From Gammaproteobacteria bacterium (GTDB lineage: Bacteria > Pseudomonadota > Gammaproteobacteria > Arenicellales > Poriferihabitantaceae): a stretch of DNA of 64,000 bases. Numbering within the stretch: position 1 is the first letter of the stretch; each line of letters opens with the position of its first letter. The notes under the pieces are model-generated. The model was given only the letters and a program-made list of their open reading frames with translations. It had not been told where the DNA came from and ran no database searches. The translations under genes and the position numbers were made by a program. Shown piece after piece: positions 1-64,000 of the stretch. Location: the NCBI GenBank assembly GCA_024644945.1, contig JAHEGU010000006.1:39143-103142 (forward strand). The letters are read 5' to 3'.

Positions 1-1737
1 CGATACAGTCGTTTGCCGCTCATGGGAGTATCCGACATGATGACTGGCAGCTATGATCCGGTTCAGGCCTACGCTGTAAGCAAACGCGATATTTCTGCAC
101 TCAGAAAGATGCATGTAGACGCAGCAATTCGGGCACGAGACATCGGGTTTGATATTATTTACTGCTACGCAGGTCACGATCTTTCGCTAGCGCATCATTT
201 TATCAGCAGGCGACACAATAGACGCACAGATGAATATGGCGGTTCGCTGGAAAACCGCGTACGGTTCCTGCGCGAAATTTTAGAAGCCACGGTCGAAGCA
301 GTGGGAGATCAATGTGCAGTTGCCTTACGATTCGCTGTGGACGAACTGATCGGCGAGGAAGGTACTGTTGCCGCTGAGGAAGGCAAAGATATTGTGGAAA
401 TGCTAGCTGATATCCCGGACCTTTGGGATGTCAATGTGTCCGACTGGTCCAATGATTCATTGACTGCAAGGTTTGGCGAAGAAGGTGCCCAGGAGAAGTA
501 CACAGCGTTCGTCAAACGAGTAACCTCAAAACCGGTGGTGGGGGTCGGGAGATTTACTTCACCTGATACCATGGTCTCTCAAATCAAACGCGGGATTCTT
601 GACCTGATCGGCGCCGCACGTCCCTCTATTGCAGACCCTTTCCTGCCGAAGAAGATCGAGGAAGGCCGGCTGGAAGATATTAGAGAATGTATAGGATGTA
701 ATATCTGCGCGTCCAGCGACATGGTGATCCAGCCGCTGCGCTGCACCCAGAACCCAACCACCGCTGAGGAATATCGACGTGGATGGCATCCTGAGCGCAT
801 CGCGGTTAAACATAAAGATGAGCACGTTATGATCGTAGGCGCGGGTCCGGCAGGCCTGGAAGCGGCGCTATCACTGGGACGCAGAGGCTATCAGGTGACC
901 GTGGCAGATGCCGGGAAACAGGCTGGCGGCCGGGTTTTAAATGAGTCGAAACTGCCGGGATTATCAACCTGGAGACGGGTAGTAGATTACCGTCTCGGCC
1001 AAATAGAAAAGCTGGCTAACGTAGATATTCATCTTGAGAGCGCTCTCGATGCCGAGCAGGTTTTGGAATTCTCCAAGATGCTCGGTATTGATCGCCTGGT
1101 CATTGCAACCGGTGCGCGTTGGCGCAGGGATGGAATCGGCCGAACTCACTTTAAGCCTGTTTTGCAGGATTCGGATATGCGGACTCTGACGCCCGATGAT
1201 CTTTTTGAAAATTATTCGCCAGGTGAAAGGGTAGTGATTTACGATGACGACTATTATTACCTGGCGAGCGTAGTGGCAGAGAAGCTGTGTGCGGCAGGGG
1301 CACATGTAACTATTGTTACACCTGCCCCAGAGGTGGCTGCGTGGACGAAAAACACGCTGGAGCAACGTCATATAGAAACGCGTCTGTTCGATCTCGGGGT
1401 CACCATTATCACAAAACATGTTATTGAAAACGCCTGCGCCGAAAGTGTGCAGGTAAATAGGCTGAATAGCGATCACAAGCTTCAGATCGCCTGCGACCAA
1501 TGCATATTAATCACATCGCGCCAAGCGCAACATCAACTCTTTTTTGATCTTGATGCGATGCCCGATCGCACTGCTGCAGCAGGTTTGACACACATCACCA
1601 GAATTGGAGACTGCCTCGCCCCCTCAACCATCGCAGCGGCGGTATATGAAGGACATCGATACGCACAGGAGTATGAACAGGAAAACGATTTGCATCGTAT
1701 CCCCTTTAAACGCGAAAATATCGAACTGGCTCCGTAG
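1..1737 (+). CDS. FadH / 2,4-dienoyl-CoA reductase-like NADH:flavin oxidoreductase (OYE barrel + 4Fe-4S + FAD/NAD(P) domain); 5' end outside the window
   Basis: Frame 1 is open from nt 1. Motifs: YCYAGHDLSLAHHFIS...RRTDEYGGSLENR (OYE-type flavin site), CIGCNIC (Fe-S ligand cluster as in the FadH/trimethylamine dehydrogenase family), VMIVGAGPAGLEAA (Rossmann). The flavin-site motif sits about 120 residues closer to the N-terminus than in full-length family members, so the gene is truncated by the window edge. Confidence 0.75.
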   Translation, partial: RYSRLPLMGVSDMMTGSYDPVQAYAVSKRDISALRKMHVDAAIRARDIGFDIIYCYAGHDLSLAHHFISRRHNRRTDEYGGSLENRVRFLREILEATVEAVGDQCAVALRFAVDELIGEEGTVAAEEGKDIVEMLADIPDLWDVNVSDWSNDSLTARFGEEGAQEKYTAFVKRVTSKPVVGVGRFTSPDTMVSQIKRGILDLIGAARPSIADPFLPKKIEEGRLEDIRECIGCNICASSDMVIQPLRCTQNPTTAEEYRRGWHPERIAVKHKDEHVMIVGAGPAGLEAALSLGRRGYQVTVADAGKQAGGRVLNESKLPGLSTWRRVVDYRLGQIEKLANVDIHLESALDAEQVLEFSKMLGIDRLVIATGARWRRDGIGRTHFKPVLQDSDMRTLTPDDLFENYSPGERVVIYDDDYYYLASVVAEKLCAAGAHVTIVTPAPEVAAWTKNTLEQRHIETRLFDLGVTIITKHVIENACAESVQVNRLNSDHKLQIACDQCILITSRQAQHQLFFDLDAMPDRTAAAGLTHITRIGDCLAPSTIAAAVYEGHRYAQEYEQENDLHRIPFKRENIELAP

Positions 1738-2522
1738 TGAATACCAAGATTGGAAAAAGCGTCCTGATCCGTGTGACCGAGAATGTGGCGACAGTCACGT
1801 TGAATCGACCGGAAGTGGTCAATGCTATTGATGAAAATACTCGTAGTGATCTGAAAGAGATTTTTACAAATATCCAGGCGAGCGATGACATCAAAGCGGT
1901 GATTCTAACCGGCGATAGGGATAATTTTTGTGGTGGCAGCGAGGTCACCTCATTGCAGGATATCAGCACCTCTCTGGCAATGGAGCAGATGCGAAATGTG
2001 CGACATACTGCCATGGCTATCGCCGCGTGTAATAAACCAATAATCGTCGCTGTCGAAGGACACGCAGCCGGGGCGGGGATCGGACTGGCGCTATTGTGCG
2101 ACAAGATTATCGCAAGTAAAAAATCAAAGTTTACTTTCTCTTTCAGTCGAATCGGCCTGGGCCCGGAATGGGGACTTAGTGTTACGCTACCAGACCGAGT
2201 AGGTCGCATAGGGGCACGAAATCTTTTTTGGAATGCGCAAAAAATGAGCGCGCGTTCAGCCCTGGAAATCGGATTGATCGACGAGATCTGCATTCCTGGG
2301 GGGGCACTGGATTGCGCCTGGGTAGAGGCAAAAATGCTCGCCAATAAAGCAACCCTGGCAGTTCAGGGTACTAAATTTCTTACCCGGATCCCCCTTGATG
2401 AATTGCGCGCTGCATTGGACAATGAGGCCGTCAGCCAGGCTGCCTGCGTATCCTCTGATGATTTCAGCAACGGAATCAAGGTCTTCAAGAATCGCAGAAG
2501 GCAAAAATCGGAAATTGAATAG
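1737..2522 (+). CDS. enoyl-CoA hydratase/isomerase (crotonase superfamily)
   Basis: 261 aa. GTG start overlaps the upstream stop (TAGTG). Crotonase-type segments AVILTG..NFCGG and VAVEGHAAGAGIGLALLCD. Confidence 0.8.
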   Translation: MNTKIGKSVLIRVTENVATVTLNRPEVVNAIDENTRSDLKEIFTNIQASDDIKAVILTGDRDNFCGGSEVTSLQDISTSLAMEQMRNVRHTAMAIAACNKPIIVAVEGHAAGAGIGLALLCDKIIASKKSKFTFSFSRIGLGPEWGLSVTLPDRVGRIGARNLFWNAQKMSARSALEIGLIDEICIPGGALDCAWVEAKMLANKATLAVQGTKFLTRIPLDELRAALDNEAVSQAACVSSDDFSNGIKVFKNRRRQKSEIE

Positions 2523-2536
2523 AAGGTATTGATCGA

Positions 2537-4072
2537 ATGAGCTATCCGCGCCAGTACAACGCCGTAACCGACCTACTAGATAATAATGTGGACCAGGGGC
2601 GAGGCAGCAAAACGGCGTTTATCGATCAAAGCCGAAGCGTTACCTATCGCGAGCTGCAAAGCCAGTCCTGTCGGGTCGCAAATCTGCTCACACAGCTTGG
2701 TGTAAAACCGGAGTCGAGAATAGCGCTACTGATGCACGATACCGTTGACTGGCCCGCTGTTTTTCTGGGGTCGATCCGTGCAGGGATAGTACCGGTAGCG
2801 ATTAATACATTGCTTGGCACAGACCCCTATAAGTATATTCTCGAAGATTCTCGGGCCCAGATACTGTTTATATCCGCCCCCCTGCTCGATACCGTTGCGC
2901 CTATCATTTCCGACCTGCAATTCTTACAGCAGATGATTGTTGCAGGAGGCCATGCTGAAGGCCACATGAGCCTGGACAGCGCACTGGCCGAACAGCCAGA
3001 CACTTTCGAAACCGCCGGCACCTGCTGTGACGAAGTAGCGTTCTGGCTATATTCATCAGGCTCCACCGGCACCCCAAAAGGTGTTCCCCATATTCAAACC
3101 AGCATGATGGAAACTGCCCGTCATTACGGACAGGATGTGATGGGAATCCGCGAAGACGACACCGTTTTTTCCGCTGCCAAGCTGTTCTTTGCTTATGGCC
3201 TTGGTAATGCATTGAGTTTTCCAATGTCAGTGGGGGCCACCACTGTCCTGTGGACTGCCAGACCGACCCCACAAGACATGTTTGACATGCTGAAACATCA
3301 CCAGCCAACCATTTTCTACGGTGTGCCCACTTTATACGCTGCGATGCTTGCTCATCCCGAATGCGGCCCGGCAATAAGTTCGGAACAGTTAAGGCTATGC
3401 GTTTCCGCCGGTGAAGCTCTGCCGAAGGAAGTGGGTGAAAAATGGCACAACATATTTGGTGTCGACATCATTGATGGTGTCGGTTCCACCGAGATGCTGC
3501 ATATCTTTCTTTCGAATAGTCCTGGTGACGTGGTTTACGGCACGTCTGGAACCGCGGTGCCTGGATACCAGTTGCGCCTGGTGGGCGAACATGGTGATGA
3601 AGTAAGTGACGATGAAATTGGCGAACTGCTTGTAGACGGCCTGTCGTCGACACCTGGCTACTGGAACCAGAGAGAGAAGTCGCGCCAGACCTTCGAGGGA
3701 CGCTGGACCCGGACCGGTGACAAATACACCCGGACCAGTGACGCTCGCTATATTTATTGTGGGCGCACGGACGACATGTTTAAAGTAAGTGGTCAATGGG
3801 TATCCCCATTTGAGGTTGAATCTGCACTCGTGACGCACCCATCCGTGCTGGAAGCGGCGGTAGTTGGGTACGAAGATCATGATGGACTTACCAAGCCACG
3901 GGCATTCGTCACCCTTATACCGGGAGAGTCTATAGATAATATCGAAGAGATACTCAAACAGCAGGTCAAGTCTGCGATCGGCAAATGGAAGTATCCCCGG
4001 GAGATCAAGATCGTCGATGAATTGCCAAAAACCGCAACTGGAAAAATCCAGAGATTCAAACTCCGTAACTAG
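2537..4072 (+). CDS. benzoate-CoA ligase family aryl-CoA ligase (ANL superfamily)
   Basis: 511 aa. AMP-binding motif YSSGSTGTPKG and C-terminal TATGKIQRFKLR. Size and N-terminal region fit benzoate/4-hydroxybenzoate-CoA ligases. Located inside a box cluster. Confidence 0.8.
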   Translation: MSYPRQYNAVTDLLDNNVDQGRGSKTAFIDQSRSVTYRELQSQSCRVANLLTQLGVKPESRIALLMHDTVDWPAVFLGSIRAGIVPVAINTLLGTDPYKYILEDSRAQILFISAPLLDTVAPIISDLQFLQQMIVAGGHAEGHMSLDSALAEQPDTFETAGTCCDEVAFWLYSSGSTGTPKGVPHIQTSMMETARHYGQDVMGIREDDTVFSAAKLFFAYGLGNALSFPMSVGATTVLWTARPTPQDMFDMLKHHQPTIFYGVPTLYAAMLAHPECGPAISSEQLRLCVSAGEALPKEVGEKWHNIFGVDIIDGVGSTEMLHIFLSNSPGDVVYGTSGTAVPGYQLRLVGEHGDEVSDDEIGELLVDGLSSTPGYWNQREKSRQTFEGRWTRTGDKYTRTSDARYIYCGRTDDMFKVSGQWVSPFEVESALVTHPSVLEAAVVGYEDHDGLTKPRAFVTLIPGESIDNIEEILKQQVKSAIGKWKYPREIKIVDELPKTATGKIQRFKLRN

Positions 4073-4080
4073 ACAATTTA

Positions 4081-4881
4081 ATGCTGCAGCCAGGCAGCGG
4101 CAGGATTCGGTGCCGTGAAGGCAGTTTAGAATTCGAGCTGCATAAACCTCCTCAATTAGGCAATGTCGTGCCGGCTGCTACCCTGGTATTGCTGCATGAA
4201 GGTCTGGGCTCGGTGTCAATGTGGAGGCACTTTCCCGGTCATCTGGCCGAGGCAACGGGCTGCAATGTACTTGCATACTCACGATTAGGATATGGAGAAT
4301 CGGATCCGTGTAAGTTGCCTCGAGAGGTGAATTATATGCATCTTGAGGGGCAAGAAGTGTTGCCCCAGGTAATAGCTCAGATCGACAGCACCGAAATTGT
4401 TTTGATTGGACACTCCGACGGTGCTTCTATTGCTGCGATTTATGCGGGTGACAATCCAGATATCAAAATAAAATCCATCGTTTTAATGGCCCCTCACTTC
4501 TTTACCGAAAGCATTGCACTGAAATCTATCGAAGCCGCCAAGGAGGCCTATGAACTAGGCGATTTGCGAAGGCGACTGGAGCGCCACCATGGGGCCAACA
4601 CTGACAATGCATTTTACGGATGGAATGGGGCCTGGCTGAATCCTGCTTTCAGAAACTGGGACATCACTGAGTTCCTTCCAAAAATCTCGGTTCCAATACT
4701 GCTGGTACAGGGTAAACAGGATCAATATGGCAGTTCCGCGCAACTGGAAGTGGTCAAACAACGGTGTGGTGTAGAAGTGGAAATATGCGTTCTGGATGAC
4801 TGCCGCCACTCGCCGCACTTTGAGCAAGAACAACAAACAATCGGGGCGATCTCCAGTTTTCTGGCTAACGTGTCATCGTGA
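4081..4881 (+). CDS. alpha/beta-fold hydrolase
   Basis: 266 aa. Nucleophile elbow GHSDGA, HEGLGS oxyanion-type segment, C-terminal D..CRHSPH consistent with an Asp/His triad. Confidence 0.7.
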   Translation: MLQPGSGRIRCREGSLEFELHKPPQLGNVVPAATLVLLHEGLGSVSMWRHFPGHLAEATGCNVLAYSRLGYGESDPCKLPREVNYMHLEGQEVLPQVIAQIDSTEIVLIGHSDGASIAAIYAGDNPDIKIKSIVLMAPHFFTESIALKSIEAAKEAYELGDLRRRLERHHGANTDNAFYGWNGAWLNPAFRNWDITEFLPKISVPILLVQGKQDQYGSSAQLEVVKQRCGVEVEICVLDDCRHSPHFEQEQQTIGAISSFLANVSS

Positions 4882-4939
4882 ATCTATGCTTTTAAGATGG
4901 TACTCTGGCGGAATACTGCTGAGCGGCTGCACATAAGGA

Positions 4940-5467
4940 TTGCGTCAATGCGTATCAGGATCTAATCTGAGTGCTTCACCCTCTGCGGTCATTCATCCGT
5001 TGACTCATTCACTGACCATACTTTCGGACGACCGATTCGGTCTCCCTCCAGCTCGTCATATTCCCGGAAGCGGCTCTGTGCCCTGTCTCGATTTTCTCAG
5101 GCCAATCAACGAGCGCTGCCCAACTAAGGTGGAATCTGAAAATTGGTGCGATAACGTCGCTTACCGATACGGATGGTTCTTGTTCCTTAACGCATACTAC
5201 TGGGAGTCCCACGAAATATGGGAAACGGTGTGGATGCGGTGCGCAGTTAACAGTAGAGAAAGGTTTCTGTTAAAAGGATTAATTCAACTGGCGAACGCCA
5301 GACTAAAAACTGCACAAGGAAAATATAACGCCGCACAAAAAATTCTACTTCAAAGCCAAGAGGTGATCGAAGAAGCCTTTCGAGGGAGACCACAAGCTGA
5401 CTCAGGGACGATCATGGGGGTGAAACAATATGACCTGCTTGAGCTGAATCAGAATTACGCATTATAG
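4940..5467 (+). CDS. DUF309-like small protein (start uncertain)
   Basis: Core FLFLNAYYWESHEIWETVW resembles the DUF309 signature as I recall it. The TTG at 4940 has an SD-like AAGGA directly abutting it, so the true start may lie further downstream. Confidence 0.45.
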   Translation: MRQCVSGSNLSASPSAVIHPLTHSLTILSDDRFGLPPARHIPGSGSVPCLDFLRPINERCPTKVESENWCDNVAYRYGWFLFLNAYYWESHEIWETVWMRCAVNSRERFLLKGLIQLANARLKTAQGKYNAAQKILLQSQEVIEEAFRGRPQADSGTIMGVKQYDLLELNQNYAL

Positions 5468-5479
5468 TACATGTTTTAA

Positions 5480-5493
5480 TGCAGTCTTATGCA
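5480..5493 (+). promoter_or_regulatory. TGCA-N6-TGCA direct repeat, candidate BoxR/BzdR-type operator
   Basis: TGCA at 5480-5483 and 5490-5493 separated by gtctta, about 20 bp upstream of a candidate -35 and about 100 bp upstream of the boxC ATG. BzdR/BoxR operators are reported to contain TGCA repeats (recalled from the literature). Confidence 0.35.
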
Positions 5494-5512
5494 CTTTACA
5501 GCTGTTTCTGCG

Positions 5513-5541
5513 TTGAACAGACAGGGCTGTATAGCTATAAC
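5513..5541 (+). promoter_or_regulatory. candidate sigma70 promoter for boxCBA (TTGAAC-N17-TATAAC)
   Basis: -35 TTGAAC at 5513-5518, a 17-nt spacer, and -10 TATAAC at 5536-5541, about 55 nt upstream of the boxC ATG at 5596. Confidence 0.4.
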
Positions 5542-5595
5542 CATTTCTGCTTGTCTTCTAATAGCCGAGCCGCCCACAACCCACAACGACTAGCA

Positions 5596-7245
5596 ATGAT
5601 AGATTTTCAAACCGGTCCAGATCAATATCGACATTGGAAAATTAACTATGAGGGAGAGATTGCCCGGTTAATAATGGACGTTGATCAGAATGCCGGCTTG
5701 TTTGAGGGCTATGAGCTGAAGCTCAATTCCTACGATTTAGGAGTTGATATTGAGCTCTATGATGCGCTGCAAAGAATACGGTTCGAACATCCTGAAGTAC
5801 GCGTGGTTATCCTTGAGTCGGGAAAGGAAAATGTGTTCTGCGCCGGCGCTAATATACGCATGCTGGCTGGTGCGTCGCATGCGCACAAGGTCGGATTTTG
5901 CAAATTCACTAACGAAACTCGAAACTCGATCGAACAGGCCAGTGCGCAATCCGGCGTGCAATTTATTGCCCTGATCAATGGCGCCTGCGCGGGCGGAGGG
6001 TATGAACTGGCAATGGCGTGTGATTATCTGATACTTAATGACGATGGGAGTTCATCCGTAGCATTGCCAGAGGTGCCTCTACTCGCGGTGCTTCCGGGTA
6101 CTGGCGGATTGACACGCCTGACCGATAAGAGAAAGGTACGCCGAGATCGGGCTGACATTTTTTGTTCGGTTGAAGAAGGCGTTCGAGGCGCAAAAGCGGT
6201 AGATTGGCGACTGGTCGATGAGACCGCGCCACGCTCAAAGATTGCAGAGCTCGCAGTTGAACGGGCGCGCGAGCTGGCGGCACAATCTGATCGCCCCGAT
6301 AATGCTCAAGGCATTGCGCTCGGTCCACTCAGCCGACAAATTACTGATGATGCAATCACCTACTCCAGCGTAAGCGTAATCATCAACCGCCAGAAAGGAC
6401 TGGCGACAATAGAAATTGCAGCTCCAGCAATGCAGCCACCGGCCGATCCTGAAAAAATGCAGGGGCTGGGCGATCAATTCTGGCCACTGCGGGCCGCCAG
6501 GGAGTTGGACGATGCATTACTTCATTTGCGTACCAACGAAGAACAGATAGGTGTATTAGTGTTCACCACCAGCGGAGATCTGGATAGCGTAGTGGCGATG
6601 GATAACTTTCTCGAAGCCCATGCCGATCACTGGCTGGCACGAGAAATATTGTTGAACTGGTGTCGAGTGCTCAAGCGCATTGACCTGACCTCACGTTCTT
6701 TGGTGGCGCTGATTGAACCCGGCAGTTGCTTCGGTGGCACCCTTGCTGAAATCGCCTTTGCCTGTGATAGAAACTTCATGGCGCTGGGGGAATTCGAAGA
6801 TGACCCGAGACCAGAAGCTAATCTGGCGCTTACCGCGGTTAATTTCGGTCGCTACCCGATGTCTAATGGGCTCAGTCGTCTGCAAACCCGCTTTCTCGGG
6901 GAACCCGAAACACTGGAGCTCGCTTGGTCAACCATCGGACAGTTCCTCGATGCAACGCAAGCCGAGAAGCTGGGGTTGGTGACAGCTAGTTTCGACGATA
7001 TTGACTGGGAAGATGAAATCAGAATATTCCTTGAGGAACGAATAAGCTTTTCTCCCGACGCGATGACTGGAATGGAAGCTAACCTGCGGTTTGCCGGCCC
7101 TGAAACCATGGAAACGCGAATCTTCGGTCGACTCACAGCGTGGCAGAACTGGATATTCCAGCGGCCTAATGCGGTAGGGGAAAACGGAGCACTTAGACGG
7201 TACGGAAGCGGCCAAAAAGCCGAGTTCAATCGCCAGCGAGTTTAG
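5596..7245 (+). CDS. boxC: BoxC, 2,3-epoxybenzoyl-CoA dihydrolase (benzoyl-CoA-dihydrodiol lyase)
   Basis: 549 aa from the ATG at 5596 (MIDFQTGPDQYRHWK...). Double crotonase-like architecture (VFCAGANIRML; second half TSGD...). Immediately upstream of boxB and boxA. The 39-codon upstream ORF extension looks non-protein-like and covers the candidate promoter. Confidence 0.85.
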   Translation: MIDFQTGPDQYRHWKINYEGEIARLIMDVDQNAGLFEGYELKLNSYDLGVDIELYDALQRIRFEHPEVRVVILESGKENVFCAGANIRMLAGASHAHKVGFCKFTNETRNSIEQASAQSGVQFIALINGACAGGGYELAMACDYLILNDDGSSSVALPEVPLLAVLPGTGGLTRLTDKRKVRRDRADIFCSVEEGVRGAKAVDWRLVDETAPRSKIAELAVERARELAAQSDRPDNAQGIALGPLSRQITDDAITYSSVSVIINRQKGLATIEIAAPAMQPPADPEKMQGLGDQFWPLRAARELDDALLHLRTNEEQIGVLVFTTSGDLDSVVAMDNFLEAHADHWLAREILLNWCRVLKRIDLTSRSLVALIEPGSCFGGTLAEIAFACDRNFMALGEFEDDPRPEANLALTAVNFGRYPMSNGLSRLQTRFLGEPETLELAWSTIGQFLDATQAEKLGLVTASFDDIDWEDEIRIFLEERISFSPDAMTGMEANLRFAGPETMETRIFGRLTAWQNWIFQRPNAVGENGALRRYGSGQKAEFNRQRV

Positions 7246-7280
7246 GATTTATACAATTTTATATACGAGAGAATTCAATC

Positions 7281-8723
7281 ATGACAAGCAATGCAGTTGA
7301 CTACGATACTTTGATCCCAAATAATGTTGGCCTGTCCGAAGACCGACGCTTACTCAAAGCACTTGAACGATGGCATCCGGGATACATAGATTGGTGGAAG
7401 GACATGGGCCCCAACGGATTCCAGGAGAGCAATGTGTATTTGCGCACCGCAGTGGGCGTGGAAAAGGATGGTTGGGCACAATTTGGATATGTAAAAATGC
7501 CGGAGTATCGATGGGGCGTGTTACTGGCACCTCAAGTTCAGGATCGTAAGATTGGATTTGGCAATCACCAAGGCGAACCGGCATGGCAAGAGGTGCCGGG
7601 CGAATATCGCGCAATGCTCAGGCGTCTGATCGTTATACAAGGCGATACGGAGCCCGCATCAGTTGAGCAGCAACGCTATCTGGGCAAAACCGCTCCCTCG
7701 CTGTACGATATGCGCAACCTGTTTCAGGTAAATGTAGAAGAAGGCCGCCACCTGTGGGCCATGGTTTACCTGCTGCAAAAATACTTCGCTGCAGATGGCA
7801 GAGAAGAAGCAAATATGCTCCTTGAGCGACGATCTGGTGATATAGACAAACCGCGTATGCTGGGCGCATTCAACGAAGAAACTCCTGACTGGCTATCGTT
7901 CTTCATGTTCACTTTCTTTACCGATCGAGACGGTAAGATGCAGCTCGAAAGCCTGGCACAATCCGGATTCGACCCGCTTTCTCGAACCACCCGATTTATG
8001 CTGATGGAAGAAGCCCATCATATGTTTGTTGGTGAAAGCGGAGTCGGTCGCGTAATTGAAAAAACCTGCGAAGCAATGAATCAGGCTGGGATAGAAGATC
8101 CCTACGAGATTGAGGCCGTTAGAGCTTTGGGTGTGGTTGACTTACCCACAGTGCAGAAGAAAGCCAACCTGCATTACTCGCTGTCACTCGATCTGTTTGG
8201 ATCAGAAGTATCTACAAATGCCGCTAATGCCTACAATGCCGGTATCAAAGGACGCTATCAGGAAGATAAAATCGAAGATGATCACCGCTTGTTGAGCGAC
8301 ACTTATCCGGTTCTTAAGTTAGTAAACGGAGAAATTAAGGGTGTAGAAGAAAACGCGCTTACTGCACTCAATATGCGACTGCGCGACGACTACTCCAAAG
8401 ACGCTGGGAAGGGCGTCGGCCGGTGGAACAAAATTATTAAGAAAAATGGAATAGAATTTGAAATCACCCTGCCGCATTGCGCTTTCCATAGAATGATTGG
8501 TGAATTTGCAAATATTTCGGCTTCGCCGGAAGGAACACTGATGTCTAACGAAACGTTTAGCCAACAAAAAGATAATTGGTTACCGTCGCAACAGGATGGG
8601 GAATTCATCCAGTCCTTGATGCGACCTGTTGTTGAACCAGGCCAATACGCCAATTGGATTGCTGCGCCCAAAGTTGGTGTTGATCGTAAGCCAGGTGATT
8701 TTGAATATGTTCAGCTCAACTGA
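7281..8723 (+). CDS. boxB: BoxB, benzoyl-CoA 2,3-epoxidase diiron oxygenase subunit
   Basis: 480 aa. Two ExxH diiron motifs (VEEGRHLW, MEEAHHMF). Typical BoxB size and position between boxC and boxA. Confidence 0.9.
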   Translation: MTSNAVDYDTLIPNNVGLSEDRRLLKALERWHPGYIDWWKDMGPNGFQESNVYLRTAVGVEKDGWAQFGYVKMPEYRWGVLLAPQVQDRKIGFGNHQGEPAWQEVPGEYRAMLRRLIVIQGDTEPASVEQQRYLGKTAPSLYDMRNLFQVNVEEGRHLWAMVYLLQKYFAADGREEANMLLERRSGDIDKPRMLGAFNEETPDWLSFFMFTFFTDRDGKMQLESLAQSGFDPLSRTTRFMLMEEAHHMFVGESGVGRVIEKTCEAMNQAGIEDPYEIEAVRALGVVDLPTVQKKANLHYSLSLDLFGSEVSTNAANAYNAGIKGRYQEDKIEDDHRLLSDTYPVLKLVNGEIKGVEENALTALNMRLRDDYSKDAGKGVGRWNKIIKKNGIEFEITLPHCAFHRMIGEFANISASPEGTLMSNETFSQQKDNWLPSQQDGEFIQSLMRPVVEPGQYANWIAAPKVGVDRKPGDFEYVQLN

Positions 8724-8737
8724 GGAAGAAAAACACA

Positions 8738-9925
8738 ATGCCGGAGCTGATCAAGCAGCATCTCATTGACCCAGAAATTTGCATTCGCTGTTACACCTGT
8801 GAGGAAACCTGCCCGATAGATGCAATAACCCACGACGACGAAAATGTAGTGGTGGACGCTGACTTATGCAATTACTGCATGGAGTGCATTGCGCCCTGTC
8901 CTACCGGTTCTATCGACAACTGGCGATTGGTCAATTCTCCCTACTCACTAGAACAGCAATTCGAGTGGGAGGAGTTGCCAATGCAGGAGGAACTCGGGGA
9001 GCAAGACAGCGTTTCTTTGAATGAAGCACTGGAACAGGAGATTGCAAGCCTTCTCGAGCAGGCCCACGAAGGAACTGGCGGTAATCCCTCAGCACCTGCT
9101 AGTGCCGCGCAACCAACCATAAATCTTTACAGTCGCGGCAAACCAGCTTTCGCGCAGGTACAGGGCAATTACCGTCTGACTGAAGAACACACGGAAAATG
9201 ATGTGCGCCATATTATCCTGAATTTTGGCGACACTGTATTCCCCGTGCTTGAAGGTCAAAGCATCGGTATTGCACCTCCCGCCGAAGAAGGAGAAAACGC
9301 ACAACTTATTCGGCTTTACTCGATCGCAAGCGCTAGAGACGGCGAAAAGAGGAATGCTAACAATTTTGCCCTGACTGTAAAGCGCGAACCCGATGGTCGC
9401 TGCTCAAACTACTTATGCAATCTACAAAAGGGCGACCAAGTCGAGGTGACCGGACCATTTGGAGGCACCTTTTTAATGCCAAATGATCCCAATGCTAATA
9501 TTATTATGATTTGTACAGGTACGGGATCGGCGCCGTTTCGCGCATTTACCGAACGCAGACGTCGCGCCGCGCCGGGCGCCAGCGGCAAGCTGCTATTGTT
9601 TTTTGGCGCACGCACGCCTGAGGAGCTACCTTACTTCGGCCCTCTCAATAAACTCCCGCACAAACTGATCGAGAAACACCTCGTTTACTCCCGGATTCCC
9701 GGGAAGCCTAAGGAATACGTGCAGGATCGTATGCTGGAACAGTCGGATACTGTTGGAAAATTACTGCAATGTAATCAAACCTATATCTATGTTTGCGGTC
9801 TTAAAGGCATGGAGACTGGCGTCGATAAATCGTTACAAGAAATTTGCCTGCGTCATCACCTGAACTGGGGCGACCTCAAAACCAATATGCGAGCCTCTGG
9901 TCGCTACCATGTCGAAACCTACTGA
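8738..9925 (+). CDS. boxA: BoxA, benzoyl-CoA oxygenase reductase subunit (2x[4Fe-4S] ferredoxin + FNR-like domain)
   Basis: 395 aa. CIRCYTCEETCP and CNYCMECIAPCP ferredoxin motifs, RLYSIAS FAD motif, CTGTGSAPFRAF NAD(P)H motif. Confidence 0.9.
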   Translation: MPELIKQHLIDPEICIRCYTCEETCPIDAITHDDENVVVDADLCNYCMECIAPCPTGSIDNWRLVNSPYSLEQQFEWEELPMQEELGEQDSVSLNEALEQEIASLLEQAHEGTGGNPSAPASAAQPTINLYSRGKPAFAQVQGNYRLTEEHTENDVRHIILNFGDTVFPVLEGQSIGIAPPAEEGENAQLIRLYSIASARDGEKRNANNFALTVKREPDGRCSNYLCNLQKGDQVEVTGPFGGTFLMPNDPNANIIMICTGTGSAPFRAFTERRRRAAPGASGKLLLFFGARTPEELPYFGPLNKLPHKLIEKHLVYSRIPGKPKEYVQDRMLEQSDTVGKLLQCNQTYIYVCGLKGMETGVDKSLQEICLRHHLNWGDLKTNMRASGRYHVETY

Positions 9926-10442
9926 CCCAGTCAAATACAGTGGTATACGCTTGCCGAAGGGCTACGCCGATATCGATGTACCCTTTTCGGACCTCGATGA
10001 GCCCTTTGTGCATGCGATTTCAGTGGGTTGGGGCGACTGCGATCCTGCACAAATCGCCTATACCGCGAATATTCCAGCTTGGAGCTTGCGGGGTATTGAA
10101 GCCTGGTACAAAGCCTGTCTCGGCATTGACTGGTACGTGATAAATCTACATTTCGGCATCGGAACACCCTTTGTTTCACTTAATTTTGAGTTTAAATCGC
10201 CTATAACACCGTTGGGGGATCTTCTGATTTCTGTCTATGTGGACAGATTAGGAGGGTCCTCTATCAGTCATTGTGTAGAAGGCCATCAGAACGGGGCGCT
10301 GTGTTTCACAGGGATAACCGTGGCGGCATTCGTAGATGCTTCGACAATGAAACCAATGCCAATACCGCCAAATATGCGGCAAAGCATTCAACATTACGCG
10401 CAGATTCAGAATCGTGAATATACAAGCGGAAAACATTGCTGA
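9909..10442 (+). CDS. hotdog-fold acyl-CoA thioesterase (4HBT/YbgC-like), probable benzoyl-CoA thioesterase
   Basis: 177 aa. The segment GWGDCDPAQIAYTANIP matches the 4HBT-type catalytic Asp region. The ATG overlaps the boxA 3' end by 17 nt. A thioesterase is known in box clusters (Azoarcus). Confidence 0.65.
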   Translation: MSKPTDPVKYSGIRLPKGYADIDVPFSDLDEPFVHAISVGWGDCDPAQIAYTANIPAWSLRGIEAWYKACLGIDWYVINLHFGIGTPFVSLNFEFKSPITPLGDLLISVYVDRLGGSSISHCVEGHQNGALCFTGITVAAFVDASTMKPMPIPPNMRQSIQHYAQIQNREYTSGKHC

Positions 10443-11310
10443 AACTGATCTCGGAAAAGCCCAACAATTTCTATTTCAAGTGGGGAGCCGAGTTAGAGCC
10501 GCTCGAAGTCGAGCCGGTCTTACCCGCAAACAGCTATCACAGGCATGCGGCGTTTCAGAACGTCATCTTGCCCAGGTCGAAACCGGCAAAGGCAATATTT
10601 CAATCCGATTGCTGCGCCAGATTGCGGCTGCAATCCAGACACCTGTGGAGCAACTAGTCCGGCAGGATGGCGACTTAGAAGAAATGTCGATGCTTATAGA
10701 CCGCATTGGCAAACTCGACCGCGCTGAAATGATGGAGCTACTGAACCAGGTAGACCAATGGATGGTCGAACGCAAATCCCAGGACAAGCAGGGCCGCATC
10801 GCTCTTATCGGTCTCAAGGGGGCAGGTAAAAGTACCATTGGCGCTCGTTCAGCACAGCAGCTTAGTATCCCGTTTATCGAGCTTGATAACGAGATCACTC
10901 GCGAGAGCGGACTATCCGTAGAAGAAATTTTTTCGCTTTATGGAGAACAGCGCTATCGAGAGCTGGAATCCGAATGTCTAAAAAAAGTTATTGCCCAGAA
11001 CCAGCGGTTTATCTTAACCGTTGCTGGAGGGATCGTCTCTAACCTCGATACCTATACAGAGCTACTCAGATCCTTTCATACCGTGTGGCTTAGCGCAGCA
11101 CCGGAAGAACATATGGGCCGGGTGATGGCTAACGGCGATCGCAGAGCAGTGGAAGGCAATCCTGATGCAATGGATAATTTGAAAGCTTTACTCGCAACCC
11201 GCCAGTCATTGTACAAGCGAGCACAATTTCAGTTAGAAACCAGCAATAAAGGCATCAGCGAATGCGGTGAAGAGTTAACAAAGTTGATTCAGCCTTTAAT
11301 TCGATCCTAA
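10414..11310 (+). CDS. boxR: BoxR/BzdR-type regulator (XRE HTH + shikimate-kinase-like domain)
   Basis: 298 aa. N-terminal HTH (LTRKQLSQACGVSERHLAQVETGKGN) and a C-terminal P-loop GLKGAGKSTIG with a shikimate-kinase-like fold. The GTG start overlaps the thioesterase 3' end. Confidence 0.75.
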   Translation: MNIQAENIAETDLGKAQQFLFQVGSRVRAARSRAGLTRKQLSQACGVSERHLAQVETGKGNISIRLLRQIAAAIQTPVEQLVRQDGDLEEMSMLIDRIGKLDRAEMMELLNQVDQWMVERKSQDKQGRIALIGLKGAGKSTIGARSAQQLSIPFIELDNEITRESGLSVEEIFSLYGEQRYRELESECLKKVIAQNQRFILTVAGGIVSNLDTYTELLRSFHTVWLSAAPEEHMGRVMANGDRRAVEGNPDAMDNLKALLATRQSLYKRAQFQLETSNKGISECGEELTKLIQPLIRS

Positions 11311-11379
11311 ATAGATCGTTATAAAATGATTGAGTTTCTGTCGAGATGTTTTAAAGGCTGATACAAAGTTATTGATCTC

Positions 11380-12042
11380 ATGGAATCAGATTTCTGGCAC
11401 CAGCGCTGGTCTGAAAACCAGATTGGTTTTCACCAGGAAAACATTAATTCAAGATTGATTAAACTATGGCCCAAAACCGGGCTACAGTGCGGAGATAAAG
11501 TATTTGTGCCACTCTGTGGCAAATCCAAAGATATGCTCTGGCTGGCCGAGCACACACACCCATTGCTGGGAGTTGAGCTAAGCGCAATCGCATGCCGAGA
11601 CTTCTTTAAAGACAACGGGATCAATTATCTGACAACGCAAGAAGGCAAATTTGAAGTCTTTCGTGACGACACCGACACTATCGAACTTTGGTCAGGGGAT
11701 TTTTTTGAGCTTTCGATGGAGCACTTGTCAGGCGTTGCTGGAGTTTATGATCGCGCATCCCTTATTGCACTTCCTCCATCAATGCGAAAGAAGTATGCCG
11801 CACATCTAGGATCGATCTTAGAATCCAGAACAAAGGTATTGCTGATTGCCATGGAGTACGATGAGAAAAAGATGAAGGGACCCCCATTTTCTGTCCCAGA
11901 AGAGGAGGTAAGAACTCTATTCAACAAAGATTTTACTCTTGAGCAAATATCCGAATCATCTGGTCCAGATATTGTCGGCAATCTGAAACAGCGTGGGCTA
12001 AATACACTTACTGAAAAAATCTTTCTGCTCGAACGCAGATAA
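11380..12042 (+). CDS. tpm: thiopurine S-methyltransferase family (Tpm)
   Basis: 220 aa. N-terminal FWHQRWSENQIGFHQ and VFVPLCGKSKDMLWLA are characteristic of the TPMT family. Confidence 0.8.
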   Translation: MESDFWHQRWSENQIGFHQENINSRLIKLWPKTGLQCGDKVFVPLCGKSKDMLWLAEHTHPLLGVELSAIACRDFFKDNGINYLTTQEGKFEVFRDDTDTIELWSGDFFELSMEHLSGVAGVYDRASLIALPPSMRKKYAAHLGSILESRTKVLLIAMEYDEKKMKGPPFSVPEEEVRTLFNKDFTLEQISESSGPDIVGNLKQRGLNTLTEKIFLLERR

Positions 12043-12061
12043 TCACGGTAATACGATTAGA

Positions 12062-12724
12062 TCAGGCGTATTTGCGGTCTTGTTCGATATTATCCATAAA
12101 CTCCTCGTCCAACAGTGAGTCACCAAGTGAATCCACCTGCTCCCCAAGCTGCTGGCCGATGTGACGTAATTCGTTCTGAACGAAATCACTTTCCATCAGT
12201 TTCTGCTCAAACTCCTCTCTGGATTTTTTCAAGAGCTTTTTCTGTTGACCAATTTCACGAGCCAGCAGGCCGAGCTTAGCCAGTAGATCGTGTAATTGCT
12301 GTTCGCGCTCCTGAATCTTTGCCCGATCTTTATGGCGTGAACTCTTAAGCTGTTTTTTAACACGCTGATTGGCCTCGATCTCCAACCTTTTGATCTGTTG
12401 GCGATAGGCATCCTTTAATCTCGCATGTTCCTTGCTGCGCTGCCTGGCAAATTCGTGCCGTAATGCAGCCACAAGGGTCTGAATGGCTGACTCCAAATAA
12501 TCGCCATCACTGTCTGGTTGCGCGAAAAAATCAGTCGGCGGGCCAGAGGGTTCTGAGTCAGATTCAATATCGGTTTCGGTTTCGGATTCTGAATCAGGCT
12601 CGGATTCAGGATCGAGCCGACTACTTTGTGTCAAACTGGAAAGCGTTTCTTTGTATGCCTCCACCAACTCACTTTCAGCCTCTCCAGAGGAATCCCCGGA
12701 TAGGGTCGGGTCTTCAGCAGCCAT
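12062..12724 (-). CDS. hypothetical acidic / coiled-coil protein
   Basis: 220 aa from the ATG at 12724, with GAGAGG 7 nt upstream. The N-terminal third is extremely acidic (ESEPDSESETETDIESDSEP). The C-terminal two-thirds is heptad-like and K/R/E/Q-rich. I recognise no family. Confidence 0.5.
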   Translation of the reverse strand: MAAEDPTLSGDSSGEAESELVEAYKETLSSLTQSSRLDPESEPDSESETETDIESDSEPSGPPTDFFAQPDSDGDYLESAIQTLVAALRHEFARQRSKEHARLKDAYRQQIKRLEIEANQRVKKQLKSSRHKDRAKIQEREQQLHDLLAKLGLLAREIGQQKKLLKKSREEFEQKLMESDFVQNELRHIGQQLGEQVDSLGDSLLDEEFMDNIEQDRKYA

Positions 12725-13053
12725 AAGGCGACCTCTCATGTTGTTTGTTATCTTTGAAGCGTATGTTAATCATTCAAAATGCCAATTCCCGTCGACATAG
12801 AATGATCAGTCAAATCGGAAAATCAAGCCATCAGCGCTGTTTCCCCCGATTTACTTATCATATCAAAAACAGTTCAGATTGACACCCTAAAGGGATTTTA
12901 TTGGAATTTTCTGAAAAATCATAAAACGTTTATAAATCAACCATATAAATCGCTTACATTACGGGTATTTAACAAGAAATTGTGAACCGAGGGACCCCTG
13001 CGAATCAAGTACAGCCACAACATGGCGCACCTGAAACGCAGGAGAGGATCGGC

Positions 13054-14154
13054 TTAACTGTAGCGATAAGGTACGCCGGCCTGTTCCATAACCGCTGTAT
13101 AGTCCTTGAAAATCTGCACTACCCGCGCAGCCCGGGGACTGATGGAAGCCAGTTCGTCCCAGAATTCTTCCGCGTCCTTGACCACGGTATCCCACTCTTC
13201 TGCAGGTATTTCAGTGAGCTCCATTTTCTTGCCTTCGACACGCAGCTTGGCCTCTCCACCCCAGTACCAGATCTGTCGGTAATAATGGGAACTGTCGATG
13301 GAAAGCTTGAATAGCTCCTGAAGATGGGGCGGTACCGCTTCCCAGCTCTTGGTGTTGGCAAAATAAGATCCACACCACGCACCGGTAACATTGTTGAGCA
13401 GAGCGTAGTTACAAACGTCAGCCCAGCCAACCTCATATGCCTCAGTAAAACCGCACCAGGCGACACCGTCAAGTTCACCGGTCTGAATTGCGACTTCGAT
13501 ATCGTCCCACGGTAGGGTGACCGGTACCAGGCCATAGCGAGATAGAAATCTACCTGCAGTGGGTACACCGAACACTCGCTTTCCTTTCATATCGGCAAGA
13601 CTGCGGATGGGGTCCTTGGTGAAAATGTGACACGGATCCCACGCCCCTGCACTGATCCATTCGACACCTTTGACCTCACCATAAGCTTCGGCCCAGATCT
13701 CATCCATGCCGTAATATTTAAAAAGAACCGGAAGATCGAGACTGTAGCGGGTTGAAAACGGGAAGTACCCACCAAATACGTTGATATCCACTGGCGATGC
13801 CATGGTGGCGTCATCACTCTGGACCGCATCGATCGTACCGTTTTGCATTGAGCGAAACAGTTCATCTGTGGGCACAAGTTGATCAGCGTAGTACAGTTCA
13901 ATTTCCATCTGGCCATGCGCTGCCTTGTTGAAGGCCTCGATCTGTGGTTTGATGACATGAGCGCCGAGCGGCGCACCGGAATAAGTCTGCAATCGCCACT
14001 TAATCGGATTGGACTGCGAAAATGCGTAGGGTGCGGTGGCCGCTGCGAGTGCGCCTGCGGTACCGGTGCTGGCCTTCTTAATGAAGTCGCGACGGCTGGT
14101 GGATTTAGTTTGTAGTAGTGGTTTACTGTCTTTATTTTTACTGTCTTTCATCAT
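13054..14154 (-). CDS. TRAP transporter substrate-binding protein (DctP type) with Tat signal
   Basis: 366 aa from the ATGATG at 14154, with AGAGGAG just upstream. Twin-arginine signal SRRDFIKKASTGTAGALAAATAPYAFS. DctP-like body. Confidence 0.85.
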   Translation of the reverse strand: MMKDSKNKDSKPLLQTKSTSRRDFIKKASTGTAGALAAATAPYAFSQSNPIKWRLQTYSGAPLGAHVIKPQIEAFNKAAHGQMEIELYYADQLVPTDELFRSMQNGTIDAVQSDDATMASPVDINVFGGYFPFSTRYSLDLPVLFKYYGMDEIWAEAYGEVKGVEWISAGAWDPCHIFTKDPIRSLADMKGKRVFGVPTAGRFLSRYGLVPVTLPWDDIEVAIQTGELDGVAWCGFTEAYEVGWADVCNYALLNNVTGAWCGSYFANTKSWEAVPPHLQELFKLSIDSSHYYRQIWYWGGEAKLRVEGKKMELTEIPAEEWDTVVKDAEEFWDELASISPRAARVVQIFKDYTAVMEQAGVPYRYS

Positions 14155-14188
14155 TTTCTCCTCTTTGGTTGGAAACATTGCGTATGGG

Positions 14189-15511
14189 TCACCGGGCATA
14201 AAACTGCTCTGGTAACCACATTGCAATTTGTGGGAACGCCATTACCAATATAAGTGCAAGCGTCATTACCATTACAAATGGAATAATCGAACGGTAAATA
14301 TCAGCCAGGCTGATCTCTTTAGGCGCCATGGCCCTCATGAGAAACAGATTGTATCCGAACGGTGGTGTCATGTAGGCAATCTGGCAGGTGATCGTATATA
14401 AAACGCCATACCATACCGGGTCAAATCCAAGTACTTTAACGAGCGGCACGTAGAGCGGTGCCACGATGACCAGCATTGCAGTGTCGTCGAGAAACATCCC
14501 CATAACCAGGTACGAGAGCTGCATCATAATCAACACTTCCCAAGGGGTCAGATCCCACTTAGTGATAAATAATGACTCGATCGCTCTGACCGCGCCGATG
14601 CCATCGAACACAGCACCAAAGCAAAGTGCCGCCAAAATTATCCACATGAACATGCAGGAAATACCCAAAGTCTTGCGCATGGTTTCCTCCATGACCTGCT
14701 TGGTCAAACGCCTTTTGGCAAGGGCCGCCAGGGTTGCGGCCGTGGCGCCTACTGCGGAACTCTCTACCAGACTAGTAATCCCCATGACGAACAAGCCGGT
14801 CATCGTGAAGAAAATCAGGAATGGAGTTATTCCGGCCCCGAGCAGTTTTAACTTCTCGACCATAGGCATTTTGAGCTCTTCCTCGCTCACTGTGGGCCCG
14901 AGGTGTGGTTGAATTCGACAGCGAATAACAATATAGATAATAAACATCGCCGCCATCATCAAACCCGGAACGGCGCCGGCTAGCCAAAGCTTGCCCACCG
15001 GTTGGCGAGCAATCATCCCGTATAACACCAGCACTACACTCGGCGGCACCAGAATACCGAGAGAACTCCCTGCCTGGACAACACCTGTGATCATCGTCTT
15101 GTCATAGCCCCGCCGCAACATCTCGGGCAGTGCAATAGTCGCACCAATCGCCATGCCAGCAACGCTCAGGCCGTTCATTGCCGAAATGACCACCATCAAT
15201 CCTATAGTACCAACCGCCAGACCGCCTTTAAGCCCGCCAAACCAGACATGAAACATCCGATATAGATCATCCGCAATACCCGATTCAGACAGGATGTAAC
15301 CCATGTATATAAACAATGGCAGGGTTAGCAGCGGATACCAATTAAACAGTTTAAACGCAGCATTGAACGGCATCTCTATAGCGCCCTGTCCATACAACAT
15401 CAACGCCGCCGCTGCGGATACAAAACCAATCGCTCCAAACACACGCTGACCGGTCAACAGCATCAGCAGCATCGATGAAAACATCAAGATCGCAATGGAC
15501 TCGTAGCTCAT
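14189..15511 (-). CDS. TRAP transporter large permease (DctM family)
   Basis: 440 aa polytopic membrane protein with typical DctM length and composition. ATGA overlap with the upstream dctQ-like gene. Confidence 0.9.
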   Translation of the reverse strand: MSYESIAILMFSSMLLMLLTGQRVFGAIGFVSAAAALMLYGQGAIEMPFNAAFKLFNWYPLLTLPLFIYMGYILSESGIADDLYRMFHVWFGGLKGGLAVGTIGLMVVISAMNGLSVAGMAIGATIALPEMLRRGYDKTMITGVVQAGSSLGILVPPSVVLVLYGMIARQPVGKLWLAGAVPGLMMAAMFIIYIVIRCRIQPHLGPTVSEEELKMPMVEKLKLLGAGITPFLIFFTMTGLFVMGITSLVESSAVGATAATLAALAKRRLTKQVMEETMRKTLGISCMFMWIILAALCFGAVFDGIGAVRAIESLFITKWDLTPWEVLIMMQLSYLVMGMFLDDTAMLVIVAPLYVPLVKVLGFDPVWYGVLYTITCQIAYMTPPFGYNLFLMRAMAPKEISLADIYRSIIPFVMVMTLALILVMAFPQIAMWLPEQFYAR

Positions 15512-16065
15512 TTGAAATCAATTCCCCTTGCTTTAGCGATGTCTTTGAATAACGTCGATATGGTTTGCAGCAACATCAGGATGATGCCGAAAACCATGAT
15601 GACCTTAATCGGGATCATCGAGGGATTCCACTGCGAAAACTTGCGCTGGTCATACTCAATCGCATAGATCGTACTTGAGATTGAACCTACCAGCAGACAC
15701 ACAAGGTAAAATATGAGGAACAGGGTTGTGAAACTGTCAATCCTGGCTTTGGTTCGATCAGAGCAATGATCGTAAACAAGATCCATACGCACGTGAGCGT
15801 TTAATTGCATCGAGTAAGCACCGCCCACTATGTAGTAGGCCGTCATCGTGAACTGTGCAAGCTCCACAGTCCAAGAGAGAGGTATATTGATAATATTTCT
15901 GGTAATTGCGCCCAAAAGAAGTGTTCCAATCATCAGAAATATGGAATACATCGCAAGTCGCCCGAATTTGGTTGATGCGTAGTCGACGTACTTGACATAA
16001 CTCACAATAAACTTCGGCATCTTATTCTTATTTTCCTCCGGTTTTTCTGGCATCGGTTCTTCCAT
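15508..16065 (-). CDS. TRAP transporter small permease (DctQ family)
   Basis: 185 aa with four predicted TM segments, translationally coupled to the large permease. Confidence 0.8.
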   Translation of the reverse strand: MEEPMPEKPEENKNKMPKFIVSYVKYVDYASTKFGRLAMYSIFLMIGTLLLGAITRNIINIPLSWTVELAQFTMTAYYIVGGAYSMQLNAHVRMDLVYDHCSDRTKARIDSFTTLFLIFYLVCLLVGSISSTIYAIEYDQRKFSQWNPSMIPIKVIMVFGIILMLLQTISTLFKDIAKARGIDFK

Positions 16066-16080
16066 TGCGACTATATCACT

Positions 16081-16431
16081 TCAACCGCGTCGAGTTGCAG
16101 CGCTTGCATTAATGCAGACCCGGGGTTGGGTATCGATAGTTATTGTTTGCTCTGGCGAGGCCATCGCCACGGCTTTTTTTGCAATCTCCCATTTAGCGGC
16201 AACATTGTCTCCAAGGCGCTGCGGCAAAGGACCTTTTCCCTCGGTTAAGGGTATAGTGGCTCCTGCGTGCATTTTCTTCACATTTTCCACATTCGCGAGG
16301 ACATTCAGATCACGCCTGATCGTCTCTGCGGAGGACTCAAACTTTGTGCACAGCTCCTCTACGCTCACCGTACCAACCTGTCGCACCAAGCCGGCTATCA
16401 TGGATTGTCTTTGTCTTAAACGCACAACCAA
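16081..16431 (-). pseudogene. truncated DeoR-family regulator (HTH domain only)
   Basis: RQ..I...V...GTVSVEELCTKFESSAETIRRDLNVL...HAGA is a DeoR N-terminal HTH. Similarity to the family ends at ..KAVAMASPEQTITIDT, where the sugar-phosphate sensor domain should begin. It is followed by an unrelated 15-aa tail and a stop 15 nt before dctQ. Confidence 0.6.
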
Positions 16432-16784
16432 TTATTTATTAGAAATTTCCCACTCGGGCAGTCAGCATTATTCCAACGAGAGTCCAGATTATCAAGGCCG
16501 CATTATCTGCGACCCCATTTCAGTATCAATTTAATCTTCACTACCAAGAATCAAAACTATCCGTATAAACATGACTGAGTGTTCTAATTATACTGCCCGT
16601 ATAGTCATTTATTTGTAAAATGAATTGGTCTATCACTGGATACCGGCCCTCTGGATAGGTTGCAGGCAGTGCTCGAAAGCGTCGCCATGCGGGTTGTGGA
16701 AGTGATCAATACGATGAGCGGCGGCAAGTGGACCGAATCTTCAGGCCGTGTCGTATCCCCGCAACTGGGGAATAGACCGAAGGA

Positions 16785-17663
16785 TCATCCGAACTGACTT
16801 GTGAATTCACCATATACCCGCTCAAACCGCTGCTCATTACCCCGCGTATACGCCACGTAGTCAAAATCAATCTTGGAATAAATTTCAGAAACCATAGACC
16901 ACATCGTTTCCCGCAATAAAGACGCGCATTTCATCGCCGAGTATCGATACCAGAGTTGATCATCTACTGGATGCCCAAAGTACTGCTCCAGCATATTTTT
17001 CTCACTAGCCTCCACGAACTCACTATTCGATGCCAGGTTCGCCAGATCAAACAGTGGGCTATTGAATCCCGCATAGTCAAAATCGATCAACCAAATTCTT
17101 TCACCGTCATCAATAAAATTTGCGGGTAAAAGGTCATTGTGACCGAACACAAGAACTACTGACCCCACTGCTATCTCAAGGCGCTCGGCGATCGCCATCA
17201 GATCTGGCAATTGTTTGAGATATGAACTGCCCCCCTGTTCAAGCATATTGCGATAGTGTCGTAGCACCTGAAAGACCCAGAACAAAACCGGGTAACCATT
17301 AAATCTGTGAGGCATTTCACTATGAAACCGATGTACCAAATTAACTAGCCGCTGTTGATTAGTTGGGTCTCGAACGTCTTTTTCTGTAAAGACTTTGCCC
17401 TCGATAAAATCAATGACCAATACCCCAGGTTCACGATAGATTACTCTGGGCGAGAAACCGCAATCAGCCGCCACCTGGGAAGTTATGCCTTCGTTTTCAC
17501 GCCATACTAAATGCTCGGGCACGTCGTCCCCCAGTCTCACTACGAAATGCTTTTCATCCTCCTGCACCTTGAAATTAAGATTTGTCATGCCCCCACTCAA
17601 AGGCTCGACCGCCACTGGCTGCTGCCAGCAGGGCAGGTTTTTGATCTTCTCTATTTCTGCCAT
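16785..17663 (-). CDS. choline/ethanolamine kinase family (APH-fold) small-molecule kinase
   Basis: 292 aa. LSGGMTNLNFKV, Brenner motif HNDLLPANFI, and choline-kinase motif LIDFDYAGFNSPLFDLANL. Confidence 0.75.
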   Translation of the reverse strand: MAEIEKIKNLPCWQQPVAVEPLSGGMTNLNFKVQEDEKHFVVRLGDDVPEHLVWRENEGITSQVAADCGFSPRVIYREPGVLVIDFIEGKVFTEKDVRDPTNQQRLVNLVHRFHSEMPHRFNGYPVLFWVFQVLRHYRNMLEQGGSSYLKQLPDLMAIAERLEIAVGSVVLVFGHNDLLPANFIDDGERIWLIDFDYAGFNSPLFDLANLASNSEFVEASEKNMLEQYFGHPVDDQLWYRYSAMKCASLLRETMWSMVSEIYSKIDFDYVAYTRGNEQRFERVYGEFTSQFG

Positions 17664-17676
17664 CGACTACCCCTGT

Positions 17677-19887
17677 TTAATTCTGGACGGTTCTTTTTTG
17701 GTTTATCAACGCCAGCAATTCAGCTGCCGCTTCAGCATCACACATCGCTCTGTGATGCGACTCAAGACTAATTTCAAATCTTTCACACAAATTTTTGAGG
17801 CTGTAGGATTTGAACCCTGGATACCATTTACGCATCTGCGCACAGCTGCACAAGGTCGGCCGTTGATAGGTCTGTTGTAATCGTCGATATTCGTCCCCTA
17901 TAAAACTATAGTCAAATCGAACGTTATGGGCAACAAAAACCGCTCCCTCGGTGAACGCCCTGAAATCTTCTGCGATCTCGGCAAATACAGGTGCATCAGC
18001 AACCATTTTATTATTGATTCCTGTTAGATCAGTGATATTTCGCGGTATCGAGCGACACGGATTGATCAAGGACTGCCAACGGTCGATCACTTCACCATGC
18101 TGCAATTTCACAGCGGCGACCTCAGTAATTCGATTCGACGCTGACCGTCTCCCAGTGGTTTCAATGTCTACCACCACATAAATTTGTTCAGGATCAACCA
18201 CCCACTTAATTCGATTGACCTCTACCGGAAATCCTGCCTGCTCCATTGCCACAAATTGCTTCAGCTGGTTACGGCGAAGCTGGTCACCTTCAGCCTTTAT
18301 TTCAATGAAGCGTGCTCCCTTATGCTCAATCACCAGTAAGTCTGGAAAACCCGAGTGGTTGCCAGCGTAGTCCTGGGCCATGCGGCGAAGAATAACGGCT
18401 ACCGCACTTGAAGCGACGTTAGGAAGAAATGCGCGAATTTCGTCCATCATTTTGGAATTCCAACGGAAGATGCTGTTTGCAGTGCCGTACTCTCGAGTGA
18501 CGGTAGCAAGTATTGTCCGCATTGTAGCGTCGGTATCTTTTAGACCGGATAGAATTTTCTCGATCTTGGAATTAAATCGTGCATAGAATGCGCCGGTTTC
18601 TAAATTTTTCGGACGTTTTTCAAAATCATTAAAGATCGCAGAAGCCTCATCGTTATAAAGTAATTCCCAAAACAGCAGGCCAAATAATTTCTTCCACAAT
18701 CTGTTTTCAGTATGAAACACCTGAGCGCCATAAGACCGAAAGTAGTCGGCAGCGCCTTGCTCGGGAGCATCGCGATGACATTCATCGAGATTGATGACTG
18801 CGCCACTACGCAAAATATCGGTAATCCGGCTGGTGCGTTTCTTGTGGAACTTGCGTTGGTAAAAATCTGTTGCAAAGAGCAGTTCTTCATCACATGACGG
18901 ATCGTCAATCATACGCTCCAATCGAGTGCGAACCTTGTCGCGCTCTCCACTTACATACATTAGCCGGGTCAGCCGTTCGCTTGCTGGCCAGCCATCGGAT
19001 CGCCGGTATATTCGAACTGCCAGCGCCTGGTTTCCGTATTTCTCCACTTGTTCCCCGAGCTGGTAGATAGCTTGCTGACGTAATAGACTCGATTGTTCTC
19101 CGATGGCATCTGGCCAGGTGATGATACTGTCTGCAATCGATTCATAGTCCTTAGGTTCTATAGACCGGACATCACTTAATTTTTGGCAATAGAACCAGGT
19201 GCTCATTGCGGAGTCTTTATCGTCAAAGCGAGGCTTGAACGTTTTCTTAAAACCAGAAGTTTTGACTACACCCAGGTCGCGCAAAGTGAATCGAGATAAA
19301 CCCGATTCAAACTTTCCAAAATATAGAAAGAGTAGATAACCGATCTGCTCACATCTCGTTTGCACCACATAGGGTTCCAGAGCTGGCGCCATGCACGGAT
19401 GCTTGAAACTCACATTGCCCTGGGCAAATTCGACCAGGGTCGACTTGGGCCAGCTACGACGGTAGCTACCTGGAGAACACTGGTGGCTGAGCACATCCAG
19501 TAGCGCATCACGTGTTATCAATTCGAACCAGTGTTTAAGATCATCCTGAGCCACCGATCTAGAAAAACCATATTCTCTCAATCGCGCCAATTGTGCCGGA
19601 ATGTCATCGATCTCAGGATACTTGAACCGTCGGCTGTCAAACAGGCGACCACGCCGATTCAGCATTCGAACATAGAGACATTGGGCATTGCCATTGAGAA
19701 GCCTAAAATCGTCTATGAAACTTGCATGAGTCGGCTCCAACACATGGGTATACCGGTCCTCAATCACCCCAAGAAATTCGTTGAAGTGATCAAGGTAATA
19801 TCGCACCGGCAACTCCGGTGTTGCTGGATTTTGGGAAGGTGGCAGAGTCACCCGGGCTGATTCTGGAAATGGCATCGCTGGCACCAC
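17677..19887 (-). CDS. FAN1-like VRR-NUC nuclease fused to a C-terminal DEDDh (DnaQ/epsilon-like) 3'-5' exonuclease
   Basis: 736 aa. FAN1-type N-terminus (VRYYLDHFNEFL..., LYVRMLNRRG). VRR-NUC core GFPDLLVIEHKGARFIEIKAEGDQLRRNQ. Then VVDIETTG (ExoI), AHNVRFDYSF (ExoII) and HHRAMCDAEA (ExoIII). The start is either the GTG at 19887 or the ATG at 19875. Confidence 0.8.
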   Translation of the reverse strand: MVPAMPFPESARVTLPPSQNPATPELPVRYYLDHFNEFLGVIEDRYTHVLEPTHASFIDDFRLLNGNAQCLYVRMLNRRGRLFDSRRFKYPEIDDIPAQLARLREYGFSRSVAQDDLKHWFELITRDALLDVLSHQCSPGSYRRSWPKSTLVEFAQGNVSFKHPCMAPALEPYVVQTRCEQIGYLLFLYFGKFESGLSRFTLRDLGVVKTSGFKKTFKPRFDDKDSAMSTWFYCQKLSDVRSIEPKDYESIADSIITWPDAIGEQSSLLRQQAIYQLGEQVEKYGNQALAVRIYRRSDGWPASERLTRLMYVSGERDKVRTRLERMIDDPSCDEELLFATDFYQRKFHKKRTSRITDILRSGAVINLDECHRDAPEQGAADYFRSYGAQVFHTENRLWKKLFGLLFWELLYNDEASAIFNDFEKRPKNLETGAFYARFNSKIEKILSGLKDTDATMRTILATVTREYGTANSIFRWNSKMMDEIRAFLPNVASSAVAVILRRMAQDYAGNHSGFPDLLVIEHKGARFIEIKAEGDQLRRNQLKQFVAMEQAGFPVEVNRIKWVVDPEQIYVVVDIETTGRRSASNRITEVAAVKLQHGEVIDRWQSLINPCRSIPRNITDLTGINNKMVADAPVFAEIAEDFRAFTEGAVFVAHNVRFDYSFIGDEYRRLQQTYQRPTLCSCAQMRKWYPGFKSYSLKNLCERFEISLESHHRAMCDAEAAAELLALINQKRTVQN

Positions 19888-19938
19888 TCCACGTCAATTG
19901 TTTTTGAGTTCTCAAAATAGAGAACAAATTGACCTATG

Positions 19939-20628
19939 TCAACCGTTTATTGACCAGTCCACAGGTTTCAGGCCATGCTGTTCCAGCCATTTATTACTCT
20001 TTGAGAAATGACCGCAGCCGAAGAATCCTCGATGCGCTGACAGCGGTGATGGATGCGGCGCCTTCAAAATCAAGTGTTTGTGCGGGTCTATGAAGTGGCC
20101 TTTCTTCTGCGCATAACTGCCCCAAAGCAGAAAAACAAGGCTGTCGCGCTGCTGGTCGAGGGCCTGAATGGCTCGGTCGGTGAATTGCTCCCAGCCCTTT
20201 CCCTGATGCGATCCTGCACGATTGCGTTCAACCGTGAGCGTAGCATTTAACAGTAATACACCCTGGGCGGCCCAACCTTGCAGACAACCGTTGGTCGGCC
20301 CGGAAATTCCAAGATCACTCCGAATCTCCTTAAAGATGTTCAGCAGCGATGGTGGAAATGGCACACCCGGAAGAACCGAAAAACAGAGCCCGTGCGCCTG
20401 TCCCGGCCCGTGATACGGATCTTGTCCCAGGATCACAACCTTCACCCGATGAAATGGTGTCGAGTTAAAAGCGTTGAACCAGTTATCGCTTGCAGGGTAA
20501 ATTATTTTGCGTTGAGATTTTTGTTGCTTCAGGAATGTTTTTAGCGACAACATATAAGGTTGCTGGAATTCATCCTCCAGCACCGCCAGCCATGAGGGCT
20601 CCAGTTCTATTGATCGATCAGTGTTCAA
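19939..20628 (-). CDS. ung: uracil-DNA glycosylase (family 1)
   Basis: 229 aa. [18 protein letters not shown] and [13 protein letters not shown] motifs. Apparent TTG start. Confidence 0.9.
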
Positions 20629-20921
20629 TATCGGATCAGGAAAAAATACAGACTACCTTAATTGTTGACCGTGTGCATTAGAAAAGGTTTGGATGTACAA
20701 AATCGCGCCTGCACAGCGTAACGATAGTGGAAGCAACACCCTCTCCGAAAACTATCCCAGGTGCCCGCTGCTGGCGAACACGAGCAACGACCACAACAAG
20801 GTAACAAGGATCGTAGACCCTGCTCTCCAAGATCCTCTGACTAACAATTTCTGTCTATCAGTGAAGCAGTTGTTATGGCCCCCACTAAAGCACGCTCCCG
20901 CGGCAAATTTGCCGATCAGGA

Positions 20922-21716
20922 TCAAGCCACATCATGGGCTGCCAGAAATTTACGAATATGTCGAGCAAGATTATCAGGTTGCTCCACCGAGGGCAGATGC
21001 CCAGCGGAGGCAATCCTTTCATACCATGAGCCCTGAATCAGTAGCGCAAGGGATTCCACTACCTCGGGAGGTGTAGCGCCGTCTTCTTCTCCGCATATAC
21101 ACAGAGACGGTAACTTAAGTCGCGCACTAGTCTCACTGAGGTCAGCATCCCTTATTGATGCACAGGTTGCTAAATATCCTGATGCGGATGTGTGGCTGAA
21201 CATGTTGCGATAACCGCGCAACTGGGCAATCTGATGTTCTCTAAAATGCGCCGAAAACCAGCGTTCCATAACCGAGTCGGCAATGCCGTCCAAACCATTG
21301 TCGCTGATCGCCTGCATCCTTTCGTTCCACATCTCCACAGTGCCAATTTTCTGAGCCGTATCACATAGCACCAGAGCCTGAACCCGCTCCGCCATGCGTG
21401 CTGCAAATCTTTGCGCAATCATTCCGCCGACGGACACCCCGCATAAAATTACGCGATCTATGCCCAGGTACTCCAGCAGCGCGATCAGGTCGTCGACATG
21501 ATCATCCATTGTATAAGGGCCTTCGGGCACATCCGACAAACCATGGCCACGCTTATCATATAACACTACCCTGTAATCGTTAACCAAATCCAATGCAACG
21601 TCCTGCCAAATCCTGAAGTCCGTTCCCAGAGCGTTGGCAAACACAATAGTGTGTTTGGAGGGATTACCTGCCACTCCGTAGTGGATGGTAACGTTATTTA
21701 CTTTAGCAAAACGCAT
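20922..21716 (-). CDS. alpha/beta hydrolase, 3-oxoadipate enol-lactonase (PcaD)-like
   Basis: 264 aa. The N-terminus (VTIHYGVAGNPSKHTIVFANALGTDFRIWQ) and GVSVGGMIAQ nucleophile elbow resemble PcaD-type lactonases/hydrolases. Confidence 0.65.
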   Translation of the reverse strand: MRFAKVNNVTIHYGVAGNPSKHTIVFANALGTDFRIWQDVALDLVNDYRVVLYDKRGHGLSDVPEGPYTMDDHVDDLIALLEYLGIDRVILCGVSVGGMIAQRFAARMAERVQALVLCDTAQKIGTVEMWNERMQAISDNGLDGIADSVMERWFSAHFREHQIAQLRGYRNMFSHTSASGYLATCASIRDADLSETSARLKLPSLCICGEEDGATPPEVVESLALLIQGSWYERIASAGHLPSVEQPDNLARHIRKFLAAHDVA

Positions 21717-21804
21717 AGCAGTTTCTTATGATGCCTAAACTAGGGTCTTAGATAGTTGTAAAATTCAACGATTAAATGACCGAGTACTGTTACTTAATGC
21801 GCGG

Positions 21805-22506
21805 TCAAATTCCAAGATACTTCGATTTCAATTCTGGTTGCGCCGCGAGCGCATTGGAATCTCCTTCCCATACTACGGTGCCTTTCGCAATAATGTAGTG
21901 TTTATCCGCTATTTTTGACAGATCATCAATATTCTTGTCGATCAGTAATATTGTCAGACCGGATTGTTTCAGCCGCTGCAACCGATTCCAAATTTCCTGT
22001 CGAATCAGTGGCGCCAGGCCTTCGGTAGCTTCATCCAGAATAAGCAGTCCGGGATTCAGCATCAGCGCACGCCCAATTGCCAGCATTTGTTGCTCGCCAC
22101 CCGAGAGCTGGTTGCCCATATTACCAAGTCTCGGTTTCAGAGTTGGAAAAAATTCCATCACCTTGTCGAGATCCCAGGAGTCGCTGGATTTTGAAAAATT
22201 TGCCGCGGTAGCAATCAAATTCTCTCGTACGCTTAGATTCGGGAAAATCTGACGTCCCTCGGGAACAAGCCCAATTCCCCGCTGGGCCACCACATGGGCC
22301 GGTTTTCCGCTAATATTCTCCCCGTTGAATCGGATTTCACCACTCTTCGGCGGTACCGTTCCCATTATCGAATTCACGGTGGTGGTCTTACCCATACCGT
22401 TACGACCGATCAATGTCGTCACCTTGCCCTGATCTAAAGTTAAAGTAATACCGAACAGCACCTGGATCGACCCGTAGAAGGTTTCTACATTGTGCAGCTC
22501 AAGCAT
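21805..22506 (-). CDS. ABC transporter ATP-binding protein (LivF type)
   Basis: 233 aa from the ATG at 22506, which overlaps the upstream gene by 8 nt (ATGCTTGA). Walker A GRNGMGKTT and signature LSGGEQQ. Confidence 0.9.
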   Translation of the reverse strand: MLELHNVETFYGSIQVLFGITLTLDQGKVTTLIGRNGMGKTTTVNSIMGTVPPKSGEIRFNGENISGKPAHVVAQRGIGLVPEGRQIFPNLSVRENLIATAANFSKSSDSWDLDKVMEFFPTLKPRLGNMGNQLSGGEQQMLAIGRALMLNPGLLILDEATEGLAPLIRQEIWNRLQRLKQSGLTILLIDKNIDDLSKIADKHYIIAKGTVVWEGDSNALAAQPELKSKYLGI

Positions 22507-23251
22507 GTTCCTCTCCCAAATAAGCCTGCTGCACATCTGAATTGTTGCGGATTTTTTCAACCGTATCTGTGGCGATAATATGGCCGTTAACCAGCACCGA
22601 TAGACTATCAGCTAAGGAGAAGACCGCGTCCATATCATGCTCAATCAATAGTATGGTTTTATCTCCCTTCAGCCTGCTCAGTATTTCCACCATACGAGCC
22701 GTTTCTTCCGAACCCATACCTGCCATTGGCTCATCCAACAGCAGCAGTTTGGGACCCATTGCCAGCGCCATGGCAACTTCCAGCTGACGTCTTTCACCGT
22801 GGGACACCTGGGCAGCAATCCGGTCGGCGCGATCGTCCAAACCGACTTCCACTAAACTTTTCATGGCGGCATCGATCATTTCACCGTCGCGCTTTACCGA
22901 CGCCCAGAAACGAAACGAGTGCCCCTCACTGCCTTGAACTGCCAGCATCACATTCTCCAGCAATGTCATCGGCATAATGACACTGGTGATCTGAAACGAC
23001 CGCGCCAGCCCTGCGCGGGCACGGCGGGCAGTTGAGTATCCAGTGATGTTCCGGCCTTCGAACTCTATTCGCCCACTAGTAGGTTTTAACTGACCTGAAA
23101 GCTGAGAGATCAAAGTCGTTTTTCCGGCACCATTGGGACCAATAACCGCGTGCACCTGACCTTGCTCCACGCTCAAATAGAGTCTGCTTGTGGCAATGAT
23201 CCCGCCGAAATTTTTATTCAGATCGGTGACCTCCAACAGCGGCTGATTCAC
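22499..23251 (-). CDS. ABC transporter ATP-binding protein (LivG type)
   Basis: 250 aa. Walker A GPNGAGKTT, and a LivG-like N-terminus LLEVTDLNKNFGG. Confidence 0.9.
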   Translation of the reverse strand: MNQPLLEVTDLNKNFGGIIATSRLYLSVEQGQVHAVIGPNGAGKTTLISQLSGQLKPTSGRIEFEGRNITGYSTARRARAGLARSFQITSVIMPMTLLENVMLAVQGSEGHSFRFWASVKRDGEMIDAAMKSLVEVGLDDRADRIAAQVSHGERRQLEVAMALAMGPKLLLLDEPMAGMGSEETARMVEILSRLKGDKTILLIEHDMDAVFSLADSLSVLVNGHIIATDTVEKIRNNSDVQQAYLGEEHA

Positions 23252-24210
23252 CCGCGCTCCTCCTCGCTATCGAATGCACTCAGCCATCCATGAATACCGC
23301 CTTTTCCAAACAGCACCAGGGCAATCAGCATCAGCCCAAATATCAGGTGCCAGTAGATCGTAATGCGGGACAGGAACTCTTCGAGAAATACAAATGCCGC
23401 GGTTCCCACCAGTGGACCGAAGAGCGTCCCTGCGCCGCCCATAACCACCATAAATATCAACTCACCGGAGCGAGTCCAGCCCATCATTTCCGGACTAATG
23501 AAACTGGTAAAGTTACCAAGCAGCATACCTGCTATGCCACAGATCACCCCGGAGATCACATAACAGCTGAGCCTATATCGATAAGTGCTATAACCGAGTG
23601 ACTGCATACGATCCTCGTTGAATCGTGAGCCAACGATTACCCGGCCAAAACGCGCATGCACCAGCCTATGAATGAAAAACAGCGTAATTAACAACACTGT
23701 AAAAATCCAGTAATACAGGGCCACCGGGCTATCCATACTAAGCCAGGTGGGGAACTCACTGCGCAGATAAATCACCAATCCGTCGTCCCCCCCATACTCT
23801 TCGAGACTGACAAAAGTGAAGTACACCATCTGACTAAATGCCAGCGTGATCATAATAAAGTAGACGCCCTTGGTACGCAGACATATCGCACCGGTCACCA
23901 GAGCGAAAAGGCCGCTGACCAGCACCGTTAGCCCGAGATGCAGCCAGCCATTGTAAAAATCATAGTAGGCAGGAATCCCAACACAGTATGCGCCGATACC
24001 TATATATGCTGCATGCCCCAGGCTGACCATACCTCCATAACCGAGAATAAGGTTGAGACTGAGCGCAGCGACCGCAAGAATCAGGCCCCGACTTAACAGA
24101 TCGAGATAAAACGGTTCATCGATTACGCTGAAAATCCAGGGTGCAATGGCGAGCAAGACCAGAAATCCGGTGTAAACAGTTGCGGAAACAGTTCTTGGCA
24201 GTATCCGCAT
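23248..24210 (-). CDS. branched-chain-amino-acid-type ABC permease (LivM type)
   Basis: 320 aa polytopic protein with ATGA overlap with the ATPase gene. Confidence 0.85.
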   Translation of the reverse strand: MRILPRTVSATVYTGFLVLLAIAPWIFSVIDEPFYLDLLSRGLILAVAALSLNLILGYGGMVSLGHAAYIGIGAYCVGIPAYYDFYNGWLHLGLTVLVSGLFALVTGAICLRTKGVYFIMITLAFSQMVYFTFVSLEEYGGDDGLVIYLRSEFPTWLSMDSPVALYYWIFTVLLITLFFIHRLVHARFGRVIVGSRFNEDRMQSLGYSTYRYRLSCYVISGVICGIAGMLLGNFTSFISPEMMGWTRSGELIFMVVMGGAGTLFGPLVGTAAFVFLEEFLSRITIYWHLIFGLMLIALVLFGKGGIHGWLSAFDSEEERG

Positions 24211-25133
24211 TACTTGCTGCCCGCGGGTGGAAACAATCCCTGGGGTCGGAATGCCAGCACCACTGCCATCAGGATATAGACCAGCATCGCCGAAAGTGCG
24301 GGAGCGGCAGTCTCCGCATACTTTGTCGGCATTGACAACTCGAGCACATCATCGAGATAGGATCGGCCGAGGGTATCCATTAATCCAATGATAAGTGCAG
24401 CGTAGAAGGCGCCCTTTATCGAGCCAATACCACCCACAATCACGACTACGAATGCAATGATGATAATTTCATTGCCCATGCCTATGCTGGCCTCGGTTAT
24501 TGGCGCGATCAACATCCCGGCAAAACCTGACATCGTGGCGCCGATCGCAAACACAATCAAAAAAAGTTTGTTGATGTTTACACCAAGTGCTTCCACCATG
24601 GTGCGGTTGGATGCCCCTGCTCTGATCAGCATACCGAGGCGTGTTTTCGAGACCATGATATAGAGAATGGCAGCAACCAGCAGTCCGCTCATAATGATTA
24701 CCAGCCGATATGTTGGTAACACAAGAGTGCCCAGACTGACCTGCCCGTTTAGTACTTCCGGCAACGGTATTGCCATCCCTGCCGCTCCCCAAACCATGTG
24801 GACCAGGGTATCAAAAACCAGAATCAGGCCAAATGTCACCAGCACATGATCAAGATGATCGCTGCGATATAACCTCCTTGCAATGAACCACTCCACCGCC
24901 GCACCGATGGCAAATGTGCATATCAGCCCGACTACAATTCCAGACAGCAGTGAGCCCGACATCGATACCACAGTGCCGCAAAAGTAGGCGCCGATCATGT
25001 AAAACGATCCGTGGGACAGATTGATGAAATCCATGATCCCGAATATCAGGGTCAGCCCGGAAGCGAGCAGAAACAGAAGCAGGCCAAGCTGCAGGCCGTT
25101 CAGCACCTGAGTGATCAGCAGATTCCAGTCCAT
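24210..25133 (-). CDS. branched-chain-amino-acid-type ABC permease (LivH type)
   Basis: 307 aa. N-terminus QVLNGLQLGLLLFLLASGLTLIFG is typical of LivH. TAATG overlap with the next gene. Confidence 0.85.
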   Translation of the reverse strand: MDWNLLITQVLNGLQLGLLLFLLASGLTLIFGIMDFINLSHGSFYMIGAYFCGTVVSMSGSLLSGIVVGLICTFAIGAAVEWFIARRLYRSDHLDHVLVTFGLILVFDTLVHMVWGAAGMAIPLPEVLNGQVSLGTLVLPTYRLVIIMSGLLVAAILYIMVSKTRLGMLIRAGASNRTMVEALGVNINKLFLIVFAIGATMSGFAGMLIAPITEASIGMGNEIIIIAFVVVIVGGIGSIKGAFYAALIIGLMDTLGRSYLDDVLELSMPTKYAETAAPALSAMLVYILMAVVLAFRPQGLFPPAGSK

Positions 25134-25241
25134 TACTAGAAAGTATTATTAATCAGAGTAATCCAGGTATAAAGTAAAAGCGCGCCGCCACCGGCTTGCG
25201 GTGAGGGCGCGCTCCCTGGCCTTGATCAACCGATTGCTAAG

Positions 25242-26435
25242 CTATAGTGCGCACTCGGCAGCGTATGGATCCTGGTGATTCTCTAACACCGTGCTCACGA
25301 TCTTGGTAGTCCATCTACCCTGATCATCTTTTACCACCTCTCGCAGATAGAAGTTCTGGATCGGCATATGATTGTTACCATAAGTATACTTACCACGCAC
25401 CGAATCGTAGTCAGCTGCTTTCATCGCAGCTCGAAGTCCGTCCATGTCACCAAGATTTCCGTCCACTGCTTCTACCGCGCTCTTTATCAGCATTATAGAA
25501 TCATAAGCCTGCGCCGCATAGAAGGAAGGATAGCGATCATACTTAGCGAGGAAACCGTCGACAAATTTCTTATTCGCTGCGATATCCAGGTCAGGTGACC
25601 AGAACTGCGTCATCTTAGATCCCAATACACCTTCAAGACCACCCGCCTGCAATTTTGGCAATGCAATCGCATCAACTGTAAATACAGTATATAGCGGCAT
25701 AACACCCTGAAGCCCAGCCTGCTGATACTGCTTGATAAACGCACCACCCGCCTTGCCTGGATAAAAAATGAATATTCCCTCAGCGCCTGAAGCTTTAGCC
25801 TTAGCTAACTCGGCAGAAAAATCCAACTGAGCATCTGCGCCCCACTTGGTGAAATCCTTGCCGACCACATTACCTTTAAAAGTTTTTTCCACACCAGCGA
25901 CCATATCCTTCCCGGCAGCATAATTAGGCGCCATGATATACAGAGATTTGACACCCTGTTGCGAAAGATACTCACCCATCGCCATCGGCGTCTGGTCATT
26001 CTGCCATGAGGTTGAGAAAAAGTTTTCGTGACACAATTCACCAGCAATCTTGGATGGTCCAGCATTTGCGCTGATCAGAAACTTGCCAGCGTCCAGGGCT
26101 GATTTCATTGACGCAAGCAGCACATGTGACCAGATGTAGCCCACCACGAAATCCACATCATCCTGCTTCACAAGTTTGTCGGTTTTCTGTTTTCCGATAT
26201 CCGGTTTAAAACCGTCATCTTCCATGATCAGTTCCACATCAAGACTGCCCATCTTGTTGTCGATATGTTCGAGAGCCAGATTCACAGCATCCTGTATGTC
26301 GGCGCCGATGACACCTGCAGGCGTTGTGAGTGTGGTGACAAAACCGATTTTGACACTATCGGCCTGAGCCATACCGGCTCCAGCCATGGCGGTCGCCAAC
26401 AAAGCGCTGCCAACTAGTTTAGGGATTATTTTCAC
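25242..26435 (-). CDS. ABC substrate-binding protein (LivK/LivJ, periplasmic binding protein type I)
   Basis: 397 aa from the GTG at 26435, with GAGGAA 7 nt upstream. Signal peptide VKIIPKLVGSALLATAMAGAGMAQA, then DSVKIGFVTTLT typical of the family. Confidence 0.85.
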   Translation of the reverse strand: MKIIPKLVGSALLATAMAGAGMAQADSVKIGFVTTLTTPAGVIGADIQDAVNLALEHIDNKMGSLDVELIMEDDGFKPDIGKQKTDKLVKQDDVDFVVGYIWSHVLLASMKSALDAGKFLISANAGPSKIAGELCHENFFSTSWQNDQTPMAMGEYLSQQGVKSLYIMAPNYAAGKDMVAGVEKTFKGNVVGKDFTKWGADAQLDFSAELAKAKASGAEGIFIFYPGKAGGAFIKQYQQAGLQGVMPLYTVFTVDAIALPKLQAGGLEGVLGSKMTQFWSPDLDIAANKKFVDGFLAKYDRYPSFYAAQAYDSIMLIKSAVEAVDGNLGDMDGLRAAMKAADYDSVRGKYTYGNNHMPIQNFYLREVVKDDQGRWTTKIVSTVLENHQDPYAAECAL

Positions 26436-26615
26436 GTGAGAATTCCTCGCAGTACGTATGTAATAGATATATTGTTTTCTAATGAATTTGAGCAGGACCT
26501 TAACGAGGCGAGCAGATGCCTGCCTTCGGACCCGTTGATCATATATTAGCGTCTTTTGCCACGCTTTACACCTGTTCAGCTGACATACCGCCTGCAACCA
26601 GGCCCTATGCTCCTC

Positions 26616-28070
26616 TTAGAACAGGGAAAAATACTCCGTGTGCTCCCAATCAGAAACGGTGTGCATGAAACGGGTCCATTCCGCTCGCTTTATATGAGCG
26701 TAATAGTCTACAAAATCCTGCCCGAGTTTGCTGCGGTAGAACTCGCTTGACTGAAATGCTTCCAATGCCTGGAACAAGCTTTCAGGTAGCCTCGCCGCGT
26801 CGCCCTGGTACGGCCTTTCTGATGCAGTCGGTGCTTGCTTTTCCTGTTCAATCCCATCAAGGCCGCTCAATACCTGAGAAGTGATGTAGAGGTAGGGATT
26901 TGCCGCAGGTTCACCGACCCGATTTTCAACCCGTGAATTAGGATTCCCGCTATCACAAAGCGAACGCACCATAGCGCCGCGATTGTCCTGTCCCCATTGC
27001 ACCCTGTCAGGGGCCAGGGCAAAAGGCTGGTAGCGCTTGTAACCATTGATCGTCGGGGTCGTTAGCAGGCAACTTTCGAGGCCATGGTCCAATATTCCAG
27101 CAATCCATTGCGCACCCAACTGTGACAGTACTTCACCCTCATCGGGCACGAACATGTTGCGTCCTGAATCAAGTGCGACAACTGACTGGTGAAGGTGCCA
27201 GCCGTTGCCCATTGCATTTTCAAGATTGGGCCTGCACATGAACGTTGCGTGGTAACCCTCGCGTCTGCAGACCTGTTTCACCATACTCCGAAACAAAGTC
27301 ATATTATCGGCTGTCCGCAAGGCGGTATCCGGGTGAAATGTCACTTCGAACTGGCTCGGCCCAAACTCAGTTTCCAGTGATCTGAGCGGCAGATTAAGCG
27401 CGTCAGCATGATACCGGATCAGATCCATTACCGGTTCAATCTGATCATAATTCTGTTCAGTGAGGTATTGGTAACCGTGCGACAGTAACCGCGTCGCAGG
27501 CGGCGCATGTGGTTTTCCTGAATGGTGGTGCTCCAAATTCAGGTCGGTCAGCTGATAGACATAGAACTCCACTTCGAGCCCGCACATCAGATCAAGATTC
27601 CGTTGATGCAGTCGTTCCAGAGCACGCTTCAATATTCCCCGGGTACACAACTCGAGTGGCGAACCATCACTAAAATACAAATCACCAAGCAGCCATCCCG
27701 TCGATTTTGCCCATGGAAGTATTTTGAATGTACTTGGATCGGGCAGCATCAAAATGTCCGATGCGCCAGTCAACAGGCCTTTACCAAATCCTGCGTCCTC
27801 GCCCCAGACCGGAAACACCGTAGTATGAGAGGTATCCTTGAGCAAAAGTGTGCTGGTTATGGAGACACCGCTTTCAATTAGGCTTGCCAGGTCCGCCGCC
27901 ATGACCACCTTGCCCCGCAGCACGCCGTGTTGATCGGCAAATGAAATTCTTACGGTCTCCACACCGTGCGCCGATACAATTTCGAGCAACTCCTTGGCCG
28001 CCTGCTTCCGATCTGAATTCCGAAAACCATGAGGCGAGGCAAATCCCTCTGAATCGGTCGAGATATTCAT
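26616..28070 (-). CDS. glutamine synthetase family protein, gamma-glutamyl-amine ligase type (PuuA/GmaS/IpuC/TdnQ-like)
   Basis: 484 aa. GS beta-grasp N-domain (VETVRISFADQHGVLRGK) and GS catalytic domain (GLEVEFYV, NGWHLHQS, ENRVGEPAANPYL). Its start lies 2 nt after the Rieske gene stop. Confidence 0.8.
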   Translation of the reverse strand: MNISTDSEGFASPHGFRNSDRKQAAKELLEIVSAHGVETVRISFADQHGVLRGKVVMAADLASLIESGVSITSTLLLKDTSHTTVFPVWGEDAGFGKGLLTGASDILMLPDPSTFKILPWAKSTGWLLGDLYFSDGSPLELCTRGILKRALERLHQRNLDLMCGLEVEFYVYQLTDLNLEHHHSGKPHAPPATRLLSHGYQYLTEQNYDQIEPVMDLIRYHADALNLPLRSLETEFGPSQFEVTFHPDTALRTADNMTLFRSMVKQVCRREGYHATFMCRPNLENAMGNGWHLHQSVVALDSGRNMFVPDEGEVLSQLGAQWIAGILDHGLESCLLTTPTINGYKRYQPFALAPDRVQWGQDNRGAMVRSLCDSGNPNSRVENRVGEPAANPYLYITSQVLSGLDGIEQEKQAPTASERPYQGDAARLPESLFQALEAFQSSEFYRSKLGQDFVDYYAHIKRAEWTRFMHTVSDWEHTEYFSLF

Positions 28071-28072
28071 GC

Positions 28073-29407
28073 TCAGGCTGCCGAAGAATCCAGGTCAGCC
28101 GGCCACGTAGCCCTGGAACGTCTCTGCTTCTCAGCCTTGACCCACTCAGTCTGCCAGTCCTCGTTGCCGGTAATCGCGTCGATCGCCATCGGTCCGTGTA
28201 TATCTGAAAGTCCTTGAGCGATCCCTCGCATCGGTAAATCATCATCCTGACCCTGGTCGACGCGTTCGATCATCTCCTTAAGCAGCCGGCGATAGCTGAT
28301 AATTCCCACGTCACTGCGCCCCAGGTGTTCATCAGTGCGATCCTGTATGGGCCCCATTGATTCGCAGGCCCATTGGTCATGAACGTTGATATCCTGGCCC
28401 ATCCCAGTAAAAGTCAATGTCCGCTGCTCGTCGGGATTATAGTGATACTGATTGGTCCGATTTTTGAGCGGCACGTAGTCTGGCAACGTGTGCTCCATTA
28501 GTCTCTGAGCACGCATGGTGTCTTTATCCACCGCGTCACCGAAGCTGGTAAACATCGAGTACCAATAACAACTAAAGTCATCCACCGGTACATGCCATTG
28601 GGTAATATTCATATGCTTTGACATGGGAATGGTGATTGCACATGGAAATATCTGGTTAGTGACTCTTACATGCATACGATCCGCATCCAGCTGTCTCAGA
28701 CTGAGCAGGCGCAAACCATATTCCGTTGATTCAACTTCTATTTTCGGCCGAGGATATTCCCGCAATAGCCTGGTCATCGGAATCTCTGTATCGGCCGCAG
28801 CATCCCGAAACTGCTTGCCATAACTATCGGCCGGATCCTCATCTTCGAGAAACCGATGCAAGAATGAAGCGTGAGCCGGATCAATTCCGACTTCCAAAGC
28901 TTGCAACCAGTTACACTGCCACAGCCCTTTAAAGGCAAACACATGGCTGTCTGGCGCACGAAAACAATCGAAGTCCGGAAATTCGGGTGGCTCACCAGGT
29001 CCCATGTAAGCAAAGATCACCCCGTTTATTTCTGTCACGGGATAGTTGGTTGCTCTGATCTGCTCATGCATCCTGCTTTTTTCAGGCTCGGCGGGCGTTT
29101 CAAGACATCGACCTTGCACGTCAAACAACCAGCCATGAAATGCGCAGCGCAATCCACTATCCTCAAGTCGGCCGTAACAAAGATCGGCGCCTCGATGCGG
29201 GCAGTGTCGCTGCAACAATCCAGCCTCGCCACGATCATCCCGAAACAATACCAGATCTTCACCCATCAACCTTACCGGCACCACCGGCCTGTCAACTTTC
29301 AGTTCGTCGCTGAGTGCCACTGGCATCCAATATCGACGCAGCAGTTCACCCGCAGGCTGGCCTTTACCAGTCAGTGTCAGGTATTCGTTCTGTTCACGGC
29401 TCATCAT
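28073..29407 (-). CDS. Rieske non-heme iron oxygenase, homomeric phthalate/KshA-type alpha subunit
   Basis: 444 aa. Rieske motif CPHRG-x16-CAFHGW and mononuclear iron motif DPAHASFLH. No beta subunit or reductase gene is adjacent. Confidence 0.85.
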   Translation of the reverse strand: MMSREQNEYLTLTGKGQPAGELLRRYWMPVALSDELKVDRPVVPVRLMGEDLVLFRDDRGEAGLLQRHCPHRGADLCYGRLEDSGLRCAFHGWLFDVQGRCLETPAEPEKSRMHEQIRATNYPVTEINGVIFAYMGPGEPPEFPDFDCFRAPDSHVFAFKGLWQCNWLQALEVGIDPAHASFLHRFLEDEDPADSYGKQFRDAAADTEIPMTRLLREYPRPKIEVESTEYGLRLLSLRQLDADRMHVRVTNQIFPCAITIPMSKHMNITQWHVPVDDFSCYWYSMFTSFGDAVDKDTMRAQRLMEHTLPDYVPLKNRTNQYHYNPDEQRTLTFTGMGQDINVHDQWACESMGPIQDRTDEHLGRSDVGIISYRRLLKEMIERVDQGQDDDLPMRGIAQGLSDIHGPMAIDAITGNEDWQTEWVKAEKQRRSRATWPADLDSSAA

Positions 29408-29623
29408 GGCCGTGGTCCTCTCTGTTGATATTTTTTGGAATCATACTGAAATCGACAATGCCTGTCATTGTGGTCCGCTTTCGGCAAAACCAAAATTACC
29501 GGCAATCCTTAATCTGTATTCAGCCGGATCTGGTAGGAGTTTGCTAAAAGTCTGGGGTCGAACTCTTCTCGTTCAGTTGACGGCTGTATAATTTGGATTA
29601 AATTTGCTGGCTAGAATCCGCAC

Positions 29624-30490
29624 ATGAGCAATCTTGAAGGCGTCTGCACCCCTATATGCAGCGTATTTACAGAAGACGGCAGCCGTATCGACGAATCAGC
29701 GCAGTGTCGACATATCGATTCATTATTGGGTGCGGGTGTTCACATCATAGCTGCCTGCGGCGGCACGGGAGAATTTTCCTTTCTCACCCGCGATGAAAGG
29801 ATCAGCCTCACCGAGCTGATCGCCCGTCGAGTCAATGGCAAGGCCAAACTGCTTGTGCATGCCTCAGCGGTCATGACCGAGGAAACCATTGATTACGCGA
29901 GGCACGCGCAAGATTGCGGTGCAGATGGGCTTTTAATACTGCCGCCCTACTTTGAAGGTCCGACTCTTGCGGGTGTTCACGAGCATTATGAAAAAGTCGC
30001 TGCAGCGGTACAGATAGAAATCATGGCCTACAATATTCCAGCCCACACCGGCATTGATCTGCAACCGGAATTCGTCCAGCGGTTAATGGAAATTGACAAT
30101 ATTACCTGCATCAAGGATAGCACCGGCGACTTCATACGAATTCAGCAATTGATCAACGCGGGCATCAATGTGTTCAATGGAGCAGATCCACTAATGCTGC
30201 ATAGCCTGATGACAGGTGCACGAGGCTGTTTCTGGGGCACCTCCAACGCCATTCCAGCAGATGCCGTCAAGCTCTATCACCTTTGCCAGGACAAACAGTG
30301 GGAGCAGGCGCGACTGCTGTGGCAGAGAATATATAAGGTAAACGATTTCGTTTGGAATAACCCATTTAATCCTAGCGTCAAAGCGCTGGCAAACTTATTG
30401 GGACATGATCTGCGCCACTGTCGACGGCCTGTCCAGCCCTTATCTGACGATCAACTGGCATCTTTGAGTTCACTTGTAGACGACTTTTGA
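29624..30490 (+). CDS. DHDPS/NAL (DapA) family lyase, candidate pyrroline-4-hydroxy-2-carboxylate deaminase
   Basis: 288 aa. GGTGEF, an active-site Lys context ITCIKDSTGD, and Y in YNIP. Context includes a proline-racemase-family gene and an FAD dehydrogenase. Confidence 0.75.
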   Translation: MSNLEGVCTPICSVFTEDGSRIDESAQCRHIDSLLGAGVHIIAACGGTGEFSFLTRDERISLTELIARRVNGKAKLLVHASAVMTEETIDYARHAQDCGADGLLILPPYFEGPTLAGVHEHYEKVAAAVQIEIMAYNIPAHTGIDLQPEFVQRLMEIDNITCIKDSTGDFIRIQQLINAGINVFNGADPLMLHSLMTGARGCFWGTSNAIPADAVKLYHLCQDKQWEQARLLWQRIYKVNDFVWNNPFNPSVKALANLLGHDLRHCRRPVQPLSDDQLASLSSLVDDF

Positions 30491-30588
30491 AAGCGTGAGC
30501 AAGGCAGCGTCTCAATTCATTTTTCTTCTCGCCCGATTGTTTTTATTCATTCCTAAAGATTGCCAATTGACCTCAAAATCAGGTTGCA

Positions 30589-31827
30589 ATGACTGACCGA
30601 CCCAGTGTTCTGGTTATAGGAGCTGGGATTGTAGGCATTGCCTGCGGCATTCATCTTATAGAACGAGGGGCAGAAGTGACCCTGGTCGATCCAGAACCAC
30701 CGGGCAGTTTGACATCATCCGGGAACGCAGGGGGTCTGGGATCTACCGAGGTCATGCCAATTGGGGCACCTGGAGTAATTAAACGCATACCGGGCTGGTT
30801 ACTCGATCCTCTTGGGCCACTCTCCCTACGGTGGCGGCACTTACCTTCTATGTTGCCGTGGCTGTTGCATTTTCACCGCGCAAGCGGAAGACACGAGGTT
30901 GAAAGAATTTCAAAAGGCCTGTCTAGCCTGCTCAGGCGGTCCATGCAGGACACCCGCGAGCTTGTTCATCGCGCAAATCTGCAGAACTTGATCACCGAAA
31001 GAGGCGCGATTACGGTCTATGAAAACGAAAAAAGTCGCCAGCTAGATGCGCTTGAATGGCAAATAAAAAGGGAGCGTGGGATTATTGTGGAAGCGCTCGA
31101 TGCTGCCAGCATCAAACAAATGGAGCCGGCATTGCATAATGTGTCCTGTGGTTACTTCACACCCCAGTGGTGCAACACTACGAGTCCAATCAGATTGGCT
31201 GAATCTTTAGCATCCTTTCTGCATTCAATGGGGGCGAAGTTTGTTAGAGGTCGTGTTGACGCGTTTCAAGAAGATGATCCGTTGCGTCCCGTTATGCTCA
31301 ACAGCACGGTTAGCAGCTGGGATAAAGTAATTGTGGCGGCAGGAGTCTGGTCGGCAGAGTTGTGTCACCTGCTCAACGAGTCCGTGCTGCTGGAGTCAGA
31401 ACGAGGATACAACACTACTCTTTCTGATCCTGGGATTAACCTGAATCGTCAGATTATTTTTGGCGATCGTAAGTTCGTGGCCACGGAAATTGAGGAAGGT
31501 CTGCGGATTGGCGGTGCTGCTGAGTTTGCGGGAATTTATGCGCCACCGGACTATCGACGCAGCGAGCGTTTACTAGAGATTGCCAAAACCTATTTACCAG
31601 ATCTCAATATTTCTGATGGCAAAAGCTGGATGGGTCATCGTCCGTCAACACCAGACTCACTTCCAGTGATCAGCAAGTCAATTCGACACCCAGAGCTTTA
31701 TTACGCTTTTGGACATGGACACATAGGGCTGACCACCGCAGCGACTACCGGACATCTGATAGCGCAACTCTCTATGGGAGAAAAACCTGATATTGATCTT
31801 TCTCCATATTCTATCGGCAGGTTTTAG
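30589..31827 (+). CDS. FAD-dependent oxidoreductase (DAO/DadA family), candidate D-hydroxyproline/D-amino-acid dehydrogenase
   Basis: 412 aa. N-terminal VLVIGAGIVGIACGIHL...VTLVD dinucleotide fold and C-terminal FGHGHIGLT. Confidence 0.8.
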   Translation: MTDRPSVLVIGAGIVGIACGIHLIERGAEVTLVDPEPPGSLTSSGNAGGLGSTEVMPIGAPGVIKRIPGWLLDPLGPLSLRWRHLPSMLPWLLHFHRASGRHEVERISKGLSSLLRRSMQDTRELVHRANLQNLITERGAITVYENEKSRQLDALEWQIKRERGIIVEALDAASIKQMEPALHNVSCGYFTPQWCNTTSPIRLAESLASFLHSMGAKFVRGRVDAFQEDDPLRPVMLNSTVSSWDKVIVAAGVWSAELCHLLNESVLLESERGYNTTLSDPGINLNRQIIFGDRKFVATEIEEGLRIGGAAEFAGIYAPPDYRRSERLLEIAKTYLPDLNISDGKSWMGHRPSTPDSLPVISKSIRHPELYYAFGHGHIGLTTAATTGHLIAQLSMGEKPDIDLSPYSIGRF

Positions 31828-32005
31828 AGCCCCTCTCTTTAAAGGACATTGCATCGGCTATCGCTGACATATCAAAACGAATGCGAGAATTTGATTTTTA
31901 CTGTGCACCCTGGATGGTGACGTCTTTAACTTGCCCTCGTTTTCAAGTTGCCAGGAAAATTCGGCTTTTAACAATACGGCAATGGATCTGATTGCGATCC
32001 TTGTT

Positions 32006-32317
32006 CTATTTTCGACTTGCTTCCTTTTCTTCGACCTTAACTACTGCGTCAATTTTACGTACGATACATCTTGTTCCCTTTATTCTTGACCACTGTTCTT
32101 TTCTTGGAGCACGGTCATACATTGGTATGGGCGTTTCCAGATGTTTGCTATGGGCGATACCGGCTTCCGTCATTTCGGGGAAGTCGGGTTGCATAAATCC
32201 TTTGGGATATTTCTGATCGCGAATACTCTCCCGCAAAGTACAGACTTCCAATTTATTGCTTTTTGTCTCTTTCTTCACGGTCACTTCTTCTTTACTGCAG
32301 CTTTGAAACTGAAACAT
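32006..32317 (-). CDS. orphan hypothetical protein (P2), lysine-rich
   Basis: 103 aa if started at the ATG at 32317, in the +1 frame relative to P1 and overlapping its 3' end by 26 nt. Weak RBS. I recognise no family, and the coding status is uncertain. Confidence 0.3.
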   Translation of the reverse strand: MFQFQSCSKEEVTVKKETKSNKLEVCTLRESIRDQKYPKGFMQPDFPEMTEAGIAHSKHLETPIPMYDRAPRKEQWSRIKGTRCIVRKIDAVVKVEEKEASRK

Positions 32318-32663
32318 CCATCTCAGCAAGTGTAGGAACATGCTTCCACGCAATCTCTGATAAAACCGGACCTTCTGATTCGGTAACCAGTCGGGGCTTC
32401 TGTGCCAATGCCAGCCGAACAAGTTTGCGGGTCAGCAGGTAAAGTTCTATCTTGCTTAAAGGTCTACTCGCGACTGCCGCACGAGCGTCGAACAAAAGTT
32501 CGCTCGTTCCGTACCGAGCGTCGAGATCGTCCAGCATCGAGAGGAATTGGTCTTTAGAGCTTGCGTCCGCTTTCTCCATTGCAGGGAAATCCAGCTCGTT
32601 CACCACGGAGCAGGAAAGTTTGGCGAGGTCGCGTATGTCTTGTTTTTTTATCGGTTGGTTCAT
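32292..32663 (-). CDS. orphan hypothetical protein (P1)
   Basis: 123-aa ORF with an ATG start inside an AT-rich 1.3-kb insert. I recognise no family. Confidence 0.4.
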   Translation of the reverse strand: MNQPIKKQDIRDLAKLSCSVVNELDFPAMEKADASSKDQFLSMLDDLDARYGTSELLFDARAAVASRPLSKIELYLLTRKLVRLALAQKPRLVTESEGPVLSEIAWKHVPTLAEMDVSVSKLQ

Positions 32664-32742
32664 CGTTTTATTCTCATTGAGCTATCCGTAATGGACGTTT
32701 TATATTGTCAGCCTCTATCTTCTGAGGGATGCCTGGTGTGGT

Positions 32743-32797
32743 AAAAGAAAGGGAGGGCTCGTTAACATCAACCGAGGTCTATGCAACGAGTCCCTCC
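32743..32797 (-). terminator. orphan intrinsic-terminator-like hairpin (12 bp stem with 1-nt bulge, 21-nt loop, TTTCTTTT tail) upstream of P1
   Basis: On the minus strand, GGAGGGACTCGTT (32797-32785) pairs with AACGAGCCCTCC (32763-32752), followed by C TTTCTTTT (32751-32743). No minus-strand gene lies immediately upstream. Confidence 0.45.
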
Positions 32798-33126
32798 TTA
32801 CAAGCACCACTCTCACCACAAGAATCTTAGGTACCGCCTTTCCCAGGCTTCACTCTCTGAATTTTACGAAGCAAGAAGCGTACCAACTATTTTTATAAGC
32901 CTAGATATAAGTCGATTTCTCTCTCTATATTATTGTTTTATATATACTAAATAGATTTTATAATAGGAGTAAAATTTTACCGTACTAACCCATTGTTCAC
33001 CTGATCGGACCTGACAACTCGCGATACCCATGTGATAATTTTTGTCACTTCACGCCCTCCAGTAAGGGTCAATGCGCCCAAACTTGCGCTTGCCCATCAC
33101 TTTGGCAACAGGGTTTAATAGATGCC

Positions 33127-34128
33127 ATGGTGAACAATACCTTCGAGTGTATCGACGCCCACACGTGCGGTAATCCCGTCCGGGTCGTTATTGGCAATGG
33201 TCCTGTACTAGAAGGCAAAGATATGAGCACTCGACGCCAGCATTTTCTGCGCGAATTTGACTGGATTCGCACTGGACTTATGTTTGAGCCCAGAGGACAC
33301 GATGCGATGTCAGGCTCGATTGTTTACCCCCCGGTTACCTCGGATGGGGATTTATCGGTGCTGTTTATAGAGGTGAGCGGTTGCCTGCCAATGTGTGGGC
33401 ACGGCACCATCGGCACCGTTACTGTCGCGCTTGAGCGTGGTCTGGTTGCACCTCGAAGACCAGGCAATCTGCTGCTGGACACCCCAGCTGGTCGGATCGT
33501 GGCAAGATACCAAATCGAAGACGAATACGTTTCGTCCGTATCACTCACCAATGTGCCCTCATTTTGTCATACCGTTGGCGCACGGGTCAGGGTACCGGAC
33601 ATGGGAGAGCTTAAAATGGATATCTGCTACGGCGGGAATTTTTACGCCATCATCGAACCTCAAGACGGTTATGAAGATTTGAACCGGTTATCTGTAGATG
33701 ATATCCGCCGTCTGAGCCCCTTGATTCGAACTCAACTTAACCAGGCATTTGAAGTCAATCATCCGCAGGACAATACGATAAGCAGAGTCAGCCACATTAT
33801 GTGGACCGGCAAAGCGGTAAATTCCTCATCAAGCGCGCGCAATGCGGTTTTCTATGGTGACAGAGGCATCGATCGATCTCCCTGCGGCACCGGCACTTCG
33901 GCTCGCATGGCCCAGCTGGTTGCACGCGGAGAGCTTGGGATCAACCAGCCATTTATTCATGAGAGCATCATCGGCAGCCAATTTACCGGGTATGCGATTG
34001 AGCATGTAAAAGTGGATCAATACGATGCCATCGTGCCAACAATTTCAGGTTGGGCCAGGATCACAGGTGAGAATAAAATTATCATCGACACCCGTGATCC
34101 CTATGCACATGGTTTCCTGCTGACCTGA
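33127..34128 (+). CDS. proline racemase family enzyme, Cys/Cys type (4-hydroxyproline 2-epimerase or proline racemase)
   Basis: 333 aa. AHTCGNPVRVV N-terminus. Both catalytic cysteines are present (LPMCGHGTIG and DRSPCGTGTSA). Confidence 0.85.
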   Translation: MVNNTFECIDAHTCGNPVRVVIGNGPVLEGKDMSTRRQHFLREFDWIRTGLMFEPRGHDAMSGSIVYPPVTSDGDLSVLFIEVSGCLPMCGHGTIGTVTVALERGLVAPRRPGNLLLDTPAGRIVARYQIEDEYVSSVSLTNVPSFCHTVGARVRVPDMGELKMDICYGGNFYAIIEPQDGYEDLNRLSVDDIRRLSPLIRTQLNQAFEVNHPQDNTISRVSHIMWTGKAVNSSSSARNAVFYGDRGIDRSPCGTGTSARMAQLVARGELGINQPFIHESIIGSQFTGYAIEHVKVDQYDAIVPTISGWARITGENKIIIDTRDPYAHGFLLT

Positions 34129-34135
34129 GTAGGAA

Positions 34136-34657
34136 TTAATCGCTGGAATCGGACTTTTTCATATGCGAAGAGTGGTCCATACTTGATTCGCTTCTGTCCT
34201 CAACCTGCACTACGACATCGAGCTTACCGGCGCTTTCAAATTCCAGTGTCAGGTCATATTCTGTCCCCTCCTTGAGTGCGCTGGTCAGTCCCAGCAACAT
34301 CACATGCAGTCCGCCAGGGTGAAACTTAACCACTTCACCTGGAGGCAGCTCGGCACCCTGCTCAAGGTGCACCATTTTCATCAGCCCGTCTTGATTGACG
34401 TGGGTATGGACTTGAACGTTTTCGGCAACTTCCGAGGTTGCACCAAGCAAACGCTCCGACTTCGCACCATTGTTGTGAATAGTCAGATAGGCAGCGCCAT
34501 TTACTGATACCTCCGGAAGTGGACGAGACCAGATATCAGTCACCGTCAGGTCTCCAACAGGGTAACTCTCGGCGTAGGAGAAGGATGACACGGTGAAAAA
34601 TAATATTACTAACGTAACATTTTTTGATTTTGAAACTAGGTTCATTGAAATTCTCAT
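34136..34657 (-). CDS. periplasmic copper chaperone PCu(A)C (DUF461)
   Basis: 173 aa. Signal peptide, and H/M copper motifs (HTHVNQDGLMKM ... GGLHVML) as in the PCuAC family. Confidence 0.8.
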   Translation of the reverse strand: MRISMNLVSKSKNVTLVILFFTVSSFSYAESYPVGDLTVTDIWSRPLPEVSVNGAAYLTIHNNGAKSERLLGATSEVAENVQVHTHVNQDGLMKMVHLEQGAELPPGEVVKFHPGGLHVMLLGLTSALKEGTEYDLTLEFESAGKLDVVVQVEDRSESSMDHSSHMKKSDSSD

Positions 34658-34810
34658 TAAAAATTAGGCACTACGCCGCTGCCACGGCTGGACGACCAGA
34701 AAGAACACTGAGCTAAACAACTAAGCAGCGGATTTATAGATAATTAAGGGATACCGCACACAGCCGGCGGACGCATAAAAGGGCAGAATTGAAAGCAGTA
34801 TAGGCTGCCA

Positions 34811-35218
34811 TCAAATAGGCCCCTGAAACAAGAAGCCGTAAGGTGGCGCCCTTGACCAGAAGTTGACACGCGACCTGTAAACAGGGACCAATACCGATAC
34901 CGCCGTAGTCATCTCGCCCGCACTAGAGCTAACGGAGAATTCAGTGATGCCTGGGTTAATGCCTGTATCGAGTTCGTCTGCACTGGATAGCGCATGACAC
35001 ACAGGGCATAACAAATTAACAAGTTGCAGACTGTTCTGCTCACCTGTGGGACCACAATTAACGCCTTGAGTGAGGCTGGAATCGGTCACAACACCCGAAA
35101 TCGGGCTCTGCATTATAGCGCCGTGTGCCAGGCCCAATCCCAGGCGAAACATGATCGCAAGCATCACGAATGATGCAATACTGACTCTGCGCCGGTTGGC
35201 TCTCAATAGTGGAAGCAA
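34811..35218 (-). CDS. small secreted/membrane protein, possibly DUF2946-like
   Basis: 135 aa with an N-terminal hydrophobic segment and LCPVCH. DUF2946-type proteins often accompany PCuAC genes, but that is recalled rather than verified. TTG start uncertain. Confidence 0.3.
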   Translation of the reverse strand: MLPLLRANRRRVSIASFVMLAIMFRLGLGLAHGAIMQSPISGVVTDSSLTQGVNCGPTGEQNSLQLVNLLCPVCHALSSADELDTGINPGITEFSVSSSAGEMTTAVSVLVPVYRSRVNFWSRAPPYGFLFQGPI

Positions 35219-35297
35219 AATGAATGGCCGTTAGGAAAGAGACTCACAATTATATTGCAAATCCATTGATTCGCAGTGAATACGTTAGCATTAGGTT

Positions 35298-36344
35298 CTA
35301 GTTGTCGGCTGCGGCTGATGCTTTTTGAAGGCTCAGTATTATCGGCACGAGGATAGTCAGAAATAACAGTCTTATTACATGGTGTACTGCCACAAAACTT
35401 GGATCGACTTCCAGTAAAACCGCCATAGCCGCCATGGTTTCCACCCCACCAGGCGCAAACGCAATTAAAATGTGATTGATGGGCAGCCCAAGTATTTGTG
35501 CAGCAATAAAGGATGCCAGCACTGAAATCACTGCAGCAATTGTGGTAACCACAAGGCCCGCTGCAAGCGACTGTCGCAGTGCTGAAGTGGTAATGCCGCT
35601 GAATCGAGTGCCAATTAATGTCCCCATCACTAAAAACGCGGAAACTGACAGCCACGCCGGTAAATCTCCAGTGGTGTGGTTGTTAACGTGAGCAAAAGTC
35701 GATACCAGCATGCCGCCCAACAGGAACGCGGCTGGAATCCTAAACCGTTTAAATCCCCATCCTATCAATACCGATAACAGCACCACGACTAGAATATGTG
35801 TCCATGGCATCAGTAATGGAAGACGTCCCAAAGCCACCGCAGTATCGCCACCAATGACCACAAACATCAGAGGCACCAACATTGTCAGAAACAGCACCCT
35901 CAGACTCTGCACAATACTGACTCGCTGGACATCAGCCTTAGTATCGGCGCTCAATCCCAGGATGTAGCTGAAGTGACCTGGGGACGATGCAAGCACCGCT
36001 GAGACACGGTCGAAACCAAACAAATGTTTAAGAGTCCATGTACTGACAATTAAAATCGAAAGCAAAGAGACAAGCAGGGTAATAATTCCGAGCGGCCACT
36101 TTGACGCCGATTCGACCACTTGCAGGGTCACCCCTGAACCCATCCCGATTCCGATCAAAATGAAGCACGTGTCTCTCAACCAGACCGGCACCAGCAGCCC
36201 AAATCCGTACACACCAGCAAGTGAAACCGCCAGCGCTGGTCCAGTTAGAAATGGTGCTGGAAGTCCCAACAAATAACCGCCGACGGCACCAATGACGCCG
36301 AAGCAGAGCGCAATAACCGTCGCCTTCGTATTGTTGGTTAACAC
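35298..36344 (-). CDS. AbrB-duplication family integral membrane protein (PF05145-like)
   Basis: 348 aa, about 10 TM segments, internal duplication, and a size identical to E. coli AbrB-type membrane proteins. GTG start preceded by AAGGA. Confidence 0.6.
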   Translation of the reverse strand: MLTNNTKATVIALCFGVIGAVGGYLLGLPAPFLTGPALAVSLAGVYGFGLLVPVWLRDTCFILIGIGMGSGVTLQVVESASKWPLGIITLLVSLLSILIVSTWTLKHLFGFDRVSAVLASSPGHFSYILGLSADTKADVQRVSIVQSLRVLFLTMLVPLMFVVIGGDTAVALGRLPLLMPWTHILVVVLLSVLIGWGFKRFRIPAAFLLGGMLVSTFAHVNNHTTGDLPAWLSVSAFLVMGTLIGTRFSGITTSALRQSLAAGLVVTTIAAVISVLASFIAAQILGLPINHILIAFAPGGVETMAAMAVLLEVDPSFVAVHHVIRLLFLTILVPIILSLQKASAAADN

Positions 36345-36421
36345 TGATCCTTATGAAATTGAAAAAAGCAGATTAAGCTGGCATTGCACTAAGATCAAAT
36401 GCACGGTATCGATGTCGACAC

Positions 36422-36883
36422 CTATCCGCTCGAACTGAACACAAGCACGGACATGCCTGCGAAGGTGAGTCCGACGCCTATCCATTGTCCAGGATTCAGC
36501 GTTTCTCTGAACAAGAAACTGGATACGACCAAAGCAATAACAATAGTGCCACCAACAATGAATGGTATCGCAGCACTAGCGGCAATAGGCTTCTCTCCGC
36601 CAACGCCTCGGAAAAGATAAAAATACATTACTTCGGCGAGACCGATACATAGACCTGCGGTAACCGCCCAGAAATAGGCTCGTCCTGGCAGTGCAACAGT
36701 AATCTGCTGGCGCGACAAGTAAACAAGATAAATCAGCGAAACCGACAGTGCCGCAAGCTGCAGACTTACCGTCGCCAGTATCGGGGTAGTAGACGTACCA
36801 GAGTAGCTACTGGATAATTTAACCAAAAGATTGTAGGCCGCGTAGCAGGCGGTAATCAGGAACAGGAGAACAAGTGTCTGCAT
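36422..36883 (-). CDS. small DMT-superfamily (EamA-like) membrane protein
   Basis: 153 aa from the ATG at 36883, with five predicted TM segments and EamA-like composition. Confidence 0.5.
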   Translation of the reverse strand: MQTLVLLFLITACYAAYNLLVKLSSSYSGTSTTPILATVSLQLAALSVSLIYLVYLSRQQITVALPGRAYFWAVTAGLCIGLAEVMYFYLFRGVGGEKPIAASAAIPFIVGGTIVIALVVSSFLFRETLNPGQWIGVGLTFAGMSVLVFSSSG

Positions 36884-36998
36884 CAGATCGCTCGGAAATA
36901 TTGATGGACTGATTTTATCAGCCCGAACCCGCAATCTCAGGTCAACGGGTCAACGATTACTGCGGGGGCAGTAAGAATTGTTCTGCTGCAGCCACTAA

Positions 36999-38183
36999 TC
37001 AGTCCAGGCCCAGTCCGAGCTCAGCGGCCATTCGCGGATCCGGTTCGAGTAACAGATGAAAACGACGATCAACCCTGAAATCTATGATCACATCGGGCTG
37101 ATACTGCTCGATAAATGACTTCATGCCAAATAGATCGTAAGACGGCATATAAACAACCTCATTGAAACTTTCATTCAGGAACTGTTTGAGAAATTGTCCA
37201 AACGAATCATGTATTACAACCGCTTTACGCGACTTCCCAGGGCATCCATTGGCTTCAGGTAACCGTTTGGGTATTTCACGATAAGCCTGAGTCTGTGCAA
37301 ACGATTCCAGCACACGGTATTCATCACTGGAGCAAGGTTCGAGCAAATACAGTGCCTCTGCCGGTTCGGTCAGGTCAGTCGGCAGTCCCGAAGCCTGCGC
37401 AATATCACCTTTTTTGTTTTTTGCTTTACGCGCGAATTGTGTCAATGGCAGCGGCGCAATATCAGGAAACCATTTCCTGAGATCTTGCATTACAGCAGCA
37501 TACACCTGATATGCCCCGTGATCGTTCCAGTGTGTATCGGTGCGAAAAAACATCGGACCTTGGGTCTTTGATTCAAGCAAAACCCTATAAGCATCAACTA
37601 AGAACTCGTTTTCAGGTAACGCAGACAGATACTCACGAAATGCCTGAAGCCGAGTGGTTCCTGCCACCTTCCTGACACGATCGGGCAAATATTCTGAGTA
37701 CACCGACATTTTCCCGGGAATCGGCACCAGAAGGTACTGAACCCCTAAACTTTCCAGCCACAATTGCTTGAACCGCAAAGCCTGTTCCCAGCGCTGCATT
37801 TGATTTCTGGTCGGATGATATTCACCAATAAAATCCCTTAACGACCCATCTATGCTGTAATAGCGCCAGCCTTCGCGACCGATGATCACTCTGTCTGAGA
37901 TTGATTTGTTAAACAGAGATTCTCTGGACCACCGGGCCGCATTCAGTATTTCGCTGCGCAGGCCAAAATGATCTCTAAAATAATTGTTGTACTCGCGCTG
38001 GTAGTCGCCACTCCAGAGCGCCCGCAACTCGAAAGTTGGCTTAGCGGCGAGTCGTCTTTTCTCGCGCCCGGAGATCTCCGCCTGATGCCCGCTGAGCATT
38101 ACGAGCAATGGAATAAAAAGCGCCAGCACAACCAGGCCGCTCATAACCTTGTCAGCCCATTTTATTGATACCGGACGCTGCAT
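36999..38183 (-). CDS. AlgJ/AlgX-type SGNH-like O-acyltransferase partner protein
   Basis: 394 aa. N-terminal membrane anchor and signature FFRTDTHWNDHGAY. The ATG overlaps the MBOAT stop (TGATG). Confidence 0.7.
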   Translation of the reverse strand: MQRPVSIKWADKVMSGLVVLALFIPLLVMLSGHQAEISGREKRRLAAKPTFELRALWSGDYQREYNNYFRDHFGLRSEILNAARWSRESLFNKSISDRVIIGREGWRYYSIDGSLRDFIGEYHPTRNQMQRWEQALRFKQLWLESLGVQYLLVPIPGKMSVYSEYLPDRVRKVAGTTRLQAFREYLSALPENEFLVDAYRVLLESKTQGPMFFRTDTHWNDHGAYQVYAAVMQDLRKWFPDIAPLPLTQFARKAKNKKGDIAQASGLPTDLTEPAEALYLLEPCSSDEYRVLESFAQTQAYREIPKRLPEANGCPGKSRKAVVIHDSFGQFLKQFLNESFNEVVYMPSYDLFGMKSFIEQYQPDVIIDFRVDRRFHLLLEPDPRMAAELGLGLD

Positions 38184-39625
38184 CAAAACCTGAAGTAGAT
38201 AAAGGGGTTATATGATCCAAGTGCAATATCAAAAATCGCCGCAACCAGTATTATGAATACAAGCAACTGTTTAGCCCCAAGCATTAGATCAGCCTGCAAT
38301 GCATCGGCATATTCATTGACGAACTGGAGACTACGCTGTCGGCACCAGCTGAAGATTGGAGTGCTAAAAATCAAAGCCAGCACGAAAGTAAAATAGAAGC
38401 GATGATCAAGTTGAATGTATACCAGCGGGGAAAATTCCACGTCGCCATTCCGACCAAACATAGCTTTGAGAAAAACATGGCTGTGTCCGAGAGAATCCGC
38501 CCGAAAGAATACCCAGCCTACCAGCACCACGAAGACGACATAAAGATGTTGCAGCGTATTTGGAACCAAGGCAAGGATCGCGCCTAATCGACCGCGCTCC
38601 AGAGCCAGAAAAGTACCGTGGAACAAACCCCAGACTACAAAATTCCAGCTAGCGCCATGCCATAAGCCGCATAGCAGAAACACCACCAGAAGGTTACCCG
38701 AAACTCGTATTGAACTGAGCCGATTGCCACCAAGCGTTATATAAACGTAATCACGAAACCAGCGCGACAGTGAGATATGCCAACGTCGCCAGAATTCGCG
38801 AATAGAACGGGAAATATACGGGTAGTTGAAATTTTCAAGAAAGCGAAATCCGAACATACGCCCCAGTCCTATCGCCATGTCGGAGTAACCAGAAAAATCG
38901 AAGTAAATCTGCAGCGCGTAGCAAACGATACCGAGCCACGCCACCGCCATTCCAAGCTCGTTTCCGTCTAACGAGAAAACCAAGTCGGCGACCTGACCCA
39001 GGGGATTGGCAATCAGCACCTTCTTACCGAGACCGTAAACAAACCGCTCAGCGCCTTTAGCGAAGTCCGCCATCGATACCCAGCGCTTCTGTAACTGGTC
39101 ACTAATATCCCGATAACGCACGATCGGTCCCGCGATAAGTTGGGGAAATAGAGAGATGTAGAGCCCGAGATCAAGCAACGATTTCTGACCCGGCGCCTGA
39201 CGACGGTAAACATCTATCAGGTAGGATAGCGACTGAAACGTGAAGAACGAAATGCCAATAGGTAGAGTGACCTCCTCAGGTAACAAGAACTCTTTGGCTG
39301 CAGCGCCAAATACAAACTGCAGATTACTTGCGAGGAAAACCGAATACTTGAAATACAGAAGCGGCGCGAGATTCAGCACCACTCCCAGCCATAAAATGAT
39401 CTTTCGAGTCGATTGCCGGTCTACGTTATCGAGCAGTTTTCCGAATACCCACGATGTTGTGATGGCATAAAGCATAACCAGCACGTATCCACCTTCACCC
39501 CAAGCGTAAAATCCCAGGCTGAAAAGCAGAAGTACGGTGTTACGAAACTTCTGGCCAACCGAAAAGTGCGCCAGCAGGACCAGCGGTAAAAAAAGAAATA
39601 GGAAAATCGTTGACGAAAAAACCAA
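38183..39625 (-). CDS. MBOAT family membrane O-acyltransferase (AlgI/PatA/DltB-like)
   Basis: 480 aa. N-terminus MVFSSTIFLFLFLP (apparent TTG start) and conserved-His region CGLWHGASWNFVVWGLFHG. Confidence 0.85.
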   Translation of the reverse strand: MVFSSTIFLFLFLPLVLLAHFSVGQKFRNTVLLLFSLGFYAWGEGGYVLVMLYAITTSWVFGKLLDNVDRQSTRKIILWLGVVLNLAPLLYFKYSVFLASNLQFVFGAAAKEFLLPEEVTLPIGISFFTFQSLSYLIDVYRRQAPGQKSLLDLGLYISLFPQLIAGPIVRYRDISDQLQKRWVSMADFAKGAERFVYGLGKKVLIANPLGQVADLVFSLDGNELGMAVAWLGIVCYALQIYFDFSGYSDMAIGLGRMFGFRFLENFNYPYISRSIREFWRRWHISLSRWFRDYVYITLGGNRLSSIRVSGNLLVVFLLCGLWHGASWNFVVWGLFHGTFLALERGRLGAILALVPNTLQHLYVVFVVLVGWVFFRADSLGHSHVFLKAMFGRNGDVEFSPLVYIQLDHRFYFTFVLALIFSTPIFSWCRQRSLQFVNEYADALQADLMLGAKQLLVFIILVAAIFDIALGSYNPFIYFRF

Positions 39626-39827
39626 TAGTCTATTTACCTCGCCGCATCACGGTAATTTTGTACTTGTATCCTGACAAATTTGCGCTGCACTATAACAAAC
39701 CCAGGCGCAGTGATGACAATCCAGTTTGGTTTCGACACAATACAATGTGTCCTGCAAATTCTTTAACACATCGCTGGTCCCAATCCAGTCCAGGTCGACG
39801 TCGCTAACAATCGGATAACTCTGACCA

Positions 39828-41255
39828 GTGCCACCTGACGCATCTACTATCTCGAATCGATTACCGCAGAGGCTGCTCGCGCTATCAATGTTAATACTGA
39901 TGCTATCGGTATTGATCGCACGTCATGATCCAGGAAAGCTGTTTGCCTTACTGTCTTATATTGCAATGGCCCTGGTGGCCCTGCTGTCAATTAGAAAAAT
40001 CGGGATCAGGGAAACCTATCTGTTAATTATCAGCGGATTGCTGTCCATCACAGTTTGTCTTGAGCACCCAGAACCATTGCATGCCTTTCAGGCCTCCCTC
40101 GATCAAGCAGCATTCATGATGGCCTTCATTCTGCTGCTTGGACTACTGTATGAAGCGGCGGTCAATTCACCAGCAATAACCGAATGCGGTCGCTACATCA
40201 CCAGGCAGCCGCCGGGGCGGCGTTTCGTATCACTTTATCTCGGTACTGGACTGATGTCGGTATTATTCAATCTTGGTGTCATCAGTCTGCTTACTCCCTT
40301 AATTCAAAGTGGTGTCAGAACCGTCAATCCGGGAGATCCACTTAATCCAATTCGGGAACGGCGTCAGCTGGTAGCGGTTCAACGGGGATTTGCATGGGGT
40401 ATTATCTGGTCACCCACGGCTCTGGCACCACTGACGATTCTCGACCTGGTGCCGGGTATCGACAGATCACGATGGATCTTGTTCGGTTTTATCATCGCCT
40501 CGATAGCCATGGTTATTGGATGGCTGGAAGATTATCTGCGGTTTCGCTACATCAGTCGCGCCAGAAAGACTCCTCGACCGACTCCCCCTGCTTTACCGCG
40601 CAGTGCACTGCTTCGATTTACCGCTGCTTTTTTCTGGCTGCTTTCCTTGACTCTTTGCTTCAGCTATACGTCAAACGACACTGTAGTATTCGGATTAATG
40701 TTGGCGTGCCCATTCATGATGCTTGGCTGGCTGTTAGCGCAGCAGGGATTTGTTGCAGGTGCGGTGTCACGTGCAAAAAAACAGCTAGGAATAGTGGTGT
40801 TTGAGAATCTGCCTCACGCCGCACCAGTATCCATCACCTTAGCCTGTTCCGGATTCATCGGTCGTGCGGCGGCGGCTCTGGTGCCCGCAGATCAGCTGAT
40901 CGCTGCCGCTGGTATCGATTTATTTCCCAACTACGTATTCCTTTCCCTACTGCCGCTGGCAATCACGTTGTTGTCTTTCATGGCGCTGAGTCCTATCGTC
41001 ACTTCGGTATTCCTTGGAAGTGTGCTGGGCAGTCTCGACGTCTTGCCTATTGATGCCACCTTGCTAGCTATCTCGATTTCCTGCGGATGGGCACTAGCCA
41101 TGACGGTGTCTCCTTTTGTGACATTGGTTCTGGTCATGGTGCGCGCGTCCGGACATACAGGGATAACGCTCTCGCTGAAGTGGAATTTTGGATTTGCACT
41201 GATGTCGGCACTCATGCTGTTTCCAATATTCTGGATTCTCACTGGTGGACGTTGA
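39828..41255 (+). CDS. polytopic membrane protein of unknown function
   Basis: 475 aa, about 12 hydrophobic segments, GTG start. I recognise no family signature. Confidence 0.5.
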   Translation: MPPDASTISNRLPQRLLALSMLILMLSVLIARHDPGKLFALLSYIAMALVALLSIRKIGIRETYLLIISGLLSITVCLEHPEPLHAFQASLDQAAFMMAFILLLGLLYEAAVNSPAITECGRYITRQPPGRRFVSLYLGTGLMSVLFNLGVISLLTPLIQSGVRTVNPGDPLNPIRERRQLVAVQRGFAWGIIWSPTALAPLTILDLVPGIDRSRWILFGFIIASIAMVIGWLEDYLRFRYISRARKTPRPTPPALPRSALLRFTAAFFWLLSLTLCFSYTSNDTVVFGLMLACPFMMLGWLLAQQGFVAGAVSRAKKQLGIVVFENLPHAAPVSITLACSGFIGRAAAALVPADQLIAAAGIDLFPNYVFLSLLPLAITLLSFMALSPIVTSVFLGSVLGSLDVLPIDATLLAISISCGWALAMTVSPFVTLVLVMVRASGHTGITLSLKWNFGFALMSALMLFPIFWILTGGR

Positions 41256-41281
41256 ATTTCTGCGGTCAACCAAATACTTAA

Positions 41282-41494
41282 TGCAAATTCTTTTTGCAAA
41301 TAGCTTTGATTCTTATTTCCATTTGCAATATTAGTTTCCCGGGTTGTTTACAATAACGGACCCATTTGTGCAGGAGTTAGTTAATCTAGAAGGCAGAGAT
41401 CACGCGTTTGTGCAATCTGATTTGGATTTGCAGCCGTATTTCACAGCCGCTTCATCCGCATTTTGGGATCGTCTATCTGTTATCTGTATTTCAC
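41282..41494 (+). promoter_or_regulatory. repeat-rich upstream region of the HiPIP gene (multiple TGCAAAT/ATTTGCA, TTTGTGCA, TATCTGT and GTATTTCAC copies)
   Basis: TGCAAAT at 41282 and 41295. ATTTGCA at 41321 and 41426. TTTGTGCA at 41365 and 41407. Tandem TATCTGT at 41474 and 41481. GTATTTCAC at 41436 and 41486. AGGAG RBS at 41516-41520. Confidence 0.3.
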
Positions 41495-41528
41495 GATGTG
41501 TAACTTAAGTTTTTCAGGAGATTAAAAT

Positions 41529-41867
41529 ATGAAACAAGAAGATAAATTGCAACGACGAGAGTTCGTCAAGCTTGCTGTTGGCTCTGCGGTCGTCGTGCCA
41601 TTTTTAACCACTAACCAGGCTTTAGCCGGCGGGCACATGCCTCGGGTCGATGAAAGCGACCCGCAAGCTACTGCGCTAGGATACAAGCACGACAGCACTG
41701 CAGTAGACGGCTCCGCCTACGCTAATCATGAGGCGTCCCAGATTTGCTCTGGCTGCAATCTTTATCAGGGCAAGGAAGGCGACGAATGGGGCCCCTGTTC
41801 GATTTTTCCTGGCAAGGAAGTAGCCGCGGCAGGATGGTGTTCCGCCTTTGTTCCCAAGCCAAGTTAA
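41529..41867 (+). CDS. high-potential iron-sulfur protein (HiPIP) with Tat signal
   Basis: 112 aa. RREFVKLAVGSAVVVPF twin-arginine signal, and the Cys pattern CSGC...WGPC...GWC typical of HiPIP. Confidence 0.85.
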   Translation: MKQEDKLQRREFVKLAVGSAVVVPFLTTNQALAGGHMPRVDESDPQATALGYKHDSTAVDGSAYANHEASQICSGCNLYQGKEGDEWGPCSIFPGKEVAAAGWCSAFVPKPS

Positions 41868-41890
41868 ATCTGTACTGGAAAAGCAGGAAG

Positions 41891-41918
41891 TCCGGGCGCT
41901 TAAGTTACAGCGCCCGGA
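41891..41918. terminator. bidirectional hairpin between convergent genes (9-bp perfect GC-rich stem)
   Basis: TCCGGGCGC (41891-41899) and GCGCCCGGA (41910-41918) with a 10-nt loop, lying between the HiPIP stop and the DmdA-like stop. The T-tracts are weak on both sides. Confidence 0.55.
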
Positions 41919-41932
41919 TTAAGGCATCCCGA

Positions 41933-43045
41933 TCACATTGGCAAACCCGTCACTTTGCCCTCCCTGACCACTCGATCCTCACCCTCAACCAAAACCCGCT
42001 GTTGTTCCTCCCAGTAACCTCTTTCGATCATTGCCAAACCAACATTGGTCTTAAAACGCGGCGACCAGATCGCGCTGGTGACGTAACCAACGGGTTCGTC
42101 ATCGATCCTGACCGGCCACGGTATCGAACACGGCGGACAACGTTCTTGACCAAACTTGACGCCCCGGATGCTTCGTTCCGGCCCTGTCGCATAAATCTTC
42201 TGAAGTGCTTCACGTCCTATAAAATTTATGGATCCGTCAAGCTGGCAAAAGCGCTCAAGCCCGCATTCCAGGGGATTGTTATCAAGAGTCATCTCGTTGC
42301 CATAGGAAAGCAATCCCGCCTCGATTCGCTCAATCAAGTTAGGACAGCCGGGGGACACTTCCAGCCCTTGGCCTGCTTGCCACAAATTCGACCATAAACG
42401 ATCTCCTAGTTTGGGCTGATCGAGGTAAATTTCAAATCCTCCCTGTTTACTGAATCCCGACCGGGCGATAACCAGCGGCTGAGATTCAAAATCGAACCTA
42501 TCGAAAGTAAAAAACTTGAGTTTCCTGATCGCCTGGCCAAACACCTCCGCCATCAGATCATCCGCTTTCGGCCCCTGCACAGCCATGGGCCAGACGTCAG
42601 GTTCGCTAACTTCGACCTCGAGTCGCAGGCCATAGGAAAGCCCCTTGGCCCACAACAGCACATCGGAATCCGCCAACGATAACCAGTATCGATCGGCACT
42701 TAATTTAAGGATGACCGGATCATTTAACATACCTCCGTTATGGTCGACTAACGGTGCATAGAGGCACTGCCCGACAAAAGCGTTGCCGAGATCCCGCGGT
42801 GTCATCAGCTGCATCAGCTTAGTGGCGTCAGGTCCTTTAACCTCTACCTGTCGCTGACAACCAACGTCCCACAGTTGAACATGCTCGCGCAGATGCCAAT
42901 AGTCCTCTTCCACGCTACGGCTAAATCCCTTGGGCAAAATAGTGTGATTTACCACGGTGTATCCCGACACCCCGTGTTTCTCCACCTGCCTTTTATAAGG
43001 CGTGGAACGGATACGGCGGGAGCTCGCTAGCGTTAGAGAAGTCAT
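41933..43045 (-). CDS. dmdA: GcvT-family aminomethyltransferase, DmdA (DMSP demethylase)-like
   Basis: 370 aa. Segments RRIRSTPY...GVSGYTVVNHTILP, HVQLWDVGCQRQVEVKGPDA, VIARSGFSKQGGFEIY and CPNLIERIEAGLLSYGNEM closely resemble what I recall of characterised DmdA rather than canonical GcvT. Not verified by alignment. Confidence 0.6.
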   Translation of the reverse strand: MTSLTLASSRRIRSTPYKRQVEKHGVSGYTVVNHTILPKGFSRSVEEDYWHLREHVQLWDVGCQRQVEVKGPDATKLMQLMTPRDLGNAFVGQCLYAPLVDHNGGMLNDPVILKLSADRYWLSLADSDVLLWAKGLSYGLRLEVEVSEPDVWPMAVQGPKADDLMAEVFGQAIRKLKFFTFDRFDFESQPLVIARSGFSKQGGFEIYLDQPKLGDRLWSNLWQAGQGLEVSPGCPNLIERIEAGLLSYGNEMTLDNNPLECGLERFCQLDGSINFIGREALQKIYATGPERSIRGVKFGQERCPPCSIPWPVRIDDEPVGYVTSAIWSPRFKTNVGLAMIERGYWEEQQRVLVEGEDRVVREGKVTGLPM

Positions 43046-43057
43046 GAAGGCTCAGGA

Positions 43058-43414
43058 CTATTCAGACCACCATACGGTATAAGAATGCGGCGAGAGAATC
43101 ACCGGAATGTGATAACGCTGCTCACGCGCAACCATTGAAAACCGGATCACCACTTGTTTCAAATGTTGTGCCATATTTTCGATCTTGTGCATGTCAACAA
43201 AGTATTGGTGCCCGTAGACCACCATTTCAAACAACTGCTCCGAGTCTCCGTCGACAATCTCAACGGACTCAGCTATGCGTCCCTGTTCATCGCTAACTAC
43301 GTCGAACACGATCTTGTTCTCCAGCTCTGAACTCACGCCTAACAGCTGGACCCGGATGCCGCAGGCCGATTTTCCGCTAACGGCGTCGAGGATATGGGAA
43401 GATAATTCTGGCAT
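43058..43414 (-). CDS. transthyretin-fold protein (5-hydroxyisourate hydrolase family-like) lacking the C-terminal YRGS motif
   Basis: 118 aa. N-terminal SSHILDAVSGKSA and C-terminal RYHIPVILSPHSY fit the HIUase/TTR fold. The protein ends ...TVWWSE instead of ...YRGS. Confidence 0.7.
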   Translation of the reverse strand: MPELSSHILDAVSGKSACGIRVQLLGVSSELENKIVFDVVSDEQGRIAESVEIVDGDSEQLFEMVVYGHQYFVDMHKIENMAQHLKQVVIRFSMVAREQRYHIPVILSPHSYTVWWSE

Positions 43415-43436
43415 GTTGAACTAAGGTCTTCTCTGC

Positions 43437-45152
43437 TTATTCGATCGAAGCTTTATCGCGTTTGCTGGTTGTTGCCAGTACGATTGGACTGATATATCCC
43501 TTTGTCTTAACGTTGACACAAGCAGTCTTACCGCTATCAATAGCCCGCTTTAGAGCAGGCAACAGTTGCTCGGGACGTTCTACAAGTTCGCCGTGACCGC
43601 CCAGGCCCTCGAACATGTTATGAAACGGTATATCCCGAAAGTCGGTTGCAAAGTGATCTCCTGTCTCAAACATGCGCTCCTGCTGCTGAGAAATACAGTC
43701 GAGACCACCATTGTTGTCAATTACCACAACAATAGGCAGTTTCTCCTGAAACGCCGCCTCGACACTTAATCCCCCTGACAGGAACGCACCATCTCCGCTA
43801 ATCAGCACTATGTTTGAATCAGGGTTGTTCATCTTTGCTGCGATTGCAAACGATACGCCTACTCCAAGCATACTGAAGGTGCCGGGATGTAAAATACTAC
43901 CCAGCTTCTGCCCTCGCCAGCCGGCGATATTGACCGCAATCTCCGACCAGAAGTGCGTATTCCCCCCATCAATAACCAGCCAGTCATCTTTGCTCAATAC
44001 CGACTGTACCTCTAGCGCCAGACGCAACGGGTGAAGCAGTCCGTCAGACTCTTCCAGGGATGGAATATCTTTCTCCGTTTGTACCACCCACGCCTCTCTT
44101 TTCCGGCGGTTAAGTTCCATCCACTCCTGACTCCATTGGCGTTCATTTTCTAGACTTAAAATCGCATCCAGAAACGCGCCGGGATCACTCAGTAATTGCA
44201 CATCCGCCGGCCGGTTGTGTTCTAGCTCTTCATGGGAGCCGTTAATGCAAACCAGTTTTGTTGTATCCGGAAAAAAAGGCGGGTTACCAAAATTCATCTG
44301 ATTATCCAAACGCGCGCCGATCATCAACACAAGGTCAGATTCCTGGATCGCAAATTTCGACGGTGCGTATTGATGAAAATCTGCAAGACCCATGTAAGCC
44401 TCGCTCTCTTCCCCCAGGAGCTTCTGATGGTAAGGCACATTGAAAACAGGGATTCCAAGCAGCTTTCCTGCCTGCTCGAGCTTGGCTTCCGCGCCAGACC
44501 ACCAGACGCCATGACCACCGATTAACACTGGACGCATGGCTTGGCGCACTAACTCGAGCACGAATTCCAGATCCTGTGGATCGGGCCACGCTTTAGGAGG
44601 GGCAGTAAATCCTCTTGTGAAAGGGCGCTCTTCACGTCCCACGTCCTCCTCGAACGAACTGAACATAATGTCAACCGGCACGCTCAAGTGGACTGGACCG
44701 GGGTATCCACTGAGCGCAATTCTGAAAGCGCGGTCAACAAATTCAGGAATTCTCTCACCATCGGTGACCTGAGCGCTGTACTTAGTCAGAGGTGCTGCAA
44801 TCGCGACGTCGTCGATCTCCTTAAAGCCCCCGGAACCTTGGCGCCTCAGAGTACTCGAACCGGTCACAAAAATCACCGGAGAGCGCTCACCCCAGGCCTC
44901 CATCATAGAAGGGATTGCGTTGGCGAATCCCTCGGGTCCCACCAGGCACACCGCAGGATGACGGGTGATGCGGGTGTAACCGTCTGCGAGATGACCCGCC
45001 ACCTGTTCGTGGGGAGCATTGATCACCGGGATGCCGCAGGTCATAAATCCTTCAAGTGCTGGATTACAAAAACCACCACTCAGAGTAAATACCTGCTTCA
45101 CTCCTTTCTCTTTAAACGCACGCGCAAGTAGCATGCCCCCACGGATTTTCAT
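43437..45152 (-). CDS. thiamine-diphosphate-dependent enzyme of the ALS/POX/oxalyl-CoA decarboxylase/BFD family
   Basis: 571 aa from the ATG at 45152 (ATGA overlap with the upstream gene). Three-domain layout, N-terminal HEQVAGHLADGY, and ThDP motif GDGAFLSGG...VVVIDNNGG. Confidence 0.85.
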   Translation of the reverse strand: MKIRGGMLLARAFKEKGVKQVFTLSGGFCNPALEGFMTCGIPVINAPHEQVAGHLADGYTRITRHPAVCLVGPEGFANAIPSMMEAWGERSPVIFVTGSSTLRRQGSGGFKEIDDVAIAAPLTKYSAQVTDGERIPEFVDRAFRIALSGYPGPVHLSVPVDIMFSSFEEDVGREERPFTRGFTAPPKAWPDPQDLEFVLELVRQAMRPVLIGGHGVWWSGAEAKLEQAGKLLGIPVFNVPYHQKLLGEESEAYMGLADFHQYAPSKFAIQESDLVLMIGARLDNQMNFGNPPFFPDTTKLVCINGSHEELEHNRPADVQLLSDPGAFLDAILSLENERQWSQEWMELNRRKREAWVVQTEKDIPSLEESDGLLHPLRLALEVQSVLSKDDWLVIDGGNTHFWSEIAVNIAGWRGQKLGSILHPGTFSMLGVGVSFAIAAKMNNPDSNIVLISGDGAFLSGGLSVEAAFQEKLPIVVVIDNNGGLDCISQQQERMFETGDHFATDFRDIPFHNMFEGLGGHGELVERPEQLLPALKRAIDSGKTACVNVKTKGYISPIVLATTSKRDKASIE

Positions 45153-46258
45153 TTTTGTACGATCACTGAGTGATTGATCTGCTGAATTCCGGTACAACCT
45201 ATTTGCGCCATGGTGACACTGATCTCATTGCGCACAAGGTCTATCACCCGCTGGAGTCCATGCTCCCCATCAGCCCCCAGCCCATAAAGCAGAGAACGAC
45301 CCAGCATCACGAAACTCGCGCCCAGGGCGAGCGCCTTGACCACGCCTTCTCCACCTCGAATACCGCTATCAAAAAGCATTGGATAATCAGGCCCTAGAGC
45401 TTCACGCAGCAGCGGCAGCATGTCAATGGCAGCCGGTGCTGCGTCAAGTTGACGGCCGCCATGATTAGAGACATAAATTGAATCAATACCGGTGTTCTGA
45501 ATTCGTAACGCATCCTCGACAGACAGCACACCTTTAACGATCAGACGCCCTTTCCATCGACGCCGCAGGCGATCAAGAAACTCCCAGTCGACCAGACCCC
45601 GGCCGCCATCACGGTAAAACTCTCCCGGGGAAAAATTAGCCAGACTGGGCGCACCTGCCAACAACGTTTTTACAGACCAGCCGGGATGCAATGCAAAATC
45701 GACAATCTGCCTGACCCCGATTCGAAGCGGTGCTTCAAATCCATTTTTAAGATCACGGACCCGTGGCGCAACTTGCGGGACATCGACTGTAAGAATCAAT
45801 GTGGTATAGCCCGCGTCTTCGACGCGCTGCACAAGTTGCATGGCTTGGGATTCAGATTGCCCTACGTAGAGCTGAAACCAGCCGTTTTCTGGGATCCATT
45901 GTGCGACCTGTTCGAGGCTGGTGGAAGACATCGTGGACAGCGCCATCGGAATATCAAACTTTTTCGCCGCATCTGCCAACATCCGATCCGCATCTGGCCA
46001 AGTGAGATTGCACATCCCCATCGGTGCGATGCCGAAAGGAAGACCCCAGTCCCGATCAAGAAATCGAGTGCTAAGATCTCGCTGCGCCACATTCACCAAC
46101 ACTCTGGGTAGCAGTCGCAATTGCTGAATTTTCTCCTGATTCAGGCCATTGGCGTACTCGGCACCGGCGGCACCATCGACACAATCAAACATGATTTTCG
46201 GCATACGACGCCTGGCGTAACGGCGTGCGTCAGCGATGCAGTGAATCGGTTTTGCCAT
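45149..46258 (-). CDS. FMN-dependent alpha-hydroxy-acid dehydrogenase/oxidase (LldD/glycolate oxidase/mandelate dehydrogenase family)
   Basis: 369 aa from the ATG at 46258. Motifs VSNHGGRQLD, FDSGIRGG and PFGIAPMG. Confidence 0.85.
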   Translation of the reverse strand: MAKPIHCIADARRYARRRMPKIMFDCVDGAAGAEYANGLNQEKIQQLRLLPRVLVNVAQRDLSTRFLDRDWGLPFGIAPMGMCNLTWPDADRMLADAAKKFDIPMALSTMSSTSLEQVAQWIPENGWFQLYVGQSESQAMQLVQRVEDAGYTTLILTVDVPQVAPRVRDLKNGFEAPLRIGVRQIVDFALHPGWSVKTLLAGAPSLANFSPGEFYRDGGRGLVDWEFLDRLRRRWKGRLIVKGVLSVEDALRIQNTGIDSIYVSNHGGRQLDAAPAAIDMLPLLREALGPDYPMLFDSGIRGGEGVVKALALGASFVMLGRSLLYGLGADGEHGLQRVIDLVRNEISVTMAQIGCTGIQQINHSVIVQK

Positions 46259-46430
46259 TAAAGACCAGGTAGGTAATTTTATACATTTGTGGGTTGAAGT
46301 ATGGGCGATTACAGCGGCTTTGCAAACTGTTATCAATCCTGGATCAACGAGTTACGATTTGATCGTATTGCACCTTGAGATAAGAGAGTTTTACTTTCTG
46401 AATGGTAAACGAGGCAAATTGAAATGTCGC

Positions 46431-46439
46431 TGTTATAAT
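46431..46439 (+). promoter_or_regulatory. candidate extended -10 element (TGTTATAAT) for the ytoQ-like gene
   Basis: TGnTATAAT match at 46431-46439, 36 nt upstream of the ATG at 46475. No good -35 element. Confidence 0.3.
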
Positions 46440-46474
46440 TATTCTCGTTTACACCTTTATCCCTGGTTATAAAA

Positions 46475-46924
46475 ATGACGATGATCTGGTCCGTATATCT
46501 CTCCGGCGAAATTCATACCGACTGGCGTGAGCAAATCATGAGAGGTTGTGAATCTCTCGGATTACCGCTTGAATACATGTCCGCAGTGACCGACCATGAA
46601 GCCAGCGACGCTGCGGGGGATTTGCTGGGCGAAGAGAACAGCGGATACTGGCGCGATCACAAATCTTCCAAAGTGAATGGTATTCGCACCAAGACGCTGA
46701 TCGAAAATTGCGACATCGCAATAATCCGATTTGGCGACAAATACAAGCAGTGGAACGCGGCTTTCGATGCAGGGTACTGCGCAGCCATGAATAAACCTTA
46801 CATCACGCTTCACGCTGAAGACATCGTCCACCCTCTCAAGGAAGTAGACGCTGCAGCGATGGCCTGGGCGACGACACCCGAGCAGGTTGTTGGAATTCTA
46901 AAGTACGTAACCCAGGAGGGTTAG
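46475..46924 (+). CDS. YtoQ family protein (nucleoside 2-deoxyribosyltransferase-like fold)
   Basis: 149 aa. VYLSGEIHTDWREQI and FGDKYKQWNAAFDAGY match my recollection of B. subtilis YtoQ. Confidence 0.7.
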   Translation: MTMIWSVYLSGEIHTDWREQIMRGCESLGLPLEYMSAVTDHEASDAAGDLLGEENSGYWRDHKSSKVNGIRTKTLIENCDIAIIRFGDKYKQWNAAFDAGYCAAMNKPYITLHAEDIVHPLKEVDAAAMAWATTPEQVVGILKYVTQEG

Positions 46925-46995
46925 CCGTTTCAACCACGGCGAAGTTGTACAAAAAAATTAAAACGTGGAATATCGATCTGGTTAGAGTTTAAAAA

Positions 46996-47181
46996 ATGAG
47001 CCGGGAAACCATAAAAGCGATCGTGCTGGCGGGGCACGGTGCAACGGACAAGCTCGAATATGTCGACTTCCCGAAACCGGTTACAGCGGAAGACGAGTTT
47101 TTGATTGAGGTGCATACTTGCGGCATGGACAACCCCGACGTTTGGGCTCGTCAAGGAGCGTACACCACTGCTGGCTCCTGA
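46996..47181 (+). pseudogene. 5' remnant of a zinc-type alcohol dehydrogenase / quinone oxidoreductase (MDR family) gene
   Basis: A 61-codon ORF, IKAIVLAGHGATDKLEYVDFPKPVTAEDEFLIEVHTCGMDNPDVWARQGAY, equals the first ~55 residues of a ~330-aa MDR enzyme. It then stops 25 nt before the convergent OCD gene. Confidence 0.6.
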
Positions 47182-47206
47182 TATCGAACTGGTCGCTTTC
47201 GATCCC

Positions 47207-48220
47207 TTAACTAGGAATCTCAAATCCAGCGCCCGTAGAAATCGCTTTCTGATACGCCAAGGACGCTAACGCGAGATCCCCAATCGCCACTGCGCGAAAT
47301 ACAAAAGCAGTGCGCTCAGCTGGCGTCTGACGCCCAGAGACAGTGCCGCTGACCAGGCCGGTAATATCACCTCCTACCAACTCAATCTCAACCATCGGAT
47401 CGGGCATTGCGGCTTCCTGGGTCAGATCGTCAATAATGATCCGATCAAATGCCTTCATGCTCTCATCGATCCAAGGCAATGCAAGGTCAGTTGATGAGAC
47501 AAACACGCCCTGCTTCAGCCATCCCGCATCGATAAATGGGTCGACCCTGGAGGTAATGGGAATTGAAGATACAATAATGTCCGCATCGTCAACCGCGGAA
47601 TTTGCGTCATCACAGGGTACTGCCTTGAGACCCATTTTTGAGGCTGTATCGCACAGCAAATCGCGACTTTTGGTGCCGCGCCCAAGCGCTCGAATTTCTT
47701 TAATCGGGTATAGCGTGCTGAATAACTTTAGGTGGGCTCTGGACTGTAGACCAGTACCGATAAATGCCATTACCGAAGATTCTGCATTCGCCAGATACCG
47801 TGCCGCCAGCGCACTCGCTGCGGCAGTTCGCACAGCCGTAATCCAGTTACCGTCCAGATACGCAACCGGCACACCGGTCTGACCATTAAGTAACATGATT
47901 GATCCGTTGATAGCCTCCAGCCCCTGTTTAGCGTTCTCCTGATTGACAATCACCCCTTTAACCGCCATCAATGGTGGTTCGTCACAGGTCGACAAAGTAG
48001 CCATCAGATAACGGCCATCTGGCGTTGCCAGCGCGGCTTTAGGAGCGGCCTGCACGCTTCCCGCTGCCTGAGCCTTCAGTAATGTCTCAAGTTGCGTCAC
48101 CATCTCTTCAGTTTTGATATCGAGGGACTCAAGATTTTGCCGCGACAAATAGAGCATGGAGTTGTTTGAGTTGTTGAATTTGAATTCAATGGTAACAGGC
48201 TTGTTCATAGATTTTGTCAT
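47207..48220 (-). CDS. ornithine cyclodeaminase / mu-crystallin family protein
   Basis: About 337 aa (start at 48220 or 48208, uncertain). OCD-like pattern including the Rossmann FIGTGLQSRAHL and ...AVRTAAASALAARYLA. Confidence 0.75.
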   Translation of the reverse strand: MTKSMNKPVTIEFKFNNSNNSMLYLSRQNLESLDIKTEEMVTQLETLLKAQAAGSVQAAPKAALATPDGRYLMATLSTCDEPPLMAVKGVIVNQENAKQGLEAINGSIMLLNGQTGVPVAYLDGNWITAVRTAAASALAARYLANAESSVMAFIGTGLQSRAHLKLFSTLYPIKEIRALGRGTKSRDLLCDTASKMGLKAVPCDDANSAVDDADIIVSSIPITSRVDPFIDAGWLKQGVFVSSTDLALPWIDESMKAFDRIIIDDLTQEAAMPDPMVEIELVGGDITGLVSGTVSGRQTPAERTAFVFRAVAIGDLALASLAYQKAISTGAGFEIPS

Positions 48221-48244
48221 TCTGAAAGCTGCTAACTCGTCATT

Positions 48245-48260
48245 CCGGATTCCAATCCGG
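48245..48260. promoter_or_regulatory. perfect 7-2-7 palindrome CCGGATTccAATCCGG in the OCD/sulfotransferase divergent region
   Basis: Seen directly in the sequence. It lies 25-40 nt upstream of the preferred OCD start, and a related ATCCGG copy sits at 48351-48356. Confidence 0.3.
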
Positions 48261-48483
48261 GACTCGAAGCAGCTTCCTGGGGTCCAGGACCGGGTGTCGC
48301 GCACTTTTATCCAGATGGCAGAGTTCGTAGATTCATCATCTTGAAATCCGATCCGGGAATTAGGGCAAATATATAAGACCCTGAATACAGTGCAGAATGA
48401 CGCTTAGAAAGTTCGGTAAAGCTGGCCCCATCCAATCTTAAGTTATACTGCGGGCCAAATTCAATATCGATGTAATCCACGCC

Positions 48484-49383
48484 ATGGCAGCGCCTTTGAC
48501 CCGGCCAACTACGATCGAAGAGGTAAAGGCCCGTCTCGACCGCTTCAGTTCAGATGAAAGTAATAAGGCAGGCCTAAATTATCGGCCCAAACCAAGTGAC
48601 GTATTTATTGCGACCTATCCAAAATGCGGTACCACCTGGATGCAGCAGTTGGTCCATTGTCTGCGTACACGGGGGGATATGGGTTTCGCGGAGATCACAC
48701 AAGTCGTGCCCTGGCTTGAGCTGTCTTATGACTTAGGCATCGATAACTACGCCCCACAGATATCAGCTCCCCAAGCATTTAAATCCCATTTCTCTTGGAA
48801 TCAGATTCCCAAGGGCGGACGCTATATCCACGTGACCCGGAACCCTGAAGACGTACTGGTTTCATTCTACCGCTTCTTCGAGGGTTGGTTTTTTGAAACC
48901 GGCTCCATCAGTCTCGATAGTTTCGCCACTGAGCTTTTTCTTGGCGGAAGCGGATCCGGAAAATACTGGGATCACGTTGTCGATTGGTGGCCACATCGTC
49001 AACAAGAGAATGTTCTGTTTCTGACTTATGAAGACATGGTGGATGAACCTGACAGGATGATTGAACGTGTAGCCGACTTTATAGGCATAAACCTTGATCC
49101 GGAGCTGCGTTCGATTGCACTGGAGAATTCTTCGGCCGCGTTTATGCGTCAACACGCACATAAATTTGACGATCATGCTGTTCGACAGAAAACTGACCCA
49201 AGATGTGGGCTGCCGCTTAGCGGGGACTCCGCAAAGATTAGTGCCGAAGATAGTGGATCTCCAAAACCCAAAATAAGCATGCAACTCAAGGCTCGGCTGC
49301 AAACAAACTGGCAACAGATGGTCTTTCCAGTTACCGGACTAAAGGACTATCATCAGCTGCGTCAAAATATACTGGCTGGATGA
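48484..49383 (+). CDS. cytosolic-type PAPS-dependent sulfotransferase (Sulfotransfer_1-like)
   Basis: 299 aa. 5'-PSB loop YPKCGTTWMQQLV, catalytic-His context AFKSHFSW, and YIHVTRNPEDVLVSFYRF. Confidence 0.75.
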   Translation: MAAPLTRPTTIEEVKARLDRFSSDESNKAGLNYRPKPSDVFIATYPKCGTTWMQQLVHCLRTRGDMGFAEITQVVPWLELSYDLGIDNYAPQISAPQAFKSHFSWNQIPKGGRYIHVTRNPEDVLVSFYRFFEGWFFETGSISLDSFATELFLGGSGSGKYWDHVVDWWPHRQQENVLFLTYEDMVDEPDRMIERVADFIGINLDPELRSIALENSSAAFMRQHAHKFDDHAVRQKTDPRCGLPLSGDSAKISAEDSGSPKPKISMQLKARLQTNWQQMVFPVTGLKDYHQLRQNILAG

Positions 49384-49426
49384 AATTTGGTGAAGATGCT
49401 GCAAATCCTTTCTATTCGAATCTGAT

Positions 49427-50998
49427 ATGTATGCACTGATCCTATTGCTCGCATTCTTATCCGGTCTGATTTTCCGTTCGCTCGGTTTTCCGCCACTGCT
49501 TGGATATCTGGTAACGGGATTTGCGGCGCATACACTTGGGATCGGTAGCGCCGAGAGTATCGAACCATTTGCCGAGCTCGGCATTACCCTGCTGTTGTTC
49601 ACCATCGGTCTAAAACTCAATCTAACAAAACTTGCGGCGCCGCAGGTCTGGGCCGTTGCCGGGATCCATATGGTGGTTGTGTTAATCCTAACCATGCCAT
49701 TTATATTGCTGGTTGTGACCTGGTTGGAGACGTTTAATATCGCGAACCAGGAAGGATTCTGGACGTTAGCATTCGCATTGTCGTTTTCAAGCACCGTGTT
49801 CGCAGTAAAGATGTTTGATACCCGAGGAGAGAACACTTCTTATCATGCGACCATTGCTATAGGCATACTTATCATACAGGATCTGGTCGCAGTTGCTTAT
49901 CTGGTAGTGACGTCGGACAAATCTCCGAATCTATATACCGCACTGCTACTACTTCTGCCATTGGCTCGCCCTTTGCTGCTCGCGACGCTGCAGCGTGTGG
50001 GACATGGTGAGCTGCTGCTTTTATTCGGCGTAGGTGCCGCTATTGGTGGTTTCGAGTTGTTCGAGCTTTTAAATCTTAAAGGCGGCCTTGGCGCGCTGGT
50101 ATTTGGACTACTCCTGGGTGGAACTGCAAAGTCACAGGAACTGTATAAAAACCTGATCCAGTTAAAAGACCTTTTTTTGATCGGCTTTTTTCTGCTGATT
50201 GGATATTTCGGACTGCCGTCGGCCGAAATATGGATCATGGCAGGATTACTGTGTCTGGTTCTGCCACTAAGACCGCTCATCTACTATGCGCTGCTGGTCA
50301 CATTTAGGCTCCGATCTAGAACGGCATTCTTCGCCGGGATGTCGCTATTTAACTATAGCGAATTCGGACTGATCGTCGCTGCGATCGCAACCGAAGCCGG
50401 GACGATGCAGGCAGAATGGCTAACCACCCTTGCCCTGGCTATGGCGCTATCGTTCTTCATCGCCACACCAGTCAATACGCGAATTCACAAACTTTATAGA
50501 CGCCATTTTCTCTGGACCGAGCGGTTCGAGCGGGAGGATCGGTTGCCCATTGAGCGTTTCCCTGATCTCGGACGAAGTGAGATCGCGGTGCTCGGCATGG
50601 GACGGGTAGGCCTCGGCGCATACACCTTCCTCAAAGAGAATTATTCAGACTCAATCGTTGGAATTGAGGAGAATTACGAGAAAGCCAAACTTCATCAGGC
50701 GAACGGAATCAACTGCGACCATGGAAATGCCAGCGACCAGGCTTTCTGGATGCTTTCTGGATTAAATCGTTGCAACAAGATTTTTGTCTGTCTTTCGAAC
50801 CATCGGGAAAATCTCAACGTGGTTGACCTGGCTAGGGAATCGGGTTTTAGAGGAATTCTCGCGGTGGTATCGAGATTTCCCGACGAAGAAAGAGAGCTCC
50901 AGGAGCTTGGATGCATCACTTTTAATCTGTACGCCCAAGCAGGACACGGTTTTGCCGAACACGTTATGCATCAGATTGAACAGCCTGCCAAGGTCTGA
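49427..50998 (+). CDS. CPA2 cation:proton antiporter with C-terminal KTN/TrkA-N domain (Kef-like)
   Basis: 523 aa, with about 11 TM segments followed by the Rossmann IAVLGMGRVGLG. Confidence 0.8.
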   Translation: MYALILLLAFLSGLIFRSLGFPPLLGYLVTGFAAHTLGIGSAESIEPFAELGITLLLFTIGLKLNLTKLAAPQVWAVAGIHMVVVLILTMPFILLVVTWLETFNIANQEGFWTLAFALSFSSTVFAVKMFDTRGENTSYHATIAIGILIIQDLVAVAYLVVTSDKSPNLYTALLLLLPLARPLLLATLQRVGHGELLLLFGVGAAIGGFELFELLNLKGGLGALVFGLLLGGTAKSQELYKNLIQLKDLFLIGFFLLIGYFGLPSAEIWIMAGLLCLVLPLRPLIYYALLVTFRLRSRTAFFAGMSLFNYSEFGLIVAAIATEAGTMQAEWLTTLALAMALSFFIATPVNTRIHKLYRRHFLWTERFEREDRLPIERFPDLGRSEIAVLGMGRVGLGAYTFLKENYSDSIVGIEENYEKAKLHQANGINCDHGNASDQAFWMLSGLNRCNKIFVCLSNHRENLNVVDLARESGFRGILAVVSRFPDEERELQELGCITFNLYAQAGHGFAEHVMHQIEQPAKV

Positions 50999-51035
50999 TC
51001 CACAACGAATTTCCGTTCAGACCATCCGTGCATAC

Positions 51036-52589
51036 CTATAACGGCAAAGGTTCCAGCCGTGGCTCATCGGTTTTGAGCCCTTCTTTACGCTTGACCACAT
51101 AGGCTTCAAGCTCCTCCACGATAGCGGGATCGATAGCCGGGGCTTCGAAATCCTCAAGCACTTTCTGCCATAGCTCCGTAGCACGCATGGTTGCATCCTT
51201 GGCTCCTGCTGCCTGCCAGTTCTCGTTGTTCTGCCAGTCACTTAAGAACGGTTCGTAAAAGGCAGTCTTGTATCGCGCCATGGTATGCCCACAGCCGAAG
51301 AAATGGCCTCCCGGTCCCACCTCCTGCATGGCTTCCAGACCAAGCTCCGCATCGTTAACCTCAATCGGTCGCAGAAGGTAACTCATGTGTTGCAGCATTT
51401 CGCAGTCCATCACAACTTTTTCAAAAGAAGCAACCAATCCACCCTCAAGCCAGCCGGCCGCGTGATAAATCAGATTACCGTGACCCATCACTGCACCCCA
51501 AAGCGCCATCTGCGTCTCCCAGACCGCCTGTCCATCCACTGTATTGGACGCGTTGCACCCACTCGTGCGGTAAGGCAACCGGTAACGACGGGCGAGCTGA
51601 CCGCCGGCCATATTAGCTAAAGAGTTTTCCGGGGTACCAAAGGCCGGTGCACCGGAACGCATATCAACATTGGAGGTAAAACCTCCATACACTACCGGCG
51701 CGCCGGGTCGGGTCAACTGCAACAGGCAGATACCGAGCAACGCCTCTGCATTCTGCTGCGCCAACGCAGCGGCCATCGTAGCCGGCGTCATCGCCCCCAT
51801 CAGGGTAAACGGTGTCACCGTTACCGGCTGACCCAGCATCGCGAGTTGCATCGCCCCATATGCCATGGAGTCGTCAAGCTTGCGAGGCGAGTTAATATTG
51901 ATATTAGTCATCACCGTTGGATGCTCGATCATTTGATCAAGACTAAGACCTTTCGCAATTGCCGCCATTGCCACTGCATCATGGACACGACCACCGCCAA
52001 TACCGATAGTGAAAAAAGGTTTATCGCTTAAAGTCAAATTAACTAGCGTGGTGTCCAGGTGACGACTGTTGGGTGGCAGATCAGTCGTCGCCACCCCCTG
52101 GGTCCCGATAAAACTGATCACATTGAAATACTGACCCAGACTGATAATTTTTTTGTAGTCGGCAAAGTTACCGGGCCGGCGGCCATTAATACAGTCGTGC
52201 ACATTGGGTGGTCCTGACACCAGACCGAAATTAATGCTGTTGCCACCGCAGTGTATAGTATTTTCCGGGTTTCGAGGGGTCACGCTGAACTCGGCCGGCG
52301 CACATGAAACCGTTTCCATTACTAATCCCCGATCCATCTTGACTATGCCGTCGGTAACCTCGGCGCCCGCTTTTCGAAATACATTCAGTGCCTGATCTCC
52401 CAGCACCTCGATGCCTTGCTGCTCGAGTATGTGCATCGAGGCCTCGTGGATTTTTTCCAGCTGCTCTTCGTTCAGGGGCTCTACGGGCGCCAGTCGACTC
52501 GTCAGCCTGGTTTTCTCCAGTTGCCGAATAGTGGGCGTCGGCTCGCTTGTTTCTGGTTCACGCCGTCTGCGGCGACCCGCACGCGCCAT
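51036..52589 (-). CDS. MttB-superfamily (trimethylamine methyltransferase-like) protein, non-pyrrolysine type
   Basis: 517-aa uninterrupted ORF with no in-frame TAG. Family-typical N-terminus LNEEQLEKIHEASMHILEQQGIEV and overall size. Confidence 0.8.
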   Translation of the reverse strand: MARAGRRRRREPETSEPTPTIRQLEKTRLTSRLAPVEPLNEEQLEKIHEASMHILEQQGIEVLGDQALNVFRKAGAEVTDGIVKMDRGLVMETVSCAPAEFSVTPRNPENTIHCGGNSINFGLVSGPPNVHDCINGRRPGNFADYKKIISLGQYFNVISFIGTQGVATTDLPPNSRHLDTTLVNLTLSDKPFFTIGIGGGRVHDAVAMAAIAKGLSLDQMIEHPTVMTNININSPRKLDDSMAYGAMQLAMLGQPVTVTPFTLMGAMTPATMAAALAQQNAEALLGICLLQLTRPGAPVVYGGFTSNVDMRSGAPAFGTPENSLANMAGGQLARRYRLPYRTSGCNASNTVDGQAVWETQMALWGAVMGHGNLIYHAAGWLEGGLVASFEKVVMDCEMLQHMSYLLRPIEVNDAELGLEAMQEVGPGGHFFGCGHTMARYKTAFYEPFLSDWQNNENWQAAGAKDATMRATELWQKVLEDFEAPAIDPAIVEELEAYVVKRKEGLKTDEPRLEPLPL

Positions 52590-52803
52590 CTATAACCTCT
52601 CTCTTGGTGGACTGGGTTTGATCAATTGTTGTGGGACACTCTAATGTCTGGCAATCTAACTGAAACGAATTATTCGCCGGTTAGCTTATCAATACTGGTG
52701 AAATTTAGACACACTCAAAACTAATTTTATGATCGCACGATTTGTCCCCACATTACGGCGATCCGAGACATTGAAGACGGCGGGCCATCTAGACGCACGG
52801 GTT

Positions 52804-53430
52804 TCAGTTAGTTTTTACCGCGGCATCTCTATAGGGCCTATAAACATAATATTTAGGTCTGTCATCTAACCGCACGTGCAACCATGCCACCCCACCACCA
52901 GCGGTATTCAGCCATAGCGGCCTATCACCAAGACGTTGCTGCACGCAGGCGCCTACTAGCTGCCAAAATGAATGTAACTGTTGAGCAGGCGCCGTTTTTA
53001 AAAAAGACAGGAGATGGCTGTAGGCCGAGTCGTCATCAACTGGACCTGGCAAGATCATGATCGCGTCACCCCCTAAATTCGGGAACGCCCCAACACCACT
53101 ATCGTCGATCCGCCTAAAAAGAGCGCGAAAGGTTTCCTTGTCAGCGCTTCCTTTCAATCCCGGACTATTCAGCACTGCACATTCAAATGGACCGTCCGCT
53201 GAGTGGGTAGTTAAAGGTGGAAATTCCCATCGTATCGCCGGGTAAGGAAGACCGGTAAGAAGTGTCGTGAAATAGTCTCGAAACACCCCCTTGTTAACCC
53301 ACATGGCAAAAACATCCCGGTAGGAAAGGACCGCATCGCCGCAGGTGATAGAGATTAACTGCCCCTCGATGCCCTTTAATTCCCGACTCGTATGACTATA
53401 CATGGAAGACTGAGAGGATTCGTTTGACAA
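52804..53430 (-). CDS. hypothetical protein, no family recognised
   Basis: 208-aa ORF (start at the TTG at 53430 or the ATG at 53403). Soluble, with distinctive IRWEFPPL and FPNLGGDAIMILPGP segments. Confidence 0.45.
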   Translation of the reverse strand: MSNESSQSSMYSHTSRELKGIEGQLISITCGDAVLSYRDVFAMWVNKGVFRDYFTTLLTGLPYPAIRWEFPPLTTHSADGPFECAVLNSPGLKGSADKETFRALFRRIDDSGVGAFPNLGGDAIMILPGPVDDDSAYSHLLSFLKTAPAQQLHSFWQLVGACVQQRLGDRPLWLNTAGGGVAWLHVRLDDRPKYYVYRPYRDAAVKTN

Positions 53431-53709
53431 TTGAAGCGGGTAAAACTCCGGATTGATCTAGCTCTCATTGGAGCGAGACAGGTAGAGTGATATCCGCAAG
53501 ATAGTTATCCAGAGTATCGGGGCTTGCTTGAGTAATTTGCGTTCTACTCATAGGAAAGAAGATTTTGAACACCAGATCAGCAGTTCGACTGATCACCAAG
53601 ATAAAGCCGGCGCAAAGATCCACTTTGATCGCAAATCCTGCTGACTTCTGATGCATATAAAATTTTTCAAAGCGTATCAATCGCTACACCCATCGTTATA
53701 GGTACGCGG

Positions 53710-54831
53710 TTACTCAGTCCCGGCACGCTCCAGCGCTCGCGCCAAATATTGATGGAAGTCCCAAACTGTTCCTTCCATATCCGGAGGCGCAAGTGGGCCA
53801 GGCACTTGAAATCGGGAGCCCATTCCATACTGAACCTGCTCAAGCACTTCTTTATCTTCCTGCATCGTATCCTGGAACAGTTTTATAGCGTTGTCTATCT
53901 GCTTCTGGTGCCATTGATCACCATAAAAAATCAACCCGATTTTAACTCGTACTTTGTCGATAGCCTCAGGCCTGATGCATAGAAACGAGCTGTAGTCACT
54001 GCCGATTCCAACGGTCAGCCCAGGTGGTATAGCAAACATTACACAGGTATCCATTTCTGCCTCAGACAGATCTGGATGACCAATACGATCCTCGGGGAGC
54101 CTGGTGCTGAATCCAACCTTGTATCCAAAATAAGCGGTTCCAGGTGCTAATTGTTGGCACAGGCTGGTGGGATTTACCTTATGAAGCGTGTTTCTGTGCA
54201 GTGGCGAGAGATGATAGCCCTCCATGAAATTCTCAACCAGTGTCTTCCAGTTTACCGGCCAGGTCTCATCGGACAGATATCGAAGCTGCATTTGTTCCAG
54301 ATGATAGTTGCCGATCTCCACATCCAGCGGGGCCAGCAACGCATGAAGATCCGGCGGGGACGAGGATAGAGACACGAAAAGGAAACCCTGCCATGTTTCA
54401 CAAGCCAGCTGCGGCAGGCGGCAGTTTGCCAGGTCGTAGTGGCTTGAAGGTTCTATTAACGGCGCGTTCACCAACTTGCCTGTAGTGTCATAGGCCCAAT
54501 GGTGATAGGGACAAAGCAGACTTTTAACATTGCCGGAATCTTTTAAGATGACAGTACCGCGGTGGCGACAGACGTTCGACAGCGCCCGAATCACCCCATC
54601 ATGGCTGTGAATCACTAATATCGGCTCAGAAGCAAGATCAAAGGTAATGTAATCTCCACTCTTATTAATTTCTTCCTCACGCCCGACGCAGATCCAGTGC
54701 TGCGCAAACAGTCTTTCTCGTTCGATATCTAGCCACTCCGTGTCGGTGTAAAAAGCACCGGGCAGGGACAATGCCTCAGCATAAGGTTTATCTTTTATTG
54801 CTCTTAAAACATCAAGAAATTCCGGTTTCAA
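53710..54831 (-). CDS. Rieske non-heme iron oxygenase alpha subunit, CntA/GbcA/choline-monooxygenase-like
   Basis: 373 aa. CRHRG-x16-CPYHHW Rieske motif, mononuclear iron motif NFMEGYHLSPLH, and size close to CntA. TTG start with GGGAG 9 nt upstream. Confidence 0.8.
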   Translation of the reverse strand: MKPEFLDVLRAIKDKPYAEALSLPGAFYTDTEWLDIERERLFAQHWICVGREEEINKSGDYITFDLASEPILVIHSHDGVIRALSNVCRHRGTVILKDSGNVKSLLCPYHHWAYDTTGKLVNAPLIEPSSHYDLANCRLPQLACETWQGFLFVSLSSSPPDLHALLAPLDVEIGNYHLEQMQLRYLSDETWPVNWKTLVENFMEGYHLSPLHRNTLHKVNPTSLCQQLAPGTAYFGYKVGFSTRLPEDRIGHPDLSEAEMDTCVMFAIPPGLTVGIGSDYSSFLCIRPEAIDKVRVKIGLIFYGDQWHQKQIDNAIKLFQDTMQEDKEVLEQVQYGMGSRFQVPGPLAPPDMEGTVWDFHQYLARALERAGTE

Positions 54832-54892
54832 TTAAGATTGCTCCCAGGGAAACGAATCCGGTCGAGCGGAGATTGTCGCAGGGGCACTGTAC

Positions 54893-55723
54893 TCACGTTG
54901 TTCTCCCATAAAACCCGAGCTGCTCTTCCTCTGAAAATAGTTTTCCAGGGTGTTCATAATACGAAAACACGGCAATCATTCTTTCTCTTGATCCAACCAC
55001 CGGGGTTATCCTGTGTGCGGTATTCTTACCACGAAATACACTTAGTGTGCCGGCTTTTAGACGCAGAATTTTCATTTTTGGGTCATCGCCACCAAGCAGA
55101 CGTGCGACGCCATCGTAATTTGGGTCGACGTCGTTGCGCAAACCGGTACGATACTGTAACTCACCCCCACCTTTTGGAGCTTGCAGAAGTAAGGTGGTAG
55201 TGAACTCCGAGCGATCAAAGTGCCAATTTAACCCTTCATGCTCACGATAAGACATCACGTTAACGCGCGCTAGCGGGTCATCCATCAAATAGAGCATAGT
55301 TTTATTCATTGTGTTCGCGAGAAACTTTATCAACGGAGGGTATTCATACACCTTGATCACGACACTGTTTTCGATTTGATCCGCGCACACAGTACGATTG
55401 GCGGTCTCAACCTGCACAAGAGCTGGGTGGTTAGGCTCAAGGCCTGGAACGCTATCAAGAAAATAAATGTTGTGCCGCCGCCGGTGAGTATAAGAATCAA
55501 TAGCCATCACCGGCTGCATTTCATCGACCGCTGCGCGGCAGACATCGGGGCGAAGAAAGCCTTCCAGATTAAACATTCCGATTCGTTCGAGATCTTTTTG
55601 ACATCGATCAACTAGCGACCGATAAGCGTCACTGTCGGGTCGCCCTATTGGATAGTTCTCAAGGTCGATCAGATTTTGCATAGTAACGTTAAGGTCAAGG
55701 TCAAAGAGATGGTCAATCAGCAT
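54893..55723 (-). CDS. 2-oxoglutarate/Fe(II)-dependent oxygenase superfamily protein
   Basis: HxD...H...R pattern (NWHFDRSEF; NTAHRITPVVGSRERMIAVFSY). The start is uncertain: ATG at 55723 or 55681. The longer ORF to 55894 would overlap the divergent gene. Confidence 0.6.
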   Translation of the reverse strand: MLIDHLFDLDLNVTMQNLIDLENYPIGRPDSDAYRSLVDRCQKDLERIGMFNLEGFLRPDVCRAAVDEMQPVMAIDSYTHRRRHNIYFLDSVPGLEPNHPALVQVETANRTVCADQIENSVVIKVYEYPPLIKFLANTMNKTMLYLMDDPLARVNVMSYREHEGLNWHFDRSEFTTTLLLQAPKGGGELQYRTGLRNDVDPNYDGVARLLGGDDPKMKILRLKAGTLSVFRGKNTAHRITPVVGSRERMIAVFSYYEHPGKLFSEEEQLGFYGRTT

Positions 55724-55814
55724 GCAATCTTTGTCAATGGGGCACCAGGCCGGTTGAATCGTCTGCGGCGATACAGGAAACTCGAGGTTTGTAGACACTG
55801 AATCGATTCTCCCC

Positions 55815-57422
55815 GTGCAAGACGTGCAACAAGACAAAAAACGGTCTAACGCTCTAAGGCCTATCAATGCCGAAATCGTGGACGGAGAGAACAACCCCGT
55901 CTTTTATGATTTTGCCTATTCGGTTAAAGGAGATGCTTTGCCAGGCAGCATTGATCAAATTAAACAGGCGCACGGACAAAACGTCCGCCTGCTGCCACTT
56001 TCAGGCGCATCTGGTGGTGGAGGAATATTCCAGATTTCAAGCCCTGCAAACGGACCTATTGTGGGTCTGCAAATCACGCCCACCAGTCAACCGAATATTG
56101 AGCTTGGAGAAGTTTCCGATCTCACCACCCTGGCGCTGGATCAGATCATCATTGACCAAGAGCGTGAACGAATCTATGCCGGGGCTGCGATCACACTGGA
56201 TCAACTGAGCCAAGCACTGGCTGACCGACTTGGGGAACAATATAGAATATTGGGAGCAGACCTGACCAGCTATACCTATGCACAAGTCGGCGCCACTTTT
56301 ATGACTGGCGGCATGGGACCGCAACGACGCTATTTCAGTGACAGCGTCACCAGTATATCGTTACACAACGGCGATCAAATTGAGTTGATATCTGGCGATA
56401 GGCTTTACGACTATGCGGGCACATATGGCTGGACAGGCCTGGTGACCGCGGTGTGCTGTCGCTACTATACTTTGCCAATGCACGAGATAGCTTTCGCTGT
56501 TCCGGTCAGCAATACCCCAGACCACCTGGCCCGTCTGCTTGCCTCCTTTTCCGCGCATGCCTACCTTAAATTCGACAACAGCCGAGTGGTCACAGTTAAT
56601 AACGAAACAGATCTGATTACCGGTCTTGAACATGTTACCGCCCTATCCATGGAACCGATGTTTCAAAGAGATGGCGATAACCCCGTCACTCGCCGTGCTG
56701 CTGGACTTAAACAGAAATGTCTTGACGCCGGCGCAGACGGGCTGCTTTTCGTAAGCGGATACAGCGACCGTTCCACTGATGAATTCCTTTTGCGGCTAAT
56801 CGACGATCCAGAGTCGAAAGAGCTCACCATTGCTGGCACCAGCCTTGAATACACTGAAGTGTTCAGCGATCCAGATCTGATGCGCGCACTCAGAGAAGCC
56901 ATTCCCTTCGCCGCCCGTACCCAGGAGCCCGAAGGGCAATTCGTATACAAAGGTCACACTGACGCCACTATTCGTCTGCACCCGGACCGGGTTGCTTCGG
57001 CCATGTCCTCACTATGGCAGGCGAATCAAGATTACGTTAATAGTGTTGAAGCAATTTTCGATGACAATAGCGAAGTAGAAGGACAAATTCTGATTTACGG
57101 CCACCTGAACCCATACGGCGTCGATCCACACAATCGACTTACCATGGCATGTAATGATGAAGCAGTATTTAAAAATGCAGTGTCCTTTCTGCACGAAAAG
57201 CGTGCGCATTTTTACCAAGCACTGAGCGCCTTATGTGATGACACCGGATCACTATTCATCGGCGGCGAAAAAGGCGCGGGCTCGGAACAGGAAATTCTGC
57301 CAGCACTCGGTGGCCCTGAAAATGCGCCCACTGCACTAGCGGATAAATTCAATCGACAGTCTGCAGTGATCCGTACCGCCTCACCAATGTTTAACTGGAG
57401 AGCTTTGGCCCCTTATCACTAG
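55815..57422 (+). CDS. divergent FAD-linked oxidase (PCMH/FAD_binding_4-like N-domain)
   Basis: 535 aa, GTG start. LPLSGASGGGG, AQVGATFMTGGMGPQRRYFSDSV..ISLHNGDQIELISGD...YDYAGTYGWTGLVTAV fits the FAD-binding PCMH fold. The C-terminal half is unrecognised. Confidence 0.6.
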   Translation: MQDVQQDKKRSNALRPINAEIVDGENNPVFYDFAYSVKGDALPGSIDQIKQAHGQNVRLLPLSGASGGGGIFQISSPANGPIVGLQITPTSQPNIELGEVSDLTTLALDQIIIDQERERIYAGAAITLDQLSQALADRLGEQYRILGADLTSYTYAQVGATFMTGGMGPQRRYFSDSVTSISLHNGDQIELISGDRLYDYAGTYGWTGLVTAVCCRYYTLPMHEIAFAVPVSNTPDHLARLLASFSAHAYLKFDNSRVVTVNNETDLITGLEHVTALSMEPMFQRDGDNPVTRRAAGLKQKCLDAGADGLLFVSGYSDRSTDEFLLRLIDDPESKELTIAGTSLEYTEVFSDPDLMRALREAIPFAARTQEPEGQFVYKGHTDATIRLHPDRVASAMSSLWQANQDYVNSVEAIFDDNSEVEGQILIYGHLNPYGVDPHNRLTMACNDEAVFKNAVSFLHEKRAHFYQALSALCDDTGSLFIGGEKGAGSEQEILPALGGPENAPTALADKFNRQSAVIRTASPMFNWRALAPYH

Positions 57423-57567
57423 CACTGAATTGACTTACTTCATTATTACTAACGCTGGATGTCAATACTGATGATATTGCGCAGTTAGTTTGTTACTGGC
57501 TCCGATTTGATCACCTTATGATGATCCCTCCAAGAACCAACCAAGCGGAGTTGATTTCATAAATATA

Positions 57568-57604
57568 AACTAATATACTAGTTATTTAGTTATATATAGA
57601 TAAC
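57568..57604 (+). promoter_or_regulatory. two 16-bp imperfect palindromes (AACTAATATACTAGTT, GTTATATATAGATAAC), candidate ArsR-family operators
   Basis: Each palindrome pairs at 7 of 8 positions, with the mismatch at the same position. They lie 4-40 nt upstream of the arsR-like ATG at 57608. Confidence 0.35.
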
Positions 57605-57607
57605 CAC

Positions 57608-57919
57608 ATGCTTGCTATTGAAGAAGCCGCAAACGGATTTGCAGCAGCCGGTTCGGAACCCAGACTTGAAGTGCTGTTGACCTTAGTCCGGGCTGGACCA
57701 GATGGTCTGACTGTTGGCGAAATCATCGAGCGTGTTGGATTACCAGCCTCCACACTTGCTCATCACTTGCGATTCCTTGGTGCCGGAGGCTTGATCGATC
57801 AACATAAACAAGGACGTGTGGTCATCAATCGCGCCAATTACCAAAAAATTGAAGAGCTGGCCGCTTTTCTGCTTCAAGAGTGCTGCGCTGATACTAATTC
57901 GGTGGCCAAATCGGGATGA
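57608..57919 (+). CDS. ArsR/SmtB family transcriptional regulator
   Basis: 103 aa. Winged HTH (LTVGEIIERVGLPASTLAHHLRFLGAGGLI). No alpha3 CxC site, but a vicinal CC pair near the C-terminus (LLQECCAD). Confidence 0.85.
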   Translation: MLAIEEAANGFAAAGSEPRLEVLLTLVRAGPDGLTVGEIIERVGLPASTLAHHLRFLGAGGLIDQHKQGRVVINRANYQKIEELAAFLLQECCADTNSVAKSG

Positions 57920-57950
57920 TTAATGAAACCAATATACTGCACTCATCGCA

Positions 57951-58988
57951 ATGACTGAACTGGTTTTCAAAGGCTTTTCCGGACTGCAGAAAGTTGTAGA
58001 AAAGATAACCTCAGTGTGGACATTGATCTTGTTGATCCCGCTCATTGTGGCGCTGGTCGATGTCACACAGGTGAATCAGATAATTCGGCTGGCGAGTGAA
58101 GCGCTGGTCGGCACACTTCCATTTATTTTAATTGCAGTTCTGTTGGTGGCTTTGCTTAAAGCGAGCAGCGCCGAGTCGCTAGTTGCCAGAGTGTTTGAGG
58201 GGAAGGAAAACAGGATGATCATATTGGCTGCCCTGTTTGGTGGTCTGGCCCCGTTTTGTTCGTGTGAAGTGATTCCATTCATTGCCGGGTTACTGGCTGT
58301 AGGCGCACCGCTCTCGGCAGTAATGGCATTTTGGCTTTCTTCCCCTCTGATTGATCCAGCAGGTCTGATGATTACTGCCGGGGCATTAGGCTGGGAATTC
58401 GCGGTTGGAAAGACAGTCGCGGCAGTCTGTCTAGGGCTCATCGGTGGCTTTGCGATTCGATTTGCCAGCCGACATGGGGTATTCAATCATCCTCTAAAAG
58501 ATCATGGTGTCGACGGCGGGTGTGGCTGTGGTCCCTCTCCTTTTCAGGGCAAACCGTCCTGGCGCGTATGGAAGGACCCAGAGAGATTATCTGTTTTCAG
58601 AGACCAGGCATCCGAAAATGCTGGGTTTTTAATTAAGTGGCTGGCATTTGCATATCTTCTTGAGGCGCTCTTAATCACTTACGTTCCCGCCCAGACCATT
58701 GCCGGAGTTGTCGGTGGAGAAGGGCTGTTTCCAATCATAATTGGGGCATTGGTCGGCGCCCCCGCATATCTCAACAGCTATGCGGCACCGCCACTGGTAG
58801 CCGGACTGATGCAGCAGGGGATGACTGCGGGAGCGGCGATGGCATTTATGGTTGCGGGCGCAGTCAGCTCAATCCCTGCGATGGCTGCGGTTTGGTCGTT
58901 GGTGAGGCTATCTGTGTTTCTTGTATATATCGGATTTGGGATCTTCGGTGCCATTGTCATCGGTTTGTTTTACGAAGTGTTGGTATAA
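57951..58988 (+). CDS. PF03773-type permease (ArsP-like)
   Basis: 345 aa polytopic protein. The APFCSCEVIPF motif matches the conserved CSC-containing segment reported for ArsP organoarsenical efflux permeases. Confidence 0.7.
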   Translation: MTELVFKGFSGLQKVVEKITSVWTLILLIPLIVALVDVTQVNQIIRLASEALVGTLPFILIAVLLVALLKASSAESLVARVFEGKENRMIILAALFGGLAPFCSCEVIPFIAGLLAVGAPLSAVMAFWLSSPLIDPAGLMITAGALGWEFAVGKTVAAVCLGLIGGFAIRFASRHGVFNHPLKDHGVDGGCGCGPSPFQGKPSWRVWKDPERLSVFRDQASENAGFLIKWLAFAYLLEALLITYVPAQTIAGVVGGEGLFPIIIGALVGAPAYLNSYAAPPLVAGLMQQGMTAGAAMAFMVAGAVSSIPAMAAVWSLVRLSVFLVYIGFGIFGAIVIGLFYEVLV

Positions 58989-59031
58989 ATTTAACTCACA
59001 TCAAGGAATCCAGAGATGGATTGATCAAGGA

Positions 59032-61935
59032 TTGAACTTTCCAATCACGTTCAAGGCTCTTTTGACCTCACATACTGATACTGCGAAGTCTGATATTTCT
59101 GCCCAAGATATCAAACCGGAGCTGGAACAAAGCTTGCTCTTTCTTATTGAGGATCTGGCGCATGAAATCAATCCGCGGCGGCAAGTTCGAGCCACAATGC
59201 AATCGTCACTGCAGCGCGATCTTGGTTTCGACAGCCTGGGCTTCTCGGAACTGGTGTTGCGGGCCGAAAAGCAATATAAACTGAGATTGCCGGATGATCT
59301 GCTCAGTCGTTTAGAAACACCCGCTGATCTGGCTGAAGAAATCGAGCGAGCACGTCGATCCACTGACGCTTCATACTCCCAGCAAGCAAAGCATCTACCC
59401 AGATCCACAATCGAAACTCTGCCGGATACTGCTACTACACTCATCGAAGTATTGCAGTGGCACACTCACCACAATCCAGACAGACCACATATTTTATTGT
59501 CAGACGGATACCATGAAAGCGAAAGCATTACTTTTCGCAAACTCGCTGAAACCGCAAGCATTCAGGCTAATGGCATGCGTTCATGGGGACTGGAACCAGG
59601 AGAGTTCGTCGGCATCATGCTGCCGACCGGTCGCGAATTCTTCGAAGCGTTCTTTGGAACGCTTCTTGCGGGTGGCGTGCCTGTGCCGATGTATCCCCCG
59701 GTACGTTTGTCTCAGCTCGAGGAACACCTGCGCAGACAGGCTGGTATTCTGCGCAACTCTGAAGCTGCTTTGTTGTTAGTGCCCGATCAAGGTAAAGCGC
59801 TCACCTCCTTACTGGGGGGACAAATACAGTCCCTGCGCGCGGTTTCAACCGTTGAGGACATGCGCGGAGAGTCGAAGTCGATGCCCCCATTGTTACGCAG
59901 GGCCGAAGATCTCGCTATGTTGCAATACACATCAGGCAGTACCGGCGATCCAAAAGGTGTCATGCTGACCCATGCCAACTTGCTCGCCAACATCCGGGCA
60001 ATGGGCGATGCTATTCAAGCCAAACCCAGTGATGTTTTTGTCAGTTGGCTGCCGCTATATCATGATCTTGGTCTCATAGGTGCCTGGTTCGGCAGTCTTT
60101 ACCATGCGATACCGGTCATAATTATGTCACCCTTGCGTTTCATTGTGCGACCGGAAAGCTGGCTATGGGCGATTCATAGAAATTCGGCCACGCTCTCGGC
60201 CGCCCCTAACTTTGCTTTCGAACTCTGTGCCAACAAAATTGAAGATAGCTCCATTGAAGGACTTGATCTAAGTTCTTTACGGATGATTGCGAACGGTGCT
60301 GAGCCCGTCAGTGCTGAAACTATTCGCAGATTTACCAGACGCTTCGCGCCATACGGATTGAGCGCGAAAGCGATGACCCCGGTATACGGCTTAGCAGAGA
60401 ATTCGGTCGGACTTGCTTTCTCATCTATAAATGACGAACCCGTTGTCGACTTGGTCAGTCGCGACAAGCTCCAACAAAACGAAATTGCCTCTCCGGCAGA
60501 CGCCGCTGAAACACATCCATTGTCTTTCGTTTCATCTGGCATGCCTTTGCGCGGCCATCAGATCCGGATTGTCGATGCACTCGGACGCGAGCTTCCGGAA
60601 CGTCATCAGGGTCGACTTGAATTCAAGGGACCGTCAGCGACCCAGGGCTACTACCGAGATCTGCAAAAGACCAACGCCATTCTTCACGACGGCTGGATAG
60701 ACAGCGGCGACCTCGCTTACATTGCTGAAGGCAATGTCTTCCTCACAGGTCGGATAAAGGACATCATTATAAAAGGCGGTCACAATATATACCCGCAGGA
60801 ACTAGAAGAGGTTGTTGGCAATCTCGCGGGCATCCGTAAAGGCTGCGTAGTGGCATTTGCCAGCGCTGATAGCGACACCGCTTCAGAGCGTTTGATTATC
60901 GTTGCGGAAACACGCAGCACCGACAACGCATCACACGAACAGTTGGAAAAATCCGTGGCACAAACGGTGACGGATATACTAGGCGCCCCGGCCGATCGAG
61001 TCATCATCTCGCCGCCACATACGGTGCCCAAAACATCAAGTGGAAAAATTCGACGTTCAACCACACGCGATCTATACGAAGCCAACAAGCTCGGACAACC
61101 GGTTCGGGCACTTTGGCTGCAGGTTCTGCGTCTTGGCCTGATATCGGCTTGGCCGCGGTTAAGACGACTGACTAAAACACTATCTGATCTGGCCTACGCA
61201 GGTTGGTGGTGGACGGTACTTGTAACTATGGGTGCAGTGACCTGGTTCGCGATTCTGTTACTTCCTAAGCGTCGCCAACGATGGGGGTTTTGCCGAACTG
61301 CGGCTCGAGTTGCATTATGGTTGATGCGCATTCCGGTTACAGTGGCTGGCAAAATACGATTGGAAATTGATACCGCCATCCTTGCCGCAAATCATTCGAG
61401 CTACTTCGATGTTCTGGTACTCACCTCGATCTTGCACGGAGAGCCTGTTTTTGTAGCCAAAAAAGAGCTATCTACGCAGTTTGTTGCCGGCACCTTCTTA
61501 CGCAGGCTCGGGGCGCAATTCGTTGACAGGGCAATAGCAAAAGCCGGACTCGATGAAGTAGAGGCTTTCAAAGACATGGTTAATTCAGGGCAACAGCTAG
61601 TGGTTTTTCCTGAATCGACATTTTTCAGAATGCCGGGACTTCTTCAATTCCGACTTGGTGTATTCGCGATTGCCTGCAGCACAAACACCCGGGTACTACC
61701 TATCGCCATCAGCGGCACCCGATCGATTCTACGCGGCGAACAATGGTTCCCTCGTCACGGGTCGGTAAAAGTTGATGTACTTAAGCCGGTAGCACCAACA
61801 GGAAAGGACTTTGCCGCCACCATTCAACTCCGAGACAGAGTCAGAGAAGACATCCTTTCCTCTTGTGGCGAACCCGATACGTTGGAAACAGAGGTAGTGT
61901 TTTCGGTTAGCCCGAATCGGCAAGTTCGCAGCTAA
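59032..61935 (+). CDS. tri-domain fusion: acyl carrier domain + fatty acyl-AMP ligase (FAAL) + TM segments + PlsC-type (LPLAT) acyltransferase
   Basis: Carrier motif LGFDSLGFSEL. FAAL hallmarks LQYTSGSTGDPKGVMLTHANLLANI and WLPLYHDLGLIG. Hydrophobic WWWTVLVTMGAVTWFAILLL. Acyltransferase motifs ANHSSYFD (HX4D) and VVFPESTF. The ORF is open from 58921 and has no in-frame ATG before the carrier domain. TTG at 59032 or 59062 is plausible. Confidence 0.8.
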   Translation: MNFPITFKALLTSHTDTAKSDISAQDIKPELEQSLLFLIEDLAHEINPRRQVRATMQSSLQRDLGFDSLGFSELVLRAEKQYKLRLPDDLLSRLETPADLAEEIERARRSTDASYSQQAKHLPRSTIETLPDTATTLIEVLQWHTHHNPDRPHILLSDGYHESESITFRKLAETASIQANGMRSWGLEPGEFVGIMLPTGREFFEAFFGTLLAGGVPVPMYPPVRLSQLEEHLRRQAGILRNSEAALLLVPDQGKALTSLLGGQIQSLRAVSTVEDMRGESKSMPPLLRRAEDLAMLQYTSGSTGDPKGVMLTHANLLANIRAMGDAIQAKPSDVFVSWLPLYHDLGLIGAWFGSLYHAIPVIIMSPLRFIVRPESWLWAIHRNSATLSAAPNFAFELCANKIEDSSIEGLDLSSLRMIANGAEPVSAETIRRFTRRFAPYGLSAKAMTPVYGLAENSVGLAFSSINDEPVVDLVSRDKLQQNEIASPADAAETHPLSFVSSGMPLRGHQIRIVDALGRELPERHQGRLEFKGPSATQGYYRDLQKTNAILHDGWIDSGDLAYIAEGNVFLTGRIKDIIIKGGHNIYPQELEEVVGNLAGIRKGCVVAFASADSDTASERLIIVAETRSTDNASHEQLEKSVAQTVTDILGAPADRVIISPPHTVPKTSSGKIRRSTTRDLYEANKLGQPVRALWLQVLRLGLISAWPRLRRLTKTLSDLAYAGWWWTVLVTMGAVTWFAILLLPKRRQRWGFCRTAARVALWLMRIPVTVAGKIRLEIDTAILAANHSSYFDVLVLTSILHGEPVFVAKKELSTQFVAGTFLRRLGAQFVDRAIAKAGLDEVEAFKDMVNSGQQLVVFPESTFFRMPGLLQFRLGVFAIACSTNTRVLPIAISGTRSILRGEQWFPRHGSVKVDVLKPVAPTGKDFAATIQLRDRVREDILSSCGEPDTLETEVVFSVSPNRQVRS

Positions 61936-61943
61936 AACGCGTT

Positions 61944-63053
61944 TCAATTTTTACAGGTAAACAGCGGCTCACCAAGTCGATCTACATCTACTTCTACACC
62001 TAACCCGGGACCGGTGGGTGCTGCACCAACACCATTATCTGACCGTGGCATGTAACCCGCAATATGTTCGTTGGTCCAGTCGTTCATAAATGATACCGTT
62101 AAAACTTGATCTGCCCGGGTGCTGGCCGCGAGATGGCTGACTGCGGCCGTAACCAGGTCACCGCCCCATGAATCTTCAATGGTCACTCGTAATCCAAGCT
62201 TGTCAGCGATATCTCGAACCAGTTTCGATCCTGTGAGGCCCGCAAACTTGGAAATTTTTAAATTTACCGCCTCCATGCCGTCGGCATGAAATGCACGTAG
62301 CATGGTATTAATATCCGTGATGACTTCATCCAGTACCATGGGCAGGCTGGTATGGCGACGCACGTAAAGACACTCCTCCAAAGTCTTGCACGGTTCCTCG
62401 AAAAAGACACGGTGCAACGGTTCCAGTAATCGTGCCGCAATCATCGCATCTTGCAATCGCCACCCACCATTGGCGTCGGCGACAATATAGTCCTCATCGC
62501 CAGTGACCTCCACCACATGGCGAACCCGTTCAGCGTCTTTATAGGGGTTGGCGCCTATCTTCAGCTGAAAGCGATGAATCCCTTCAGCTCTCCTTTCCAG
62601 CACATACTCTTTCATTTCCTCTGGCTCGCCTAGCGGCACCGCCTTGTACAGCGGAAAGTTGTGCTGTAATCGACCACCAAGTAAAGTCGCGACATCCCGT
62701 CCCGTCGCCTTGCCGAGCAGATCCCAACAGGCTACATCCACTGCGCTCTTGGCGTAACTATGGCCTCTAAGCGATCCGTCCAGGGCGATGTGTACCGCGC
62801 TCAGATTTGTCGGATCCACTCCGATCAGTCCGGGTGCCATTTCCTGCAAAGCTGCTCTGGCGCCTTGTCCATGCGATGCTAAATACAAAGGACCCAGCGG
62901 ACAAACCTCCCCCCATCCTTCCAGTCCCTGATCGGTTGAAATTCTAACTACTGTGCTCGGCAAATGGGTGATCACCTGATTGCCAGACATGACATAGTCA
63001 CCATATCGATAACTTAGATCGTATCCATAGACGGTAAGCTGGGTAACTTTCAT
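61944..63053 (-). CDS. enolase-superfamily enzyme (mandelate racemase/muconate lactonizing enzyme family; proline-derivative epimerase/dehydratase-like)
   Basis: 369 aa. FQLKIG, ADANGGW, FFEEP and VLDEV metal/acid-base motifs. Confidence 0.85.
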   Translation of the reverse strand: MKVTQLTVYGYDLSYRYGDYVMSGNQVITHLPSTVVRISTDQGLEGWGEVCPLGPLYLASHGQGARAALQEMAPGLIGVDPTNLSAVHIALDGSLRGHSYAKSAVDVACWDLLGKATGRDVATLLGGRLQHNFPLYKAVPLGEPEEMKEYVLERRAEGIHRFQLKIGANPYKDAERVRHVVEVTGDEDYIVADANGGWRLQDAMIAARLLEPLHRVFFEEPCKTLEECLYVRRHTSLPMVLDEVITDINTMLRAFHADGMEAVNLKISKFAGLTGSKLVRDIADKLGLRVTIEDSWGGDLVTAAVSHLAASTRADQVLTVSFMNDWTNEHIAGYMPRSDNGVGAAPTGPGLGVEVDVDRLGEPLFTCKN

Positions 63054-63234
63054 TGTATATACTTTGCAGTAAGCATTTATTTCGCCGGGTTATTGTACGC
63101 CACCGCCTCGGGACTGAAGCGCCTGTATCGATCCCATCGCGATCGAATTTGATCACCCATAGCGCGAAGCGCAGGGAATGTGCGGATATACTCTCCACCG
63201 CAGAGCACTTAGCCTGACATTGAGGGCTGTTAGT

Positions 63235-63999
63235 TCAGTAGAAAACAAAACAACGCGTCTCAATACTCTGGCGAACCGGCGCATTCCGTGGTGCTGAAGG
63301 GTCAGCGAAAGACGTGTGAATGGTATAGCGGGCTCGGCCATCTTCTGCGGAATCATAGGTCTTGAATAACAACACCTCGTCCGCCGTCATATGAGGAAAA
63401 TAAAACCATTTATGTTTAGGATTGTATGTGGCCAGCTGAATTTCCCCGGTACGATCCTTGGCTAAACGTTTTACCGGAATCAGATCCTCGGCCGCAGTTG
63501 TGCTTGCATCACACAACGCTAGTGGAAAGTTTTCGATTACCCCAAGCATTGACCTCCAGACATTAACGATCGCGAAGCGACGCTCTAATATTTGAGCAAG
63601 TCTCTGTTGCTGATCCCGGTAAATTTCTTGCAGACGTTTAGGTCCGGACCATGCGGTGTAGTCATTGTGGATCGTTGATGCCGGCTCCCGGGTCATCCTT
63701 TGCTTGCGCGTTTTCTCACAAGCTGCCCGTCGAGTGTGATCGAAGATCACCACCTCATTTGCAGCGGTTTCTTGCTTCACCAGACGCCTGACTTCCGCTT
63801 CATAAATTACCTCAACCTGGGCGTTGTCATAAAAATCTAGAACACGACTGGTTTGCTTGACCAGTTTAAATCCCTGTCGATCTAGACTGAACTCTAATCC
63901 ACACCTACGTCCATCCTCCATTGCAACCATCTGCTGTAGATAGTTGCCTTCGTGAGGCCGAACCTCTCCACCGCCGACTGAAGCGATATACGCGGCCAT
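63235..63999 (-). CDS. CmcJ/NvfI-like oxygenase family protein (tentative)
   Basis: 254 aa, with the ATG 1 nt from the window end. Segments VVIFDHTRR, IHNDYTAWSGPKR and FAIVNVWRS resemble what I recall of the CmcJ/AsaB family. Confidence 0.45.
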   Translation of the reverse strand: MAAYIASVGGGEVRPHEGNYLQQMVAMEDGRRCGLEFSLDRQGFKLVKQTSRVLDFYDNAQVEVIYEAEVRRLVKQETAANEVVIFDHTRRAACEKTRKQRMTREPASTIHNDYTAWSGPKRLQEIYRDQQQRLAQILERRFAIVNVWRSMLGVIENFPLALCDASTTAAEDLIPVKRLAKDRTGEIQLATYNPKHKWFYFPHMTADEVLLFKTYDSAEDGRARYTIHTSFADPSAPRNAPVRQSIETRCFVFY

Positions 64000-64000
64000 A

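What the first reader, a model, noticed from the sequence alone, without database searches (positions are those of the whole stretch)
43058..43414. Transthyretin-fold protein without the HIUase YRGS tail, embedded in a non-purine operon
Seen: the N-terminal HILD and C-terminal YHIPVILSPHSY segments fit the 5-hydroxyisourate hydrolase/transthyretin fold, but the protein ends TVWWSE. Established: bacterial HIUases are diagnosed by a C-terminal Y-R-G-S tetrapeptide that forms part of the active site, and they sit with urate-catabolism genes. Inference: this is a neofunctionalised TTR-fold protein, either an enzyme or a ligand-binding subunit for the adjacent ThDP or GcvT-family enzymes. No uricase, OHCU decarboxylase or allantoinase gene occurs in the window.
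Basis: partly seen in the sequence, partly recalled or inferred. Interest (0 to 1): 0.55.

Follow-up and report, generated by a model that had tools for sequence, protein, structure and literature searches.

The report
Repurposed transthyretin-fold protein in dmdA operon
This small gene is annotated everywhere as a uric-acid-pathway enzyme, but it belongs to a large, undescribed branch of that family that sits between a thiamine-dependent enzyme and the DMSP demethylase gene in many marine bacteria, including Pelagibacter, so it probably marks an uncharacterised step in ocean sulfur metabolism.

Summary
Window 43058-43414 (minus strand) encodes a 118-aa transthyretin/HIUase-fold protein ending TVWWSE.

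- **Family fit:** It passes Pfam PF00576 but fails the curated HIUase model (63.7 bits against a cutoff of 87.45).
- **Active site:** It keeps the HIUase His/Arg/His core (H7, R46, H102). Tyr-Arg-Gly-Ser is replaced by Trp-Trp-Ser plus a variable tail.
- **A clade, not an oddity:** 376 distinct relatives share W115 (100%), W116 (91%) and S117 (98%). They split cleanly from YRGS enzymes even when the tail is left out of the tree.
- **Gene context:** Of 69 non-redundant loci with both flanks readable, 58 show ThDP enzyme, then this gene, then a DmdA-model protein. Median gaps are about 7 nt, and an FMN 2-hydroxyacid dehydrogenase usually lies upstream.
- **Hosts:** Many marine Gammaproteobacteria, some Comamonadaceae, and low-GC plankton loci assigned to Pelagibacter on indirect evidence.
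- **Purine link:** No purine-catabolism genes accompany it.

My best reading is a cytoplasmic, probably tetrameric enzyme acting on a carboxylate, probably sulfonium, intermediate between the ThDP enzyme and DmdA. The substrate is unknown. A regulatory small-subunit role remains possible. I found no publication describing this clade.

The parts
43058..43414 (-). Transthyretin/HIUase-fold gene of the W-W-S clade (118 aa, stop codon included)
   Evidence: ORF. Pfam PF00576 at 65.5 bits. TIGR02962 below cutoff. AF2 model pLDDT 88.9 and Foldseek TM about 0.8 to HIUases. dN/dS 0.17-0.27.
43061..43072 (-). Codons for W115-W116-S117-E118, in the columns of the HIUase Y-R-G-S tetrapeptide
   Evidence: Alignments. 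W115 is in 376/376, W116 in 344/376 and S117 in 370/376 clade members. The last residue is variable, and 0-12 residues follow W-x-S.
43394..43396 (-). Codon for His7, equivalent to kpHIUH His7 / PucM His14
   Evidence: Present in 363/376 clade members and 31/31 YRGS enzymes. Catalytic role in HIUase described in PMC8272043.
43277..43279 (-). Codon for Arg46, equivalent to kpHIUH Arg41 / PucM Arg49
   Evidence: Present in 368/376 clade members and 31/31 YRGS enzymes. Oxyanion/carbonyl binder in HIUase.
43109..43111 (-). Codon for His102, equivalent to kpHIUH His92 / PucM His105
   Evidence: Present in 376/376 clade members and 31/31 YRGS enzymes. Proposed general base in HIUase.
43085..43087 (-). 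Codon for His110, a clade-specific residue where HIUases have Trp/Tyr/Phe. Residue 16 is Ser here, where HIUases always have Pro.
   Evidence: Pair 16/110 is (H,N) 212, (S,H) 75, (H,H) 59 and never (S,N). MI-APC does not single the pair out.
43415..43436 (-). 22-nt spacer between the ThDP gene stop and the transthyretin-fold gene start
   Evidence: Sequence. No promoter-like or terminator-like site falls in the spacer, and site counts across the operon do not exceed chance. Median spacer across 84 clusters is 6.5 nt.
43046..43057 (-). 12-nt spacer between the transthyretin-fold gene stop and the dmdA-like gene start
   Evidence: Median spacer across clusters is 8 nt.
43437..45152 (-). ThDP-dependent enzyme (571 aa from the ATG at 45152; a longer TTG start at 45197 is possible), unassigned subfamily
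   Evidence: Pfam TPP_enzyme_N/M/C. Below every NCBIfam cutoff, best 305 of 587. Nearest solved structures are 2-hydroxyacyl-CoA lyase/synthase, oxalyl-CoA decarboxylase and benzaldehyde lyase. 62-100% identical across full-length genome-locus matches, mostly 69-85%. dN/dS 0.05. Gene callers use the 571-aa start.
45149..46258 (-). FMN-dependent 2-hydroxyacid dehydrogenase/oxidase (369 aa). Its stop overlaps the ThDP start by 4 nt.
   Evidence: Pfam FMN_dh at 397 bits. Nearest solved structures are L-lactate oxidase and (S)-mandelate dehydrogenase. Present upstream in 47 of 63 clusters with enough flank.
41933..43045 (-). DmdA-type GcvT-family methyltransferase (370 aa)
   Evidence: NCBIfam NF009133 (DMSP demethylase) at 556.5 bits, cutoff 410. 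394 bits to P. ubique DmdA 3tfh. Immediately downstream of the transthyretin-fold gene in 70 of 76 clusters. Six cassette copies from other taxa score 531-566 bits on the same model.

Best explanation
The gene encodes a cytoplasmic protein of the transthyretin/HIUase fold, and I infer from the fold that it is a homotetramer. It is no longer a 5-hydroxyisourate hydrolase. It belongs to a distinct, old and widespread clade (motif [SA]P[HN][SG]YS[VTI]-W-W-S plus a variable tail). That clade is a fixed component of an operon: [FMN 2-hydroxyacid dehydrogenase] - ThDP enzyme - this protein - DmdA.

Shown:
- The fold, and the retained His7/Arg46/His102 core.
- Replacement of Tyr-Arg-Gly-Ser by Trp-Trp-Ser.
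- Separation of the clade from YRGS enzymes.
- Purifying selection.
- Tight, taxon-independent synteny.

Inferred:
- As in HIUases, the site lies at the dimer-dimer interface and is built from two chains.
- Arg46 binds a carboxylate or carbonyl.
- The histidines (H7, H102, and a third His at position 16 or 110) do acid-base or metal-assisted chemistry.
- The Trp pair gives an aromatic pocket suited to a dimethylsulfonium or similar cationic or hydrophobic group.

My preferred role is an enzyme that converts or stabilises the product of the ThDP enzyme, on a route that starts from a 2-hydroxy acid and ends at the DmdA demethylation step. One example route is 4-dimethylsulfonio-2-hydroxybutyrate -> 2-oxo acid -> ThDP step -> this protein -> DMSP -> MMPA.

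My probabilities:
- Not an HIUase, and functionally tied to the ThDP/DmdA operon: about 0.9.
- Catalytic rather than only ligand-binding: about 0.55.
- Substrate is a DMSP-related sulfonium or thioether acid: about 0.5.
- The specific DMSHB route: about 0.15.
For: Fold and family:
- PF00576 match, AF2 model pLDDT 88.9, and Foldseek top hits to HIUases 4q14, 8uw4, 2h0e and 3qva at TM about 0.8.

Not an HIUase:
- TIGR02962 score is 63.7, below the 87.45 cutoff.
- Y, R and G of YRGS become W, W and S, and the C-terminus varies in length.
- In HIUases the Tyr of the tetrapeptide contacts substrate, and the terminal carboxylate of Ser108 bridges Arg41. Deleting the tetrapeptide greatly suppresses catalysis (PMC8272043).
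- The Tyr-to-Phe mutant of the S. dublin enzyme is inactive (PMC4324301).

Core retained:
- H7 363/376, R46 368/376, H102 376/376.

Distinct clade:
- The exhaustive HMM search ranks W-type sequences above YRGS types.
- An NJ tree built without the tail columns separates 31 YRGS from 145 W-clade representatives in one split.
- Other clade-specific switches: P16 to H/S, F84 to I/V/M, W/Y/F110 to H/N, and loss of G60.

The tail is not a retrieval artefact:
- The metagenome scan used the pattern HIP[IVL]I[LI]SPN, which does not include the tail. 73 of the 82 proteins extracted from L084-L165 still carry WWS.

Synteny:
- Of 84 clusters at 80% identity, 69 have both flanks readable. Of those, 58 have ThDP and DmdA, 3 ThDP only, 7 DmdA only, and 1 neither.
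- Median gaps are 6.5 and 8 nt.
- Even tail variants without WW sit in the same cassette.

Context is organosulfur and methyl-group metabolism:
- DmdA-model scores of 531-566 bits in six taxa.
- SBP56 (methanethiol-oxidase family) next to the pair in three loci.
- MTTB, homocysteine S-methyltransferase and GcvH/P nearby.

A 2-hydroxy/2-oxo acid step is frequent:
- FMN_dh upstream in 47/63 clusters. An ApbA/PanE-type reductase takes its place directly upstream of the ThDP gene in L021 and L052.

Other:
- No signal peptide: residue 7 aligns with His7 of mature HIUases.
- Precedent for a ureide-pathway fold reused in DMSP metabolism: DsyD, a ureidoglycolate-lyase-like DMSHB decarboxylase (PMC11306096).
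- Precedent for metal binding in this fold: E. coli TLP with bound Zn, 2g2n.
Against: - No biochemical data exist, and the substrate is a guess.
- The cassette holds no aldehyde dehydrogenase or CoA ligase. A simple 2-oxo acid decarboxylation to an aldehyde therefore does not lead to DMSP without another enzyme.
- The ThDP enzyme's nearest solved relatives act on acyl-CoA thioesters, which the DMSHB scheme does not use.
- FMN_dh is absent from about a quarter of loci.
- Accessory genes differ between lineages, so no single pathway fits all contexts.
- The two biochemically characterised DmdA enzymes are reported without any partner protein (PMC5395565). At least the HTCC1062 dmdA locus, as described in PMC3160333, lists mhpC, fadD and mmgC as neighbours rather than this gene.
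- The cassette DmdA copies are only 43-57% identical to the P. ubique enzyme, so they may use another substrate.
- The third-His pattern is not supported as a contact by MI-APC (rank 261 of 6441). It may reflect just two lineage events.
- The protein evolves faster than its neighbours: 27-53% identity between lineages against about 60-85% for the ThDP enzyme. That pattern fits an accessory subunit as well as an enzyme.
Confidence: 0.6

Rival explanations
1. It is a non-catalytic small subunit of the ThDP enzyme. On this reading it activates or regulates the enzyme and binds an effector in the old HIUase pocket, much as the small ACT-domain subunit encoded just downstream of the acetohydroxyacid synthase large subunit does.
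For: - The gene lies immediately downstream of the ThDP gene in 66 of 74 clusters, with a median gap of 6.5 nt.
- The ThDP enzyme belongs to the acetolactate-synthase superfamily.
- It is much more conserved than this protein: dN/dS 0.05 against 0.17-0.27, and about 60-85% against 27-53% identity. Large and small AHAS subunits show the same asymmetry (my own knowledge).
- ThDP plus this gene occur without DmdA in L040/L045, L047 and L085.
Against: - 7 of 69 clusters have the gene next to DmdA with no ThDP gene adjacent.
- The near-invariant His/Arg/His constellation is the catalytic set of the parent enzyme. Such sets usually decay in pure regulatory pseudoenzymes.
- The fold is unrelated to ACT domains.
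Confidence: 0.2
2. It is an accessory of DmdA. It would be a carrier or delivery protein for DMSP or for the folate cofactor, compensating for the very high Km of DmdA.
For: - DmdA lies immediately downstream in 70 of 76 clusters, with a median gap of 8 nt.
- The pair persists without the ThDP gene in Granulosicoccaceae and Halioglobus loci (L041, L057, L059, L067, L078).
- Characterised DmdA enzymes have Km values of 5.4 and 13.2 mM for DMSP (PMC5395565).
- The fold binds bicyclic and aromatic ligands in its relatives (purine analogues, thyroxine), and pterins are similar in shape (inference).
- A Trp pair would suit cation-pi binding of a sulfonium group (inference).
Against: - The characterised DmdA enzymes are reported without any partner, and at least the HTCC1062 dmdA locus does not list this gene among its neighbours.
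- This reading does not explain the equally tight link to the ThDP gene.
- The catalytic residues are retained.
Confidence: 0.12
3. It is still a 5-hydroxyisourate hydrolase, or acts on a close purine analogue, with an unusual tail. All public annotation calls it this.
For: - It is a member of PF00576 with His7/Arg46/His102 kept.
- Source names are uniformly '5-hydroxyisourate hydrolase'. These names are automatic.
Against: - It scores below the curated equivalog cutoff.
- The Tyr whose Phe mutant is inactive is replaced by Trp in all 376 sequences, and the position of the terminal carboxylate is not conserved.
- None of the 40 window ORFs scanned is a purine-catabolism gene.
- None of the recurrent neighbour clusters that I annotated by Pfam, across about 150 loci, is a purine-catabolism family.
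- The clade separates from YRGS enzymes even without the tail columns.
Confidence: 0.03
4. It is a decaying or functionless remnant carried along in the operon.
For: It is the least conserved gene of the four.
Against: - dN/dS is 0.17-0.27.
- The reading frame is intact in about 150 loci from different orders.
- W115, H102 and P104 are invariant across 376 sequences.
- It is kept in the low-GC, Pelagibacter-like loci. Streamlined genomes of that kind rarely keep dead genes (my own knowledge).
Confidence: 0.02

Closest known systems
5-hydroxyisourate hydrolase (HIUase; PucM, kpHIUH, E. coli/Salmonella TLP; TIGR02962)
   Same: Same fold and length, and same Pfam family. The same His/Arg/His residues sit in the same columns. 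A homotetramer with the site at the dimer-dimer interface is presumed.
   Different: YRGS is replaced by WWS plus a variable tail. The score is below the equivalog cutoff. Other invariant HIUase residues have switched (P16, F84, G60, aromatic 110). There is no purine gene context. It forms a separate clade.
Vertebrate transthyretin
   Same: Another case in which the HIUase fold lost hydrolase activity. Replacing the Tyr of the C-terminal tetrapeptide was one key step there (PMC4324301). Structural similarity is TM about 0.78.
   Different: Transthyretin is a secreted hormone carrier with the catalytic histidines and arginine lost. Here the protein is bacterial and cytoplasmic, the catalytic core is kept, and Tyr becomes the bulky Trp rather than the small Thr.
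DsyD domain of DsyGD (DMSHB decarboxylase)
   Same: A fold from the ureide (purine-degradation) pathway recruited into DMSP-related metabolism. DsyD resembles ureidoglycolate lyase, PF04115 (PMC11306096).
   Different: It has an unrelated fold and is biosynthetic. DsyGD as a whole is reported as confined to Gynuella and some cyanobacteria. No sequence relationship to this protein.
Small subunit of acetohydroxyacid synthase (IlvN/IlvH)
   Same: A small protein encoded directly after an acetolactate-synthase-superfamily ThDP subunit, and less conserved than that subunit.
   Different: IlvN/IlvH have an ACT-domain fold, not a transthyretin fold. Their role is known to be regulatory. Here catalytic-type residues are conserved.
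alsS-alsD pair (catabolic acetolactate synthase followed by alpha-acetolactate decarboxylase)
   Same: A gene-order analogy: a ThDP carboligase followed by a small enzyme that processes its product. To my knowledge, that small enzyme uses three histidines plus an arginine around a metal. The clade here keeps H7, H102, a third His at position 16 or 110, and R46.
   Different: No homology. The resemblance is recalled from my own knowledge and has not been tested. No evidence here for a metal or for decarboxylation.

Membership tests
Pfam PF00576 HIUase/Transthyretin superfamily | Profile match above the gathering score over the whole domain | tested here: met
   65.5 bits against cutoff 25.3, residues 4-115 on profile positions 1-107 of 109.
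Pfam PF00576 HIUase/Transthyretin superfamily | Transthyretin beta-sandwich fold | tested here: met
   AF2 model pLDDT 88.9, pTM 0.83. Foldseek TM 0.72-0.84 to HIUases and transthyretins.
5-hydroxyisourate hydrolase (EC 3.5.2.17; TIGR02962 equivalog) | Score at or above the curated equivalog cutoff | tested here: not met
   63.7 bits against cutoff 87.45. NF011610 gives 24.6 against 217.
5-hydroxyisourate hydrolase (EC 3.5.2.17; TIGR02962 equivalog) | Catalytic His, Arg, His (kpHIUH His7, Arg41, His92) | tested here: met
   H7, R46 and H102 align to these residues. Roles taken from PMC8272043.
5-hydroxyisourate hydrolase (EC 3.5.2.17; TIGR02962 equivalog) | C-terminal Tyr-Arg-Gly-Ser tetrapeptide that ends the chain | tested here: not met
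   The window protein has W-W-S-E. The 31 YRGS representatives have Y 100%, R 97%, G 100% in these columns. The clade has W/W/S followed by 0-12 further residues.
5-hydroxyisourate hydrolase (EC 3.5.2.17; TIGR02962 equivalog) | Genomic association with urate oxidase, OHCU decarboxylase or allantoin genes | tested here: not met
   None among the 40 window ORFs scanned. None among the annotated recurrent neighbour clusters of about 150 loci.
5-hydroxyisourate hydrolase (EC 3.5.2.17; TIGR02962 equivalog) | Hydrolysis of 5-hydroxyisourate | not testable with these tools
   Needs an enzyme assay.
Transthyretin (vertebrate hormone distributor) | Secreted vertebrate protein with an open central channel and the HIUase catalytic residues lost | tested here: not met
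   Bacterial operon context. No N-terminal extension before His7. The catalytic residues are kept.
Proposed W-W-S clade of PF00576 (not a curated family) | Motif [SA]P[HN][SG]YS[VTI]-W-W-S in place of SP[WYF][SG]YSTYRGS | tested here: met
   SPHSYTVWWSE in the window protein. W115 is in 376/376, W116 in 344/376 and S117 in 370/376.
Proposed W-W-S clade of PF00576 (not a curated family) | Gene lies between a ThDP enzyme of one conserved subfamily and a DmdA-model gene | tested here: met
   Window order is 45152-43437 ThDP, 43414-43058 this gene, 43045-41933 DmdA. The same order holds in 58 of 69 clusters.
Acetohydroxyacid synthase small (regulatory) subunit | ACT-domain fold | tested here: not met
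   The fold is a transthyretin beta-sandwich.
Acetohydroxyacid synthase small (regulatory) subunit | Physical complex with the ThDP large subunit and modulation of its activity | not testable with these tools
   Only single-chain structure prediction was available. Needs co-purification or a multimer prediction.

The most novel reading that the evidence does not exclude
The W-W-S transthyretin-fold proteins would be a third functional class of this fold, after HIU hydrolases and hormone carriers. They would be a new enzyme catalysing an undescribed step in a widespread marine organosulfur pathway. That pathway would feed a 2-hydroxy or 2-oxo sulfonium or thioether acid (for example the algal metabolite DMSHB) through an FMN dehydrogenase and a ThDP enzyme into DmdA-type demethylation, in Pelagibacter and many marine Gammaproteobacteria.
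Probability: 0.35. Interest if true: 0.9.

Novelty: new variant of a known kind. Interest (0 to 1): 0.72.

Why it matters
DMSP demethylation is described as the route for the vast majority of oceanic DMSP catabolism (PMC6850173 abstract), and dmdA is its marker gene. Here a large share of DmdA-model genes, including copies in low-GC loci assigned to Pelagibacter, turn out to be embedded in a conserved operon with three uncharacterised partners. One partner is mis-annotated everywhere as a purine-pathway enzyme.

If the cassette handles a substrate other than DMSP, or makes DMSP from a precursor, then environmental dmdA counts and sulfur-flux interpretations would need revisiting.

For protein evolution, it would be a second, independent repurposing of the HIUase active site. 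This one keeps the catalytic histidines and arginine but swaps the polar C-terminal tetrapeptide for a Trp pair.

At the least, the automatic name '5-hydroxyisourate hydrolase' for these proteins should be withdrawn. The low-GC type alone spans at least 713 clusters at 90% identity.

Tried and rejected
- **Literature:** Searches for dmdA or DMSP together with transthyretin or hydroxyisourate, and for dmdA with FMN/thiamine terms, found nothing relevant. SAR11_1265-1267 searches gave no link to this gene. The Reisch 2008 DmdA paper is not held, so I could not check whether DMSHB was ever tested as a DmdA substrate.
- **Metagenome scan:** The first alignment of divergent tail variants was too diverse to build search patterns. 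A closer subset worked.
- **Taxon names:** The listing of cluster members returned only automatic product names. The Pelagibacter assignment rests on one named ThDP homologue at 90% identity, plus 29-34% GC and extreme microdiversity.
- **Third-His idea:** The absence of any (Ser16, Asn110) combination looked like compensation. However, MI with APC ranks the pair only 261 of 6441, so I treat it as a possible lineage effect.
- **First tree test:** It was mis-scored because the root clade contains every sequence. I redid it as bipartitions with the tail columns removed.
- **Possible domain fusions:** P0093 (268 aa) and P0036 were inspected for a Rosetta-stone hint. By eye, the extra sequence showed no resemblance to the cassette proteins and gave no hint.
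- **Regulatory signals:** No promoter or terminator signal above chance within the operon. No Rfam riboswitch in or upstream of the operon in the window or in 8 related loci.
- **SAR11_1265 idea:** I considered that the Pelagibacter-type cassette copy might be SAR11_1265, which lies next to metF. The genes downstream of DmdA in the loci I could read are a thiolase, an enoyl-CoA hydratase, an aminotransferase or PhyH, not metF. This is left open.
- **Model coordinates:** They are not exposed by the tools. Distances between residues 16, 110, 115 and 116 and the catalytic residues could not be measured.
Full report
**1. The observation**

The ORF listing finds an ATG-initiated 118-aa ORF at window 43058..43414 on the minus strand. 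Its sequence is MPELSSHILDAVSGKSACGIRVQLLGVSSELENKIVFDVVSDEQGRIAESVEIVDGDSEQLFEMVVYGHQYFVDMHKIENMAQHLKQVVIRFSMVAREQRYHIPVILSPHSYTVWWSE.

It matches Pfam PF00576 (HIUase/Transthyretin) over the whole domain, at 65.5 bits against a cutoff of 25.3. It stays below the curated cutoff of the hydroxyisourate hydrolase equivalog TIGR02962, at 63.7 against 87.45.

An AlphaFold2 model built on 27 homologues is confident (mean pLDDT 88.9, pTM 0.83). Its best structural matches are solved HIUases (4q14, 8uw4, 2gpz, 2h0e, 3qva), followed by transthyretins, at TM about 0.72-0.84 and 19-27% identity.

**2. What has and has not changed in the active site**

In HIUases the site sits at the dimer-dimer interface. 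It is built from His7, Arg41, His92 and the C-terminal Tyr105-Arg106-Gly107-Ser108 of two chains. The Tyr contacts substrate, and the terminal carboxylate of Ser108 bridges Arg41. Deleting the tetrapeptide greatly suppresses catalysis (PMC8272043). The Tyr-to-Phe mutant of the Salmonella dublin enzyme is inactive (PMC4324301).

Alignment to solved HIUases and to 31 YRGS representatives gives this mapping:

| HIUase residue | Window protein |
|---|---|
| His7 / Arg41 / His92 | H7 / R46 / H102 (kept) |
| Tyr-Arg-Gly-Ser | W115-W116-S117-E118 |

Other residues that are invariant or nearly so in the YRGS set have also switched:
- P16 (100%) becomes S here, and H or S across the clade.
- F84 (100%) becomes I/V/M/H.
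- The aromatic residue at 110 becomes H or N.
- G60 (96%) is lost.
- The TNxDGR motif becomes [AT]DxEGR.

The protein starts seven residues before the first catalytic His. It therefore has no signal peptide, unlike the periplasmic enterobacterial enzymes.

**3. It is a clade, not a one-off**

A word-indexed search found 13 close homologues (50-100% identity), all ending in WWS plus 1-4 residues. An exhaustive profile search of 1.84 billion cluster representatives gave 1188 hits at E<=0.001. Among the best 150, W-type tails ranked above YRGS tails.

Pooling all sequences collected gives 376 distinct W-clade proteins:
- W115 in 376/376, W116 in 344/376 (otherwise K, M, S, C...), S117 in 370/376.
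- H102 in 376/376, R46 in 368/376, H7 in 363/376.
- Between 0 and 12 residues follow W-x-S.

The genome scan used a pattern that contained WW, so the tail there is true by construction. The metagenome scan used HIP[IVL]I[LI]SPN, which does not contain the tail. 73 of the 82 proteins extracted from L084-L165 still carry WWS.

A neighbour-joining tree built without the tail columns separates the 31 YRGS sequences from 145 W-clade representatives in a single split. Mean identity is 0.37 within the W clade, 0.46 within YRGS, and 0.28 between them.

dN/dS is 0.17-0.27 for this gene. The same genome pairs give 0.05 for the ThDP gene, 0.11-0.17 for dmdA and 0.08-0.14 for the FMN dehydrogenase gene.

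**4. Gene context in the window**

All four genes are on the minus strand.

| Coordinates | Product | Evidence |
|---|---|---|
| 46258-45149 | FMN-dependent 2-hydroxyacid dehydrogenase | Pfam FMN_dh 397 bits. Nearest structures are L-lactate oxidase and (S)-mandelate dehydrogenase. |
| 45152-43437 | ThDP enzyme, start overlapping the previous stop by 4 nt | Below every NCBIfam cutoff. Nearest structures are 2-hydroxyacyl-CoA lyase/synthase, oxalyl-CoA decarboxylase and benzaldehyde lyase. |
| 43414-43058 | The transthyretin-fold gene, after a 22-nt spacer |. |
| 43045-41933 | GcvT-family gene, after a 12-nt spacer | 556.5 bits on NCBIfam NF009133 'DMSP demethylase' (cutoff 410). 394 bits to the solved Pelagibacter ubique DmdA. 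|

No promoter-like or terminator-like signal above chance lies within the block. No Rfam element lies in or upstream of it.

Upstream lie YtoQ, an ornithine-cyclodeaminase-family gene, a sulfotransferase, a cation/proton antiporter, an MTTB-family methyltransferase, DUF6940 and a Rieske oxygenase.

None of the 40 ORFs I scanned, out of 58 of at least 90 aa, is a uricase, OHCU decarboxylase or allantoinase.

**5. Gene context elsewhere**

I collected about 150 loci. I located the four window proteins in each by tblastn. After dereplicating the transthyretin-fold protein at 80% identity there are 84 clusters.

| Test | Result |
|---|---|
| Clusters with both flanks readable | 69 |
| ThDP immediately upstream and DmdA immediately downstream | 58 |
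| ThDP only | 3 |
| DmdA only | 7 |
| Neither | 1 |
| Median gaps | 6.5 nt and 8 nt |
| FMN dehydrogenase upstream, where flank allows | 47 of 63 |

Two Granulosicoccaceae loci (L021, L052) have an ApbA/PanE-type 2-oxoacid reductase in place of the FMN dehydrogenase. In some SUP05-like and Acidiferrobacteraceae loci the same reductase follows DmdA or replaces it.

Across full-length genome-locus matches the ThDP enzyme is 62-100% identical to the window's, mostly 69-85%. The transthyretin-fold protein is 27-53% identical in lineages other than the window's own.

Even the most divergent tail variants sit in ThDP - transthyretin-fold - GcvT cassettes. I checked WMS, WKAG, WCA, and one with no Trp at all. 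Six cassette DmdA copies from different lineages score 531-566 bits on the DmdA model.

**6. Hosts and abundance**

The genome loci come from these groups:
- Metagenome-assembled genomes of Arenicellales, Granulosicoccaceae, Candidatus Poriferihabitaceae, Acidiferrobacterales, SUP05/Thioglobus, Halioglobus, Cellvibrionaceae and Thiolinea.
- Unclassified Gammaproteobacteria.
- Comamonadaceae.
- One bin labelled Haliangium.

The window's closest relative is labelled Arenicellales.

About 50 of the marine metagenome loci have 29-34% GC. The ThDP protein of one such locus has a 90%-identical homologue named 'Candidatus Pelagibacter sp.'. The transthyretin-fold protein of that type has 713 clusters at 90% identity. 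This microdiversity is typical of SAR11.

The Pelagibacter assignment is therefore indirect but likely. The cassette DmdA in these loci is only 43-57% identical to the characterised P. ubique DmdA, SAR11_0246. It is therefore a paralogue or a different subtype. SAR11 Ia genomes are known to carry a DmdA-like paralogue of unknown substrate, SAR11_1265 (PMC3160333). I could not show whether it is the same gene.

**7. Variable neighbours**

These differ by lineage, but most point to methyl-group and organosulfur metabolism:
- SBP56, the methanethiol-oxidase family, with a CoA-binding protein and a ferredoxin, directly upstream of the pair in L059, L078 and L079.
- MTTB-family methyltransferases, GcvH/GcvP/lipoyl synthase, ATP sulfurylase and a class-III aminotransferase.
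- Homocysteine S-methyltransferase.
- A SAM methyltransferase, isochorismatase, a dimethylformamidase-like protein, GNAT and malonyl-CoA decarboxylase, with a GntR regulator, in one gammaproteobacterial group.
- SBP_bac_5-type ABC transporters, a second GcvT-family gene, Peptidase_S51 and thiolase in the Pelagibacter-type loci.

None of the neighbour clusters I annotated is a purine-catabolism family.

**8. Interpretation**

Well supported:
- The protein is a real, selected member of the HIUase/transthyretin superfamily.
- It fails three defining features of HIUases: the tetrapeptide, the equivalog score and the purine context.
- It belongs to a separate clade whose constant partners are one ThDP-enzyme subfamily and DmdA.

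Inferred:
- It is a homotetramer with an interface site (by homology).
- R46 binds a carboxylate or carbonyl.
- The histidines act as acid/base or metal ligands. E. coli TLP binds Zn in this region (2g2n).
- The Trp pair forms an aromatic pocket. This would suit a dimethylsulfonium head group by cation-pi contacts, as in betaine- and DMSP-binding proteins (my own knowledge, not tested here).

The frequent presence of a 2-hydroxyacid/2-oxoacid oxidoreductase ahead of a ThDP enzyme recalls the mandelate dehydrogenase / benzoylformate decarboxylase logic. It suggests that a 2-oxo acid is the ThDP substrate.

A candidate that links this to DmdA is 4-dimethylsulfonio-2-hydroxybutyrate (DMSHB), an intermediate of algal and bacterial DMSP synthesis. 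I rate that specific route at only about 0.15, for three reasons:
- The cassette lacks an aldehyde dehydrogenase.
- The ThDP enzyme's nearest relatives use CoA thioesters.
- The FMN dehydrogenase is missing from a quarter of loci.

**9. Rivals**

- **Small subunit of the ThDP enzyme (about 0.2).** This fits the gene order and the conservation asymmetry. It fits less well with the seven clusters that lack an adjacent ThDP gene and with the retained catalytic set.
- **DmdA accessory that delivers substrate or folate (about 0.12).** This fits the tight DmdA link and the millimolar Km of known DmdA enzymes. It does not explain the ThDP link.
- **True HIUase (about 0.03) and functionless remnant (about 0.02).** Both are unlikely for the reasons given above.

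**10. Comparison with what is known, and novelty**

The closest known family is HIUase: same fold and core residues, but a different tail, clade and context. Transthyretin is the one known repurposing of this fold, and there too replacement of the tetrapeptide Tyr was a key step.

DsyD shows that another ureide-pathway fold was recruited into DMSP metabolism. I found no paper in the searchable library that links this fold with dmdA or DMSP. Every public name for these proteins is the automatic '5-hydroxyisourate hydrolase'.

I class it as a new variant of a known kind: an uncharacterised functional subfamily of a known fold, embedded in an uncharacterised but very widespread operon.

**11. Limits**

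- No biochemical evidence exists.
- Only single-chain prediction was possible.
- The Pelagibacter assignment is indirect.
- The third-histidine pattern (positions 16/110; at least one His in 361/376, never Ser+Asn) may be a lineage effect.
- Whole genomes could not be scanned for a separate canonical HIUase or a second dmdA.

Noticed in passing
window 51036-52589 (-), 52804-53430 (-), 53710-54831 (-): An MTTB-family methyltransferase (649 bits), a DUF6940 protein and a Rieske/Ring_hydroxyl_A oxygenase lie a few kb upstream of the cassette. The same trio appears in the close relative L009. This looks like a quaternary-amine or osmolyte demethylation module.
   Followed up: partly
window 13-11310 (+): A cluster resembling aerobic benzoyl-CoA (box-type) catabolism: an OYE-like reductase, enoyl-CoA hydratases, an AMP-forming ligase, a PaaA/PaaC-like 480-aa protein, a Fer4 + FNR-like reductase, and a shikimate-kinase/HTH regulator.
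   Followed up: no
window 17677-19887 (-): A 736-aa protein combining FAN1_HTH, VRR-NUC and RNase_T exonuclease domains. This is an unusual fusion for a bacterium.
   Followed up: no
window 39828-41255 (+) and 41529-41867 (+): A 475-aa ORF with no Pfam hit lies beside a HiPIP gene. The pair is conserved directly downstream of the cassette in L001, L005 and L009, and the 475-aa protein also recurs in L012 and L013.
   Followed up: partly
window 58921-61935 (+): A 1004-aa protein with PP-binding, AMP-binding and acyltransferase domains, resembling an acyl-ACP synthetase / lysophospholipid acyltransferase.
   Followed up: no
window 43367-43369 and 43085-43087 (residues 16 and 110 of the protein): Across 376 clade members the residue pair 16/110 is (His,Asn) 212 times, (Ser,His) 75 times, (His,His) 59 times, and never (Ser,Asn). 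So 96% keep at least one extra histidine where HIUases have Pro and an aromatic residue. MI-APC ranks the pair only 261 of 6441, so it may be a lineage effect.
   Followed up: yes
L059, L078, L079 (about 2-3 kb upstream of the transthyretin-fold gene): An SBP56-family gene (the family of methanethiol oxidase), a CoA_binding_2 protein and a 2Fe-2S ferredoxin sit directly upstream of the transthyretin-fold/DmdA pair. In L059 and L078 there is no adjacent ThDP gene.
   Followed up: partly
L111 3204-5101, 9527-10651; L159 2796-3770: Pelagibacter-type loci carry a second GcvT-family gene (206 bits on the DmdA model, below cutoff) and a Peptidase_S51 gene upstream of the cassette. A thiolase lies downstream. 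A homocysteine S-methyltransferase and an SBP_bac_5 ABC transporter are nearby.
   Followed up: partly
L043 1117-1216 (-): An Rfam PYLIS_3 (pyrrolysine insertion sequence of mttB) match at 50.9 bits (gathering score 38), at about the position where the syntenic relative L050 has its MTTB-family gene (L050 643-2265, -). Pyrrolysine use is not expected in this Arenicellales genome.
   Followed up: no
window 45149-45197: The mechanical ORF list starts the ThDP gene at a TTG (45197), overlapping the FMN dehydrogenase gene by 49 nt. Gene callers on homologous contigs use the ATG at 45152, which gives a 4-nt ATGA-type overlap typical of translational coupling.
   Followed up: yes
L079 5179-11580: One Cellvibrionaceae locus has two DmdA-model genes: FMN_dh - ThDP - DmdA - 195-aa ORF - transthyretin-fold gene - DmdA. 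This suggests a local duplication or a merger of two cassette halves.
   Followed up: no

Follow-up and report, generated by a model that had tools for sequence, protein, structure and literature searches.

A single-polypeptide ACP-FAAL-LPLAT protein of a gammaproteobacterium as a candidate enzyme of fatty-acid salvage

The 64,000-nucleotide stretch of gammaproteobacterial DNA analyzed here (the window) carries a gene at 59062..61935 (+) whose 957-amino-acid product unites an acyl carrier protein (ACP) domain, a FAAL (fatty acyl-AMP ligase), membrane helices, and a PlsC/LPLAT-type acyltransferase, all intact and in this order. The catalytic residues of the three modules are conserved together, being kept in 70 to 75 of 75 sequences that stem from many phyla and have a median identity of 45%. 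The protein is a typical representative of a family that has been catalogued but not studied. We assign a probability of roughly 55% to the reading that it is a membrane-associated, single-polypeptide enzyme of fatty-acid salvage or lipid re-acylation, which would resemble Aas but carry its own carrier domain.

Reading frame and domain composition

A preliminary description of the sequence had reported, in the open reading frame (ORF) 58921..61935 (+), a single polypeptide composed of a carrier domain, a FAAL, a membrane anchor, and a PlsC-type acyltransferase. Pfam and motif searches agree with this composition, all three enzymatic and carrier domains lie above the Pfam cutoffs, and every string quoted at the time (GFDSL, LQYTSGSTGDPKGVMLTHANLL, YHDLGLIG, NHSSYFD, and FPESTF) was found in the ORF. 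Pfam was run on the 1004 amino acids that follow the first TTG of the ORF, and Pfam positions are given in ORF numbering; all other residues refer to the 957-amino-acid database protein P0001, which is 100% identical to the fusion protein. The ORF exists as described, but the true start most likely lies downstream of 58921, and TTG 59062 (stop codon TAA 61933-61935) is favored because the N termini of homologues align to it and the same column reads TTG/TTG/TTG/GTG in the window and three related loci. In locus L084, an in-frame TGA is located 12 nt upstream of this column. The alternative start TTG 59032 would yield 967 amino acids, a length matching the NCBI product of an at least 90%-identical protein. 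The openness of the frame back into arsP is incidental. An in-frame ATG is indeed absent before the carrier domain, the first one (59197) being situated past ACP helix I.

The N-terminal carrier domain (residues 14-99; 59101..59358, +) is recognized by Pfam (PP-binding, ORF residues 96-140, E 6e-7, above cutoff with 30 bits) and by NCBIfam ACP models (2e-8 to 3e-4), and AF2 predicts a complete four-helix ACP. The candidate phosphopantetheine-attachment site, based on motif and conservation, is Ser58 in DLGFDSL (codon 59233-59235, +), which opens helix II of the model. G55, D57, S58, and L59 are invariant among 67 homologues, and the carrier serine is kept in 70 of 75 family sequences spanning many phyla. 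The N-terminal position of the carrier reverses the usual FAAL-ACP order, which speaks against an Aas-like reading.

The ligase domain (residues 127-673; 59440..61080, +) consists of an N-terminal adenylation body and a C-terminal subdomain in which K662 is the A10 lysine, reflected in the Pfam matches AMP-binding (ORF residues 179-578, E 8e-68) and, below cutoff, AMP-binding_C_2 (ORF residues 620-712). Its best NCBIfam match is the FAAL model PRK09192. The top 18 PDB sequence matches (1e-89 to 1e-41) are mostly named FAALs, e.g., 3pbk (5e-89), 7r7e-g, 3kxw, and FadD32/23/28, together with McyG and a keto-acid NRPS adenylation domain; none of these 18 is named a CoA ligase, the FAAL-type FadD32 and FadD28 aside, whereas entries named CoA ligases or synthetases score 1e-37 or weaker. 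A Foldseek comparison with EcFAAL gave a TM score of 0.91-0.92 at an rmsd of about 3 Å.

Residues by which FAALs reject CoA have been defined experimentally according to the available text of PMC8460268, from which the definitions used here were taken. Mapped via the 3pbk alignment, the putative blockers of the canonical pocket are W329 (60046), L336 (60067), and F384 (60211), and the prolines of the alternative pocket are P213 (59698) and P331 (60052), all on the forward strand; among 75 sequences, P331 occurs in all 75, W329 and F384 in 73 each, and M or L at position 336 likewise in 73. The same alignment places the counterpart of the FAAL-specific helix at residues 357-363 (60130..60150, +), where AF2 predicts a helix (357-362). 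The FAAL-specific insertion region (residues about 460-492; 60439..60537, +) aligns to EcFAAL with single-residue gaps only, 70 of 74 family members have kept it, and the structural modeling proposed earlier as a check returned a strand-helix-strand element at this site in AF2. Matches to CoA ligases are mostly split in two, with the listed best stretch ending at ~423-450 or beginning at ~478-512. Sequence, predicted fold, and the published CoA-rejection residues identify the ligase as a FAAL.

The membrane-association element (residues 684-754; 61111..61323, +), delimited by hydropathy and AF2, is predicted to begin with a 50-residue helix (684-733) that ends in a Trp-rich hydrophobic segment (712-734), followed by the basic turn KRRQR and a basic, amphipathic helix (737-754). 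Of the two hydrophobic helices described previously, the pair as such stands, but only segment 712-734 is strongly hydrophobic; it represents the hydropathy maximum (KD 1.86), and its hydrophobic character is conserved (median KD 1.78 in 74 sequences). The two helices before the catalytic core presumably resemble the N-terminal membrane-association region of PlsC. This analogy and the basic residues flanking the segment are the two grounds for a monotopic topology, in which FAAL and LPLAT would reside on the same side. If segment 712-734 truly spanned the bilayer, the membrane would separate the ligase from the acyltransferase.

The acyltransferase domain (residues 759-935; 61336..61866, +) matches PF01553 (ORF residues 813-931, E 7e-23) and aligns with Thermotoga maritima PlsC (5kym, E 3e-14) across PlsC motifs I to IV, i.e., NHSSYFD with H778 and D783 (61390-61410, +), FVDR with R823, FPEST (61606-61620, +), and VLPIAISGT, motifs II and IV also lying within 61336..61866 (+). 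D783 and R823 are present in 74 of 75 sequences and H778 and E851 in 73. The NCBIfam models AGP_acyltrn, Aas-type, and OlsA all match below their curated equivalog cutoffs, so acceptor specificity is not transferable from the matches; the generic AGPAT model scores best. The scores are about equal for PlsC, Aas-type, and lyso-ornithine-lipid OlsA models, which likewise speaks against an Aas-like reading.

Distribution of the family and conserved neighbors

A pattern scan of a one-genome-per-species collection revealed at least 599 related stretches, 80 of which, from many phyla and each spanning most or all of the protein, were kept; full-length database clusters of the fusion number more than 120. 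As far as the accessible parts of both surveys go, Patil et al. 2021 (PMC8460268) and FAALPred 2026 (PMC12820801) each list bacterial FAAL-like domains that are joined to a lysophospholipid acyltransferase (LPLAT/AGPAT-like) domain or occur in its context, and Patil et al. regard the fusion as a PKS/NRPS-independent use of FAALs. The number of stretches and clusters and these survey mentions show that the architecture is not unusual. The architecture is common, but no biochemical study of any ACP-FAAL-LPLAT member was found in the searchable literature, and the accessible parts of the two surveys contain no biochemistry of FAAL-LPLAT fusions and mention neither an N-terminal carrier nor membrane helices. 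The current study adds to these parts the N-terminal carrier, the membrane helices, the conservation of catalytic residues, the distribution over many phyla, and the finding that no neighboring gene is conserved.

No conserved partner gene was detected in the 80 loci, which fits the proposal of a self-contained enzyme, and apparent stand-alone LPLAT relatives proved to be frameshift fragments of the same ACP-FAAL-LPLAT fusion. Together with the co-conserved catalytic residues, this indicates that the three domains work as one unit. The only recurrent neighbor outside the clade of the window is an ATG22-like MFS transporter gene in 7 of the 80 loci (about 9%), present again at three additional, distinct loci (L085/L086, L090, and L091) and overlapping the fusion gene by 8 nt in L085; these transporters do not match the LplT model of NCBIfam. 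Besides this transporter, lipid-related neighbors of low frequency comprise a FadD11-like acyl-CoA ligase, alpha/beta hydrolases, and one patatin phospholipase.

Proposed mechanism and alternative explanations

In the proposed salvage pathway, the FAAL domain would adenylate a free long-chain fatty acid using ATP. The acyl group would then be loaded onto the phosphopantetheine arm that Ser58 carries in the protein's own ACP, bypassing CoA, as suggested by the blocked canonical CoA pocket of the ligase. The acyl-ACP would swing over to the C-terminal PlsC-type domain, which the hydrophobic and amphipathic helix pair may keep against the inner membrane on its cytoplasmic side, and the HX4D dyad would move the acyl chain onto a hydroxyl group of a lyso-lipid in the membrane, the likeliest acceptor being a lyso-glycerophospholipid. 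The preliminary description had proposed much the same machine; the three intact, co-conserved modules and the FAAL-type ligase favor it, and we infer the lyso-lipid acceptor and the physiological role.

The same chemistry may serve an acceptor other than a lysophospholipid, which we consider possible though doubtful; candidates are a lyso-aminolipid (OlsA-like O-acylation), glycerol-3-phosphate or LPA (scavenged fatty acid would then feed de novo synthesis), a glycolipid, or a specialized lipid pathway resembling that of ElbD minus the reductase step. OlsA models (2e-13 and 5e-13) match the acyltransferase as well as the Aas-type models (2e-13) do, and ElbD of Myxococcus xanthus, which joins acyl-CoA synthetase-type (ACS), ACP, and AGPAT-like domains, is reported to have reductase-less homologues in other phyla (PMC9131029). 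However, olsB, elb-type, and glycosyltransferase genes are not recurrent beside the gene in the 80 loci, and Pfam detects no reductase domain in the fusion protein. The spread across many phyla is also probably wider than would be expected for any single specialized lipid. That the protein is a natural-product loading module (lipopeptide, polyketide, or aryl-polyene-like), whose FAAL-ACP part feeds another synthase and whose LPLAT couples the product to an anchoring lipid, is very unlikely. FAALs are best known as PKS/NRPS starters, FAAL-ACP didomains are common there (PMC11837247), and an NRPS/PKS model is among the NCBIfam matches to the ligase, but PKS, NRPS, KS, and condensation genes are absent from the immediate neighbors in the 80 loci and from the window, and in their accessible parts, the FAAL surveys set the fusion with LPLAT apart as a context independent of PKS/NRPS. 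It is hardly conceivable that translation starts at the internal ATG 59197 and leaves a FAAL-LPLAT protein dependent on free cellular ACP. The PP-binding score is modest and only TTG candidates precede the carrier domain, but ACP helix I, upstream of this ATG, is conserved as protein in the 67 homologues, as is the DSL serine, which persists in distant members, and both the TTG/GTG column of the four loci and the complete ACP fold in AF2 speak against such a start.

The gene context raises the further, improbable explanation that arsR-arsP and the gene share a transcript controlled by ArsR, which would link metalloid or metal stress to lipid remodeling, or that the ArsP_1-type permease is the lipid or fatty-acid transporter of the enzyme. 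The genes lie on the same strand, and the arsP stop is separated from the start codon by a 73-nt spacer (58989..59061, +) that contains neither a terminator-like nor a promoter-like site or consensus. Five related metagenomic loci of the window's own clade, with proteins 74-100% identical, likewise have ArsR, ArsP_1, and the gene in this order, and other permeases (MFS, BT1, and ABCD-type ABC) sometimes adjoin the family elsewhere. Nevertheless, the genes on the far side are syntenic in these five loci as well (MR_MLE and YDMC, with GST plus acyl-CoA dehydrogenase in four of the five), so the adjacency reflects shared ancestry, and neither ArsP nor ArsR is found beside the fusion gene in any of the 80 more distant loci. 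The confinement to the clade of the window leaves the earlier speculation on metalloid stress and lipid remodeling unsupported. Moreover, the spacer holds a block, AAAyTTAAyTsACATCAAr ... GGAwyGrTmAAGGAT, that aligns gap-free in four related loci, is unique within the window, and is not repeated upstream of arsR; in locus L088, a 62-nt insertion separates it from arsP, and it remains with the ligase gene. Judged by its sequence, this block, for which no consensus RNA fold or Rfam match was obtained, may be the ligase gene's own control region.

Comparison with known systems

With E. coli Aas, which synthesizes acyl-ACP and then acylates lysophospholipids (PMC11416262), the fusion protein shares an ANL-type fatty-acid-activating domain and a PF01553 acyltransferase in one polypeptide, and thus the two-step logic. 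Aas-type NCBIfam models match both halves, and some family members adjoin an MFS transporter gene, as aas adjoins lplT, although these neighbors fail the LplT model. As noted in the preliminary description, Aas has the acyltransferase N-terminally, the ligase C-terminally, and no carrier domain (NCBIfam model positions, PMC11416262). It uses free holo-ACP and is peripheral, with no predicted transmembrane helix (PMC11416262), whereas the fusion protein has its own ACP, a hydrophobic helix pair, and a FAAL-type ligase; the Aas model scores lie far under the cutoffs (28 versus 886 bits).

Among stand-alone and didomain FAALs (EcFAAL 3PBK, Legionella pneumophila FAAL 3KXW, FadD32, and the olefin-synthase FAAL 7R7E), the predicted ligase fold reaches TM scores of 0.87-0.92 to EcFAAL and the olefin-synthase domain, the insertion and the pocket-blocking residues are shared, and by analogy with the FAALs in the available text of PMC8460268, hand-over to a phosphopantetheinyl carrier, not to CoA, is expected. 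Those FAALs feed PKS, NRPS, or mycolate condensation, lack an LPLAT domain, and have any fused carrier after the ligase; in the present protein, the carrier lies before the ligase and the acceptor enzyme is part of the polypeptide. The FAAL-LPLAT fusions in the accessible parts of PMC8460268 and PMC12820801 belong to the same architecture class. ElbD of M. xanthus, which functions in ether-lipid biosynthesis, is a characterized multidomain enzyme with acyl-activating, ACP, and AGPAT-like domains, and ElbD-like proteins without the reductase domain are reported from outside myxobacteria (PMC9131029). Its description, with an N-terminal FAR-like reductase domain, an elb operon, and a soluble purified protein, sets it apart from the fusion protein, which has no reductase, no elb neighbors, and the carrier before the ligase. 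The C-terminal domain aligns with PlsC (5KYM) over the HX4D and FPEGT motifs and is matched by OlsA models; unlike the fusion protein, PlsC and OlsA act as separate, unfused enzymes, and the acyl-ACP or acyl-CoA they use comes from the pool of the cell.

Domain architecture of the fusion protein

The open frame 58921-61935 (+) of the window encodes, in this order, a PP-binding domain, an AMP-binding domain, a weakly matching AMP-binding C-terminal domain, and an acyltransferase domain of family PF01553 (Pfam). Since these four ordered domains coincide with the presence of all sequence strings quoted in the preliminary description, the single three-domain polypeptide claimed there is real, far beyond chance. 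The encoded protein is identical to a database protein of 957 aa (P0001, whose residue numbering is used here), and the same 90% cluster holds an NCBI protein of 967 aa that bears the annotation "AMP-binding protein [Arenicellales bacterium]."

On sequence and model evidence, the N-terminal domain is an acyl carrier. It matches PF00550 with 30.1 bits (Pfam cutoff, 20.8), ACP models match as well, and the motif DLGFDSL is invariant across 67 homologues. In the AlphaFold model (67-sequence alignment; mean pLDDT, 81; pTM, 0.67), an ACP four-helix bundle is predicted (helices 14-36, 58-72, 80-83, and 87-99), in which the DSL serine Ser58, the predicted site of phosphopantetheine attachment, opens helix II.

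The central domain belongs to the fatty acyl-AMP ligases (FAALs), judged from alignments and the predicted structure. Its AMP-binding match (8e-68, Pfam) carries the ANL core: the A3 motif QYTSGSTGDPKG and K662 in PKTSSGKIRR are invariant in the homologue alignment, and T290, S291, G292, and K662 are retained in 73 to 75 of 75 family sequences. The top NCBIfam model is "fatty acyl-AMP ligase," and enzymes with FAAL in their names make up most of the 18 best PDB sequence matches, e.g., EcFAAL (3pbk; 5e-89), an olefin-synthase FAAL domain, the Legionella pneumophila FAAL, and FadD32/23/28. These 18 also include McyG and a keto-acid NRPS adenylation domain, whereas the first entry designated a CoA ligase or synthetase scores 1e-37. 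The alignments with CoA ligases mostly break into two stretches flanking residues ~440-490, whereas those with FAALs run unbroken across this region, which identifies it as the FAAL-specific insertion. The structural modeling proposed in the preliminary description bears this out, as residues ~460-492, which align to EcFAAL with single-residue gaps only, are predicted as strand-helix-strand; the region is present in 70 of 74 family members, and the model superimposes on EcFAAL with a TM score of 0.91 to 0.92 (rmsd, ~3 Å). The CoA ligase intended as a control for the insertion, a neighboring FadD11-like enzyme, aligned too poorly in BLASTP to serve this purpose. In Patil et al. 2021 (PMC8460268), the rejection of CoA by FAALs is ascribed to the bulky residues W224, M231, and F279 (EcFAAL numbering), the FAAL-specific helix T252-R258, and the prolines P107 and P226. 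Via the 3pbk alignment, the bulky residues correspond to W329, L336 (replaced by Met in the majority of relatives), and F384, the helix to residues 357-363, where AlphaFold predicts a helix at 357-362, and the prolines to P213 and P331 of the alternative pocket. All of these positions are conserved across the fusion family, indicating a blocked canonical CoA pocket.

The C-terminal acyltransferase (LPLAT) domain contains conserved PlsC/LPLAT motifs I to IV (NHSSYFD, FVDR, FPEST, and VLPIAISGT). It is joined to the ligase by a predicted 50-residue helix, the final 22 residues of which are strongly hydrophobic and rich in Trp; after it come a turn of basic residues and an amphipathic helix. This element may be a monotopic anchor resembling the N-terminal helices of PlsC. 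A monotopic insertion is suggested by the basic residues at both ends of the hydrophobic segment and by the need of ATP-dependent loading and acyl transfer for one and the same side of the membrane.

Distribution and conservation of the family

An unusual architecture, as implied by the preliminary description, was not supported by comparison with the databases. Among the 120 best-matching database clusters, 114 have PF00550, PF00501, and PF01553 all on record in Pfam, and the remaining 6 lack only the recorded PP-binding domain; these clusters are 50 to 100% identical to the query, and all but one measure 916 to 982 aa. When a collection with a single genome for each GTDB species was scanned with a pattern, at least 600 stretches matched, and relatives are encoded by 599 of the 600 matches listed, i.e., by at least 599 stretches. 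The 80 more distant stretches that were kept span most or all of the protein and stem from Alpha-, Beta-, Gamma-, and Deltaproteobacteria, Acidobacteriota, Actinomycetota, Nitrospira/Nitrospiria, Methylomirabilota, Entotheonella, and Sulfurimonadaceae. They include isolate genomes, such as those of Methylocystis parvus, Mesorhizobium delmotii, Zobellella maritima, and Marinobacter salicampi, and the isolate genome of a Cupriavidus strain encodes a family member as well.

Conservation was tabulated for 75 sequences, namely, the query and 74 of the 80 that were kept (median identity, 45%). P331 is kept in all of them, Asp783 in 74, His778, Glu851, the A10 lysine K662, W329, and F384 in 73 each, and the carrier Ser58 in 70. 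The hydrophobic segment is conserved, too (median KD, 1.78), and this joint conservation of residues and segment implies that the three modules evolve as one functional unit. Natural split variants, with the LPLAT domain separate from ACP-FAAL, were considered and rejected: two matches to the LPLAT domain on long contigs (P0121 and P0141) are frameshift-broken fusion copies, and the LPLAT-only relatives retrieved with the C-terminal domain as the query are contig-end or frameshift fragments of the fusion. At loci L090 (2998-5864) and L091 (3186-5921), seeming stand-alone LPLAT genes and ACP-FAAL fragments proved to be a frameshifted fusion gene. One of these two contigs comes from an assembly labeled ~2x coverage, and it would be wrong to take the fragments for split variants. 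With the linker/helix region as the query, phmmer retrieved 79 matches, mostly fragments, from 1.84 billion representatives, a count that is unusable as a family size because a single helical segment is a weak probe.

What is understood of FAALs concerns almost solely the initiation of polyketide, lipopeptide, and mycolate assembly. Roles outside these contexts are raised as a question in two FAAL surveys (PMC8460268, PMC12820801). Therein, Patil et al. 2021 (PMC8460268) cite fusions of bacterial FAAL-like domains to lysophospholipid acyltransferases as examples of a recruitment independent of PKS/NRPS, and FAALPred 2026 (PMC12820801) describes many FAALs of one clade as stand-alone or combined with an "LPAT_AGPAT_like" domain; these survey passages contain no biochemistry of the FAAL-LPLAT fusion. 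No characterized member was found by a full-text search of the literature outside most subscription journals. Of the possibility raised in the preliminary description that the architecture is common and already characterized, the first half applies, and no support for the second was found in the literature searched. The locus is a typical representative of a family that is catalogued yet unstudied, and its architecture is neither rare nor unnoticed; the interest lies in the family rather than in the window locus, which is a pointer to a family that is also present in isolate genomes.

Start codon, spacer, and the arsR-arsP genes

No in-frame ATG precedes the carrier domain, as the preliminary description had stated; the first one, at 59197, lies past ACP helix I. 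In the protein alignment, the N termini of homologues lie ~20 residues ahead of the conserved helix I, which is the position of TTG 59062, and two related proteins of the same clade (P0002 and P0003) begin with "MNS" opposite the "MTS" of the window protein. A gap-free DNA alignment of the window and three loci with 74 to 75% identical proteins extends from a conserved intergenic block through the start column, which reads TTG, TTG, TTG, and GTG. At one of the loci, L084, an in-frame TGA 12 nt 5' of the TTG rules out a longer N terminus. The start of the fusion gene is taken as TTG 59062; TTG 59032, from which a product as long as the 967-aa NCBI call would result, is a conceivable alternative in the window sequence. 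Gene callers differ accordingly (967 aa in NCBI and 957 aa in other sources), the clade protein P0005 was called 24 residues short from an internal TTG, and the start was non-ATG in 4/4 loci inspected as DNA. The frame is indeed open back into arsP, as described previously, but with a start at 59062 this openness is judged incidental.

Between the arsP stop (58988) and the start codon lie 73 nt. A scan of 57300-62300 for promoters and terminators gave counts at the level of shuffled sequence over the scanned region and no such site in this spacer, so that cotranscription with arsP is possible. The spacer harbors a conserved block (AAAyTTAAyTsACATCAAr ... GGAwyGrTmAAGGAT) at 58989-59061 of the window and at 4856-4928, 1335-1407, and 3926-4000 of loci L084, L089, and L088, respectively. 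It sits at a fixed distance 5' of the TTG/GTG start, and its conservation exceeds that of the first 20 codons of the fusion gene. Since in L088 a 62-nt insertion parts arsP from the block, the latter belongs to the downstream gene and may represent the fusion gene's own promoter or operator. TTGACA occurs within the block of L089 and L088. The spacer yielded no consensus fold (alifold, -1.4 kcal/mol) and no Rfam match, and the block is unique within the window. It differs from the AT-rich palindromic region 5' of arsR (57540-57607), which contains a promoter-like site (TTGATT-17-TATACT).

The ArsR/SmtB-type regulator (57608-57919) has no cysteine in its helix-turn-helix region and, hence, no CVC-type site there; a vicinal Cys pair is located at its C terminus (QECCAD). 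The ArsP_1 permease (57951-58988) contains the motifs PFCSCE and GGCGCG, and its best NCBIfam matches, the SO_0444 Cu/Zn efflux and SaoE models, are both below the cutoff. Upstream of arsR, an ORF of 535 aa (55815-57422, +) with a weak FAD_binding_4 match below the Pfam cutoff is syntenic at the P0002 and P0003 loci. At the other end, the fusion gene and a convergent gene for an MR/MLE-family enolase (61944-63053, -) end 8 nt apart (61935-61944), which leaves no room for separate terminators.

The order ArsR-ArsP_1-fusion gene is restricted to the clade of the window (the window and P0002, P0003, P0004, and P0005), and ArsP or ArsR was found beside the fusion gene in 0/80 more distant loci (Pfam scan of immediate neighbors). 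Downstream, MR_MLE and YDMC are syntenic in the clade, as are GST and acyl-CoA dehydrogenase in 4/5 loci, and common descent therefore suffices to explain the adjacency. A link between metalloid stress and lipid remodeling, which the preliminary description had itself called pure speculation, thus gains no support beyond one narrow clade.

Proposed reaction and relation to known systems

Neither clustering of flanking ORFs nor the Pfam scan of immediate neighbors on both sides revealed a conserved partner gene in the 80 loci; no neighbor family exceeds ~10% of them, and a PPTase gene is not recurrent among the immediate neighbors. The only neighbor recurring in distant lineages is an ATG22-like MFS transporter, which occurs in 7/80 loci (~9%) of unrelated lineages and at three further distinct loci (L085/L086, L090, and L091). 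The transporters (L085, 7849-9171, overlapping the fusion gene by 8 nt; L005, 5917-7236; also at L021, L022, L027, L045, L072, L082, L090, and L091) adjoin the fusion gene or lie a few kilobases from it and are mutually homologous (27 to 61% identity among four compared); none is encoded in the 64-kb window. Occasional neighbors are alpha/beta hydrolases, a patatin phospholipase, and a BT1-type MFS transporter. Immediately upstream of the fusion gene, L085 (3094-4860) and L087 (2983-4875) carry a FadD11-like long-chain acyl-CoA ligase (with AMP-binding and AMP-binding_C_3 domains; 4/61 upstream neighbors), which would place CoA-dependent and CoA-independent activators side by side. Directly downstream, L036 (9027-10874) encodes an ABC transporter with an ABC_membrane_2/SbmA-BacA-type membrane domain (Pfam) and L060 (8878-11160) a related ABC-type ORF. 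ABC_membrane_2 is of the ABCD type, which in other systems is associated with the transport of long-chain fatty acids.

In the proposed reaction, a free fatty acid and ATP would yield acyl-AMP in the FAAL domain. Because the CoA pocket is blocked, we infer that the acyl group would be taken up by the phosphopantetheine arm that Ser58 carries within the same chain, from which the HX4D dyad of the LPLAT domain would transfer it to a lyso-lipid on the cytoplasmic side of the membrane. The preliminary description had arrived at much the same mechanism, which appears reasonable, and had seen the architecture correctly. The most probable role is lysophospholipid reacylation or fatty acid salvage (probability, about 0.55). 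The C-terminal domain aligns with the solved PlsC of Thermotoga maritima (5kym; E value, 3e-14) across HX4D and FPEGT. With respect to the acceptor, its scores against curated NCBIfam models are all below the cutoffs (AGP_acyltrn, 79 versus 103; OlsA, 50 versus 300; Aas-type, 49 versus 1349), and it is about equally distant from the PlsC, Aas-type, and OlsA models. The same chemistry directed at a different acceptor is a less probable reading, held only tentatively.

A much bolder proposal casts the family as a widespread Lands-cycle enzyme that is independent of CoA and free ACP and is served by an adjacent lyso-lipid or fatty acid permease, as Aas is by LplT. The permease would be lineage specific (ATG22-like MFS, BT1-MFS, or ABCD-type ABC), and ArsP_1 of the Arenicellales-like clade would be a lipid transporter rather than a metalloid exporter. 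The arrangement of MFS and fusion genes resembles the aas-lplT pairing, but an identity of the MFS neighbors with LplT was rejected, as they match neither the LplT nor the LplT-Aas models of NCBIfam. This proposal is highly improbable. Reacylation or salvage by the fusion protein would, if the mechanism is true, bear on membrane repair, the use of exogenous fatty acids, and the escape from inhibitors of fatty acid synthesis.

Among known systems, ElbD of Myxococcus xanthus combines FAR-like, ACS, ACP, and AGPAT-like domains, and ElbD-like proteins without the reductase domain have been noted in other phyla (PMC9131029). The fusion protein has no reductase or NAD-binding Pfam match, and elbB/elbE neighbors are absent from the window and the 80 loci. 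It is likewise distinct from the LplT-Aas fusions (PRK06814/PRK08633; 160 to 167 bits versus cutoffs of 1221 to 1349), as it lacks an MFS domain, and from the Aas equivalog (PRK08043; 28 bits versus 886), whose model places the acyltransferase at 16-141. Aas follows the same two-step logic, but with the opposite domain order, a free ACP, and a peripheral location (PMC11416262); the contrast in order drawn in the preliminary description is upheld by the Pfam succession of ACP, ligase, and acyltransferase in our protein. If the proposed mechanism is true, the family would solve in a second way, with a different structure, the same problem as Aas, i.e., returning free fatty acids to membrane lipids while bypassing CoA or the shared ACP pool.
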